From contig NW_027367053.1 in assembly GCF_046119375.1 (NCBI RefSeq), forward strand, positions 1 through 62,500: 62,500 nucleotides of DNA, in the 5' to 3' direction. Both the position numbers and the translations under genes were made by a program. The stretch's first letter is position 1; each line of letters begins with the position of its first letter. This document shows, one piece after another, positions 1 through 62,500 of the stretch. The notes below the pieces were generated by a model. It saw only the letters and a program-made list of their open reading frames with translations, was not told where the DNA came from and ran no database searches. The DNA is from Phyllobates terribilis. Taxonomy: Eukaryota.

Positions 1-98
1 ATTCCTATAATGCTTAGAAAACATAAGATAGATCAAATGTAGCGTTTATCATCATTAAAACAAAGGGAGTGATTAGTCTAAGCAAGCTCAAACTAACA

Positions 99-120
99 AT
101 TTCCCCCTTTTGATGATGAC
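99..120 (-). other. Polypurine tract and junction inverted-repeat arm of element A; a second PPT-like motif at about 325-350
   Basis: Minus strand reads TCATCATCAAAAGGGGGAAAT then TGTTAG (LTR start). An upstream copy TTTGACGATGTTAAAAGGGGGAAGA fits the multiple-PPT pattern of Sireviruses. Confidence 0.8.
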
Positions 121-678
121 AAACACTTAAACAGTGTAAGCACATCTATTTCAAAATGTACTTAGTTAAGCTATAAGATATAAAGTGAAGATCAAACTGA
201 TACTTAACAGATTGACCAAATCTACTCAAAATCTTTCTATAGCCAGTTAGCAAGTGTACCTTTATTTTCCCGTAGACCAAGACGGTCTAACTTCTTTCCA
301 AGTAGTTGAATAGATTTACCTGTTTTTCTTCCCCCTTTTAACATCGTCAAATATGCAACATAACTCATGCAAAGGGAACTAATAGTGGAAAGGAAACCTG
401 CTTAACTCAATAAGCAAGTAAATCAGGACATTCAACACAATAAAGAAAAGTGTAACCAAGTAGATCAGCGCATGATTATAGAAACAAAAAGCATATTGTC
501 ATTCATTAAAATCTTACACCTTTGTAGTTGGGGGTCCTAAAGTACTAGTTAAACTTAAACACACAAAAAGCACAAAGAGAAGCAAAATAGACACAAGACA
601 AGACACCCTAAGCATCACGCTTTATGGTAAGGGCGCCCAGGGTTTGAAGCATGTTGCTTTGCTTTTCTTGTTTATCGG

Positions 679-2239
679 TTAAGAGTTGGATCTGTGTATG
701 AAGATCAACAAGTCATTTCTCGACTGTGGCGTGTAAGGACTGGATAGCTGATACAATGCTTGAAGAGTCATTGGCAGGGAGTGTAGCTGGCTCTCTGGAT
801 ATGGTACGGGAAGAGCTCGTTCATGGCGGGAGTGCCTTGGAAGGCTTTGCAACTAGCTCAGTTACCTTTTCCATGGTGAGAACGTCATTGAAGCTAGTCT
901 CAGAGACTGACTTTTACATTCATTCGTTCCTCAACATTCTAGCAATGATGTGTGGAAAAGGAAGAGGGAATCCATGGTGATATCGACTTAGAACCATGTG
1001 AGAAAACATGATTTTTACTGTATTGACTAGCTCTCCATTAAGGCATTGTGCCATGATGAAACAATATTAAATGGTCACAAGATCCATATTTGTGTTGCGA
1101 GGTGTGATGCTCTTCACTATGAAATGATGAATAAGGCGTTTCGATGCTGAGAGATGCTCGGTCTTCAGTATCGCTCGCACGTTCTTCCCAAATACTGCCT
1201 CCTTGATCTTGGTTGAGCCGCTTGGATAATTTTTCTTGTACAAGCGCCCAAAGCCTAACAAAGATCCATCTGGACCTGGATCTTGACCAATTGCCTTCGC
1301 TGAGTCCTTCACTTTGAAGCTTTCCTCAACATTGTTGATCCACACAAAACTGAGAGTAGTAGGTTCGCCAGATGCAGAAGAAGAACTGGACAAACAAGAA
1401 TAAAATTGTCGTACCAGATCTAGGTCCGCTTTACTAACCTCAGTTTCCAGCTTGTCCCAATTCTGTAACTTGAGCAGTTGTCTAAACCGGTTTGAGCCTG
1501 ATGATTCCTCTATCGCATGTAGGATCTCTGGGGGTACGATCAGAGGAGAGAGTATTTCTCGCTTTGAGATAGTTGGAGGAATCAGAGGAAACTCTGATAA
1601 GACTGCCTTAGGCTCTTTCTTTGACTTCTTCCTGCTTTGCTGCTTCACCTCCTAATTTAATGTCCTTGTAGGAGTCGATTCAGCACTTTCTTCCTTAGAC
1701 AATACTGGCTCTTCCTCAATCTCTTCTAATTTGCGTTTCCCTGCTGCTTTGGACTCGCTCTTTTCTTCCATAAAAAGCTTGTGTTGAGCTGGAGCAAAGT
1801 CCTCGTCATCCTCATCTTGAAACAAGGCAGCAAGAGAAGGAGAGGGTTTGGAGGAGGAGGAGATAAGCTGTTGATTCCCTGGTTTATCCGGGGTTGAGAA
1901 GACTTCAGGCTCAACCTTCTTCATATCAGTAAGTACCTTAGCAATTGTCTCTGTTGGATCAGTGAGGAGAATTATCTCTTTGCATGCGGCAGCAGCTTGA
2001 CTTTCACCAATCTCTAAAGTCACTTTACCCTGAGGAGCGTCTTTTTTCTGGAGATGGTGAGAGAGGTGGTGGGGGGAAGGAGTAGCTACCTTCTTCGAAG
2101 TCACTGGGGACTTAGTAGACCCCTGAGAAGCCAAATGCCGGCATTTCACGATTGCATCAATATCATCTTTACTCACTTTGGAGAATTCCTCAAGAAGTTG
2201 TTCCTTTGTAAGACCTTCTAGTGGTGATTTGTCGGCCAT
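679..2239 (-). pseudogene. Sirevirus env-like ORF, about 520 codons, broken by in-frame stops
   Basis: ORFs 1652-2239 and 1067-1648 are in one frame, separated by a single TAG. The frame continues past the TAA at 1067 into HMVLSR..PLPFPHIIARML, matching the second copy at 7364-7987. It lies between gag and the PPT, where Sirevirus env-like ORFs sit. Confidence 0.75.
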
Positions 2240-4099
2240 TTAGAAATGAGGAGTTTGGGGTTTTGAGGGATTTCTGTTTGCTTTAGGCCTATTGAGGGGC
2301 TAATTGCACGAGATATGGTGTAGCGAGAGAGATTGAGTAGTAGTAGTAGTAGGGAGAGAGAATATGATAAACACGGTAAAATAATTTTTAAGTGAATACC
2401 AATGCTTATATAGACTCCCTTTCCTTGTAAGTTTCGTATCAATCTTGAGATCTCGCAATGGTACACTACAAGGGATACTCTTTCAACGGCTATATTCAAA
2501 CGGCTAGATTCACTGAGGCACACAAAGGCTACATGCAGACTTGCTTTAATTGATTCTGATTAATGAACAACAAGTGTAACTGCAAAAGACTCGCTGGAGC
2601 AACCTCAGACAATGCGCTAGCAACTACTATGATGCGCTGTGAAGTCTAAGTGTGGCTTTTCTGAATCCATTTAGACTGGATCCCTGAGCCACGTAGCCTT
2701 TCCTAATCTATTTATACTAGATCACATGGCTACATGTCTAGACTTCACCTTGGGAACCGTAATTGAATGCCTTCCTCATTAAGCAAACCCTCTGTGCTAA
2801 GCTAACTCAATAGCAACTCATACTGCCTGGAAGTAACTCTTACCCATCGCTTGATCATTCTTAGGAGTGTAAAGCAAGTGTATATATGCACCAAATGTGA
2901 CATTTAAGCAAGCAAATATTAACAAGAAATGCACATTTCATAACATGGGACATAACACACTCACACTCAGTATTTAATGAACATATAGCTATGTGCATGA
3001 TAGGGGTAACTGGCTTTTACACAATAATGAATACTTCATGTATGGATTTAATCATGGGTAAGGAAGCGTTACATCAATTTTAGGCTTGGGACACCTTAGA
3101 AATGGATCATTTATTAGGCATGTAATTGGGCAAGAAGACGATCACCGTTCTCTGTTTGTGACACATAAGAAGAGCATGCAGTTTTTCAAGACTATAATCA
3201 ATAGCTTTCATACAATATACTACCTTAGCTAGATTGGCTTGTGTGAAGATAAGCATGAAAATCAAGCAAGCAAGAAATCCAACTAAAGTTCCCAGAGTAG
3301 AATTAGAAAGCATATTTCATAGTCAAAGTATAGGGGAACTTACAGTCCATCTCTTGTTCTTCTAATAAGGTAAGAAGGAAAACCAAAGAGGCTAAAGGAT
3401 TATAAAGATATCTGAGTAAAACGCCTTTAGAGAGATGAATTGCATCTTTGGCTCTTTTGGAAGTATTAGTCATAGCTCAACGAGTATAGAAATAGAGTCG
3501 CTTGAATCTTCAAAGACTCGCTTGAACTATCTGAGTCTCGCTTTGAGAGTATAGATGTAGCTTTATGAACAAGTGTAACTAGCTATGCCAGAAGCCAATA
3601 CTTTACCACATGATATACATCTCATGTATGATAAGAGTGAAAGAGATGTTGGTTAGAACACGCTTGATTTTGTCAATTTAGCATTGAAGGAGATAACAAG
3701 ACTCCTTTGCTTATTAAGGATGGGAGTATATTTAGATAATCCATTTGCCTTCTACTCTGCACCCTTTCCTGCAAAATCAAATCAAGCAGTGGCCAACAAA
3801 GTATTGACTTCGTAGGAACGTTAGAGCTAGCGATTCCAGAATTGGAAGGTAGAATTTCATCTTCATAGTTCTAGGAACTCACTCTGAATAGTCATCATCA
3901 CAAAGACATGGCACGGGATGAGTTTTACCTATATGAGGTAACACTCATTGTGCTCCTACTTGTTCGTATTTAGCTTGTAAGGGCTTTGTACATACAAGTA
4001 GAGTCTTAGATGACTCGTTCAAAGCAAGTTGGTCTATCTCAAGACTCGCTTGAATGAGCGTATCCTTAGATATAGTCATAACAGACTTTCAGGAAATAT

Positions 4100-5282
4100 A
4101 ATCACTCAAATCAAGCTTGTCCTCAGATTTACTCGCTTGATTGAGTACACCCACAGATATAGAGAGGGGGTGTAGGGGGGGCAGCTAGTATAGGTTCTGG
4201 GTCAAGAACACTTACCTCAACTTCAGGTATAAGAGCTGGCTCTGGAATAGGTTGAGCGACTGTGAAGCAATTCTCAGGATCTTCACCAACGTCGACTTCA
4301 TCATCAGAATCGCCCCATAAAGTAACAAAGGCCTTCTAGGAGGTGTTCCAGATCCACCTTCTTCTTCATTTGGATCTACCTTTTCACTTGGACAATCTCT
4401 AGAGAGATGTCCTCTACTTGAGCATTTGTAGCACGTAATGTTCTTGAGGTTGAATGGCTTGTTTTCCTTTGGATCTCTGTCCTTGGTAGTTATGAAAAAC
4501 TTCTTATTGAAGAACCTCTTGAATAGCTTAGTCATCATCGCTACTTCCTAGTCTTTTTCATTTTCAGACTCATCATTATCCTCGGCCTTTTGAAGTATGC
4601 GAGTGAGCTTGAGAGCGACTCCTTGGGTATCTATCGATGTTATTGACTCCTTTTGATCCTCAGCTTCATGCACTCTTAATTTACCAGCAAGAAAAGATAC
4701 ATGCAAGCCTTTTGTTTCTTTGGTCATTAGCAATTATTCGTTTAGTTGTGTCAAACTTAGAGTTAACACCATGGATAAAAGCGAGAGTGAATTCCCAGGG
4801 TTCTACCTTGAGTCCCGCGGAGGACATCTTATCACATTATACCTGGAACCGGGAATGATAATCTGAGACAGACTCGCTCTCCCCCATCTTAAACGAATGG
4901 AAGTCCCTTTGAAGCTCGAATCGACGATTGCTCTTCATATACTCGTTGTCACTGTGCATATTGATGATAGCGTTCCACATGAGCTTGGCAGTGGATAGAG
5001 ACATGATTTTGTCGATGTCCATTCGTGAGAGAGCATTGAGGATGAGTTGCTTCTCCTTGGCATTCTTCTCTATCATAGCATACTCAATTGGTCCCCATTT
5101 GTATGTGTCGGTTTCTTCTTTGAGAGTTTCTTCACCTTTTCAATGATTCTCCAACATTGATAGACAGTTTGTTGGATATAGTTCTTAGTCATCGTGAGCC
5201 ACCATTATAGTTCACCCTCAAGTATACTATATGGCTTAGCCAAAGATATCCCTAGGTTGAAAGAGTGTTTTTCATTGCCCAT
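4100..5282 (-). pseudogene. copia gag (element A), frameshifted
   Basis: ATG at 5282, just after the PBS. Contains the UBN2-type core (DIDKIMSLSTAKLMWNAI..RRFELQRDFHSFKMGESESVSDYHSRF) and the zinc knuckle CYKCSSRGHLSRDC. The 3' end is approximate. Confidence 0.85.
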
Positions 5283-5333
5283 GATTTAGACTAGAGAGTA
5301 AGAATCAAATCTGTGCAAGATTGAGCAACCTGA

Positions 5334-5345
5334 GCTCTAATACCA
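5334..5345 (-). other. Primer-binding site (tRNA-Met initiator type), element A
   Basis: Minus strand TGGTATTAGAGC, one mismatch to the canonical TGGTATCAGAGC, 2 nt from the LTR-terminal CA. Confidence 0.85.
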
Positions 5346-5347
5346 AT

Positions 5348-6781
5348 TGTGGATTTTGACTAGTGAGGATCGAGATAGATAAAGCGAGTGTAACTAGATA
5401 TGATAATGTTACACTTACTCTAAATCCAATGCACAAATGCTAGTAAGCTAGTGTACAAGGATAGTATTCAACAAAGCGAGTATATATAAAAATGAATCGT
5501 TATTGAACACTTAATAGAGTAGCTTTGATCGACTAGCTCTTTATAGAAGAGTAGCTCGATAGACTAGCTTAAGCGTTTTTACGATGCGAAAATGGAAAAA
5601 CACACAAAGCGAGTCTAAGTCCCTTTGTAAACACAACAAGCGAGTAACTAGTGTGTTTATATGTAGAGATTAGAGACTTAGCCACACTAAGAACTTTAGA
5701 TTGTTAGAAATCAAGTTCAGCCTAATATGAACAAGGATTTGGTAAGGTGAGAACCCTTGGATTAACTCAAGCCCGGGATGAAACTCACCACTATATTGAT
5801 TATATCAAATGAAGATTACAAACACTCGCTCTCTCCACTCAATACAATCGTGTTCAGCCCAAATACAAGTCTGCTACTCTCAAGGAATTGTTGACTCACT
5901 TGCTCCCTCTAAGATCACTAGCTTTTCACCCTAAACACTCAATCCTACTAACCTCCCAACTTTCCTGTCTTGTTGTGATCTTCCCTAACCACTCAACTAT
6001 ACTAACTCTCAGGGTTTCAGATTTCTCTCTTGGGATAGCTTCTCCTAAGCTCACTAGGTTGTTTCTCACTCTATGAGGTTCTCAAGCTCGTGCTTTAACA
6101 AATATCTATCGCACCTATATATAGAACTTCCTAAACTTATTCCCCAAGAAAGGAATTCTATTACATATTGCAACAAAGCTCCACGCTGGCAATCTGTGCG
6201 TCGATCCACCAAGGAGCACCACAAATTCCACACGCTTCCACTTTTCTTGAGGAACAAACTTGTAACAAACTTGTCCATGCTGGCAATCCATCCCACACAA
6301 CTCGCAAGCCTTTTATTCGTCCAGCCTGGCGATCCTCGTCCCTCGCTATCCATGGTAAGAAACACATTATTCACCATCCTTAGCTTCTCGACTTTCCCAT
6401 TAGCTACACCCGAATACCCTACACGTTGGTGCATGGATTCCACCTGGGACCTCACTTGTTTCACTTGTTTTGAAGCAAAGGATTCACTAGCTTGCAGTGA
6501 CTCTTCATGCGCTACACTAGTCCTTCGCCTTCAACGCTCTTATCTTCTCTTCACTTCAGAGTTGATTTAGTTTCTTCAGGTTTGGTTGGGACTGTCTTTG
6601 CTATGTTCTCTATCTTGGCAAGGCTCAAATCTAGTCTCTAGCTTATTCACTTGGTCAAAGCGACTCTCTTGGCTTCTTAATCTATTCCTGCAATGCTTAG
6701 AAAGCACAAGATAGATCAAATGTAGTATTTATCATCATCAAAACAAAAGGAGCGATTAGTCTGAGCAAGCTCAAACTAACA
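5348..6781 (-). repeat. LTR of family A (1434 bp, TG...CA), flanked by a PBS on one side and a PPT on the other
   Basis: Bounded by the PBS at 5334-5345 and the PPT at 6782-6795. Its end matches window positions 1-98. It contains repeated AAGCGAGT motifs. Confidence 0.85.
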
Positions 6782-7987
6782 ATTTCCACCTTTTTGATGA
6801 TGGCAAACACTTAAACAGTGTAAGCACATCTATTTCAAAATGTACTTAGTGAAGCTATAAGATATAAAGGGGAGCTTAAACTGATACTTAACAGATTGAC
6901 CAATTCTGCTCAAAACCTTGCTAAAGCCACTTAGCAAGTGTATCTTTATTCCCCCGTATACCAAGACGGTCTAACTTCTTTCCAATTAGTTGAATAGATT
7001 TACCTGTTTTTCTTCCCCCTTTTAACATCGTCAAATATGCAATATAACTCATGCAAAGGGAACTAATAGTGGAAAGGAAACATGCTTAACTCAATGAGCA
7101 AGCAAATCAGGACATTCGGCACAATAAAGCTAGGTGTAACCAAGTAGAGCAACGCATGATTATAGAAACAAAAAGCATATTGTCATTCATTAAAATATTA
7201 CACCTTTGTAGCTGGGGGGTCCTAGAGTACTAGTTAAACTTAAACACGCAAAAAGCACAAAGAGAAGCAAAATAGACACAAGCAAAGACACCTTAAGCAT
7301 CACGCTTTCTGGTAAGGGCGAACAGGGTTTGAAGCATGTTGCTTTGCTCTTCTTGTTTATCGGTTAAGAGCTGGATCTGTGTATGAAGATCAACAGTCGC
7401 TTCTTGACTGTGGTGTGTAAGGACTGGATAGCTGATACAATGGTTGAAGAGTCACTAGCATGGAGTGTAGCTGGCTCTCTATATATGGTACGAGAAGTGC
7501 TCGCTGATGCTGGGAGTGACTTGGAAGGCTTTGCAACTAGCTCTGCTACCTTTTTCATGGTGAGAACGTCATTGAAGCTAGTCTCAGAGATTGGCTTGTA
7601 CATTCCTTCGTTCCTCAGCATTCTAGCAATGATGTGTGGAAAAGGAAGCGGACATCCAAGGTGAGCTCGACTCAGAACCATGTGATAAAACTTGATTTGT
7701 GTTGTATTGACTAGATCTCCGTTAAGGCACCGTGCCTTGATGCAGCAATCTGAAATGGTCACCAGATCCATATTGGTGTTGTGAGGCGTGATGTTCTTCA
7801 CAATGAAATGATGAAGAAGGCACTTTGATGCTGAGAGATGGTCGGTCTTCAGTGTCACTGACACGTTCTTCCCAAATACTGTCTCCTTGATCTTGGTTGA
7901 ACCACTTGGATAATTTTTCTTGTACAAGCGTCCAAAGCCTACCGAAGATCCATCCGGACCTGGAACTTGACCAATTGCCTTCACTTT
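6782..7987 (-). mobile_element. Second, truncated copy of the family A internal 3' region (PPTs + C-terminal env-like ORF 7364-7987)
   Basis: Colinear with 99 to about 1315 at roughly 90% identity by eye. Confidence 0.85.
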
Positions 7988-8155
7988 CTCCAGGATGCAT
8001 CTTGAAGGCATGAAACTCTCTTTGAAGATTGTACTTGCGATTGTTTTTCATGTCGTTGCTCCCTTTGTGGATGGAAAAGATGGCCGCCCAAATTTCCTTG
8101 GCAGTGGCTATGCTAATCACCTTGTCTATGTCAATCCGTGTGAGTCCAATGAGGA
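7985..8155 (-). pseudogene. About 170-bp fragment of family B gag
   Basis: Matches about 19455-19626 (DIDKVISIATAKE.W.AI.SIH.GS.DMKNNR), about 14 mismatches by eye. It is clearly more distant from the family A gag. Confidence 0.85.
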
Positions 8156-10052
8156 CTCTCCAACTCGGACAAGTCAAACCTAGCAATTTGAATAGATCTA
8201 AACAACCTACGTAGCTAAGCTAGATAGATAAATAGCATTCAATAAAACCATTTAAGATCAAGAGAGATGAAACAAATCCAATAATATAATTTAGAACCAA
8301 GATAAAAGTCTTACAAACCAATCATCTGCATGCTTCAACCTGATGAACAAAGTAAGGAGACTACTATTGCCTCATTATAAACTACATAAACTAATGAATA
8401 TTGGATAACAATGGATGGGAAGGAGGCAAAGCTCTCAACCCTATTATAAACAACTCCTAAAAAGCCCCGCTCAAAGCTTCTTCTGAAACTAGGTAAAAAG
8501 GCCCGACGAATCTCGCATCAAAGAAAAGGGTCGGCCACAAGCCTAGTCGGGCGCGGGTGTGCACAAGTGGGCGTGTGCACGCCATCATTCAGGGCCTTGG
8601 CGCGGTCGCTCCACCTAGTGCACGGTCGAGCCACCTTGCAGGCCCTAGTCGCGGCTGCGTCTTTGTGTGTGCGCGATCTTGATTTGTCCTTTGGCCATTT
8701 TCTTTTCGTTCTTCTCCTGAATGTCTGTAATCCTCCTATTTAACACCTTTGCTCTACGAGGTCCGGAATACAATCATATGCTCCAAATCATGGCCAATTC
8801 GCCTATAAATGATGCTAACGACCACTTGTGCGCTGGACTAAACATCTCCAATCAAACCTCCACACTTAAACCTTTCTCATCCTCAAGTAAGCTACAGCTA
8901 ACTACTTGGCGATCTCAGTGAGTATGGAAGACTTGACAGTAGTGGTCGTCGAATCAACACTTTAGCTCCTGTGTACCTACAATCATCAAAGCATGGGCCT
9001 AGACTCTTACTCTACTAGAAATCTCAATAACAATGCAAGACTCAACAATGACATCAATCAATCCCCAAACTTGAATTATGCTTATCCTACACAAATACAC
9101 TAATCATGAATCTCTACACTATGCAAGAGATGTATCTATTCAAGTAATACGTGAAGGATGATAACGTAAGATCAAATAAATGACAAATTATTTTCCTAAC
9201 ATGCTTCATAATCTATTGTAAGAATTCACAAGCTCCAATACCATTGAAAGCATACAACACATCACAACTCAACTCAAGTACTACCATATATAACCTTTTT
9301 ATTGCTTCTATTCATCTTATTCATGTATTTCTCACTTTAAACCCACTTATTAGGTATTGGGTCCGTCCGTCTTATGGTTCGGGCCAACTAATGAGACTCT
9401 TTGCTTATTTAGTCATGGAGGATCGAACACGGAGTGATCTTCCACACCACGGAGATCGCATGCTCTTCCGACTTATTTCACTAGGATTTCACTACCTTTT
9501 ACTTTCTTTTATGCAATTTGTAATGAAAAAGGATGGAAGAAAAATATTATGAGAACATGACAGAACAAGAGATGAGATAGTAAAAGTGCAATTCTAGTAT
9601 TTGTCCTAATGCATCCTAATCATAATCCACATGCTCAAGTCAAAGTCCTCAATTTGATCAATCGTATCATCATCCTACATAATTGCAATATTAACAATCA
9701 AAGGCATAGTAAAAATATACAAAATCATCACGCCATAATAAGAGCTAACAAAGTATCAAATAGGGGGAAATTATGATAACCGCCACTAAAATTCAAAACA
9801 AACTCAAAAATTCAAATAATAAGGATATTTGAGATAATTCCCCTCCCCCACACTTAAACTACACAATGTCCCTATTGTAATATAAATAACAAAGATAAAA
9901 TATAGATGGAGTTAGAAAAATACCTCTTTTGACGGGTTGCCTCCTGGATAGCGCCTTTGGTTAAAGTCGTAGGCCCGACTTCTTGCTCTCTATCAACCAG
10001 CACATGGCCCCCCAAAGGCCATCCCATCTATAAATCTTCTCCTCTTCCTTAC

Positions 10053-11417
10053 TGACAAGGCCAAAATGGTCGTTATGTTTGTCAAAATAATATTTATAAA
10101 ACCTCACTAACTTCTCTACAATTAGAGTGGTAAGCAAGGGTCGATCCCACAGGGAGTCAGGTATTCAATTCTTGTGTAATTAATAAGATCAAATTTATTA
10201 ATGATAAAAGGGGGAAATTGGATTGATGCTAAGTTACTAAATTAATCTAGGAAAGCAATAGAGAAAATACCTTATTCAGAGGGTATCCACACAACGGAAT
10301 GATTGGTTTGATCATAGACTTCCTAATTACTAATCAGGTTCATTCTATCAATTTACATATTACGATTGTCCTAATCCATTTACTAGAGTTGCTAATTAAG
10401 TCAACTAGTCCTAACAATGTCTTACCTACCAACCTAGCCTTGAAACTATCAAGACTAACTCCTAGGCAGCATTAAGTTCATGAATAGATAGGAAAGTGTA
10501 TTGCCCTTGGCGCCTATACCTCATTAATCTCCTCATCCTACAAGTCCAACTAGTCCAAGTAGATATTTGTGCCACTAAGTAGGCAATGTTCTCCAACTAG
10601 GATAAACCAGGGCCTAGCTATATGAAATAGATCTATAAACATAGGTGATCAATCTAGATAAACAAATTACAATACAAGCAAGAGATTAAAACAACTCAAA
10701 TAATATATTTTCATTAGAACCAAAGGAGAAAGTCTACAAATCAACCATCTGCATGCTTCAACCTGGAGAACAATGAAAACTCCCTCTATAAACTCTCTAA
10801 ATTAACCTAGAACTAAGCATGAGAAGGAGGCAAGATCTGCTCCCTTATTTATAGAAGAGAGAAACCCTAAAAACAACCTAAAGGGGCCCAAGCTCGTAGC
10901 CCAAGTAAAAGTAGGTAAAAAGGCCCAAAACAATCCTGCAAGAGAAGATCAATCCATGGCTGAAGACCCAGGGCGGTGCGATCGCGCTTCTAACGGAGCG
11001 GGCACGTCCGCCCCAGTGAGTAGGGCGCGGCCGCGTCCTAGCTTCTGCGGAATAGCAACGTCCATAAAATCGTCATAACTTTTGACTCACAAATCCTATT
11101 GCGCTCATATTTTCAAGTCTTCAAGTAAACTTCAATATCTAACTTCTCGAATTGGAATCATCTCAATCTGATATAGGATCAGGGAGAACGAGCCATCTGA
11201 ACTCATCTCAACATCTCAGCACTTCTTCTCGCGTGCGCGAACTTGCTTCGTACTTTGGCCGTTTCCTCTTAGGTATTCACCCAAATATTTGTATTCCTTG
11301 TGTTAACACCTTTTTCTCGTGAGGTCTGGAACACACTAATACGCTCAAAATCATGGCCAGTTTGTCTATGAACATGATAACGACCACCATTTATGCCGTA
11401 TTAAATGTCGCTCATCA
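10053..11417 (-). mobile_element. Solo LTR of a sister Athila-like subfamily (1365 bp)
   Basis: TG...CA termini and a perfect 5-bp TSD CTTAC at 10048-10052 and 11418-11422. Both ends resemble the neighbouring LTRs; the middle is divergent. Confidence 0.9.
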
Positions 11418-11494
11418 CTTACACAGTAGGATCTCATGCCTTGCCGCTTCCTAATCCTGTTGTCGTACCACCCTCTCTTCTTCTTCTTCCTAAT

Positions 11495-14400
11495 TGATGA
11501 GTAGCATATAGTATGGCATAACAAGTGGTTATTAGCATCATTTATCGGCGTATTGGACATGGTTTAGAGCATATCACCGTAGTCTGGACCTCGCAGAGTA
11601 AAGTGGTTAAACATGAGGATTACGAGCATTTGGGAGAAGACCAAAGAGGAAACGGCCAAAGGACAAAGCACGAACGAGCACGCAAGAGGAAGAAGTAGCA
11701 CCAAGGGAACCAGCCCAGGGCGCAACCGCGCCAAGGTTCTGCAAGGCGGCGTGACCGCGTCCGCCTAGGGTTTGTGTCGCGCGCCTTTTTATTTTTTGCG
11801 AGAGTTGTTGGGCTATTTTAACATAGTTTTGGATAGATTTTTTTGTTGGGATTTTGAGGGTTTATTCCTAGGGTTTCTAGGCTTTATAAATAGGGTTGAG
11901 AGATTTTCCTCATGAACATCATCCATTATTATCATTTCAGTTCAATTAGGTCTAGTTTACGTAGAATGAGGAGGGAGTAGTCTCCTTACTTTGTTCTCTA
12001 GGTGGAAGCCTGCAGAGATTGGTTTGTAAGACTTCTACCCTGGTTCTATATAAAATATTATTGAATTGTTTCATCTCTCTTGCTCTTGAATGATTACAGA
12101 ATATGATTTATCTATCTAGATTAGCTATCTAGGTTGTTTAGATCTAATTCAAATTGCTAGGTCTGATTTGTCCGAGTTGGAGAGTCTTACCGTTTGGTAG
12201 CAAATCAATTGATTGGGCTAGTTGAACTTGTGATTGTGTGGAGAATGATGATATGTTAGCAGCAAAGTGGCACTGCATGTTTCTATCTATTCATGAATGC
12301 ATTGTTGCCTAGGGATTAACTATTGATAGTTTCAGGGTTGTATTTAGGTAAGGGTTAATAGAACTAGTTGGACTATTAACTACATTAGAACATGAATTAG
12401 GGAAACCATAATATATGAATCAGAGATTGAACACAAATAGAAATTAGGAAGTCATTGATCAAACCAATCAATTCGTAGTGTGAATACCTAGTGAATAAAG
12501 TGTTTTCTGGTATTTGTTTCTTAGTTTAGTTTAGTTTAGTTTAGTTTAGTTAGCTTCAATTACTTTCCACCCATTCTTTGTTACTTTCAAGTTAATTAGA
12601 TTAATTGCACAAGAATTGATCATCAGACTCCCTGTAAGATCAACCCTTGCTTGCCACTCTACTTATAGAGGAGCTAGTTAGTTATAAATATTACTTTGAC
12701 GTGGCTAAACGGAGCTTGAAAAATTTGGCGTCGTTGCCGAGGAGTCTAAATTTCTTTTCTTGTGTTTTTGGTTTAATTAACTTTGGTGTTGGTAGTGATA
12801 CGGCCAACACCCGTGCTACTGATGAGTTTATATGATGAGCTTTTAGGAGGCGCACTAAGGGATTGTAAGGAAGCGGTATATGTATGCAAGGAGATGAAGG
12901 CGGCATTGGCCAAATGGACTGAGATGTTGGCTAAACGGGATGAAGCTGACACGACTAATATTTTGGGGGAATACGGGAATCCACACCATCGGTACGATCA
13001 ACAGTAGTATGATTAATACTCGCGGTTTAGAGATTATCCCCAATTTGAGAAGCAGCAGAAGTGGGAGCCTCATAGTCCACAACCTAATACCGGGTCTTTC
13101 ACTCGGACTTTGAGGATGATCATGGTTGAGCGCCTCGTAAAGAACAACCGGAATGTCGAAACAAGCATCGAAGATATGGGCGAGCATACCACGCAAGAGA
13201 TCCTCAGGCAAATGGAGGAGCAGATGGAGAAATTAAGGCAGGTAATGTCTACCTTGGAGAAGAATTAGCCCAATGCATTGTAGCCTCAGAACATAGTCAA
13301 CTCGAGAGTAGTTAGTGTCAACACTATGACAATAAGTTGCAACCCAAGCTCGGAGGATATGCAAGCTGATGAAGAGGAGTTTAAGACTGAATTACCGAAA
13401 GACATGCACCTACAGCCCGAGGAGCGCGAACACGATCCAGCCACTACAGAGCAGCACGTCCGCGCCCCGGAGACACGCAACCACACTACACCCCATGCAG
13501 CCTCGCACGACCGCGCCTTGACGGTGATGGTTCCGTAAATTCCTGCGCGACCGCGCCCACCTCCTCGTGTTCGCCCCAGCCCTCTAATCCCACGCGCGAC
13601 CACGCCACGTACTTGCACGCTCGCGTCCTCCTCTCTTCTGATTTGTGCACCCGCGCACTAGATCCACATACTCGAGCCCGCTTTGCAACCGTTGTCCGCG
13701 AAGGTCTCCCTCAGTTGTTGGACATCGATGAGTACGATCCAGGTTCACCATTAGATGATGAGGGAGAGTTACTTGATCCGGGAGATGATCGCAAGTTGTG
13801 CCAAACCACATACGTGCATCCACACCTCCGAATGTTCGGGATTCTGGAATCTCGAGCACATGTGCCTCATCATACAAATCACCTAAAGAGGCCATGCACG
13901 GTGAGGAAGAAGAAGAAGAGAGGGTGGTACGATAAGAGAATTAGGAAAAAGCGAGGTGCCAGATCCTATGTTGTGAGGAAGAAGAGCGGATCTATAGATG
14001 AGATGGCCTTCGAGGGGCCATGTGTTGGTTGAAAGGAAATAATAAGTCGGGCCTACGACTCTAACCAAAGGCGTTATCCAGAAGGAAACCCGTCTAAGAG
14101 GTAATTTTCTTTGCTTCCATTTCTTTTATCATTGTTCCATATTTCACAACGAGGATATTGTGTAGTTTAAGTGTGGGGGAGGGGATTTACTTCACCTATC
14201 TTAGCAATTTCAGTTATTTTTTAGCATTCTTGAATTTTTAGAGTCGGTATTCATAGTCTTCCCCCTATTTTTATGATGTGTGAACTTTTGTAATGGTGCA
14301 TGGACTTTGAATCTTTTTACTATGTTTTAGATGTTAATATTTCAAGTATGTACGGTGAGGATATGTTTGATCAAGTAGAGGACTTTGACTTGAGCATGTG

Positions 14401-16425
14401 GATTATCATTAGGATGCATTAGGACCGATACCAAGATTGCATGTTCACCATCTCTTCTCTAGTTTGTCATTATGTCATAATATCTTGCTTCTGTCCATCT
14501 TCAATATGTGTAAAACGAAGACGGCCTGGACCATAAGATGAACGGGCCCATTACTTGAATAAATAATTTGATAAAATAAATTGGCCCGGACCGTAAAATG
14601 GACGGGCCCGATGCCTAAATACAAATTGGCCTGGACCATAAGACGGGCGGGCCCAGTGCTTAATAAGTAATTGTAGAGTAAGAAGTACATGAATAGGATT
14701 AAAAGGATCAATAAAAAGTGCATGTGATATGACTTGAGTTGAGTTGTGGTCTTTTGTTTGCTTTCGATGGTATTAAAGCGCGTGCATAATTATCATAGAA
14801 TATGAAGCATGCTAGGACGAGAATTAGTTGCTTATTTGATCTTCCGTTATTCGCATTTATATATTACTTGGATAGAGACATATTTAGAATAGTTTTAGGA
14901 TTCAGGTTAATGTACTCACGTTGACATAGCTCAAGTTTAGGGAATAATTGATGTCATTGTTGAGTCAGTTTAGAGTTTCATTAAGTCTTGTATTACCTTT
15001 GAGAATTTCTAGTAGAGTCGGAGTCTACGCCCATGCTTTTGATGATTTTAGGTACCGGGAGATAGAGTGTTGATCGACGACCACTTTAGTCATGTCTTCC
15101 ATACTCGCTAAGATAGACAAGTAATTAGCAGCAACTTATTTGAGGACGAGCAAGGTTTAAGTGTAGGGGTGTGATGAGCGGCATCTAGTATAGCGTAAAG
15201 AGTGGTTATTAGCATCATATATCGGCATATTGGCCATGTTTTAGAGCATATCACCGTAGTCTGGGCCTCACATAATAAAGTGATTAAACACGAGGATTAC
15301 AAGCATTTGGGAGAAGACCAAAGAGGAAACGGCCAAAGGACGAAGCACAAACGCGCACGCCAGAGGACGAATCCGCACCAAGGAAACCAGCCCAGGGCGC
15401 GACTGTGTCCTAGGTGACGCGACCACGCCAAGGTTCTACAAGGTAGCGTGACCACACCCACATTGGTGCGACCGTGCCCGTCTAGGGTTTGTGTTGCGTC
15501 TTCTTATTTTCTACGGGAGTTTTTGGGCTATTTTAACCTAGTTTGGAATGGAGTTTTGGGTTGGACTTTTGAGGGTTTACTCCTAGGGTTTTCTAGGCTT
15601 TGTAAATAAGGTTGAGATAGTTTCCTCATGCCCATCATCCATTATTATCATTTCAATTCGATTAGGTCTAGTTTACATAGAATGAGGAGCGAGTAGTCTC
15701 CTTAGCTTTGTTCTCCAGGTGGAAGCATGCGGAGATTGGTTTGTAAGATTTATACCCTAGTTCTATATAATATATTATTGTATTGTTTCATCTCTCTTGC
15801 TCTTGAATGATTACTGAATATGATTTATCTATCTAGATTAGCTACCTAGGTTGTTTAGATCTAGTTCAAATTGCTAGGTCTAATTTGTCCAAGTTGGAGA
15901 GTCTTACCATTTGGTAGCAAATCTAGGCTAGTTGAACTTGTGATTGTGTGGAGAATGATGATATGTTAGCAACCAAGTGGCACTACATGTTGCTATCTAT
16001 TCCTGAATGCATTGCTTTCTATTGATTAACTCTTGATAGTTTCAGGGTTGTATTTAGGTAAGGGTTAATAGGACCAGTTGGACTATTAACTACATTAGAA
16101 TAGGGATTAGGGAAACCATAATATATGAATTAGAGATTGAACCCGAATAGAAATTAGTAAGTCAATGATCAAACCAATCAATTTGTAGTGTGAATACCTA
16201 GTGAATAAAGTGTTTTCTAGTATTTGTTTCTTAGTTTAGTTTAGTTTAGTTTAGTTAGTTTCAATTACATTCCCTCTTTCTTTGTTACTTTCAAGTTAAT
16301 TAGATTAATTGCACAAGAATTTATCACTAGACTCCTTGTGGCATCGACCCTTGCTTGCCACTCTACTTGTACAGGAGCTAGTTAGGTATAAATATTACTT
16401 TGACGCGGATAAACGAAGCTCGTCA
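11495..16425 (+). mobile_element. Complete non-autonomous (LARD-like) Athila-derived element, 4.9 kb, inserted in inverted orientation into a copy of its own family
   Basis: 5' LTR 11495-12721, PBS TGGCGTCGTTGCCGAGGA at 12726-12743, PPT GTTTAAGTGTAGGGG before the 3' LTR (about 15172-16425). TSD CTAAT (11490-11494) / CTCAT (16426-16430). The internal region has only broken gag-like remnants and no RT, RNase H or integrase. Confidence 0.88.
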
Positions 16426-18656
16426 CTCATCTTGTGTGGCCTCTTTAGGTGATTTGTAGGATGAGGCACAGGTGCTTGGGACTCCAGAGTTCTCTCGGAT
16501 CAAGTAACTCTCCCTTATTGTCTAATGGTGGACCCGGATCATACTCATTGATGTTAAACAGTGGGGAGAAACCTTTGTGGAAAAATAGTTGCGAAGCAGG
16601 CGCGGGTACGCGGATATGGTGTGTGGGCATGCACATTGGCAGAGAGGAGGACGCGGGCGCGTATGTACGGGATGCAGTTGCGCATGGGATCAAGGGGCTC
16701 GGCTCGGGCATGCAATGGAGGGTGCGGTCATGCAAGGAGTTCCGAAAACAGCACCGTAAACGCGCGCTCGCGTGGCTCGAGTGCGTGGTCACACACGGCT
16801 GCAGGGCTGGTCACGTGGTCGTGTACGACTAAGGTGCGGTCGCGCACATCTTCAGTAGTGTTAGCACGGTCGTGTATCTCCAAGGGGTGGGCGCGAGGCT
16901 CTAGAGAGGTTGGCTTGTGTTCGCGCTCCTCGGGTTGTGGGTGCGTGTCTCTTGGTTCTTTAACCTCAATCTCCTCTTTATCAACTTGCATCTCCTCCAA
17001 GCCTTGATCGCTACTTGTTTCCACGTCTTTGACACTGATAACGCTTTGGTGGATTGCGATTTGATGTTGTAGCTCGGCATAATCTTGCAACTGAATAAAT
17101 ATGATTGTCGTATTTGCTTAATCCAGTATTCCATATAGTTAAAATGCTTGTTGAACATGCCACGGGCGCGGATCCCCACATCTTTCAACAGCGTTAACCA
17201 ACGTCTTGCTCAAGATTAGCCAACTGGTAAAGCGCGTCCTTGATTTCAGCCATTCCCTTGGTTCTCTTATTCCATTCTCCTTCTTTCTTGCAAGCTTATC
17301 ATGTAAACTCATCAGTAGCATGGGTGCTGCCAAACAATAGCCAGCACCAAAGTTAATCAAACGAAAAACACAAGAAACGAAGTTTAGACTCCCCAGCAAT
17401 AGTGCCAAATTTGATGAGCGACGTTTAGCCCTGTCAAAATAATAATTCCTAACTAACTACTCTAACTAGCAGAGTGGGAAGAAAGGGTTGATCCCACAGT
17501 GAATCGAGTATTGATTCTTGTGTATTTAATATAATTAACTCTAAAGTAATAAAAGGGGGGAGTAATTGAAACTAACTAACTAATTGATTGAAGGAAAGCA
17601 ATAGAGAAAATACCTTATTTAGCAGGTATCCACACAACGGAATGATTGGTTGATCATTAACTTCTTAATTACTATTCGGGTTCATCTTATATTTCATATA
17701 TTATGGTTGTCCTAATCCCTGTTCTTATATAGTTAATAGTCCAACTAGTCATAATAACCCTTACTCAACTACAACCCTGAAACTATCAAGATTTAAGAAT
17801 CAAGCAGCAATGAACTCAGGAATAAATAGGAACATGCGGTACCATTGGATCAAGGCCGATATTTAACACATCATCAACTCTCCCTACAATAACAATTCCA
17901 ACTGGGTCATGCATTGATTTGCTACCAAACGATAGGACTCTCCAACTCGGACAAGTCAAACCTAGCAATTTGAATAGATCTAAACAGCCTAGATAGCTAA
18001 GCTAGATAGATAAATCGCATTCAATAAAATCAATTAAGATCAAGATAGATGAAACAAATTCAATAATATAATTTAGAACCAAGATAGAAGTCTTATAAAC
18101 CAATCATTTGCATGCTTCAACCTGATGAACAAAGGAAGGAGACTATTGTTGCCTCATTCTAAACTACATAAACTAATGAATAATGGATAACAATGGATAG
18201 GAAGGAGGTAAATCTCTCAACCCTATTTATAAAATATAATAAGCCTAGAAACAACTCCTAAAAAGCCTAGCTCGAAACTCCACCCGAAACTAGGTAAAAA
18301 GGCTCGACGAATCTCGCAGCAAAGAAAAGGGTCGGCCACCAGCCCAGCCGGGCGCGAGCGCGCGCATCTGGGCACGAACGCGCCACCACGCAGGGCCTTG
18401 GTGCAGTCGTGCCACCTAGGATGCGGTCGCGTCACCTTGCAAGACCTAGGCGCGGCTGCGTCTTCATGTGTGAACGATCTTGCTTTGTCCTTTGGCCATT
18501 TTCTCTTCGTTCTTCTCCCAAATGTTTGTTATCCTTGTGTTTAACACCTTTTCTCTTCAAGGTTCAGAATGCAATTATATGCTCCAAATCATGGTCAATT
18601 CGCCTATAAATGATGTTAACGACCACTTGTTGTGGTGTACTAAACATCGCCAATCA

Positions 18657-19868
18657 CATAGTTATTAAGCTCAGTTCCCTAAATTTCTTAAGGTTTTTAT
18701 CGGAGAGCCTATTAGACAGATCTAAGCTTTCAATTATTAATCCCAAAACTTCTTCCTCATACTCAATATCTTGTTTTCCAAGAGTCTCTTTATCATCAAG
18801 TAAGCCTCTAATCATGTTAACAAGTTTGTCTTTACCTAGGATGTTAAGGCGGTTAACAAAAGTAAGTCGCTTCATCCGAATTTTCCATAAGGCACATGCC
18901 TTGGAAGCCTTCATGAAGATTAGATTCATCATCATCTTCTCCCCACACAAAAATAGAGTCTTTTGTTCAGCTGGTTCCACTTTGGCCTTAGTGCATGTCT
19001 TAGCGAGATGACCCTTCTCTTGGCAGTTGTAGCAAGTGTAGTCCTTGAGGTCTCTTTTGGAGGTTGAACCAGCAGCTTGTGAGTTTTTGTTCTTGAAGAA
19101 CTTCTTGACCATCGTTGTTATAAGGGAGATTTTCATATCTTCATCCTCATCATCACCCTCTTCATTTTCCATCTTTTCTAGGAATCTCGTGAGCTTTAAG
19201 CCAGTCCCTCTTGTTTCCTTGATCGCGCTACTTCTTTGATTGTCAACGGTTTCTTGATCAAAGAACTTCCCAAATATGTTCATTACTGGAAGGTTCTTCC
19301 TTTCGGCGGACATGAGAGCAATTCTTCTAGTCAGCTCATATTTCTCACTCATTCCATAGATGATCGCCATAGATTGTTCCCATTGAGGGATTTTGACTCC
19401 AGAGACACTTAGCTTATCCAATAGAATGGTGAATCTTGATTTGCATGCAGACGCGCTTTCTCCAGGAAGCATCTTGAAGGCATGAAACTCCCTTTGAAAA
19501 TTGAAATTGCGGTTGTTTTTCATGTCGTCGCTCCCTCTATGGATGGAAATGATGGCCTCCCACATTTCCTTGGCAGTGGCTATGCTAATCACCTTGTCTA
19601 TGTCAGTCTGTGTGAGTCCAATGAGGATGAGCTAGCGAGCCTTGGTGTTCTTCTCCATATTGATGAAGTGCTCGGGTGTCCATTCCTTTCTTTCCTTGAC
19701 ATTTGCAGGGATTTCCTCCTCACCGAGTTCAACGATCTTCTAGCATTGGTAGTATTGGGTTTAAATGTAGGTCGTGTGAACTCCCCACCACTAATCGAGT
19801 TCTCCATCTTGAAGTTGATGTGTCTTGTGGATGGAGACAACGGGGGTGAATTCTCTGGTCTTGGTCAT
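18657..19868 (-). pseudogene. copia gag (family B)
   Basis: 312-aa ORF with CCHC knuckle plus frameshifted N-terminal codons (KIVELGEEEIPANVKERKEW). It ends abruptly at the Athila LTR boundary. Confidence 0.85.
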
Positions 19869-20693
19869 TGCTTTAGAATTGAATTCTGCTTTGATACCAA
19901 ATGTAGGATTGTTGAAGGGCCTTGATCTTAGGAACCGATATTTGAGTTCCTAAGAGTGGAATTCAAGCTAGTAGCAATGTGTTTAAGTAACTCGTGGAGC
20001 ACAAGATATAAAACTCAAAGCACTCTTTGATTGAATCACAAGAGTTACAACCTAATTTGAACACACAGTTCTAGTCTCGACACACGACTCTCTTATCAGG
20101 CTTGTACAGACTCCCTTCTCTCAATAGATCTAAGTTGCTTGGAACACTTAACTCTCTAGCTCTCAAAAGCTTAACTCGCTAAACACTAATCTTCGACTAG
20201 ATAACCTTGTAAAAACCCTAGAACATCACTTTATATAGTTGAAAAATAAAATCTATTTCCTGAAATGAAATATTCAAATAAAGCTAGATACATTGAATCA
20301 AAACAACAAAATCTCAACTGTTTCCTTAAACGAAGTAGCTTTCCTAAAATAGGAAGTGAGAAAGATTCTTTCCAAGAATAATGCTCGGTCCCCTTCATCT
20401 ATAACCTTCGGTTCCCTTCACATTCATATTTTTGTAACTCTCTGTTGGTCCCCTTTGAGCAGTATAAGCGATGTCGCTCTTCCTATGTTATTTCTCTACT
20501 TCGGTTCCCTTGAGCTATATCAGCGCATTGCTCTATTTCTTGATTATCCTCTTCGGTTTCCTTCAGCGATATTGAAGCTCTTTAGTTCCTATGTGTTTGA
20601 ACTTGATAAACCAACTACTTCTCCTTGAGCATGATTTCAATGTAAGCTATATCATAATCCTGTAATGACTCACTCAAGGTAGATATTAGAACA
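18657..20693 (-). mobile_element. copia family B remnant: 5' LTR (19902 to about 20693), PBS (19888-19899) and gag, cut off by the Athila-like insertion
   Basis: PBS TGGTATCAAAGC. gag ORF 18654-19592 has a UBN2-type core and CYNCQEKGHLAKTC. The LTR outer end at ...TTAGAACA (20693) is a best estimate. Confidence 0.8.
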
Positions 20694-20785
20694 ATAGTCC
20701 TAATATATTATAAATTTAGCTTTTTGTAGTCGCTTTGTTCATTAATGTCTTCATTGGTTTTTGTAGTTGCTTTGTTTTCTTTTTG

Positions 20786-21333
20786 AAAGGTTGTAGTTGC
20801 TTCACCTTCAATTCCCAATTCCAAGAGTCGCCATTAATGGCGGTTCTGTTGACCTCCCCTTCCTCATGCCTTGGAACATCATAAAATCACTCCAATTAGT
20901 TGCTTTGTTCATTATTGCCTTCATTGGTTTTTGTAGTTGCTTTTTTTTAAAGGTTGTAGTTGCTTCACCTTATATTATAAATTTAGGTTTTTGTAGTTGC
21001 TTTGTTCATTAATGTCTTCTTTGGGTTTTGTAGTTGTTTTTTTTAAAGGTTGTAGTTGCTTCACCTTCAATTTGCAATTCCAAGAGTCGTCATTATTGGC
21101 GGTTCTGTTGACCTCCCCATCCTTATGCCTCGGAACGTCATAAAATCACTCCAATTAGTTGCTTTTTCATTAATGCCTTCATTAGTTTTTATAGTTGCTT
21201 TGTTTTGTTTTGTTTTTTTGAAAGGTTGTAGTTGCTTCACCTTCAATTCGCAATTCCAAGAGTCGCCATTAATGGCGGTTCTGTTGACCTCCCCTTCCCA
21301 ATGCCTCAGATCGTCATAAAGTCACTCCAATTG
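20786..21333. repeat. Three dispersed-tandem copies of an about 110-bp unit with T-rich TTGTAGTTGC spacers
   Basis: Units at about 20786-20898, 21046-21160 and 21224-21333. Copies 1 and 3 contain the perfect palindrome CGCCATTAATGGCG. Confidence 0.9.
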
Positions 21334-21358
21334 ATAGAAATAAGATTAAACGAGAACC

Positions 21359-24223
21359 ATGGATTCTGCAGAGATGAAAGGCAAGGCGGTTGTTGTGGAG
21401 GACGAGTATGTGGGCTTGGACCAATTAGTAGAGGGTATGGTTATTGTTGTGAAGGTGATGGTGTATCGCAAATGGGATGCTGCAAATTCTTTCGGAAAGT
21501 ATTTGAGCAACAAGTGCATAATGTTGGACTGCCAGGTGAATTTTCAATCCATGCAATCAATCCTTTACTTCATAACATGATGCTTTTTTGCTAATACACA
21601 ATCAATCCTTACAATATTGAACAGTTGCCTTGGGTCGTGTACTCTCTGATTTGCCTAAATATTGTTTTAAACAATTCATCATATTCAGTAATACACACTT
21701 CATTAGATTCTAATTGGTATTCTGATTTGAAAGGTCCATTTTCAGTGTTCCAACAACAGTTTGGTTGTTAACTGTCATTTGGGTAAATCCTACATCATCA
21801 TGGTTAATTTATCAGTATAGTAATATTGAACAGTTGCCTTGGGTCGTGTACTCTCCTATTCGCCGAAATATTGTTCTAAAAAATTCATCATATTCAGTAA
21901 TACATTCACTTTATTAGATTCTAACTAATATTCTGATTTGAAAGGTCTATTTTTAGTGTTCCAACAAAAATTTGGTTGTTAACCGTCATTTGGATAAATC
22001 CTACATCACCATGGTTAATTTATCAGTATAGTTTTGAGATTAGCATTTGATTTTCTTTTCTCTCTTATCTTGCAGCAAGGATCTAATATGTGAAGTAGTA
22101 ACTTTGTGCATTAGTGTTGTGTTATAGTGTATTTTATTTTAACTTGGAAACTTGTGTGGGAATTCGATATTGTGTATGTTGTTATACAATATATGTGGTT
22201 CAGTTGATAATGTGCTCTCCTATTCTTATTCAATCAGGGGAATTCGATATTGTGTTCGGCTCAAAGCAACATTTCTCATTGTTTTGTTTGTAAGCTGCAT
22301 GAGGGCAGTGTCTATAGCTTGAAGAATTTCTGTGTGTTGCCTAACAAGGAGAAATACTGGATCCGAAGAAGTGACCCACTGATCATTTCTCTTGAGGGAT
22401 ACATTGTTGTTAAGAAGTTATCATGTCCTATGGCTGGCTTCGTTAGATTCCCATTCTAGTTCATTCCGCTTGAGGATGTGAAGTGCAACGAATCCGCTTT
22501 CCTTATAAGTATATAGTCGGACTACTTGCCCCTTAATTATTTTTTTGGTATCCTCACAACACGTGATCAGTTGCGCCGTCAACATCGGTAAGCTGAGGAC
22601 GACCAAGGGAGGAACTGAGTTGTTGGAATGTGAAATTGTGAATGAGCGGTACACCCTCCCTCCTTAGTCTTTGTTATTTGACTTAGTTACCGAGTAAAGG
22701 ATGACCTATTCTCCAATTACTCTCTTAATTACAAAGCTTTCTCAGTGTTATTTTGTGTTGTTTGCTGAGTTTTCTCCAGAGATTCGAGAATGAAGGTCAC
22801 ACTTTGGCCTCCTCTGTGCACTGAACTCATTAAGAGGAAGGGTGCATCAGTCCACTCATATGTAGTGATTTTCCCTTCGGTGAATGGAAAAGAATTTAGG
22901 GGTAAGTGAAGTTAGTACTTCTCTACATCAAAGAAGCCAATTTTAAACTTAAAATTGTCAAGAAAATAGTAGCAAGCAAACCTTATGACAATCTAAACTT
23001 AAAATTCTTTGTTTTCATTATGTGATTGTCTTTGTGTGAACAGGGGAGTCGTTCTTATCTAGCATATCTGCTATAACACTCTTTGACGATCCTGATATTC
23101 CTCAAAATAGCGGCACTCATAACCCTCCTTAAGTAAGGTTTATTTTCATTTGGAGACTATGTTCATTAAGAATTCTTTAACCGACATGCCTTGCTTGTAC
23201 ACTCTAGGGAAGATGAAAAAGCCATTATTACTAAGTGGCCTACGCAACCAACCATCAATAAAGGGTCTGTTTTCCAATTATTGAGGGCGGGTAGGGACCA
23301 AAAGGAGACAGGAAAGAAGGTAAGTTGTCCTATCCTCATACCCTTGCATTGTGATTCATGTGTATTTGTATATGTATGTGTCTAATTTCTTTACTCACTC
23401 AGAGCTCCACGTACCATTGCAAGGTTCGTATTATCAATGTACGGACTAAATATGGTTGGTTCTATTTTTCATGTGGGATCGATGGATGCAAGAAACGAGT
23501 ATCTCGCTCTGGTTCGAAGTTCATGTGCCAGACTTGCAGCAAAACGTGTGAGTTCCTCGAACAAGGTATGTATCTCACTACATTTGGGTGACCTACAATC
23601 TTTGTTTCCATTGTAAATTCTGAGTTTAACATATGCTACACCAAACAGCTATCGCCTGCATGTGAATGTTGGGGACTCAACTGGCTCGGTTGTTATCACA
23701 TTGTTTGATGAGGTTGCTGCTAAGCTGGTAGGGAAGAAGGCTGCTCAACTGTTGGAAGAAAATGAGGTGGGTTATTTAATCACGTGATTTGTAGTGTAAG
23801 ATGATCTTAATGGGATAATTCGTGTGTTACCGCTGCACGTTTTTGGTTGACAAGGATGACGGGGACGGCAGTGTGCTCCCTGCAGCAATACTATCCTTGG
23901 AGAACACAAGCCATACCTTCGAGATGAAGACCCACACATACTATGACCAAGGATCTTATGAAAGCTTCACAACAAGTGATTTGATTATGTCTGCAGATTT
24001 GAAGGTAAAAACAGTAATGAAATCCTCTATACAATTATACTTATAATGCATTGCACCTGGTGTAAATTAGAGGATACAATTATACTTATAGTGTACTGCA
24101 CCTGGTGTAAATTAGAGGATGTGTTTCTGCACTAAAATAAACAGCCTAACATCACATTTTTTTATCAAGTGCTTATAATAGTTTTGTGTTGTTTTTTCCA
24201 GGGATAAAAATGAAGATGAATAA
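21359..24223 (+). pseudogene. Helitron RPA70-like (OB-fold ssDNA-binding) gene 1, multi-exon
   Basis: GT-AG exons encode VKVMVYRKWD..., KLHEGSVYSLKNF, DVISCAV, VTLWP, GWFYFSCGIDGCKKRV..FMCQTC (RPA-C zinc-finger pattern) and YRLHVNVGDSTGS..TLFDE. There is an in-frame TAG at 22457-22459. The last exon boundary is approximate. Confidence 0.8.
21613..22030. repeat. About 210-bp tandem duplication in intron 1 of RPA-like gene 1
   Basis: AATATTGAACAGTTGCCTTGGGTCGTGTACTCT...TTTATCAGTATAGT occurs twice in succession. Confidence 0.85.
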
Positions 24224-27200
24224 AGGACTTATTAAGAATGAAGAGTGGAGTAGTAGAAACTACAATAAAAAACTAGGGAGTTAAGGATGTAATTAGTTTA
24301 GTTAAAAAACTATCTCACCCTTAAATAAGTGTTGACATTAAGAAATGCACCTTTAAGATTTTCATTGAACAACACAAGTGTTATTTCCTCTTCATTATGT
24401 TCTTAATAAATTAACATATCATAGTTGTTTTCACACTATCATATTGTATAACATATATGATCTAAGTTGAAGACTAAGAAACGAAAGATGTTGTCATTTA
24501 GTCAATCTGCGTTCTTAGTTTGTTAATTACCCATTTATGTTCCTGGCAACTAATTTGTGTTGTTGTTAAAATGGAATAAGTGTTGGAGTTGGGTTTGTTT
24601 TATAAACTTACTGTAGTTTGTCCATCACAGACCAGAATGATTATCCCACTTGACCCTTATAGTCTTATGATCATTTATATTCTTTTAAACACATCTCTAT
24701 GCTGGCGATCTCTCTCATTTTTTGTTGATTATCCCTCTAATTTCCTGAAAACTAAGTGTTGAGTTTGAGTTGGTTTTACAAGCTAACTGTAATTGTCCCT
24801 CATATACTTGAATATTTAACCCACGTGATTCATCTATATGCAGACTCTCCCTTTGAAGAGGGGACGTGATGACTTGGATGCGTCGAGCACTTTGCCGACT
24901 GCAACGGGTGTGTAAGTTTGTGTAATTGGCACGCGTTTAGAACCACCAACACGCCGTGCAAACTGACCTTTTGTTGTTTTCTTTTCTAGTGTGAATGTCG
25001 GAGTTGCGGAAGAGGATGTCGGGAATTTAACTCGCCAATTTGTGTAAGTGTAAAATGATTGAACCACCTTCCCTTACAATCAATATCCATTAATTTTTTG
25101 GGTGAGTTGATACAAGCTTAAATTCACATTGTGGTTGAAGAAGAAGATGCCAGTGACGGTGAACCAATGCAGGAGAAAAATTAAAGTGATGGTCGGGTCC
25201 TCTTCTACGGTTTCACTTGTCTTCCGTGCCCTTTGCGAGCTCATTGAAGGGTTGCTGAACTGCTACCCCTGTTGTTGTTTTTAAGCATATGGTCATGTTA
25301 TTTTCCAGTTGTCTTTAGTGTTCCCAAACTCTGCACTCTTATTTTGACTATTCCCTTATCCTCCAGTTTAATAATTTGAATATTAATGGTCTTGGGATGT
25401 TGTTTGTTTTTATTTCTGATAACAGCATAAAGACTACTACAGCCTTTTGTTTTATTTACATCTCTATTCCAATTGGATACTCCATGAATGTTTAATGTGG
25501 CCAGTTTAAGGTTACAATATTTTTGGTGCACTTTCTGACAACAGTTCGTATTATCCAATGTGGATTATATCATGGTGCTAGGTTAAAAAGTGAATAATAC
25601 GTTAATTATCCATCAATATTATGTTATATATATCAAATCCGATTATTTGATGCAATTATTAGTCCGGATGAACTACAATCGTGAAAGCAAAAGGAATCAA
25701 GGATGATCGACCGTGTAACAGACAATTGGCACGCACACATATTTCTAACAGCTTCACAACTTCACCAGTAATGCATTTGTTATAGTCTCTTAGTTATATG
25801 TTGCAACTGACATAAACTAACCAGCTGCATAATGATACTACACGACCAGGCAGAGAGTAGCCAGGAAAAAGAATATATGTTGAATAGAATGGATGTATAG
25901 GTCCTTTAAAAATAAGTAGTTGAATTTCGGATATATGATGCTAATATCTACTAATTCTATATTTTGTTCGATTTGCTGAACGATTTCATTTTCTACATAT
26001 ATTTAGACTTCTATTTACACATCCAACAAGTAAGTTTTTAAATAGTTGATACATGTTTGCAATATTTGATTTTTCTTAGCAGTTCAATGCTTAAGTTCGT
26101 TTTTTGGTGATTAAAATAACTTTTTAAAACCCTTAGAGATTGAGCCCAAGTACTGGCATTAGCATTAGATTTAAGTTTTTGAATGTAGGTGGGCAACAAT
26201 CATTCAATACTTGCATGGCCTAATGGGTTTGATTATTCATGTCCAATGAAGGGCTAATTTATTATGTGAAACAAAGGGTCTGTCATTTTAACTTCAACTT
26301 CCCAGACCTGTAGACATTCCACTGGCTTCTTAATTTTGAGAGTCAGTAAATACTTGCATTTAACAGCTATAGACTCTTCGAATTATTTCAGTTATGGCCT
26401 CTTCTTATTACTAATTATATATAAGGAATGTGTTTTCTAACCTTACCTTTTCTCCCTTGATCATTTTGTTTATTTTTCTCATAGTAAAACAAGATGGAGT
26501 CCCTTAGCTACGAAAGCCAGAGCCAACTTTCTTGGGACAACCCTTGGTTTACTCAACAGAATGTCGTTGTGATGGTTTGTCTATGTTGGCATGTAACTGA
26601 TTCCTTCGAGAGGCTGCTGGGATGAGATTACATACTTTCTGATAGTGAAGGATATCTGATCCAAGTTGTAGTACATTGTGCTCACCCGACCTGTTTACCA
26701 TGCACTCTTGAGGAGGGGAAAGTGTATTCCATAATAGACTTTAGCTTTGTGCCAAACACAAGCCTTTTTTATTTCCAGAGGGGAGCAACTTCTTGTGTCA
26801 AACTTCACTACAACACCAAGGCTAGACAAGTCTCTTGCTCCCTTGAAGGCTTTGTTCGGTATCCTATTCAGTTGGTCGACCTCGAAGAGATTGTGAATGA
26901 TTCATCAAGCTTCCTCATTAGTATAAACTCATTTTCACCCTATGTAAATTCGTGCATTTTTCCATGCTTTAATTTGGAGTATTGTGCAGATGTTAGTGGA
27001 TTGGTGATACAAGTTGGAGTCTCGAGGACACTAAACAATGGCAATTTCATTTTGAACTGCACATCATCAACCAAAGGTGGGGGGGAATCCATGTCTAATC
27101 GATTATGGCATTGACAGAATTTAATTTCAGTTGATCCCTTTGTGTAGGGGGATTGTCATGAGGTTGGTGCTATGGAATGATGTTGCAAGTTCCATGCTGG

Positions 27201-27922
27201 ACTATGAAGAGTAGAAACATCCAATGAATATATGTGTTTTTGCATGCATGGATGTTAGGGGATTCAACGGTAGGCTAATTTTACCCAGAAAATTACAGTA
27301 TTGCACTTCTGTTTTTTGCTTTTCTGTTTTTTGGTTTTCCAGTGATTAGGCAATTAGCTTTGTACTTTCATTTTCCACCAGTTGTAGGCATATAAACATG
27401 AAACACTACTCTATCATGTATAAGGTATAATCAAAATAGTTAGCAAAGACGATTTGGAATTTCACATACCCAACAAAGTATTTGTTAGCTAGAAAACACA
27501 AATCATCTTTGTGTTTGATGACATGAATTCAGAAATTTACAAAGACCATAACTTTTTCCCTGCAGGCAACATCTTAATAGGTGAAATCTACCTTTCAAGC
27601 ACATCGGCAACCGCCATCTATGATGCTGCTCAGTTCCCAACTGGACATAGGAAATTTGAAACCTACATCAGCTACTGATTCATACACACCATTTGAACAA
27701 TCAATTTGTTATAGTTATATCATATATGTTATATTTCAAACAATTATGAACAGCAATGGGCCTCCAACATTTACAACCTCTTTGACACTGGCATCGGAAG
27801 CAACGGACCATTCCCTAACACAACTTCTCTACATTGGTCGTGCTAACGCAATTAGCTGGGATACAAGTGAGCAAGATGGGACAATTAGATACTAATTTTA
27901 TGCCTTTATTACCGCTAATATC

Positions 27923-28778
27923 TGTTAAGATATTATAGTTATATTAGATAAAATATTAGGCAAGATATTATTTACTTTTCCATCTAGAGGATATTCTTGT
28001 TACCATATCTTCAGGTAGAATATCTTTACCTTATATATCTTGTAATCTCTATATAGAGGGAAAGATCTTCTACCACCACTACCGCCCACTGTTTCCATCT
28101 TTCTACTGCATTTTGTTCTCCGTAATACCTATATTACACGGGCCTTTGCCCGCATACATACAATACATAGGACTTTTGCTTGCATACCTACCATACATAG
28201 GATTTCGCCCACATACCTACCCTACATAGGGCTTTTGCCCGCATATCTAGCGGTCTTGTCCGTCTTAACAAAACGACTATCTAGCGATCTCGCTTGTCTC
28301 AACAAAACAACTACCTAGCGGTCTCGTCCGTCTCAACAAAACGACATACTTAGTATTCTCTTCCGTCTCAACAAAATGACATAATTAGCAGTCTCGTCCG
28401 TCTCAACAAAACGACATACTTAGCGATCTTGTCCGACTTCAATAAAACGACTACAACCTACGGAGATCGGTCCATCACGACTTCAAATAGATTTAGATAT
28501 TTTTATGATTATTTACTATATATATTTTAGTCATATTTAATATTCTATTGTCCAAGTTGGGCATTATTAACATCATGCTCCAACTTGAGGGGGAGTGTTA
28601 AGATATTATAGTTATCTTAGATAAAATATTAGGCAAGATATTATTTACTTTCCCCTCTAGAGGATATTCTTGTTACCATATCTTCATGTAGAAGATATTT
28701 ACCTTATATATCCTGTAATCTCTATATAAAGGCCTTCGCCTCCTAATCAATAAAAGGAATCATATTTTCCCATAAACA
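27923..28778 (+). mobile_element. Internally deleted copia derivative (TRIM-sized) in an intron of RPA-like gene 2
   Basis: The LTR start TGTTAAGATATTATAG occurs at 27923 (truncated after about 120 bp) and at about 28597. The PPT TTGAGGGGGAG is preceded by a remnant of the copia RNase H terminus (SKLG..NI.APT*). ATATC flanks both sides (27918-27922; 28778-28782, overlapping the terminal A). Confidence 0.8.
28140..28458. repeat. Two adjacent minisatellites: about 4 x 29 bp and about 6 x 34 bp
   Basis: Units like GGGCTTTTGCCCGCATACCTACCATACATA and GGTCTCGTCCGTCTCAACAAAACGACATACTTAGC. Confidence 0.9.
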
Positions 28779-31009
28779 TATCTCTCTAATTTATCAATGT
28801 CTAACTACATGTTGAATGGAATATGATTCGCTTACCCTGAATTGTAAAGTGAGAGTAGTTCAAGTGAGGACGGACACGAAGTGGTTTTCTTTGACACGCC
28901 CCATCCGGAAATGCCAAAAGGGTGTGGACAAAGTCGGAGTACTTATTGGTGTGGGTCTTGCGAGGTCTTATTCCCATATGCAATTCCCAGGTTTGAATAT
29001 GGAAAATTCAAATTAACATGCAAATCTTTAAACTATACTTGGTTGGATTTTTTTAAAACATGCATTGAACCACAGTTATAGGATCAACCTTGATGTGACG
29101 TAAAAAATCAGCACCGTCACAGTAACGTTTATAGATTTGGTGGGAGAAAATCTAATGAATATTAGTGGTCCGGCTCTGGTTGCGCGGTTGGGGGTATGCT
29201 CCTTCTACTACTATACGACATTTTTCAGTTTAAAACAATTTCCATTCATGAATTGGTGTAACCTTTTGTTTTGTTTTGTTGTGCAGGAGGATATCGACCC
29301 TTACGTGCCCCCAAACGCGATTTTGGCTCTCTGTAACATGTCTTATGTTCTTGATCTAAAGACCCGCACATACATGGACTATCGTACTCATGAGAGTTTT
29401 ACTTGTAGTGCCATCATCCCACAACAAGGCACGGTGGAGGTAAGTGTATCCACAACTTTTGCTCCATGAATATTACAACACTGGATTATTAAAAATATTA
29501 TGAATGCAGCTTGGAATTATCACACCCACATGCTTGTAGCTCAACAATGGAGGCACACCAGGTAAACAAACAACTCCTAAGTTATTAGTGAATACATGCG
29601 TGGAATCAAAATGTGTTTGAATTTGTGCATAAACACTTATTCTTATTTTTTGGTTGCAGCCTAATAGAAGAAATGGAAAAACTACATGCACCCTACGGTT
29701 AAAGGATTGACATGTGCAGCAAACAAATGATAGCCGACTCTATGTTTTTTTATGCAATAAGATTAAAGTCGTGTGCCCGTTTCCCCCCTCGCACTAGGCT
29801 CATGCAATTCTTACCTCTTTTTACCCCTATCCTTACAGATTGGGTTCTCTCAACAAACTTATTTTCCCACATGGTTTATCTATGCGATGATAATATAAGT
29901 ATTCTTATACATTGCTATACATTTGTCGTGATTGAATAATGCTATGATGCCCATGTATGATGACATTCACATTGTCTTCTACTACATCACGATTCAAACA
30001 CGTTACACCTATTCACATATAAGATATACGTGCCAAAAGTATACCGAATTATTTTTCTAAACAAGCTGCAAGAAAATGCAGCTTAAAATGGCCATAATCA
30101 CAATAACATATCTGATTCAATACAGCTTAGAATAACCATGATCACAATAAGCCTGGTATGCAACACAAACAATAATGTCAGATGAAAGACGTTATACAAG
30201 CACTAAAACCTCCAAAAGTGATATGAAAATCAAAATACAAGGATAAGAAAGATAACTAAAAATCTCTGATTTTCACGTGATTAACAGTGGAAAGGGCACT
30301 TCAATGGTTTGGCAATCTTCTTCCAATCGCCCTTGATGTCCTAAAGAACACATGCCTTACATTCGGTGCAGTTGAAGCTGTTAGAATCGAATTTTAGGAG
30401 TCCCAGATATTAGAGTCCCTAAGGCATTGCAAATTTATGGCACCACCAGGAATATTGTCCCCAAATTTTTTGTCTATAGGCTTGAGTTCTCCTGTTAAGT
30501 GCTCTATGGTGATAGTTGACCTTCCAAGACACAGTCTACAGGTACAGACTGTTTAATTTTCATTTATTTAGGCATTAATTTTCTTATATATTTAAATATA
30601 TTTTAAGTACACCGTATGAAATAAGGAGATTGTATAAACTACATAGCCCGTGCATGGCACGGGCGACGAAGTACTAGTTATCATTAAAGTTGAGGAGACG
30701 AGTGATAGGAAGTGAGTTGCCTAGTTCCTATAACCCAATAATAACCTTCAGTGACCATTTATTGGACTTATACTTGTTAAATTAAGTTTCCAGTATAAAT
30801 GGATCTCTCTTATTATAACATGCATTAAATCCTTTTAATTTTAGGCGTCTTATGACAACGAGACATGCATTAAATCCTCTTCATTTTAGGTGTTAGATAA
30901 CAATGAGTTGGACACAACTTTTATAGAACTTTTTATTCTACGTCTGATGATCCTATTGCTCATTTCATGTTTGTTCTGGCCATGGAATATCTTGCATGTA
31001 AGCTACATA

Positions 31010-31800
31010 TTAAATCTTGTAAACTAATCGCCAAGCGGGAATCAACTTAACTGTAATGGTATTTGTTTGCTTTTTATGAGTTTTGCGGATGACACTATCA
31101 TTTTTAACAATACTGTGCAATGAAATGTCACATATATTCACTGTGTTCTTCATGAATTTACTCGCCTCTATGGACTCTCCATTAATTATCATAAGAGTAT
31201 ATTTTAATCTTTGATATTTCACACGACCAACAAGCTCACTAATTAGCATTTTTTATGAAAATTAAGTCTCAAATTCTACTGAAAATACTAGGGGATTTCA
31301 CTTGTGCAGACAGAGTTAAAAAAAGAATGTTTTGACTTTTCCATAAAAGCTTCGTAAGCAACTCTCGGCTTGGAAAGCTAATTCTCCTACCAAATCAGGA
31401 CGCACCATACTAATCGAGTCTAATTTAATGCAGAACTTTTTTCTTGTTGTTGGAGTATGGATTAAATCAACCAAAATTTCATTTGAAATAAATCACATTC
31501 ATCCACTCCCACTCTTATGTCCCGGGATCAAATCTATATAAGTATAATGGGATATGAGCCTCCATAAATCCTAGCATATCAATATCTAGATGCAAATGAA
31601 ACTCTTGTGAAATCTTATTTGAGACAAGGATAATTAATATTAGGGCCAGATTAATCATCAAAAAGTATCCTGTCTAAAACATATTATCTTTCAACACGAC
31701 CAAAACAATCATGATAACTTTTCCATTTATTACGTATCTAAGGTTTATTTCGCCAGGGGATTGTTGGAAACGAAGACGTAATTAAATTTCTGACTTGATA
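31010..31800 (-). pseudogene. Highly degenerate L1 ORF1 relic (DUF4283 / zinc-knuckle region)
   Basis: Minus-strand fragments VGVDECDLFQMKFWLI and RVKYQRL resemble the FWVQI and KYERL motifs of plant L1 ORF1, in the right order and spacing. There are many stops, and the boundaries are approximate. Confidence 0.35.
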
Positions 31801-33364
31801 TTTGCATTCTTGATGTACAACTCCTATCCTATTTGAGTCACTCTAATGGTGATATTAGTACCCGAGTGTCCAACTTTATCACGCCATCTCATCAGCGGGA
31901 TTCCAAAATGGACCTCCCCTCTTACCAATCTCAATTATACAACACATTGTCAAAATCTACACTCCTTCATCTGATTGTCCCGGCCAATTAATTTCCTCTT
32001 CCGGGGACTTCTTGACTAAAGCTACTATGCCTTTAATTATTGGGGAGAACCATATTTCTCATAATACCCTTCTTCAGAGATTTTGAAAACTTAATCTCCC
32101 TCTCAAGATCTTAGATTTTCTTTGGTAAACAATCGCTAATTGCTTACCCACGAGTGAGCTTCTTAATCGTCATTGTTGTCGTGTTCTGAATCATTGTACT
32201 CCTTGCGGGGCTCTCCTTCAAACTACTTCATACATATGCTTCGCCTATACAGTTACGATGCACATTATTTCTACCTTTCAAAATAATATTGGACGCACTT
32301 TCTCTTCGAAACAATGGTGCTTTTTAGCGTATTTCTAATTCTTCATCACGAATAATTCCAACCTTAAACCTCTTTTGTTTTTAGTGGATGAACTTATGGA
32401 ACATTTGAAATCAACTTATTTTTCATAACTCTGCAACCGCAACTGCTCCGATATTGCTTTTTGCACTTCAAAGGAGAAAATCATCCAAATTACACCCCAC
32501 TATCAAAGGAATGAAACCTCGTAATCCCAAAGTGTAAGACAAGAGTGTAGGTCAAACCGCCGATTGGGTGGCAAATATCAACTTCTTATGCATCCATGCG
32601 GGTTGATGGCTCCACTTATATTGGTTTTATTATACGCGACTCGAATGAAAAAAATTATTTTCTCTCTCGAATAAGTGTATCATGACTGTTCGATTTTACA
32701 AGTTGAAGTTGTTGCAACTCTATGTTGTTATCCAAGCTGCTTTACACCTCCAACTTCTACAAGTCGTCATTGTAGGCGATAAGTTAATTCTTATAAACGC
32801 TATTAAACGTACATGCATGTCTTTTGGACAATTGCAACTCAGTTCAATGACATTCGTAATCTTCTTTATCACCACTAATGCTAATGTTTTTCACTGTTTC
32901 AAAAAATAATACAACCACAGACTTCCTTACAAGATCAGATGCATTAGCGACATATTATCAACCATTCATGCATACTTTATTTATACCTTTGTGTTGTAAG
33001 GGCGACCAAGGAAGGCTTCCAATAACACAAATACTCTAACTGTTCTGTGCTTTCTGAATTACTACATACTATAATGTTCTTCACATTGATTTTGACACAT
33101 CTGTCAATGCACGTTTTGTAACGTTTACAACCTTTATTATATATTATTAAAAATTATAAAATTGTGATGTTATTATTAACCATTAACCATGTATCAAAAA
33201 AAATGTGCAACGTTCGCTCCACTTACCCGAAAGCAATGGTCCATTATACTGCACTATGCAGGTATGCAGCACTAACACAATTGAATAGATCAGCCTACTT
33301 GCTCGACATTTTTACTTCACGACATTACATCGCATGAAACCGAATATATCACATAAATCCTCGT

Positions 33365-33461
33365 AGATATTTTAAGCGTCCACGTGACAAAATGCTAGCC
33401 TCCCAAGTGGCTATTATACCACTTGGCCCAGCAAAGAAGTCCATATGCAGTCAGATATTTT
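33365..33461. promoter_or_regulatory. Two evening elements and a G-box in the RVE6 proximal promoter
   Basis: AGATATTTT (reverse complement of AAAATATCT) at 33365-33373 and 33453-33461; CACGTG at 33381-33386. Confidence 0.7.
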
Positions 33462-33630
33462 TCCGGCGCCACGCGTTGATTTTCTATTGGCTCACATCTA
33501 CAACTAGTCAGCCACTACTCACTTATGACTTATCTCACCAGGCAAGCGAGATCGAAAAGGAAGAAGACACCTCACGTTCCCTCCCAGTTTTTCCCCAAAC
33601 AGAAAGCCCCAAACCCTAAAACTCTCTTTC

Positions 33631-36600
33631 ATGGTGTCCATGAATCCGAGCTCACCAGAAGGTTTCTACCTAGACGCAGACGGAATGCCGCTCCCGGGAC
33701 TCAATCCCTTTGCAACATCGCCTTCTTCATCGGCGACGCCCACCAACGCCGCCGCTAACGCAGCTCAAGTGTCATCGGCGGCTTCCGATGATGCGAGTAA
33801 GAAGATTAGGAAACCCTATACCATTACCAAGTCCAGGGAGAGCTGGACTGAGCCTGAGCATGATAAGTTCCTCGAAGCACTCCAGCTGTGAGTTCGCACC
33901 CACCTCTTTTATTTTAAATGTTTTTTCGCTTATTGGATTGCAATTCGATGTTTTTGAATGTCTAGGATAGTTTATAAGTGGTCGTTTGAGGGCTGAAAGT
34001 TCTTGTTTGGGTTGATTCGTTATTACACAGCTCCATTATGGTTAAATGCGCTTGTCCTCGTTTCAATTTGGAAATTGGTGTTGACTATTTGAGGAATTGA
34101 GCCTTTTGGTGTCTTCTAGCTGGGAGTTTGTCGCCCGGCAACTGGTAATAAATATTAAACTAGTTCCCTGCTTCGTGTAAGTGATAGACAGTATTCTTTT
34201 GATTGAAGTGGTACTAATTGGGCAAACTAAAAAGGATGAATTGGTACTTTTGATTGAGTTGATTGCAAACATATCTACTATTTGGTTCTACTCTTTTAAT
34301 TGAATTGGTACTATTCTTGACTTGAAAGGTATAACGGGTCGAAGTATGTTGTATACGATATAAGTAAGAATGTTCGATTGTTTGAGAAGCCTGGACGTAT
34401 AATTTTGATGCAACACACTTGTTTTTTTGTTAAGACTTAATTGGGACAGTATTGAGACATGGACATAGGGAGGATATACTAATAGTCTAATAGTGTTTGT
34501 ACTATTGGACTATGATAAGTCTTCACAGAATTGTATGTCTTATTACTTTACATTATAGTCTCGAGAAGTAAATTACAAACACATTTTCCATCAAAATATC
34601 GTAAACATATAGTCATATACTGATGTTATACTCTTTTGTATAGGTTTGACCGTGATTGGAAAAAGATTGAAGCTTTTGTTGGATCAAAAACTGTAATTCA
34701 GGTAGTCAATGCTATATGTAAATCCTTTCTTTTTTCTCGTCCAAAATCTTCATATATAGAGTAGATCATCAGCTTATTGTTGTCTGCTTTTAACTTTATG
34801 TGTAAAATTCTTGTATGAGCCTTCTGTTATTGCAACTTGACTTGATAATCTTGCTCATATTTCATTGCACCATTTTTCTAGAAACTTAAGGTTTGTCATA
34901 TGTCACTACTTCCATTTAACTTTTACCAACTCTCTGCTTATATATATGTTGTACTTTTTCTTATAACTAAATCGCCCTTTCACTCTATTCCTGGTTCAAA
35001 CCATTGCTATGATGATAACACTCTTACGTAATTTTTATATAATCATAATAGGAACACTCTTTAAGTGTATAAGCAAAAAATATAACTAAGAATGGCTTTT
35101 GCAGATACGTAGTCATGCACAGAAGTATTTTTTGAAGGTTCAAAAGAGTGGAAGTAACGAACATCTACCTCCTCCCCGTCCAAAGAGGAAAGCTGCACAT
35201 CCTTACCCACAAAAAGCACCCAAAAATGGTGAGTTTTTTTTTACTTGTTGAATATTCTCAAGGCAAACTCCCAATCAGAGGTGACCTTTTTATCTTCTTT
35301 GCTTTCTGGTAATCTCACACTTAATATTCGCAGATACGTCAGCACCAGTAAGAAACACAAATAGTGGTGCACCTGTGTCATCATGGACTGGTCACTCTGC
35401 ACAACCTGCTGGGGTAACACAACCCAGAAAAGGTTTTACAGACACCCTACTATTCTTGCGGAATTACTAGTATGAATGCAGTTGTGCACATCTAGTTTTT
35501 CTTTACCATTTCAGTAAGGTCTTAACTATATCTTCCCTAAACTGTCAGGTGATATGAGATCTGCGATACCTCAAGCTGTGAACAACTGCTCAAGTAGTGC
35601 AGAGAGTACACCGAAGGTACAGGCAGTGAGTGATAAGAATGAACCAATGAATCATGGTCCTACATTGAGAGGTGAGCATAAGAATATGATTTGTCTTATT
35701 TTTATGGTCGAAGTGTGTTTATTTGCTGTTGCGCTATTAATTATCACATGGGTGCAATTGTTCCTTGATGGAAGTTCTATGGATTTTTGAAGTCTTTCAT
35801 TCTTCAGTTAAAATTATTTACCAAGTGTAGAGAAAAGCAACTAAATGACCAGAAAGACCTGGAAAACTAGACTGGAAATACAAGAAAAGAAGAAAAGTGG
35901 AGTGATATTTATGTAGAATGTGCCGATACTATCTTTATGTGGTCCCACGAGCTTAGTACATAATGTCCTTTTGCTAGTATTACAGCCTGTCGATCAGGTT
36001 GTTTTTAATATGTATTCAGTCAGCTCATCGTTGCCCTCTTAAGAATCAAATTATATATATGTATGAACCTTTCTAAGTTTTTATCTTTTGTCAAAGATTA
36101 TATGCATGGACAAATAATGAAGTCATTGGGTACACGTATTCTCATCTTGTCTGCTTATCTAACATAGAGTGGTGCCTGTTTTAGGTTATTTAAATCTTGT
36201 ACAAAATGATGGTGAATAAAGACTACCTGTTAATGGTTTCATTTATGCATGTGTGATGTAGTTAGTTTATCCTGATTGACAATAACTTATAACTGATGAT
36301 GCTGACATGAGTCGATAGAATAGGTTGATCTCCATTATGGAGCTTATGTTTTGCTGACAACTTATTCGGATGAAGCATCAATATTGTGCTATATCTCTGT
36401 GCTGTTGCACTCCAATTCTTTTCATTCGTACACTGTTTATACTCTTCTCATAATGGGCTACTAATCTGTTGATTCAGTTCTACCTGATTTTGCGCAAGTT
36501 TACAGCTACATTGGAAGTGTGTTTGATCCCGATTCTACTGATCATCTACCGAGACTTAGGAAGATGGATCCAATTGATGTGGAAACAGTATGTTCCTTCC

Positions 36601-37783
36601 TGCTCATTTGCTTACATGTTTGATACTGGATACTATCTGCTGCATTTTTAAGTTTGAATTACAAACACAAGGGATTATTTAGTGCCTTTTTTGAAAAAAA
36701 ATTTGCAAGGTCAATGAGTATTTGCAAGTAAAAAGGACGGCAATTTGTGAACTTTGCACTAGCATTAACTTGTGACCTTGGATTAGTTTGATCAGATCAG
36801 GGGCAACTGAGAAAATCAGTAATTTTACACATATCTGTTTCAGGGATTTTAAGAAATAAAAACTCTGGTGATAAAAAACTTTTAAGGAGCTGCTTAATCT
36901 AATTTTGCTAGGGCCAACTAGAGTAACACTTTGAATTCATCTCTGGTTGAAATCTGGTCGTGTCATTGTCTCTAATTGAAATTGTATTTTGGCTAACTTT
37001 TCTCATTGTCTCTCGGGATTGTCATCACATTCTGTTAGTAAAAACTTACCGCCTTACACTTATACGTCTTTTTGCTTTATCTCATGGAAATGGATTTTGG
37101 TTGCAGGTGTTACTCTTGATGAGAAACCTCTCAATCAATTTGGCTAATCCTGATTTTGAGGAACATGTAAGCTACACTTTATTATGCTTTTCCTTAGAGA
37201 TGGTTTTATAATTCCTCATCATGCATTATTTTTTTGTAGAAGAAACTAAAGTGAGTTCATGTTGCATCTTTACTTATATTTTCTACATGCACCATAATTT
37301 TTTCCCTTTTAATTAATGTACTTTCTTTTTTTAAGTATTCTGCTCATTTTCTCCCATGAAATACATGCCTGAAGCACAGACCACACGTCTACATATTTTC
37401 TGTAGGCAAATACGCTTTACTCAGAGATGGTTTTATCATTCCTCAGCATGCAGTAATTTTTTGTAGTAGACATGCACCATACATTTTTCCCTTTCTAATT
37501 ATCTATACTTTCTTTTTAAAAGTATTCTGCTCATTTTCTGCCATGAAAAACATGCCTGAAGCAAGGACCGCACATTATTTTCTGTAGCAAATATGCACTA
37601 TAGTTGTTTAACTTATCCGGCTTCAAACTTCCATTAATCTACCATTCCCTCAAGGGGAAGTTGAAGGTATCATCTTTTTACTTGTCTTGTTTATGAATGC
37701 AGAGGAAGCTGCTGTCTTCCTATGATATTGACTCTGACAAGAGCAGACCGGTAGCTGCAAATGACACCTCAGGTGGTGGTTGA
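33631..37783 (+). CDS. RVE6: REVEILLE/LCL single-MYB clock transcription factor, RVE6-like; exons 33631-33887, 34644-34701, 35105-35228, 35334-35432, 35549-35671, 36478-36587, 37107-37166, 37703-37783
   Basis: [63 protein letters not shown] plus the LCL domain ([36 protein letters not shown]). All introns are GT-AG and the frame stays open. There is a probable 3'-UTR intron at 37813-37897. Confidence 0.92.
37185..37580. repeat. Imperfect tandem duplication (about 200 bp) in RVE6 intron 7
   Basis: AGAGATGGTTTTAT..CATGCACCATA..AAGTATTCTGCTCATTTTCT..CATGCCTGAAGCA occurs twice. Confidence 0.8.
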
Positions 37784-38203
37784 TTGCAGAAAAGCTGGTT
37801 ATATGATCAGAGGTAACACGAACCTTGCATTTCTTCCTTATTTTGACTGTAAACTATTTCCCAAAGTACCACTATTGATCTTGATTGACCATTGCAGGGT
37901 ATGAAAGGTGTGAAATATCATCACCGGGTTCTGCTGATCTCCTTCCCAGTGCTATGATATGTCAACTTTTGCCATGTAAGTAAAACTTGACAGGGAAGAT
38001 GGAGTTCCTCAAATGTGGAGAAGATAAATAATGTAGTACATACTTCATCAGGCTTGTGTATATTCAAGTTTGATTAATGCTTTGTTCAGAGTGCTTGTGT
38101 ATTTGTGTTTCATATTACAGCAGTAGATCATCTGTAAATGGTGTCAAACTGACTAAAAAAGGAGAATATCATGTCCTGCTTCAGGACTGCCTCCTCCTTT
38201 GCT

Positions 38204-39832
38204 GTGCAATGTAGCTTGTATTTAGGAATGACAAAAGATGAGGTGAAGATTTAACAACAAAAATATAGATTGCAGATTTGCAAGGTACCTTGACCTATGT
38301 TTTCACTCGTCTATCTGCCGTTTGTTAGTATGCTTGAATTGAGTGATTATGTTCTTTTTTCCACCTCTGCGTATTTTCACTTGAGATGGATGGGATTATC
38401 AGATTACGGATACCTGTATATATATTCATTGGAGATTGATTTGAACATGTATTTTACTTGAGACTGGTGGAAGCAGCATAATACTTTACAAAATTTTTAC
38501 TTGTTTTTGGGAAGTGCTTACTGATAACTCATAATTAACCTATGAAGCATGGACATATTTAGAAGAGGGTCGTGTTCGTGTTTGTGTCCGACATATCTAA
38601 AACACATGGACACACTTCATATACATCTTGGACACAATCGAAAACAGAACACACCGAAATCCGTTTGTCTTTAATTTTAAAGATCTAACTTATTTCCGTA
38701 GTATTCATATTTCAATGTAGAATAAAGTTGTTTCTTACTTTCCTTAAAAGGAAAAGCGGAAACAACTACACGAAATAGTCCCTAGAATGACAACTGAAAA
38801 AATATATAAAAGATCATTTGGCCTGTAGGCACCCATTTGACTTGATTTTACAGAATTTTGAATATATTTATAATTTGGATACTCAAAAGTCGACACAAAG
38901 ATGTGGTTTAATCTTAAAAGTGTTTTTCCTATAATGACAAAAAATAATTTAATTTTAATTTTTATTATTAGCAATTGAGTATCATAATTTTATCTCTTAC
39001 AAGGTTTGTTATATTATTTTTAGCAATATTTTTAAATTAACATAAATTATATCGTCGTGTCTTGTCGTGTCCTATTTCTCTATATTTTGGATTTGTCATG
39101 TCCTTCTGTCTTGCCATGTCCGTGTGCCCATATCCGTGTCCGTGCTATATAGGTCATAAGAGATGTTGGATTCAAACTCTAGACCTATGAGGGTGTATAA
39201 ATATTACCCTTACCACTAGGCTAGAGGCTCGTTGGCAAGTCATAACTAAACTTGAGTACATTTTGTTGAGTCTAATTTGAATATTCAACTCAATCTATTT
39301 ATATACTAAAGAAAGATCATTTTGTCTATATGCCATCATTGGTTTAAAACAATATATGTATTGATCTAGCATAAATCTCGCATATATCTAGTATTACTGG
39401 ATTTTTTAGGAAAAACAATCTATTTATTCTTAAAAGTTCATTTCACGATCATAACAGATATGAAGGGACGTCAAATCTAAGAAAATAAATTAACAATCTT
39501 CTAAAAAACGACGAAAAAATAAATTACACATAACACTTCTATATACCTTCATTTCAAGCTTCGTTGTACAGAAATCTACCGATTCAGACAAGTTTTAAGG
39601 AGGAAGTTCGATATCTGATTCACCAAGTTATAAATAAAATATAAATTATTATAAATCATTTGCATCTTTATTGATACACGATTCTATTTCACTACCCATA
39701 AAAGGGAAAACTACCCACAAATTAGGAGGCGGGATAGACTCTAAGAGCAGAATTTACTTGGGCCGGGCCAAAACAAGTCCAATGATAAGAGCCCAAGACT
39801 AAAAAACGCAAAGCTAATGTTGTGTATACTTC
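38204..39832 (+). repeat. Copy 1 of a 1.63-kb head-to-tail duplication of the RVE6-RPS10 spacer
   Basis: Colinear with 39836-39852 + 44802-46249 + 48485-48513 + about 50550-50685. Confidence 0.9.
38538..39154. mobile_element. MITE with GTGTCC/GGACAC subterminal repeats; also present in copy 2 at 45138-45750
   Basis: Imperfect TIR ACCTATGAAGCA(C/T)GGACA ... TGTCCGTGCTATATAGGT. No clean TSD was seen. It is present in both duplicate copies, so it predates the duplication. Confidence 0.65.
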
Positions 39833-41289
39833 ACAGTGCTATGTAGCTTGTACTCCCACTATCCCGGTATCTTTTTGTGCTCCATTTAAGAGATCCCTTA
39901 AGTTCTTCCTCTTTCATTTTTTTACCATAAAGGGGTGGAAAATGACTAAAATATCCTGATGAAAAGCAAGAAATTACAACCCCTACCCTCCCCATTTATC
40001 TGGGTCTCTCTTTTCCATTAACTCATTACTTTATTCTCTCATTTTCTAGAACCTAGTTCTCTCTCTTTTCCCATAAACCCTAAGGCCGCCGCTCTCCTCT
40101 TCTCCCCAATTTGTCGCCATTGTTGTACCTCTCTTTGATTGAAATACGATTGTTTTCGTGTTTTTGGTCCCCTTGATCCACTTTGTCCCCTAGACACACT
40201 TTTTCTTTTTCAATTACTGAGATTTGTTGGGTTTTGATCTAGATTTGTTGTGAATCTGGGTTTCAAATCTAGATTTGTGGCTTTTGGTCCCCTTGATCCA
40301 CGATTATTTTCACCGTCTCTCTCTCTTTTGAAATGACTAATGAGCGATTCTGATTTTTGGAAGGATTCCAACGAAGATAAGTCCTTCTCCGAGACTTATA
40401 GTTGCTCCATGCAACCCTATTGTGAGTGTCCACCTGTATGCTATGGTCTTCACTGCTTCAGTCCTTGGCGAGATGGTGACTCATCTACTGTTGAAGGGCT
40501 GCTTCCCCCTCACACCATTGAACTCGCCGACGATGCCAGTGCCACCTCAAGAGCGCCGCCATCGAAGTCCCCCGATGGTGCATTAGATCCTGACCCTATA
40601 GAGGTGGAGGTGGATCCTGACTCCGGCGATGATGGCGAGGTGGCGCATGACTCCGAAGACGGCGAGGTGGTGCTTGATTCTGAAGACGATGGAGATTGCA
40701 AGGATGCTCTAGCGGTTGATGACTTTTCATATTCTGATGCATCTGAAGTTTAGCTAAGTACCTTTTCTCCTCTTTTAATTGCTTTCATGAGGTCAAGTTG
40801 TTGTTGTTGTTGTTCTTCTTCTTCTTCTTCTTCTGTGATGTGGCCTATTGTGATCTATTATCGAGGACATGTTGAAATGTTGTTGGTATTGTCTGTCTCC
40901 TTGTTGATCTTTTGTTGGTGTTGTTGATCCCGGGTGATGTTGTTGATCCCCGTTGTTGATTTGTTGGCATGTTGTTAATGATATGTGGTTGAACCCTGGT
41001 GATGTTGTTGATCCATGTTGTTGATCTGTTGGCATGTTGTTCACCATATGTGGTTGAACCTTGGTGATGATGTTGATCTCTGGTGATCTTGTTGATCCCT
41101 GGTATTAACGGTCTTTGTTTTGATATATGTGATGTCCCCTATATACTCCCTCCATCCTAATATCCTTTTCTTGTATGATCATATGCATTATTAAGAGTCC
41201 TCATCTAATGTCTGAAGTCTATGTTGAGTCTTCTGAAAATTAGAGTTTGTCCAAAAGCATTAATAATGAGTCCCCATCTAATTTCCAAA

Positions 41290-41628
41290 GTGTATGATGA
41301 GTCTTATTAAAATGAGAGTTTAATCATGTTTCATTTGTAATGCTTACATGTGCTAAGCCACCAGTTAATATTGACGGATGAGGCTCCTGGTGCTATTTGT
41401 GTTACATTTGAATTTTTCTCAATGTTTATTGGGGACAACTGAGACATGTTAATAAAATATTTTAATCATAAAGTCTATGATGAGTCTTCTTAAAATGAGA
41501 GTTTAATCATGTTTCATTTTGTAATGCTTACATGTGATGAGCCACTAGTTAATATTGACTGATGAGGCTCCTGGTGTTATTTGTGTTACATTTGGATTAT
41601 TCTCTATGATTATTGGGGACAACTGAGA
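41290..41628. repeat. About 160-180-bp tandem duplication inside the mariner 3' region
   Basis: TATGATGAGTCTT.TTAAAATGAGAG...GGGGACAACTGAGAC occurs twice. Confidence 0.85.
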
Positions 41629-41691
41629 CCCTTAACCAATAAATTATGAGAGATAGGAACACATGAATACATAAATAAAACCCAAAATATC

Positions 41692-42606
41692 TAGGGCTGG
41701 GACTTTGTACCCATAGAACCGAAGAACCGAACCGAAGTGTGCATTTCAGGTCGGTTCGATGCGGGTATGCAATTTTTTATGACGTAAATTACGGGTCGGT
41801 TCTTGTAAAAAATTGCGGGTACGGGTATGGGTTTTGAAAAAAATAAATGAATAAACCGAGTAACTGAATTATATAGGAGTATTAAAAAATTAGGTCAGGG
41901 CTACTATTTACTTTCTTCTTCGATTTTTCCACGTATCTAGTTGTGTTCCTCGTTCATCCTTCCATGCCTCATTTCTCTTCCTCGATCATCCTTCCATGCC
42001 ACAATTCTCTTCCCCGGTCATATTCTCTCCCTGAATTATCAAGCTTTATAGTTTAATAATTAATGTTTAAGCTTTTCAGAATCATAATCTCTCCAACTTC
42101 ATTAAACTTTAAGTTTCTACTTTCTACTCACACAAGTCAACGATATGGCTTTTTCTACTAAAATTTTATAATATTAATTCTCTGTTCTTTAGAATTCTCC
42201 ATGCTTTATAATATTGTAATATTAATTGCAACTTCCATCTGTTTCGATTTGTAGCCCTCGATATGAATTCTGCAACACAATTCAGTCATCGATACCATCG
42301 ACCTATCTGGTTTCGATTTAAACAACCCCGGTGATATTGAGGAGCTTAGCCAAGAAACAATAGTTATCGATGTGTTGAATTTGGTGTTGTATTTTCTGAA
42401 AATTGATTAACCATAATGACTTCGCGAACCAAAATAAGACAAATATGTAAAAAGTTAGGAACCGACTTTAGAAACCGATTAGATTGCAGGTTCGGGTAAT
42501 GTCGGTTCCTTAGTAAAATTCATGGGAACCGAACCCGATTAAAAAAAATCTTTTTACTCTGCGGGTAGGCTAAAAAAATAACAGGAACCGAAAGTTCCCA
42601 GCCACA
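41692..42606. mobile_element. hAT-like non-autonomous element nested in the mariner
   Basis: Ends TAGGGCTGGGAC ... GTTCCCAGCCACA, with AACCGA/CGGTT subterminal repeats at both ends. No TSD was found. Confidence 0.5.
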
Positions 42607-42914
42607 CCGGGGATCAACAACATCACAATGCATATGAAAATCTACATAAATAAAACCAAGAGAATATTATCCCAAAATATGCATTACAATAAAACAAAAT
42701 ATGCATTACATTAAAAACTCAAAATAACTCCAACCATTGTTGTGGTAGATCACCCTAGAACATTATCCCTATGACATATGCTAGAATGATCTAAAGGTTG
42801 CTTGTTGCTTTTACTGTGAGTTATGTCTCCTTGAGTCTCTTCTTCATGTATGTGAACTTGATATTCTTGTGCTTCTTGTGATTGAGGTAATTGTGCATGC
42901 CCATGTACTATGTC

Positions 42915-44396
42915 TCAAGTTTGCATAACAACCCACATTGGTGCCTTAACTTGAGTTTGTGTATCGCCTTGTGCTTCTAGCTTCTGTTTACCTACACGTG
43001 GTATATCATATCCATTGCCTCCATGTACTTTCAGAATCTCTTTCATGACATATTGTAGGGTCATCCAAACATTGCTTAATGTTTTAGGATCTAGTTCATA
43101 AAAGTCCTCTCTAACTGCCTCAATCATTGCATCTATGTCTTTAGGCATTTTCTTATGCATCAATGACCGTATACTTCTAAAAAATCCAAGGTCTAGAATA
43201 TTCAAGTCTGGACTAGGAGGTTGTTGGATTAAAATGAATGTGAATCATCTTGTGTGTATACCTCTTGCCATTGTGGATCACTTTGAGTAACGTGTGCTTT
43301 TGCATTATCATGCTGGATGAAAATTACTTTGTGTCCATTGCTTGGTGGCCATTTAGCCTTTATAGCTGGAATAATCTGGTTGATGAGCATGTCTCTTTGT
43401 GGCTCTTTGATTGACTGGCTCAACAAATTTTGTGATAACTGTCCCTTTCTCTCTATCCTTTGATGTTCTCTTTGCTGGTTCTTGATAAGTGAAAGAAAAA
43501 ATGCCAATTTTCCCGTCAAATGTACATGTTCTTTCTTAATTGTATCTTGGCCTAACTACCACACCTGTGAACATTACTTTTGGAATGAATTTGCTTGATG
43601 ATGCTGACCTGTATTTCCCTTTCTCACTCTATGCTAAGTACACTTTATGCGTCTTCTTGGTGAGAAAAAACCACTCCTCATCCAAGTGGACAAAATCAAA
43701 CATAGGAAAGTATTCTCTCTTTGCTTCTGGTGTGTTGCCATGTAGTAGCCTCAAAATCCAATCCAACCTTGTGATTTTGTTGTTATCCTTAAGCACGGGA
43801 TGCAATGTGTTTGTATGTGGCTTGATGTGTCCCCTCTTGACCATTCTATGAACTGTTGTTTTGGAAGTTTGAAGTTTATTAGACAAGTCTCTAATACATG
43901 ACCTATCTCTCATATTGAGTGCTTTGATTGTTTCATTGGGAACTTGGATTCTCTTTCTCACACAATTATGAAACTTTGTAGACATGTCATACCTTTGGCC
44001 TGCAAGTTTTTGTCTCTTTGCTTTGTTCCATAATGTGCTGATACATCTTGCTGTCACTTTGAACTCTTGTGCAGCTGCCTAAATTGTCCCCTTTTTCAGC
44101 TTTTCCCCAGTTGTCTTATTAAGTAGCCAAAGCAAAATATGCGACCTCTCTTCACTGTTGAGCCTTATGCTTGATGGCTGATGATGACCTTCTTCTGCTT
44201 GTTGTTGCTCTGTTTCCTGTTGACTTGAATGTTGTTGATGATTTGTTGTTGGTGTTTGGTTCAGATCTGGGAGTTGAAAATCTTCTTCTATGTCCCCTAC
44301 TAATGCTTCATTTAAGTCGCATGTAAATCCATGTGCTTCGTCCATGTCATCAATGGGAGATCGAGCCACATGTAAACCGAAGGCTGAAGCCATCAA
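42915..44396 (-). pseudogene. mariner transposase (DD39D), broken by stops and frameshifts
   Basis: Motifs VHLDEEWF, IQHDNAKAH and QPP.SPDLNILDLGFF. Repairing one frameshift and one missing codon gives 39 residues between the 2nd and 3rd Asp. Confidence 0.9.
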
Positions 44397-46249
44397 GTGA
44401 AGGCAATGATGTTGGTGTAGATTAAATGTTGTATTGAATGTGCTTGGTGAGTTAGGGCTTTTTGGTTGGAGTTTTTGGATGTACAGCTATAGAAGATTTA
44501 ATGCTTCCAGCTGAAGTGAGAGTATAAATTTCTCAGTTTGTCATCTATACCTTGTACTGAATGTTCCTTTATTCCCTCAATCCATGGGATCTGTCATCCT
44601 TGATTCTTATTGGTTGTTGAAAAAACTCACTTGTATTGATTGGTTAATGAAAAGTAAGCAGATTTTGTGATTCACATTTACTTTGCTTTTTCTTTAATTT
44701 TCAGTTGTCAATCAACACATTAATGAGTCATAACTCATTAATGCTTCATTAAAAATTGTGTCCAACATCAAAACTAGAAAAACTATCTGGGACGGAGGGA
44801 GTATTTGGAAATGACAAAAGATGAGGTGAAGATTTAACAACAAAAATATAGATTGCAGATTTGCAGGGTAGCTTGACCTATGTTTTCACTCATCTATCTG
44901 TCGTTTGTTATTATGCTTGAATTGAGTGATTATGTTCTTTCTTCCACCTCTCATAAGCAATGCGTATTTTCACTTGAGATGGATGGATTATCAGATTACG
45001 GGTACCTGTATATATTCATTCGAGATTGATTTGAACATGTATTTTAACTGAGACTGGTGGAAGCAGCATAATACTTTACAAATTTTTTACTTGTTTTGGG
45101 GGAATCTTTTGAAGTGCTTACTTATGACTCATAATTAACCTATGAAGCACGGACACACTTAGAAGAGGGGCATGTATGTGTGTGTGTCCGACATATCTAG
45201 GACAAATGGACACACTTCAGATACATCTTAGTTATAACTGGACACACCTTGAACACACCCAAACCCGTTTGTCTTTAATTTTTAAAGATCTAACTTCTTT
45301 CTGTAGTATTCATATTTCAACGTAGAATTGAGTTGTTTCTTGCTTTCCTTAAAAGAAAAACCGGAAACAACTACACGAATAGTCCATAGAATGACAACGG
45401 AAAAAATATATAAAAGATCATTTGGCCATGCAGGAACCCATTTGACTTGATATATTTATAATCTGGATACTCAAAAGTCAACATAAAGATGTGATTTAAA
45501 TTTAAAAGTGTTTTTCTTATAATGGCCAAAAAATATTTATATTTGTTTTTTATTATTAATCATTTATATGTAATTGAGTATCATAATTTATCTCTTACAA
45601 GGTTTGATATATTATTTTTAGCGACATTATTCGAATAACATAAATTATATCGCCGTGTCATGTCGTGTCATATTTCTATATTTTGAATTTGTCTTGTATT
45701 TGTGTCTCATCATGTCCATGTCCTCATATCCGTGTCTGTGCTATATAGGTCATAAGAGATGCCGGATTCGAACTCTAGACCTATGAGAGTGTATAAATAC
45801 TACCTTTATCACTAGACTAGAGGCTAGTTGGCAAGTCATAACTAAACTTGAGTACATTTTGTTGAGTCTAATTTGAATATTCAACTCAACATGTTTATAT
45901 ACTAAAGAAAAATCATTTTGTCTATATGTCATCATTGGTTTTAAACAATACATGTATTGATCTAGCATTAATTTCGCATATATCTAGTATTACTGGATTT
46001 TTTTAGGAAAAACAATGTTATTAAGAAAAGTTTATTTCACAACCATACTAGATATTAAGGTACGTCAAATCTAAAAAATATATTAACAATCTTCTAAAAA
46101 AACAACGAAAAATATAAATTACACATAACACTTTTACACACCTTCGTTTCAATCTTCGTTGTACAAGAATCTATTAATTCACACAAATTTTAAAAAGGAA
46201 TTTCGATATCTGATTCGCCAAATTATAAATAAAATATAATTTATTATAA

Positions 46250-48475
46250 GGCGTTTTTGCACGAAACCACCCCTATACGGCTGAATTTGCAAGGAACCAC
46301 CCTCTATATCGCTAATTATTTCGAACCACCCAGATTTCAACATTTTTTTACCAAGAGCCACCCCTCCCTCAATTCCGTTAGGTTTTCCATCCAAATTACC
46401 TAAAAGACCAATTTGCCCTTGACAGAATTAAAAATTTACAGAAAAACCAAGGTTTTTTACTCTAAAAAAAGGTATTTAAAAAAATGAACAGTAGGAAAAA
46501 AATTCTCCTTCGTCTTCTTCGATCTTCATTTTCTCCTTCGTTCTTCATTCTTCTGCAAAGGTAAATCAATTTGTTTCCTTCGTTCTTCTTACTTTTCAGT
46601 GTTCATCTCCCAATTTTGCATCATTTGTTCTCCCAATATAGCATTGGTGAGTTTGCATCCTTCGTTCTTCTTACTTACTGTTTAATGTTCACCTCCCAAT
46701 TTTCTGGGCGAAAATGAATTAGGGTTCTTCTCGAAATTGAATCTCCATTGAATCTCGAAGGAGAAGAACCTGCCAATTTCCACGCTCAAAATCGAATCTC
46801 GCATACGAACCTGCCAATTTTTATCAGGCGTTTAAGTGTCCTCTTTTAATGACAAAATGCTTATCGTGCATGAAGAAAAAGCTAATATCATCTAACTACC
46901 AAGTAGTTTATATAAGACAGAGGATGATGAATTAGCTAGGATCAAAAGTATCCCAAAGAAACTGCAAACTAAGAAAGTAATAGAGTGTGGTCTAGTGATA
47001 TAACTTAGTTCATTCTAAACCAAAGTATCAGTAATGAATCATGAAATGCAGGGTACAAGGCAGGAAGTAATAGAGTACAAGAAGTTAGAGTTGGCATGAC
47101 CTTTGCATATAGCAAAGTATCATCAATGAATGCTTCCCATGTTTCTTCTCTAACCATCTGTAATGGAGGTGAAGACGGAGTTAATTTTACAACCATTTGT
47201 AGTTTCTATTACAAGCTTACATATACCAATTTGTCAAACGTACCAGCTTTTGTAGTTTCTTCACTTGTGTAAAATGGAAATTAAATAGAAATATGTGATT
47301 CTACATTAACTACCAAACCGATTCAAGATGAAAACAAATCCAATCCAATATAAATTATCATTAGCAATGTCGATTGCCTTCAAATTATTTGGTGTAAATA
47401 AACAGAAATGGCATACTTACAAATGAGATTATAAGAGATCTAGAGGATAACCTTGACTAAAGCGAAGACTGAAAAACGCAAGAATGACTTGAATCTCCTA
47501 CAACATAAAAAATAGAAATCAATGGCAAGATGAGCTAGAAAAAACTCAAATTGAACAAAGGCCAACCGAGTTAAGAAGATACCTAATAGAGAAGACGATG
47601 GTGGATAAAAGGAGAGAGAACGGAAGCGGCGGAGAAAGGGATGGGGAGGTAAGAGAAGAAGAGGAGGAAATGGAAGAGGTAGTGGGCTCGAAATCAAATC
47701 TCGCATACAAACATGCCAATTTTATGGGCGAAAATGAATTAGGGTTCTTCTCCTTCGTTCTTCTTCTTCTTCTTCGACCTTCCGATTTTCGTTCTTCTTC
47801 TTCTCCCTAATTCTCCATTCTTCTCCTTCGATTACCTAATTTGTTTTTCCAAATTCGATTCGAAATTTGCAGGGCTTTATGTTCGTATATTTGCAGGGGT
47901 TTATGTATTTCCAGGATTTGTGTTCGTATACATTCTGGGTTCGTATATTTGCAGGGATTATGTTCGAAATTGGGTGTTCAATGAACTATAGCTAGTGAGG
48001 TAACTTATTATCCTTGATTGGTATATTTGTCTTTTGCATAGTTGGTATATTCATGCGAGTGATTCACATGCGAGGAAGTATGCAAAAGCTATAAACGCGA
48101 CACTGTTCTTCTCAAGCTCTACATACAACATAAATGTGAACAAGGTGTTCAAAATCATAACAACAAAGCTATTCAACCTTCCATGGAGTGTAGAGCGCAA
48201 TTTGATAGTGGGGATGATAGGAAATACAGGAAAGTCACGGGGGAGCTTCTAATAACGAAGAGAAAGAATATTTAGAAGAAGGGTATTTGGGTTTTTTTTG
48301 AGATGTAGGGGTAAGATAGACATTTTATACATTTCAACAGAAATTGTAACGGAATCCGTCCAAGGGTGACTTTGGGTAAGAAAATGTTGAAATTTGATAG
48401 TTCGAAATAATTAGCAATATAGAGGATGGTTCCTTGAAATTCGGCCATATAAGGGGTGGTTCCGTGCAAAAAAAC
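46250..48475. mobile_element. Non-autonomous MULE (Mutator-like), 2.2 kb
   Basis: About 130-bp imperfect TIRs (TTTTTGCACG.AACCACCCCT...) and a perfect 9-bp TSD TTATTATAA at 46241-46249 and 48476-48484. No transposase was recognised. Confidence 0.9.
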
Positions 48476-48513
48476 TTATTATAAACCATTTACATCTCTC
48501 TTGATACAAGATT

Positions 48514-50560
48514 GTGACAATTGGGAGAGTGCGAGGAGGATGCACTTGGTTAGTTGGGATATGGCTGTTAACCAAAAGAGTATGGGGGCCTTGGTGTTAA
48601 GCAAATGAAGGCTTTTAATCTTGCGCTAAACGGTAATCTTGCTTCGAGATTTAAGCATTGCAAGGGGGATCTTTGGACGGATGTGATACGGGCCAAATAT
48701 ATTAGACCAAATAGCGAGGAGTGTTCCGAGATTTCTCACATGTGGCGCTCAATCCGGAGAGGTATGATGAAAGTGATCATTCCGGGCTGTAAATGGCAAG
48801 TCGGGCACGGCGTTCCGTGCATTTTTGGTCCGACAAGTGGGTCGGTGATTACACACTGTGTGACTGGGCAATTGTTCAGATTTCAGAAGAGGAAAGTGGG
48901 GAGGTGGTGCGCAGTTACTGGGACGATACTAGCGGCTGGAGATGGGAGTGTTTTGTTGATAAACTGCCGACAATTATGTTGATGTTTGTTGCCGCGGCCG
49001 CGGTGATGGAGGACCAGCAGGAGCGGGACGCTCTTTTGTGGTCAAGCACGTCCGATGGTTGCTATTCTATTGCTAGTGCGTATCATAGTACTATTCAACC
49101 GAATACGGAGGATAACGTGGATTCCATGTTCTATAAGAAGGTTTGGCGTGTGCGTTGCCAAGAGAGGGCGCGTTTCTTCCTATGGCTGATTTTTCGTGGA
49201 GTAGTGATGTGCAACGGGTAGCGGTATAGACGTCACTTGGCGAGATTGAGCTCTTGTACGGTGTGCATGGATACTCTGGAGACTATGTTACACCTTCTTC
49301 GTGATTGCCCGAAAAGTCGAGAAGTGTGCAAGGACCTCCATCCTCCGATTGATAGGTACCTTTTTTACTCCTCTAATTTTCAGCAGTGGATTAGGCGTAA
49401 TCTTGTTCAGGGCTCGGTGGAGATGGAGGGATGGGCGGGTGTGTTCGCGACCACAATCTGGATCATATGGAAGTGGAGGAACGAGAGGACTTTTAAGAGC
49501 GAGGAGTTCACCGGGAACAAGACGTCCTTTATTTTTGTCGCAAGTCAAGCTTATTGTAAGGCGTCTTCCGAGGGGTTGTAGGCCTCAGTTCGGGAGAAAC
49601 AAAAGTCCCTCATATGTTGGGAAAGACCGGAGGACGAATGGGTGAAGCTTGATACGGATGGGGCATTAGTGGCGGGTCATGCGGCTGCGGGTGGTGTTCT
49701 TCGGGATTCCAATGGAGAGTGGATTGGTGGCTTCCTCCACAACATTGGGGCGTGCTCCATCCCGACGACGGAGCTCTGGGGTGTTATCTCGGGCCTTAGG
49801 CTCGCGTGGTCGTTTGGGAATCGGGAGGGTTTATGTAGAAACTCGACCTTGGTCAAGCTACTTCTGGATAAACCTATAGATCGGTGTCATCCCCTTTGCA
49901 GTCTCGTGTCTTTAGCACGAGACCTTTTGAGTAGGAACTGACTTTGCCAGATCTGTCATATGTATAGAGAAGCCATTAGAGTCGCTGACGCTATGACCTC
50001 TCTTGCACTTCATGCTTGTTTAGGTGTCGCCTTTTTGGATTCTCCTCCTTCGGATATTTTTAGTTTATTAGATGATGACGTTAGGGGACGGGCTACACCC
50101 CGTTTTATCTTGTTGTAGCCCAACCAGTGTTCTAAAAATCCCGCCTAGGCCTCGCCTAGTCCCCACCTAGGCGCTAGTCAGTTGCCCACCGCTTTGCACC
50201 CTGCCTAGCGTTTTTTAGTACAAAAAAGTCCTTTTTTTTTTGCAAAAGTGGTAATTTCTTGAAATTGTAATGAACTTTTAGTTTGTTGCAACTTAACAAA
50301 GGCTTCTATTAGCATTGCAATTTAATTCTAACACAATTTCATTGATAATCATGAATTTGACGATAATGTGATCATGAAATATCATGGATGCTTCATTATT
50401 TTTAATTCGCCTATGCCCCGCCTAGGCTCCCGCCTTACCGCCTAGGCGCTAGGCCCTCCCCCACCGCCTAGCGTTTTTTAGAACATTGAGCCCAACTATT
50501 TTTCTTATTTTACATGTACGGAGACTCTCATTCTCTTTAAAACAAAAAAGAAAAGAAAAG
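48514..50560 (+). mobile_element. 5'-truncated L1 LINE (ORF2 C-terminus: post-RT region, zf-RVT, RNase H), decayed, with A-rich tail
   Basis: HLVSWD..GGLG..MKAFNLAL, FWSDKW, RARFFLWL, CTVC..ETMLHLLRDC and KLDTDGA..AAAGGVLRD..GEWIGGF, spread across frameshifted ORFs. Tail AAAACAAAAAAGAAAAG at about 50539-50560. Confidence 0.9.
50125..50488. mobile_element. hAT-family MITE (364 bp) in the L1 3' UTR
   Basis: TIR CAGTGTTCTAAAAA / TTTTTAGAACATTG, perfect 8-bp TSD AGCCCAAC (50117-50124, 50489-50496) and CGCCTAGG subterminal repeats. Confidence 0.92.
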
Positions 50561-50613
50561 GAAAACTACCCACAATTAGGAAGGCCGGATATACTCTAAG
50601 AGCAGATTTTACG

Positions 50614-50712
50614 TGGGCCGGCCCAGAACAAATCCGATGATAAGAGCCCAATACTAAGAACGAAAGTTAATGCTGTTTATACTTCTCCCGCACGCGGTAC
50701 TTCGTAGGGTTT
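50614..50712 (+). promoter_or_regulatory. RPS10 promoter: site II elements and telo-box
   Basis: Palindromic TGGGCCGGCCCA (50614-50625), AGCCCA (50645-50650) and TAGGGTTT (50705-50712). This combination is established for plant ribosomal-protein genes. Confidence 0.75.
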
Positions 50713-50805
50713 TTGGTTGCCTGTTCGATTCTCTCGTCTCCAACTCTCCATTCACTGCAACTCTGCGGCTATTCCGGCTAACCGTAGCTTAGACAACTAC
50801 CAGCC

Positions 50806-52104
50806 ATGGTGCCTCCCTCTTTCTTTCTTCTGTCTTTCGCTCTTTCATCTCTTGCTTATCATCTAATCAATTTATTCTGCAGATCATTACGGAGAAGAAT
50901 CGTAGGGAGATTTGCAAATACATCTTCCAAGGTCCCCCCTTCCCTCTCAGCCTGAGATGTTTAATTGTTTTTTCCCCATATGCTTCTCTTAATCTCGAGC
51001 ATTGTCTAGTTGAAGTCCAAATTTGATACTCGGAACTTTTTTGTGTGTATGTGATCTAGTTATCCAAATTCCGTACTTTCTCCACTTTTTCTAGCTTGTA
51101 TTTACTGAATCTCCTTCTACTGTGTTGATTTACTGATAACATTGCTTAAACTCCTCACTTATCTCAGTTTTACTGTTGGTTAATAGCTTAATTATTGGCA
51201 ATTTTCAGTCTATAGCTAATGGTATTATAAGTACTTGTTAGTTGCAAATTTGAATGGGGCCAAATGTAGTACATATGTAGTCAGGAATTCAGAATAGGAT
51301 GAACTTTTTTGTTTTATGCTTGAATACTTTCTAGTGTTTGACCAGCCTTGTTCTAACCTTTGGCGATCATAGTTGATCTTCCTGCATTGCTAATTATTTA
51401 TGTCCTTTCTTTTTTCGTACTATTGTTGAACTACAGAGGGTGTTTGCTGTGCAAAGAAAGACTACAACCTTGCAAAGCACCCTGACATTGATGTACCAAA
51501 CCTACAAGTCATTAAGCTGATGCAGAGCTTCAAGTCAAAGGAGTATGTCCGTGAGACATTCGCCTGGAGGCACTTCTATTGGTACCTTACTAACGATGGC
51601 ATTGAGTTTTTGAGAACTTACCTCAACCTCCCATCTGAAATTGTGCCAGCCACCTTGAAGAAAAAGCCTGTTGCTCGCCCTATGGGTGGTCCATCTGGAG
51701 ACCGTCCACGGTAATTTCATTAGATCCCCAAGTCATTATGCTTTACCTATGAACGCCTATCCTAATATGTTCTTCATTTTCCAGTGGCCCACCTCGCTTT
51801 GAGGGTGACCGTCCTAGATTTGGTGATCGGGATGGATACAGAGGAGGGCCAAGGGGACCCCCTGGAGAGTTTGGTGGTGACAAAGGTGGAGCTCCTGCTG
51901 ATTACCAGCCTTCTTTTGGAGTAAGTTCTTAGTCAACCATCCATCCCTTTGTTTATCATGTAACTTAGTATTGTGGATCTGAAATTGAAAACTTTGATAG
52001 TAGATGTAACATTGTCTATGCTGATTTTGCAGGGTGGTGGTAGAAGGCCTGCGTTCGGGCGTGGTGCTGGTGGACCGCCAGCTGGTGGCTCTAGTTTTGC
52101 CTAA
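50806..52104 (+). CDS. RPS10: 40S ribosomal protein S10 (eS10); exons 50806-50808, 50883-50931, 51437-51710, 51785-51920, 52033-52104
   Basis: [83 protein letters not shown] with a Gly/Arg-rich tail. GT-AG introns and an open frame. Confidence 0.96.
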
Positions 52105-52318
52105 AATGCTGCCTTTTATAGTCATGAGTATTTGAATTTTGTTATTTTTGAACTAGTAATCTGAATTATTGTCATGGTTTTGATAGTTTTGATCACAAAA
52201 AGAATGGTGGAGAATCCCAATTTATTTATGGAGATGTTGCTTACGGTTTAATGTTGTTATGTTTGATAATTGTCGTTCTGGATAGAGTTTCATTTGAGTG
52301 TAAGAAGCTCACGCATTC

Positions 52319-52632
52319 GCCTGACAAAACTCAACTCGACCCGATGACCTGACCTGGATAGAACCTGAACCTGACCCATATAATAAAAAATATTTACACA
52401 TAATTTATTGAAAATTATAATATTTATTTTTAAAATAATCTACAATAATATTATTTTATCATCAAAAAATTATTTAAATCCTGGAAAAAAGTTTAAAAAA
52501 AATATGAAATATAACATTCTTGATTTGTTGGGCCAACTAGAAACTCGAAATGACCTGAACCTGATCGATCTGAAATTTTATCAACCCGATTTGAATCCAA
52601 TCGATCCGAACCCAAGCTCCATTTAGCAGGTA
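52319..52632. mobile_element. Possible degenerate MITE
   Basis: ACCCG/ACCTGA-rich ends around an AT-rich core, with weak terminal similarity CCTGACAAAA / TTTAGCAGG. No TSD. Confidence 0.35.
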
Positions 52633-52986
52633 TAATAATGGTCATATAGCTCATACAACAAATATGTGGAAGTGCATAAATATAGCGAAAATCAAAATAA
52701 GATTTATTCCAGCTTTTTTTATTTTTGGGTTTGTGGTATATATTTTCCGGTGAAAAATAGCATAAATGACTCCAATATCAGAAACAAAATCCTTGTTTTT
52801 CTCGTAAGACAAACTCACTTCATATTCATTAGCCAATCACCCGTTTTGTAGGATCTGTTTTCGTGTTTTTCTCTTCCCATCTTCCTCACTTGACATTCTT
52901 TTTCTTCTCATTCTTCGTCTCGTCTCTGTCTTTTCCCTCTCTTCATTGTCTTGCGAAGAGCATAGCAAACACGCTCAAACATCAAA

Positions 52987-53573
52987 ATGGTAAGCTTATG
53001 TCAAATAAGACTGTTTGTAGGAGGAAGTATATAGAATTTATTTACATGTGGTTAAAACGTATGTATATTATGTAGGCAAACGCTGCATCTGGAATGGCAG
53101 TTGAGGATGAGTGCAAGTTGAAGTTTCAAGAGCTAAAGGCGAAGAGGTCGTACCGTTTCATCACCTTCAAGATAGCGGATCAGCAGGTCGTGATCGACAA
53201 GGTGGGTGGGCCTGACGAGACCTACTCAGACTTCACCGACGCCCTTCCTCCTAACGAGTGTCGCTACGCCGTTTTCGACTTTGACTTCACCACCATTGAG
53301 AATGTCCAGAAGAGCAAGATCGTCTTCGTTGCATGGTAAGATCCCTAATCCTAATGCTAAAATGAGGTAACAACTCTTTAATTATAGTGATTTGTACATG
53401 ATAATGTTTGAAAATTGGAAAGGGCACCGGATACATCAGCAGTGAGGATGAAGATGGTGTACGCAAGCTCAAAAGACAGATTCAAGAGAGAACTCGACGG
53501 AATCCAGGTGGAGTTGCAGGCGACTGACCCCAGTGAGATGAGTCTCGACATTGTCAAATCCCGGGCCCATTGA
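52987..53573 (+). CDS. ADF7: Actin-depolymerizing factor, subclass II (ADF7/ADF10-like); exons 52987-52989, 53076-53335, 53423-53573
   Basis: [76 protein letters not shown]-only first exon. The subclass is assigned from recalled sequence. Confidence 0.9.
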
Positions 53574-54046
53574 ATCTACCTCCATTTTTTCCATAATTAT
53601 TATACCCATAGTATTACTATCTGCATTCAAAAGATTATTTCATGAGTTTTATATTAAGTTGTTTTCGATTCGTATAATTGTAATTGTGTATACCTGGTCA
53701 TGGAAGATGCAGACCAGTGTATAATTTTAATGCATTCTTTGTTCTTGGCTAACTTTACAGACACTTTCCTCGTGTAATTTTTTTTTTACAGTTTTATCTT
53801 CATCTTATTTTCATTGTACAAGATTTTGCAAATCATCATGAAATGCATGAACCAATTTGCTTTCAATGAAGATTGAAATTACATGGAGACTAGGAATTTA
53901 TTTAAATCAAGAAAATTACATAGTTGCTAAATGGCCGATATTATATAGTTGCTATTGCGCTCCGACAGATTATCTTCCGAGTTAACAAAAATTTAATTAG
54001 TTGAAGGTTTATCACTGTTGACAAGCAGATGCACGACGACGAGTGA

Positions 54047-54482
54047 AAATGTACCTGAAAAATCATTTGATGGAAGAAAACGGGCAGGTCGGGTTCGGTT
54101 ATTGAGTTTAATTCATGTTAAACTTTTATCGGGTTATAACGGATCAGATTATAACGGATTTAATGACAGATCTGGTCACTTAAACGGATTAGCTGACATG
54201 GATTTTTTTCCTGTTTTTTCTCTTTAATAAAACAGTAAGAAGTATTTTATTTAATAAAACTAAAATTTTATTTAATAAAACTAAAATTTTATTTTTATGC
54301 TTATATTCTTGATACGGTGGGTCGAACTCGGATCATCAGATCGGGTCAAAACAGGTTCCATTAAAAATGGGTCGAATTTGTATGACTCAGAATCAGGCCG
54401 GGCCGGTTCAGGTTCCTTACAAAATGGGTCAAATTTGTATGACCCAGAATCAGGCCGGGTCGGCTAGTTTTTCCCAGGTCTA
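54047..54482. mobile_element. Possible hAT-like MITE
   Basis: GGGTC/CGGGT subterminal repeats, an internal 20-bp AT repeat, and ends ACCTGAAAAA / TTTTTCCCAGGT. No clean TSD. Confidence 0.45.
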
Positions 54483-54937
54483 GGTGAGATTCCTAGTACA
54501 AAAAAATATTCTTTCCATACTTCATAAGAATCGTATACACAATTTGTGGTGTATAATGAAGAACAGTCGATGTTAAGTATTAAAATGATAAATGTCCTTC
54601 TATGAGAACAACTTGAATGAAAATAGAAATAAAAGGTTACATCTCCTTACATCATAACAAGCATGTACAAACCATTCCACTTCAATGCACTATAACCTGA
54701 TCAAGGCTAGAGCTGGAGAATCAAGACATGAAAATGGAAACACAAGACATACTACCATTGTGTTTTTTGAAGGTATAAATAAAGCATCAGAAACAATGTC
54801 TCAAAATTCCCCCCCACAAAACTGGGAGAAGCTCTTAAAAAAAAAAAGAAGGCCAAAGTTGATGAAGCACAGCAGAAACCCTTATTCCACATTGATCAAA
54901 AGTGAACCCACAAAAGGATGCAATTACGATAACGCCC

Positions 54938-56723
54938 TTACCTGACCGGTTGCTGGTTGTAGTGGTTCTTCTCTTTCTTCTTGGCGGCCGCTAGTCTTGC
55001 AGCCCTGGCTGCGGCCTCTTGAGCGGCGGCTTTGGCTGCTCCGTCCAAATCCTTGCCGGATTTCTTCTTCTTCATTGCCGCTATCTTCTTTAGACGCTCT
55101 TTCATGTCTTCTTCATTCAGCTCTCCATTGCCATCTGAACTGTTTGGCTGCTCCTCACTTTCTGTAACTTTAACTTCCTTTACAGACTTGTCTTTCTTCT
55201 TCTTCTTCTTTGCATTCTTCGACTCAGATGGAACACTCACCTTATCTCCATTACCGTTAGCCTCTTCTTTTTTCGCCTCACCCACTTCCTTCTCTTGTGC
55301 AACACCTGCTTGTGAAATCGTCATCATCAGAGTTTTAAGGGTTTAGATCAACTGAGAGGATGTATTGCCATATCATTAAATTCATTCTTAATCTATCTAT
55401 ATAATAGTAAAACAACATGAGAAACAGCCTATGTGTCAGTCTCATTGATTTGTGTCAAATTTAAGAGTAATGTTATACTATAACCACATTGCATCCAATG
55501 TGGCATAAGTTATACACATTTCCTTTAATATTATATGACTAGGATACACTAATTTAATAAAAGGAAACAATGTTACTTAGAGAACCTTTTAGTCTATAAG
55601 AGAAAGAAGTAGAATTCAACATTATCTTTTATATTTGAATATAAAGATATCCTATAAAGAAAAATAGGAAATGACTAAAATATAGAATACACAAAATCGC
55701 AATTACAGGGAGAGTATTATATTAAACACAATCGTTATTTATTATTTATGAGAAAGATAATTACTTATATTGTGATTCAATATGATATATTTAATTATAA
55801 TATATCTACAAAATATTATTTTAAATATAAAAATATAGAATAAATCACATGCATGGCACACAGGCTAAACTAGTTAGAAGCTAATTTAAGATGGTCATCT
55901 ACAGATAAAAAGTTAGGAATTCCTGAGAGTAAGTAGGTTAAAGAAGAGGAGGTCAGGATTTACTTACTCTGGACATCACTCTCCTTTGGGGTAACTCCGA
56001 AATCAGCTAGGAGAGCATCGAGTTCCTCCAGCTCCTTCTTCTTGCGTTCCTTCCTTGATAATTGTCTCTCTGTTTCTTTCACTGGTACAGAAGTTTCAGG
56101 CAACTTGTTTGCAAGTGGTTCAGGATGAATAACCTCTTGTTCCTGTTCATGCTCATCCTCAACATCCTCATCACCTAAATCAAGCATGTCGTCTTCACTT
56201 TCACTCTCCTGTAAAGTGGGACGATAGCGAATAAATGCAATTAACATCCAAACTTCATGCACTGAAATTTCTGATACATAATTTTGACTCACAAAGATGC
56301 CATTAGACAATCAATGAATGCTCCAATATGAGGAGACGGACTCAAGTAAAAGCTCACTGACCAAAAACAATCAAGCATAAAAATTGGTGAATAAGCAAAT
56401 TCATCACCAACCTCTGCTGCATCTACGACATCCTTGCTCCCCTGAGCATCATGAGTACTCCAAACAGCCTGAGGAGGCGCTGTTGTAGCATAGTAATCGT
56501 CATCATCTTCATCATCCACATCAGCCCATGATTTTGAAGTTAATGGAGTAGGAGCCCAGAATACATGGGGCTCTGGCTCCTTGGCTGGGGCTTTTGAAGA
56601 GCCCTTGCTCTTCTTTTCCTTGTCTGACTTCTTCTTCTTACGCAGAGACTCGAGAGCTGAGAAAACGTTGTTGTTGCTGATAGTAAAAGCGCCTTCATCC
56701 CTTCTCATACTACTTCCCACCAT
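54938..56723 (-). CDS. Conserved plant acidic/Lys-rich protein of unknown function (from memory resembles Arabidopsis At4g32610/At2g25670); exons 56723-56412, 56208-55968, 55305-54938
   Basis: Motifs RRDEG, FWAPTPL.SKSWAD.DD.DDDYYATTAPPQ, ERQLSRKERKKKEL.EL.ALLADFGV and AAAKKKEKNHYNQQPVR*. GT-AG junctions keep the frame. There is a probable 5'-UTR intron up to about 57022. Confidence 0.88.
55392..55873 (+). mobile_element. Small non-autonomous Helitron (482 bp) in intron 2 of the minus-strand gene
   Basis: A|TCTATCTATATAATAG start and CTAG|T end, with a decayed hairpin CACATGCATGGCACACAGG just upstream. Confidence 0.8.
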
Positions 56724-57084
56724 CTCCAAAGTAAATCCGATACAACACCAGCTGATTCAACAATGAAAGCTACGAGATAACAGGATACCAAATTGTATCA
56801 GTAAAGCATGTGAATTTGGGATAGGACTCATCCAGTAAAGACAATTCGAATAATCCTATAAACTAGAGCAACACAAGCATATACCTTGTCAGAACCTACA
56901 CTCAGATTTCTCCAAACAGGACCCCTAGATCAGATATAAAGTCTCAATCGAGTGATAAATAGTTCAAATAACATGAAACTATTAGAAAACTGTGGAGAAC
57001 TCGAACGAAAGAACAGAACTGACCTTTTGCCCGGGAGAATTCGATTAGCTCGACGATATATCAAACAATCCAAAACAAGATTGA

Positions 57085-57177
57085 TTTAGGGTTTTGATAT
57101 ATCAATAAATTCGCAAAAGAAGAGGTAGAAGAGAGGACAGCGAGGATAGGAGAGGAGGGGAGCGAGTCTAGGGTTTG
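57085..57177 (-). promoter_or_regulatory. Two telo-boxes near the 5' end of the minus-strand gene
   Basis: TAGGGTTT (AAACCCTA on the minus strand) at about 57087 and about 57169. Confidence 0.55.
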
Positions 57178-58374
57178 TAATGGATAATCTGGGTATGGAA
57201 GAAAGATAATAGAGAGTTATGGCCTTTGGGAATGGATTTTCTGGTTGCAGGAGAGGAAACTGAGGATGTCAAAAGCCAAATTTTATACTCTGCAATCTGT
57301 GTCGTATGACGTTTTTTTAATTTTGGTCTATGGTCATTTTACAAACGGGTCGGGTCGTTTCAGTGTATTTATAATGTCTAATCTAAGGTCACCTTACATA
57401 CGGGTCTTTTTTTTTTTTAAATGTTGTACACTATACGTACCGTATTTAGCAAACCATGTTTTATGTGACACTAAAAAAAGACTCTCTAAAATCTAAAAAC
57501 TAAACACTCTCAAGTGGCAAAAAAAAAAACCTCCTCTGTAAACTTCTCTTTCATCATACCGCCGCTTCGTTCATCTCTTCCCTTATGAGTCTCTCTCTTC
57601 CCCGATCTTGTACCCTTATGAGATCTCCCGTCCTGGGTGTTTTAACTTGGTTGTCTGCCCCTTAGCCACTGTTTTGTTTTCTTCCCCTGCCTCCCTGTCA
57701 CATGTCTCATGATGTCCGACGGATTTGTGATGGGTGTTGGTAGAGTATGGGGGGTACTGTGCTGCGGAGTGATTAGTCTGAGCTCTGTATGTGCGTCTGG
57801 AGTACGGAGCCTTCTTTTGTTCACCTACTTAAAAGAAATTCTTTTGTTCTTCAGCGGGAGAGGGGTGTGCGGCTTTTCCGGGTCTCCCCAATCTGCCTGA
57901 ACGTGGAACTATTCTGACGTTAAGGATGGTGTTGGTTGCTCCATTCACTGTGCCTCTTCTCTCTGTGCGCAGCTCTGGTATCAGAGTGTGACTCTTCCCA
58001 GATTTCTCGGAGATCTTTGGGTCGTTTTAGATTTTGTTACTTCTCAGATCTGCTTGAACAGGTTTACCTATCTCCTCTCTTTTTCTTCTAAGCTATGCGT
58101 GAATAAATGGACTTTACATCCGACCTGCTATAAATATGTTGAGAGTTACCCCTTTGTCTTGTATGTTTTACCTACTAAATCTAAAAAGCATTGTGAGTTT
58201 TCCTACTGGCTTGACTTGGTGTTTGTTGCTCTTTGTGAGTTGTTGTGGTGGTGCTTGTTGTGGTCTGACATGGACAAAAGAAAGTAAAAAGTTGGTAGCC
58301 CAGGTACACTCTTATCAGAACATGCTCAGATCAATCTCAGTTTTGCTAAAGCTGGATTGGAGAAAAACAAGAAA

Positions 58375-60543
58375 ATGAATAAATCACAAAACTTACCAAA
58401 TCTCACTCCACTTTCAAGTGGATCCCAACAAAAAGGAAAAGCTAAGAAGGGGGTGGTTCTACTCCCTTCTTTGACCTAACTGACATGTTTAACAAGCTGG
58501 CTACAACTAGGGAAAATGGAAGAAAGAGGAAACTCTTGACATTGGTGGGTTTTCTTGTGGGGGAACCTAAAGAGTTTCCAAGACTGTTTGCCAAAATGAG
58601 AATGGAATGAAAACCTCTAAAAGGAACTTTGGGCTTCACCATCCTGAAAAAGGGCTGGTTTGAGATTGCATTCTCAAACCAAGCAGATTTTGAATTAATA
58701 TGGAAGAATAGACCCTATCATTTTTTAGTCAACTCTTGTTGATTAAACAGTGGTACCCGAGGTTTGATCCTACAACTGAGTCTATATCAAAACTGGATCT
58801 ATGGGCTAGGCTCCACTATCTTCCTGAGGAGTTTGCCAATGCGGGCGCCCTTGAAACTATAATTGAGGGTTGTCTTATTGGCAAATTCCTCCGTATGACC
58901 CATAATAGTGAGAGATGGAACATGTTTACGAGATTCTGTATTCATACAGATATTGAAAAAAATGTTAGGAAAAAGCATAATTGTCCCTGATGAGCATTTT
59001 AACCAAATCCGATATTCCCTTTTGTTTGATGATTTCTCTGCGGGTTGTGGTGCATGTGGGAAGCTTTCCCATGTGTACAAAGACTGCCCTAATAAGAGTG
59101 CGGCTTTTCCAACTCTCAATCTCACTCTGAAAAAACCTTCCTCGAAAATTGCTGGCTCGGGCTGTGATGAGGGGGACTCCTCTGCAGCGGGGGCATGGAA
59201 CTATGTTGGAAAGAATAATAAAATCAATAACGGTGGGTCTGAATTTCCTTTCCCCGTTAGTAACAAATACCTTACGAGCAAAGGTGGAATTAAAATCACT
59301 TATGAGTCGGAAGACTCGGATGAATTCATCAACCAATTCATCATGAACGAAGAATCTTTTGTGGAAGCTCCTTCCCTTGTGGCTATGGCAGGTGTGTGGT
59401 CTTATGTACCAAATCTTTTTAACAAAATTTATAATCTGAATTGGTGCTTTCTAATCTATCCTTTCTTATTTGGCTCTGATCTGTTTATCTTCCTCTGCTT
59501 AGATGGTCTGAATTTATCTGGGACTAAGGATGAGATTAAACCGGTTGAACAGGAAAGTGATAAAGGTTGGTCAATATCCCTTCACTGCTATCAATTTTTT
59601 GTTTTGTTATTCTAGTTTGAAAGCATTTTTCTAGTATGGTGTATTTGGACTTTGGCATGTGTGCTCTGGCTCCTCAGTTTTGGATCTGTGATACAGGTGA
59701 GGTTCAGAATGGAAAACCGAATGATGGAAGTTTTTTTGACTGAATTCTGGCTCCTGGTGTTTTATGCAACATGAGCTGTTTTTAAGAACTCTCCATCTTT
59801 GTTATACTGGATTAACCTCCTAAATGACTTCTATGAACCAGGTAGTTTTGAAGCTTCGTCTAACAGAAGGGGCAATATGGAAAAGACCAATGAAACTTCA
59901 GTCCAGGGTTGTGCCAACTCTCCTGTATTGTGTTTTGCTGGTCTCAGCATGTTTCTGTCAAAAGTTTACCAACTTATTTCTTTCATTTGTGGTCTTTGTG
60001 CTGGTTTTTAGGGACTCAGCTGATTGACCCTCAACCTGTGACTAATGAAACCGCTGCTCATGTGGAACCTCCAACAAATATTGATCTAGATGCTAGCATG
60101 ACCTTGGATTTACATAGGAAAGCTGAAATGGAGTATAGTAATGAAATTGATGAAGTCCTATTCAAGATGATGAATTCGATGATCTCCTTATGGATGATAT
60201 GCTTGAGCTGGAACAAGGTGTGGAATTGGATGACAAGGTTCAAGAGAAGACTAAGGATCCTGTGTTAATTAGTAATGACCCTCCGTACACTGATCTGGAA
60301 CTTGAGGAATTTATTAGAAACGAACAAGTGGGAAAAGGTGTGGTTGGTTTGTTCAACGAGGCGTCGTTTCGCTCAGCTGAAAATTCCTTTAATTCGTCCA
60401 CTTCGGTTTTGGTGAAACTTGGCAAACTTGATGTGGATAATGAAATCCCGACTAAGACCACGTCTAGCAAACGAAAATTTAAGGAAGGTATGGAGGACAT
60501 CGCCTCTTCTGCTCCGTTGGAGGGTAAGAAAACCAAGGTGTAG
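58375..60543 (+). pseudogene. L1 ORF1 (DUF4283 + CX2CX4HX4C) with an apparently spliced acidic C-terminus; several frameshifts and one stop
   Basis: GWFEIAF..D..IWKNRPYHF..LLIKQW.P.FDP..LWARLHYLPEEF, RFCIHTDI and CGACGKLSHVYKDC. Candidate introns at 59392-59502, 59566-59696, 59730-59841 and 59908-60011. Confidence 0.8.
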
Positions 60544-61370
60544 CAACTTTGACTATGGTAGTTAAATGATTAGTCTTGGAATTTCTATTTTGGTGGAAAT
60601 CATAATATTCGTATATTGTGATTTTCCGATTTCCTTTCTGTCTTTGTTTTTAGCCTTTGTGTGGCCCTGTACGGTTGTTACTAAGTTATCCGTGAATTCT
60701 GGGACTAATCGGACTTGTAATAGTGTGCTTAGCAAATGTAAAATCTGGTGGATTCTGATCCTTTTGTACCTTCCCTTGTGGATTAATAATATGTTGGCTT
60801 TTTCTACCTTCGGATCCCCTCTTATGATGCAATGTTTTGTTGGGTTTTGAGGTCTCTGTTTGTTTGGAATGATGGAATGGTCCTGCTGGGCCTATCTGCT
60901 TCTGGCCTGTTTCAAAAATCAAATATAACCAATTGTTTGCTTCTTGTTTCTTGTATTCTCGGCCCCTGCTGGTTTTTGGTTGGATGGTGATGGGTTGATT
61001 CTTCCTGGTTGAGTTGGAATGAGGGTTGTGGATATCAAATGGGTAAAAGGAAAATCATTATGTTCTCATGGTGTCATCATTTAAAAGGGGATGATCTGTG
61101 GAATCATGTTCTCTATGGAAAAACAACTAAGAGAAGTATTAGAATGTGTGCTAAGATTCAAAAAAGCGTTGATAAGACTTACAAGAACATAAGATCAAAT
61201 AAAATGAAAACTATTTTTAATAAGCAAATTTTAGAATGGTCCGGTGTTTGATTTAAAGGATTTTTCTGCAAAAATAAGATGAGTCTGAAACACTAGCTAA
61301 TATTAAAAAAGAAAATCCGTTACAATCATAAAGCTAATAAAGGAATAACTCTCGGTATATGGGTGTTTAA

Positions 61371-62500
61371 ATGAAGATTGGCCTATGGAATTGTCGAGGT
61401 ATTGGTAGGAAGAATCTTTGGACTGAAATTGAGGCTCTTTGTAAAATTAATAGAATTAATATGATTGCCTTAGTAGAAACTAAATCGGAACCTGGACCCT
61501 CTAAAAACGTGTGGCGTAAAGCTGGTTTTGACAATTGTCATGTTATCCCTTCCTCTGGGTTGTCTGGTGAAATTTGTCTTCTATGGAAAAGTTATCAAAT
61601 GACTGATGAAACATGTGAGATTATTGTCTCGACTAATAGATTTGTGGCAGTTAAATATAAGATTTTTAGCCTAGACATTAATATGATGCTTGTTTTTGCC
61701 TATGGTCCTCCTGGTGAGGCTGGAAAAACGATTTCTGGTTGGAAATTACCAATTTTATAAGTTCATGCCCGGTCCCTTGTCTGGTGATGGGGGATTTTAA
61801 TGAAATTTCCTCGCCTGATGATAAAGCTGGGGGTGTCTCCCCAGCAAGTTCTAGATTTGTTAGATTGAATAATTTCAAAAACATCTGTGAATTGTCGGAA
61901 ATTCCATGCTCTGGTAATAGATTTACATGGAGAAAGAATAGGACAGAAATCTCAAACATATATGAAAAGTTAGATCGTACTTTGGTACAATCTGAATTCT
62001 TGCAGTGGTTCCCTGACATATCTACTCATAATTTTGCTTTCTCGTCCTCAGACCATTGTCTGATTACAACAACTCTAATGAACAACATTTCGAATAAAGC
62101 TCAACCTTTCAAATTTGAAAACATCTGGACTGAGAGGAAGGATTTTGAGAATCTTGTTCGTCAAGCGTGGCGTTGTGATGTGCCGAGTTCGCTTATGTTT
62201 AAACTAGTTAAGAAAACGGCTCTGGTCAAAGTTGCTGCGAAAAAATGGAATAAAACAACTTTTGGGAACATATTAAGACAATTGGAAGAAATTGAAATTA
62301 AGCTCACTAATGTTCAGAAAGAGATTCTTTCTAACCCTTCTCCAAGCTTTGTTTCTCTCCAAGAAAAGCTTATCAATAAAAAAGAGTGTCTGCGCTTTTC
62401 ATAAAAAATACTGGAATCAGAGAGCAAAAGTGAAACATATTAAACTTATTGATTCCAACTCCAAATACTTTCATAAGGTTGCGTCTGGCAGAAGAAATAG
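61371..62500 (+). pseudogene. L1 ORF2 N-terminus (AP endonuclease), frameshifted; runs off the window
   Basis: LWNCRG, IALVETK, GLSGEICLLWK, CLVMGDFNEI, GNRFTW, EKLDR, SDHC, FKFENIW and YWNQRAK..KYFHK. Frameshifts near 61730 and 62400. Confidence 0.93.

What the first reader, a model, noticed from the sequence alone, without database searches (positions are those of the whole stretch)
59340..60200. L1 LINE ORF1 apparently interrupted by four phase-1 spliceosomal introns
Seen: after the zinc knuckle, four T-rich GT...AG segments (59392-59502, 111 nt; 59566-59696, 131 nt; 59730-59841, 112 nt; 59908-60011, 104 nt) alternate with purine-rich mini-exons of 63, 33 and 66 nt. All eight junctions are phase 1. 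Splicing gives one continuous hydrophilic frame (..VAMA-DGLNLSGTKDEIKPVEQESDK-GEVQNGKPNDG-SSFEASS..ETSVQ-GTQLIDPQP..). After one -1 slip near 60160 it joins the terminal ORF 60190-60543. Unspliced, the frame becomes hydrophobic and stops at 59615. Established: LINEs copy through RNA, so introns are normally purged; intron retention is known in Penelope-like and Ogre elements. Inference: this lineage may use a spliced mRNA for ORF1p and an unspliced RNA as template, with symmetric exons allowing modular ORF1p isoforms. The third donor (A|GTTTTT) is weak, and this copy is decayed.
Basis: partly seen in the sequence, partly recalled or inferred. Interest (0 to 1): 0.82.

Follow-up and report, generated by a model that had tools for sequence, protein, structure and literature searches.

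The report
Intron-like blocks inside a plant LINE
A multi-copy plant jumping gene (L1-type LINE) has the tail of its first gene cut up by four short T-rich GT...AG blocks that look like real introns and are kept in sister copies; whether they are spliced could not be tested because no RNA data were available.

Summary
At 59392-59502, 59566-59696, 59730-59841 and 59908-60011 there are four T-rich (40-47% T) GT...AG blocks. They separate purine-rich pieces of 63, 33 and 66 nt, and all junctions are phase 1. Removing the blocks gives one open hydrophilic frame. Block-preserving shuffles give such a solution in 0-0.2% (within 6 nt) to 1.5-2.8% (within 10 nt) of trials.

The host element is a decayed plant L1-type LINE with a DUF4283 domain and CCHC knuckle in ORF1 and an endonuclease ORF2 from 61371. 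DNA contigs of the source sample show the whole stretch 57500-61300 at about 7-30 times single-copy depth. Sister contigs run colinearly through block 1, mini-exon 2 and block 2. No abundant block-less copy was listed. The frame break near 60163 coincides with a one-letter length difference from about half of the sisters. The 117-aa tail is conserved at 36-38% identity in two plant-derived metagenome contigs, which also show phase-1 GT-AG exon edges.

Best reading (about 0.5): true spliceosomal introns kept because unspliced RNA is the copying template. Against it: no RNA evidence, weak donors (none has A at +3), and the same composition in the element's own untranslated parts. If true, it is a new variant of a known kind.

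The parts
57590..58374 (+). Probable 5' untranslated region of the LINE. It includes a T-rich block at 57900-58260.
   Evidence: Depth in the source run rises from 3.7 to 27-37 at about 57500. A unique contig with 0 differences ends at 57615. Composition is T 0.40, A 0.18.
58375..59391 (+). ORF1 first part, decayed: DUF4283 domain (about 58611-58987) and CCHC knuckle (59046-59087), then an acidic linker.
   Evidence: Pfam DUF4283 scores E=8.1e-8, 32.5 bits, above the cut-off of 27.2. The CX2CX4HX4C motif is read directly. There is one in-frame stop and at least two frame changes. Sister contigs differ in length at 58448, 58720/58723 and 58956/58962.
59392..59502 (+). Intron-like block 1: 111 nt, CAG|GTGTGT...GCTTAG|A, phase 1, open in frame if retained.
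   Evidence: Sister contigs are colinear across it (records 4, 5, 10).
59503..59565 (+). Mini-exon 2, 63 nt, purine-rich.
   Evidence: At 59552 all listed sister contigs of the source run differ from the window, at a third codon position without changing the amino acid.
59566..59696 (+). Intron-like block 2: 131 nt, AAG|GTTGGT...ATACAG|G, phase 1. It holds the stop at 59615.
   Evidence: A host-gene intron in the same window uses the same GTTGGT donor.
59697..59729 (+). Mini-exon 3, 33 nt.
   Evidence: It is open in two frames.
59730..59841 (+). Intron-like block 3: 112 nt, GAA|GTTTTT...AACCAG|G, phase 1. This is the weakest donor and has a weak pyrimidine tract.
   Evidence: Sister depth is lowest in this bin (26.6 in the source run, 0.73 in organism C).
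59842..59907 (+). Mini-exon 4, 66 nt.
59908..60011 (+). Intron-like block 4: 104 nt, AGG|GTTGTG...TTTTAG|G, phase 1.
60012..60543 (+). Last ORF1 exon, an acidic tail module with a frame break at about 60163. The 117-aa ORF 60190-60543 is conserved in two other plant-derived contigs.
   Evidence: There is a one-letter length difference at 60163/60165 in roughly 40-50% of sister depth.
60544..61370 (+). Inter-ORF spacer: a T-rich half (60544-61010) and an A-rich half (61011-61370). A strong donor-like site AGG|GTAAGA lies at 60523/60524, in phase 1, just before the ORF1 stop.
   Evidence: Overlapping sister contigs chain from 60223 to 61330.
61371..62500 (+). Start of ORF2 (apurinic-type endonuclease). 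There is a frame change near 61740-61760, and it runs off the window.
   Evidence: Exo_endo_phos E=0.018, below the cut-off. One search gave hits up to 66% identity, one of them carrying PF14529. Depth is 450-765.

Best explanation
The four T-rich GT...AG blocks are spliceosomal introns inside ORF1 of a plant L1-type LINE family. Shown: the blocks and mini-exons exist as described. They are part of a repeated element, and sister copies keep them. Inferred: a spliced transcript encodes a long ORF1 protein (DUF4283, CCHC knuckle, acidic tail). Genomic copies descend from unspliced transcripts, which still encode a truncated knuckle-bearing ORF1 and an intact ORF2. The weak donors would keep splicing partial, as in retroviruses and in the plant retroelements Ogre and Copia.
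For: - **Composition:** T-rich blocks alternate with purine-rich pieces, and GT and AG sit within about 10 nt of every transition found from composition alone.
- **Frame:** removing the blocks gives one open frame, and the only remaining lesion is a frame break that lies where about half of the sister contigs differ in length by one letter.
- **Chance:** shuffles rarely reproduce the pattern, 0-0.2% within 6 nt and 1.5-2.8% within 10 nt.
- **Splice-site context:** G at -1 in 3 of 4 donors, YAG at all four acceptors, and G after 3 of 4 acceptors.
- **Host precedent:** a host-gene intron in the same window has the same make-up (T 0.42, A 0.23) and a GAG|GTTGGT donor.
- **Copy number:** the region is at about 7-20 times single-copy depth, and sister contigs at 82-96% identity are colinear through block 1, mini-exon 2 and block 2.
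- **Conserved tail:** the tail downstream of the blocks is conserved at 36-38% identity in two contigs from other plants, so it is coding and needs a way to be expressed. Those contigs also show GT-AG-bounded, phase 1-1 exons of 180 and 210 nt.
- **Substitutions:** 5 of the 9 sister differences listed in the coding pieces are synonymous (my codon count).
Against: - No RNA evidence at all: no RNA run was listed, and the four runs laid behave as DNA.
- None of the four donors has A at +3, and donor 3 has A at -1. Three of the four host donors I could model in the window are GTAAG.
- The blocks have the same T-rich, A-poor make-up as the element's own 5'UTR block and spacer, so T-richness may simply mark non-coding LINE sequence.
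- A spliced RNA would still carry ORF2 and should be copied in cis, yet no joint at any block border is among the listed joints (the list is truncated).
- Block 1 is open in frame, and the unspliced frame has only 3 stops in 224 codons.
- Conservation of GT/AG among sisters could not be read.
- The intron-like positions in the two distant relatives are mostly not the same as here.
Confidence: 0.5

Rival explanations
1. There is no splicing. The T-rich blocks are ordinary non-coding filler of this LINE family, like its 5'UTR and spacer. ORF1p ends soon after the knuckle. The purine-rich pieces and the tail ORF are a separate downstream cistron or the relic of one.
For: The blocks have the same composition as 57900-58260 and 60544-61010. 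All four donors are weak. Sister copies keep the blocks, and no block-less copies were listed. No expressed spliced protein exists in 1.8 billion representative proteins.
Against: It does not explain why GT and AG sit at all eight transitions in compatible phase. It does not explain why three short purine-rich pieces stay open in the joined frame. It also does not explain how the conserved tail would be translated from an internal position with stops in all frames upstream.
Confidence: 0.25
2. The tail region is a captured piece of unspliced host pre-mRNA or genomic DNA. Its introns are fossils of the donor gene and may or may not still be spliced.
For: The blocks resemble a neighbouring host intron in composition and donor type. 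The exon-intron mosaic is gene-like. The distant relative L001 shows an exon flanked by very AT-rich sequence.
Against: The tail has no relative among annotated plant proteins. The only hits were two short ORFs on metagenome contigs and one weak hit to a repeat in a 1279-aa protein whose C-terminus looks Ulp1-protease-like by eye. Feature-based neighbours are unnamed plant proteins and zf-CCHC_4/DUF4283 proteins, which is only a lead. The tail is followed by a T-rich spacer in L002 as well.
Confidence: 0.1
3. In intact copies the whole stretch is one unspliced ORF that alternates hydrophobic and acidic segments. The window copy has simply decayed.
For: Block 1 is 111 nt and open in frame. Blocks 2 and 3 together are 243 nt, so mini-exons 2 and 4 are in frame even unspliced. 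There are only 3 stops in 224 codons against about 7 expected. One sister contig aligns over 308 nt without gaps. The N-terminal part of ORF1 shows a similar lesion density.
Against: It needs about five lesions where the splicing model needs one. No well-supported length difference from sisters is listed inside 59392-60011, while the one at 60163 is. The translations of the blocks are typical of T-rich non-coding DNA (F, L, C, W runs). The GT/AG placement is left to chance.
Confidence: 0.07
4. It is a chance pattern picked out of a decayed repeat.
For: The scan examined very many windows. With a 10-nt tolerance, 12 alternative GT-AG solutions exist.
Against: The composition mosaic is strong and independent of the GT/AG choice. 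The shuffles give at most 2.8%. Splice-site context is better than composition predicts at the exon -1, acceptor -3 and +1 positions.
Confidence: 0.05

Closest known systems
Plant L1-clade LINEs with a DUF4283 / zf-CCHC ORF1 (Ivancevic et al. 2016, PMC5203782)
   Same: DUF4283 followed by a CCHC knuckle in ORF1, an endonuclease-first ORF2, and many copies.
   Different: That paper's text contains no occurrence of the word 'intron'. Here the ORF1 tail is broken by four intron-like blocks, and ORF1 and ORF2 are about 830 nt apart.
Ogre LTR retrotransposons of legumes (Steinbauerova et al. 2008, cited in PMC4659654; the paper itself is not held)
   Same: A plant retroelement that keeps an intron in its genomic copies and whose transcripts are spliced (per the paper's title). 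That splicing is partial and joins coding regions is my recollection.
   Different: Ogre is an LTR element with one intron between gag-pro and RT. Here it is a LINE with four short phase-1 introns inside ORF1, and splicing is unproven.
Ty1/Copia shGAG splicing in Arabidopsis (Oberlin et al. 2017, PMC5580714)
   Same: Splicing is part of a plant retroelement's gene-expression strategy (title and abstract). That it makes a structural-protein mRNA while unspliced RNA is the template is my recollection.
   Different: Copia splicing removes pol to raise Gag output. Here splicing would be needed to complete the ORF1 protein itself.
Human L1 splicing and SpIREs (Larson et al. 2018, PMC5860796)
   Same: Splice sites inside a LINE's 5'UTR and ORF1, and spliced RNAs that can be copied back into the genome.
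   Different: In human L1, splicing is harmful and SpIREs are dead ends (abstract). Here the spliced form would be the only one with a complete ORF1, and no spliced genomic copies were seen.
Penelope-like elements that retain introns (Arkhipova et al. 2003; from memory, not checked here)
   Same: Retroelements whose genomic copies keep spliceosomal introns.
   Different: A different class (GIY-YIG endonuclease, telomerase-like RT), found in animals, with a different mechanism of retention.

Membership tests
Plant L1-type LINE | ORF1 with a DUF4283 domain | tested here: met
   PF14111 scores E=8.1e-8, 32.5 bits, above the cut-off of 27.2, for 58736-58987. A weaker piece lies at 58611-58742.
Plant L1-type LINE | CCHC zinc knuckle after DUF4283 | tested here: inconclusive
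   The CX2CX4HX4C motif is visible at 59046-59087, but Pfam gave no zf-CCHC hit for 58908-59391.
Plant L1-type LINE | ORF2 starting with an apurinic-type endonuclease, followed by reverse transcriptase | tested here: inconclusive
   Exo_endo_phos and Exo_endo_phos_2 hit only below their cut-offs (E=0.018 and 0.075). Relatives at 42-66% identity were found, one carrying PF14529. The RT lies beyond the window end.
Plant L1-type LINE | Dispersed multi-copy family | tested here: met
   Depth is 27-765 against 3.7 for single-copy flanks in the source run, with sister contigs at 80-96% identity.
Plant L1-type LINE | Poly(A) or 3' tail and target-site duplication | not testable with these tools
   The 3' end lies outside the window.
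U2-type spliceosomal intron | GT...AG termini, length above about 70 nt, U-rich relative to the flanking exons | tested here: met
   Lengths are 104-131 nt. T is 0.40-0.47 against 0.18-0.25 in the mini-exons.
U2-type spliceosomal intron | Consensus context at donor and acceptor | tested here: inconclusive
   G at -1 in 3 of 4 donors, YAG at 4 of 4 acceptors, and G at +1 after 3 of 4 acceptors. No donor has A at +3 (GTG, GTT, GTT, GTT), and donor 3 has A at -1. One modelled host intron in the window also uses GTTGGT.
U2-type spliceosomal intron | Removal restores a continuous reading frame | tested here: met
   Shuffle control.
U2-type spliceosomal intron | Removed from RNA (junction reads) | not testable with these tools
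   No RNA run was listed. The runs found and laid are DNA.
U2-type spliceosomal intron | Splice sites conserved among copies while interiors drift | not testable with these tools
   Read laying shows only the best-supported 40 of 1766 differences. No sister DNA could be fetched.
Intron-retaining retroelement (Ogre-like strategy) | Intron present in genomic copies | tested here: met
   Three sister contigs are colinear over 59345-59665 with 0-2 gaps. Depth stays at or above 7 times single copy across all blocks.
Intron-retaining retroelement (Ogre-like strategy) | Both spliced and unspliced transcripts exist | not testable with these tools
   No RNA data.
SpIRE-like spliced genomic copies | Genomic copies lacking exactly the intron | tested here: inconclusive
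   No joint at a block border is among the 15 listed of 100 joints, whose support goes down to about 14. Rare copies, or ones hard to lay across 33-66-nt exons, are not excluded.

The most novel reading that the evidence does not exclude
A plant LINE family needs removal of four (perhaps six) short phase-1 introns to make its full ORF1 protein. It nevertheless propagates from intron-retaining RNA. Weak splice sites would balance the two RNA fates, and the introns might also help the element's transcripts look like host genes to the plant's RNA-silencing surveillance.
Probability: 0.4. Interest if true: 0.8.

Novelty: new variant of a known kind. Interest (0 to 1): 0.55.

Why it matters
LINEs are copied from their own mRNA, so real introns should be lost at each round, and in human L1 splicing is a dead end. 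A LINE family that keeps several introns inside ORF1 would show that non-LTR elements can also split their RNA into a spliced messenger pool and an unspliced template pool, as retroviruses do and as reported for Ogre and Copia. It would raise a testable question about cis-preference: why is the spliced, ORF2-bearing RNA not copied? It would also warn annotators that ORF-only searches miss the true ORF1 of such elements. If the blocks are not spliced, the finding reduces to an unusual T-rich/purine-rich mosaic in a decayed repeat.

Tried and rejected
- **RNA evidence:** The look-up of sequencing runs with kind rna listed nothing. A second search on the neighbouring host genes gave 13 runs, and the four I laid all behaved as DNA.
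- **Sister or related DNA:**
  - There is no other copy in the window.
  - An exhaustive representative search with the tail ORF gave only 3 weak hits.
  - A word-index search with the knuckle piece gave none.
  - The 3-sequence profile gave the same two hits.
  - The ORF2 piece gave 4 hits, all on contigs of about 1 kb.
  - Two metagenome scans confirmed nothing.
  - The contigs of P0002 and P0003 are only 667 and 1041 nt long.
- **Tandem-duplication origin of the exon-intron units:** rejected. TRF found nothing, and the four blocks align no better than random T-rich DNA.
- **Host-gene origin of the tail:** no annotated relative was found. Pfam finds nothing in the tail.
- **Earlier notes of this scan:** nothing near the window and nothing by sequence.
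- **Literature:** no report of an intron-bearing plant LINE turned up in the held library. This is absence in a limited library, not proof of novelty.
- **Splice-site scoring:** I did not score the sites with a position-weight matrix, because I had no verified plant matrix and would have had to type one from memory.

Full report
**What is there.** Positions 57.5-62.5 kb of the window hold one decayed plant L1-type LINE on the + strand.

- ORF1 starts near 58375. It carries a DUF4283 domain (Pfam E=8.1e-8, above the curated cut-off) and a visible CX2CX4HX4C knuckle at 59046-59087.
- An endonuclease-like ORF2 starts at 61371 and runs off the window.
- DUF4283 with a CCHC knuckle is the usual ORF1 of plant L1 elements (PMC5203782).
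- The neighbours are ordinary plant genes:
  - An actin-depolymerising-factor gene lies at 52987-53573, with two 77-78-nt introns.
  - A lysine/glutamate-rich gene lies on the minus strand at 54938-56722.

**The observation.** It is correct in every detail.

- The four segments are 111, 131, 112 and 104 nt. They begin with GT, end with AG, and hold 40-47% T.
- The pieces between them are 63, 33 and 66 nt and are purine-rich.
- All junctions are phase 1. Joining the pieces gives one open hydrophilic frame from the knuckle to about 60160.
- Unspliced, the frame stops at 59615.
- The terminal 117-aa ORF (60190-60543) is one frame off.
- A segmentation that uses composition only puts all eight transitions within about 10 nt of the proposed sites.
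- Shuffle controls, with the chance of a GT-AG set that keeps the frame open:

  | What was shuffled | Within 6 nt of the borders | Within 10 nt |
  |---|---|---|
  | Blocks only | 2 of 1000 | 28 of 1000 |
  | Blocks and mini-exons | 0 of 1000 | 15 of 1000 |

- The block borders used in the shuffles were taken from the GT/AG sites themselves. The scan also read very many windows. These numbers are therefore supportive, not decisive.
- The four blocks are not repeats of each other.

**Is it part of the element?** Yes. I laid Logan contigs of four DNA runs on 55900-61890 at 80% likeness.

- In the run that holds 99% of the neighbouring host-gene stretch (X1, probably the source sample), the unique flank has depth 3.7.
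- A perfect contig ends at 57615. From about 57500 the depth is 27-37.

  | Region | Depth in X1 |
  |---|---|
  | DUF4283/knuckle region | 107-237 |
  | Bins holding the four blocks | 27-83 |
  | Tail | 78-111 |
  | Spacer | 30-63 |
  | ORF2 | above 450 |

- Three sister contigs run colinearly through block 1, mini-exon 2 and most of block 2:
  - 59352-59665, with 52 differences and 2 gaps;
  - 59354-59661, with 55 differences and 0 gaps;
  - 59345-59601, with 10 differences and 1 gap.
- Overlapping sister contigs chain the tail to the spacer up to 61330.
- The intron-like blocks are therefore inherited by copies of a family with roughly 7-20 members at this likeness.
- A second organism (C) has the family too. 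A third (B) shares only the conserved DUF4283/knuckle and endonuclease parts.
- The well-supported length differences between the window and its sisters fall where this copy's frame breaks: 58448, 58720/58723, 58956/58962 and 60163/60165. The last one is carried by roughly 40-50% of the sister depth.
- No well-supported length difference is listed inside 59392-60011. No joint at any block border appears among the listed joints. Both tables are truncated to the best-supported entries.

**Is the tail coding?** An exhaustive search of 1.8 billion representative proteins with the 117-aa ORF gave only three hits.

- Two hits are short ORFs on plant-like metagenome contigs: L001 (667 nt) and L002 (1041 nt).
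- They share 36-38% identity and motifs such as DPPY(S/T)D.ELEEFI, F.S..NS..SS and SSKRK...G.ED.ASS.
- The tail is therefore a conserved protein module. It is absent from annotated plant proteomes, which fits a transposon-borne origin rather than a captured host gene.
- In both relatives the homologous coding pieces are bounded by AG| and |GT in phase 1, and their lengths are multiples of 3:
  - L002 has an exon at 207-386 (180 nt), followed by a 111-nt GTATCT...TTTTAG block.
  - L001 has an exon at 138-347 (210 nt).
- The positions of these edges mostly differ from those in the window. I identified them by eye.

**For introns.**

- The mosaic of composition.
- GT/AG at every transition in compatible phase.
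- G at -1 in three donors, YAG at all acceptors, and G after three of them.
- Lengths typical of short plant introns.
- A host intron 3 kb away with the same composition (T 0.42, A 0.23) and a GAG|GTTGGT donor like that of block 2.
- A conserved tail that cannot otherwise be reached by translation.
- Parsimony: the splicing model needs one lesion in about 1.1 kb of exon, and that lesion is visible as a sister difference. A continuous unspliced ORF needs about five.
- Of the nine sister differences listed in the coding pieces, five are synonymous by my codon count, including the one in mini-exon 2. This is a small sample.

**Against introns.**

- There is no RNA evidence. None could be listed, and no longer or spliced protein carrying this tail module was found among the 1.8 billion representatives.
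- None of the four donors has A at +3, and donor 3 is GAA|GTTTTT. Three of the four host donors I could model are GTAAG.
- The blocks have the same T-rich, A-poor make-up as the element's own 5'UTR block (57900-58260) and the first half of the spacer (60544-61010). Either those are introns too or T-richness just marks non-coding sequence of this family. A strong AGG|GTAAGA site in phase 1 sits at 60523/60524.
- A spliced RNA would still carry ORF2 and should be copied, as human SpIREs are (PMC5860796). Yet no abundant block-less copies were seen.
- Block 1 is open in frame, and the unspliced frame has only 3 stops in 224 codons against about 7 expected from composition.

**Verdict.** The feature is real, belongs to a LINE family and is non-random. 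I put about 0.5 on true, probably partial, splicing with an unspliced template.

| Reading | Probability |
|---|---|
| True, probably partial, splicing with an unspliced template | about 0.5 |
| Unspliced non-coding filler with a separate or relic tail cistron | about 0.25 |
| Captured gene fragment with fossil introns | about 0.1 |
| Continuous ORF that decayed | about 0.07 |
| Chance | about 0.05 |

The closest known systems are Ogre, Copia shGAG splicing, intron-retaining Penelope-like elements and human L1 splicing/SpIREs. A LINE needing several introns removed to complete ORF1 would be a new variant of that kind. I found no such report in the held literature.

I describe where this copy is broken and how the sisters differ.

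Noticed in passing
whole window (e.g. 52987-53573, 54938-56722, 58375-62500): The window is plainly plant DNA: a plant-type ADF gene, a DUF4283 LINE and T-rich short introns. Earlier notes filed under the 'same genome' speak mostly of a frog (CR1, DIRS, a frog retrovirus) and of a few plant Mutator elements. The piece may be a plant contaminant scaffold in an animal assembly, or the notes' grouping may mix sources.
   Followed up: partly
52987-53573 (+): An actin-depolymerising-factor gene with a one-codon first exon and introns of 77 and 78 nt (both GTAAG donors, about 72% A+T).
   Followed up: partly
54938-56722 (-): A lysine/glutamate-rich host gene. Its first intron (56411-56209, 203 nt) is T-rich and A-poor with a GAG|GTTGGT donor, like the LINE blocks. 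The bins at 56300-56700 have depth 58-656 in the runs of organisms B and C, but single-copy depth in the source run.
   Followed up: partly
60523-61013 (+): A near-consensus donor AGG|GTAAGA in phase 1 lies seven codons (counting the split one) before the ORF1 stop. It is followed by a 467-nt T-rich stretch and a possible acceptor at 61012-61013. This could be a fifth intron that shortens the unusually long (about 830 nt) ORF1-ORF2 spacer.
   Followed up: no
57900-58260 (+): A T-rich block in the LINE's 5'UTR with the same composition as the ORF1 blocks. A 5'UTR intron is possible, but no clean GT-AG pair sits at its edges.
   Followed up: no
P0001 (protein hit): A 1279-aa protein has three internal repeats weakly similar to the LINE tail module (E=1e-6). 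By my reading of its sequence (not tested), its C-terminus looks like a Ulp1-type protease. The tail motif may be shared between transposon classes.
   Followed up: no
L002:600-720: The distant relative L002 carries an internal duplication of a stretch around GATGATCCAGCTCCT. This shifts the frame just before its tail module, so that copy is broken as well.
   Followed up: no
100-1010 vs 6784-7694; 38218-39661 vs 44801-46256: Two pairs of long direct repeats (84-95% identical by segment) lie about 6.6-6.7 kb apart. They look like the LTRs of two LTR retrotransposons.
   Followed up: no
8100-19700: A dense nest of direct and inverted repeats (families D1, D3, D5, D7, D9, D10; I1-I22) suggests several copies of one element in both orientations.
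   Followed up: no
61732-61760 (+): ORF2 changes frame in this copy near 61740-61760. A minority of sister contigs differ in length by one letter at 61732.
   Followed up: no
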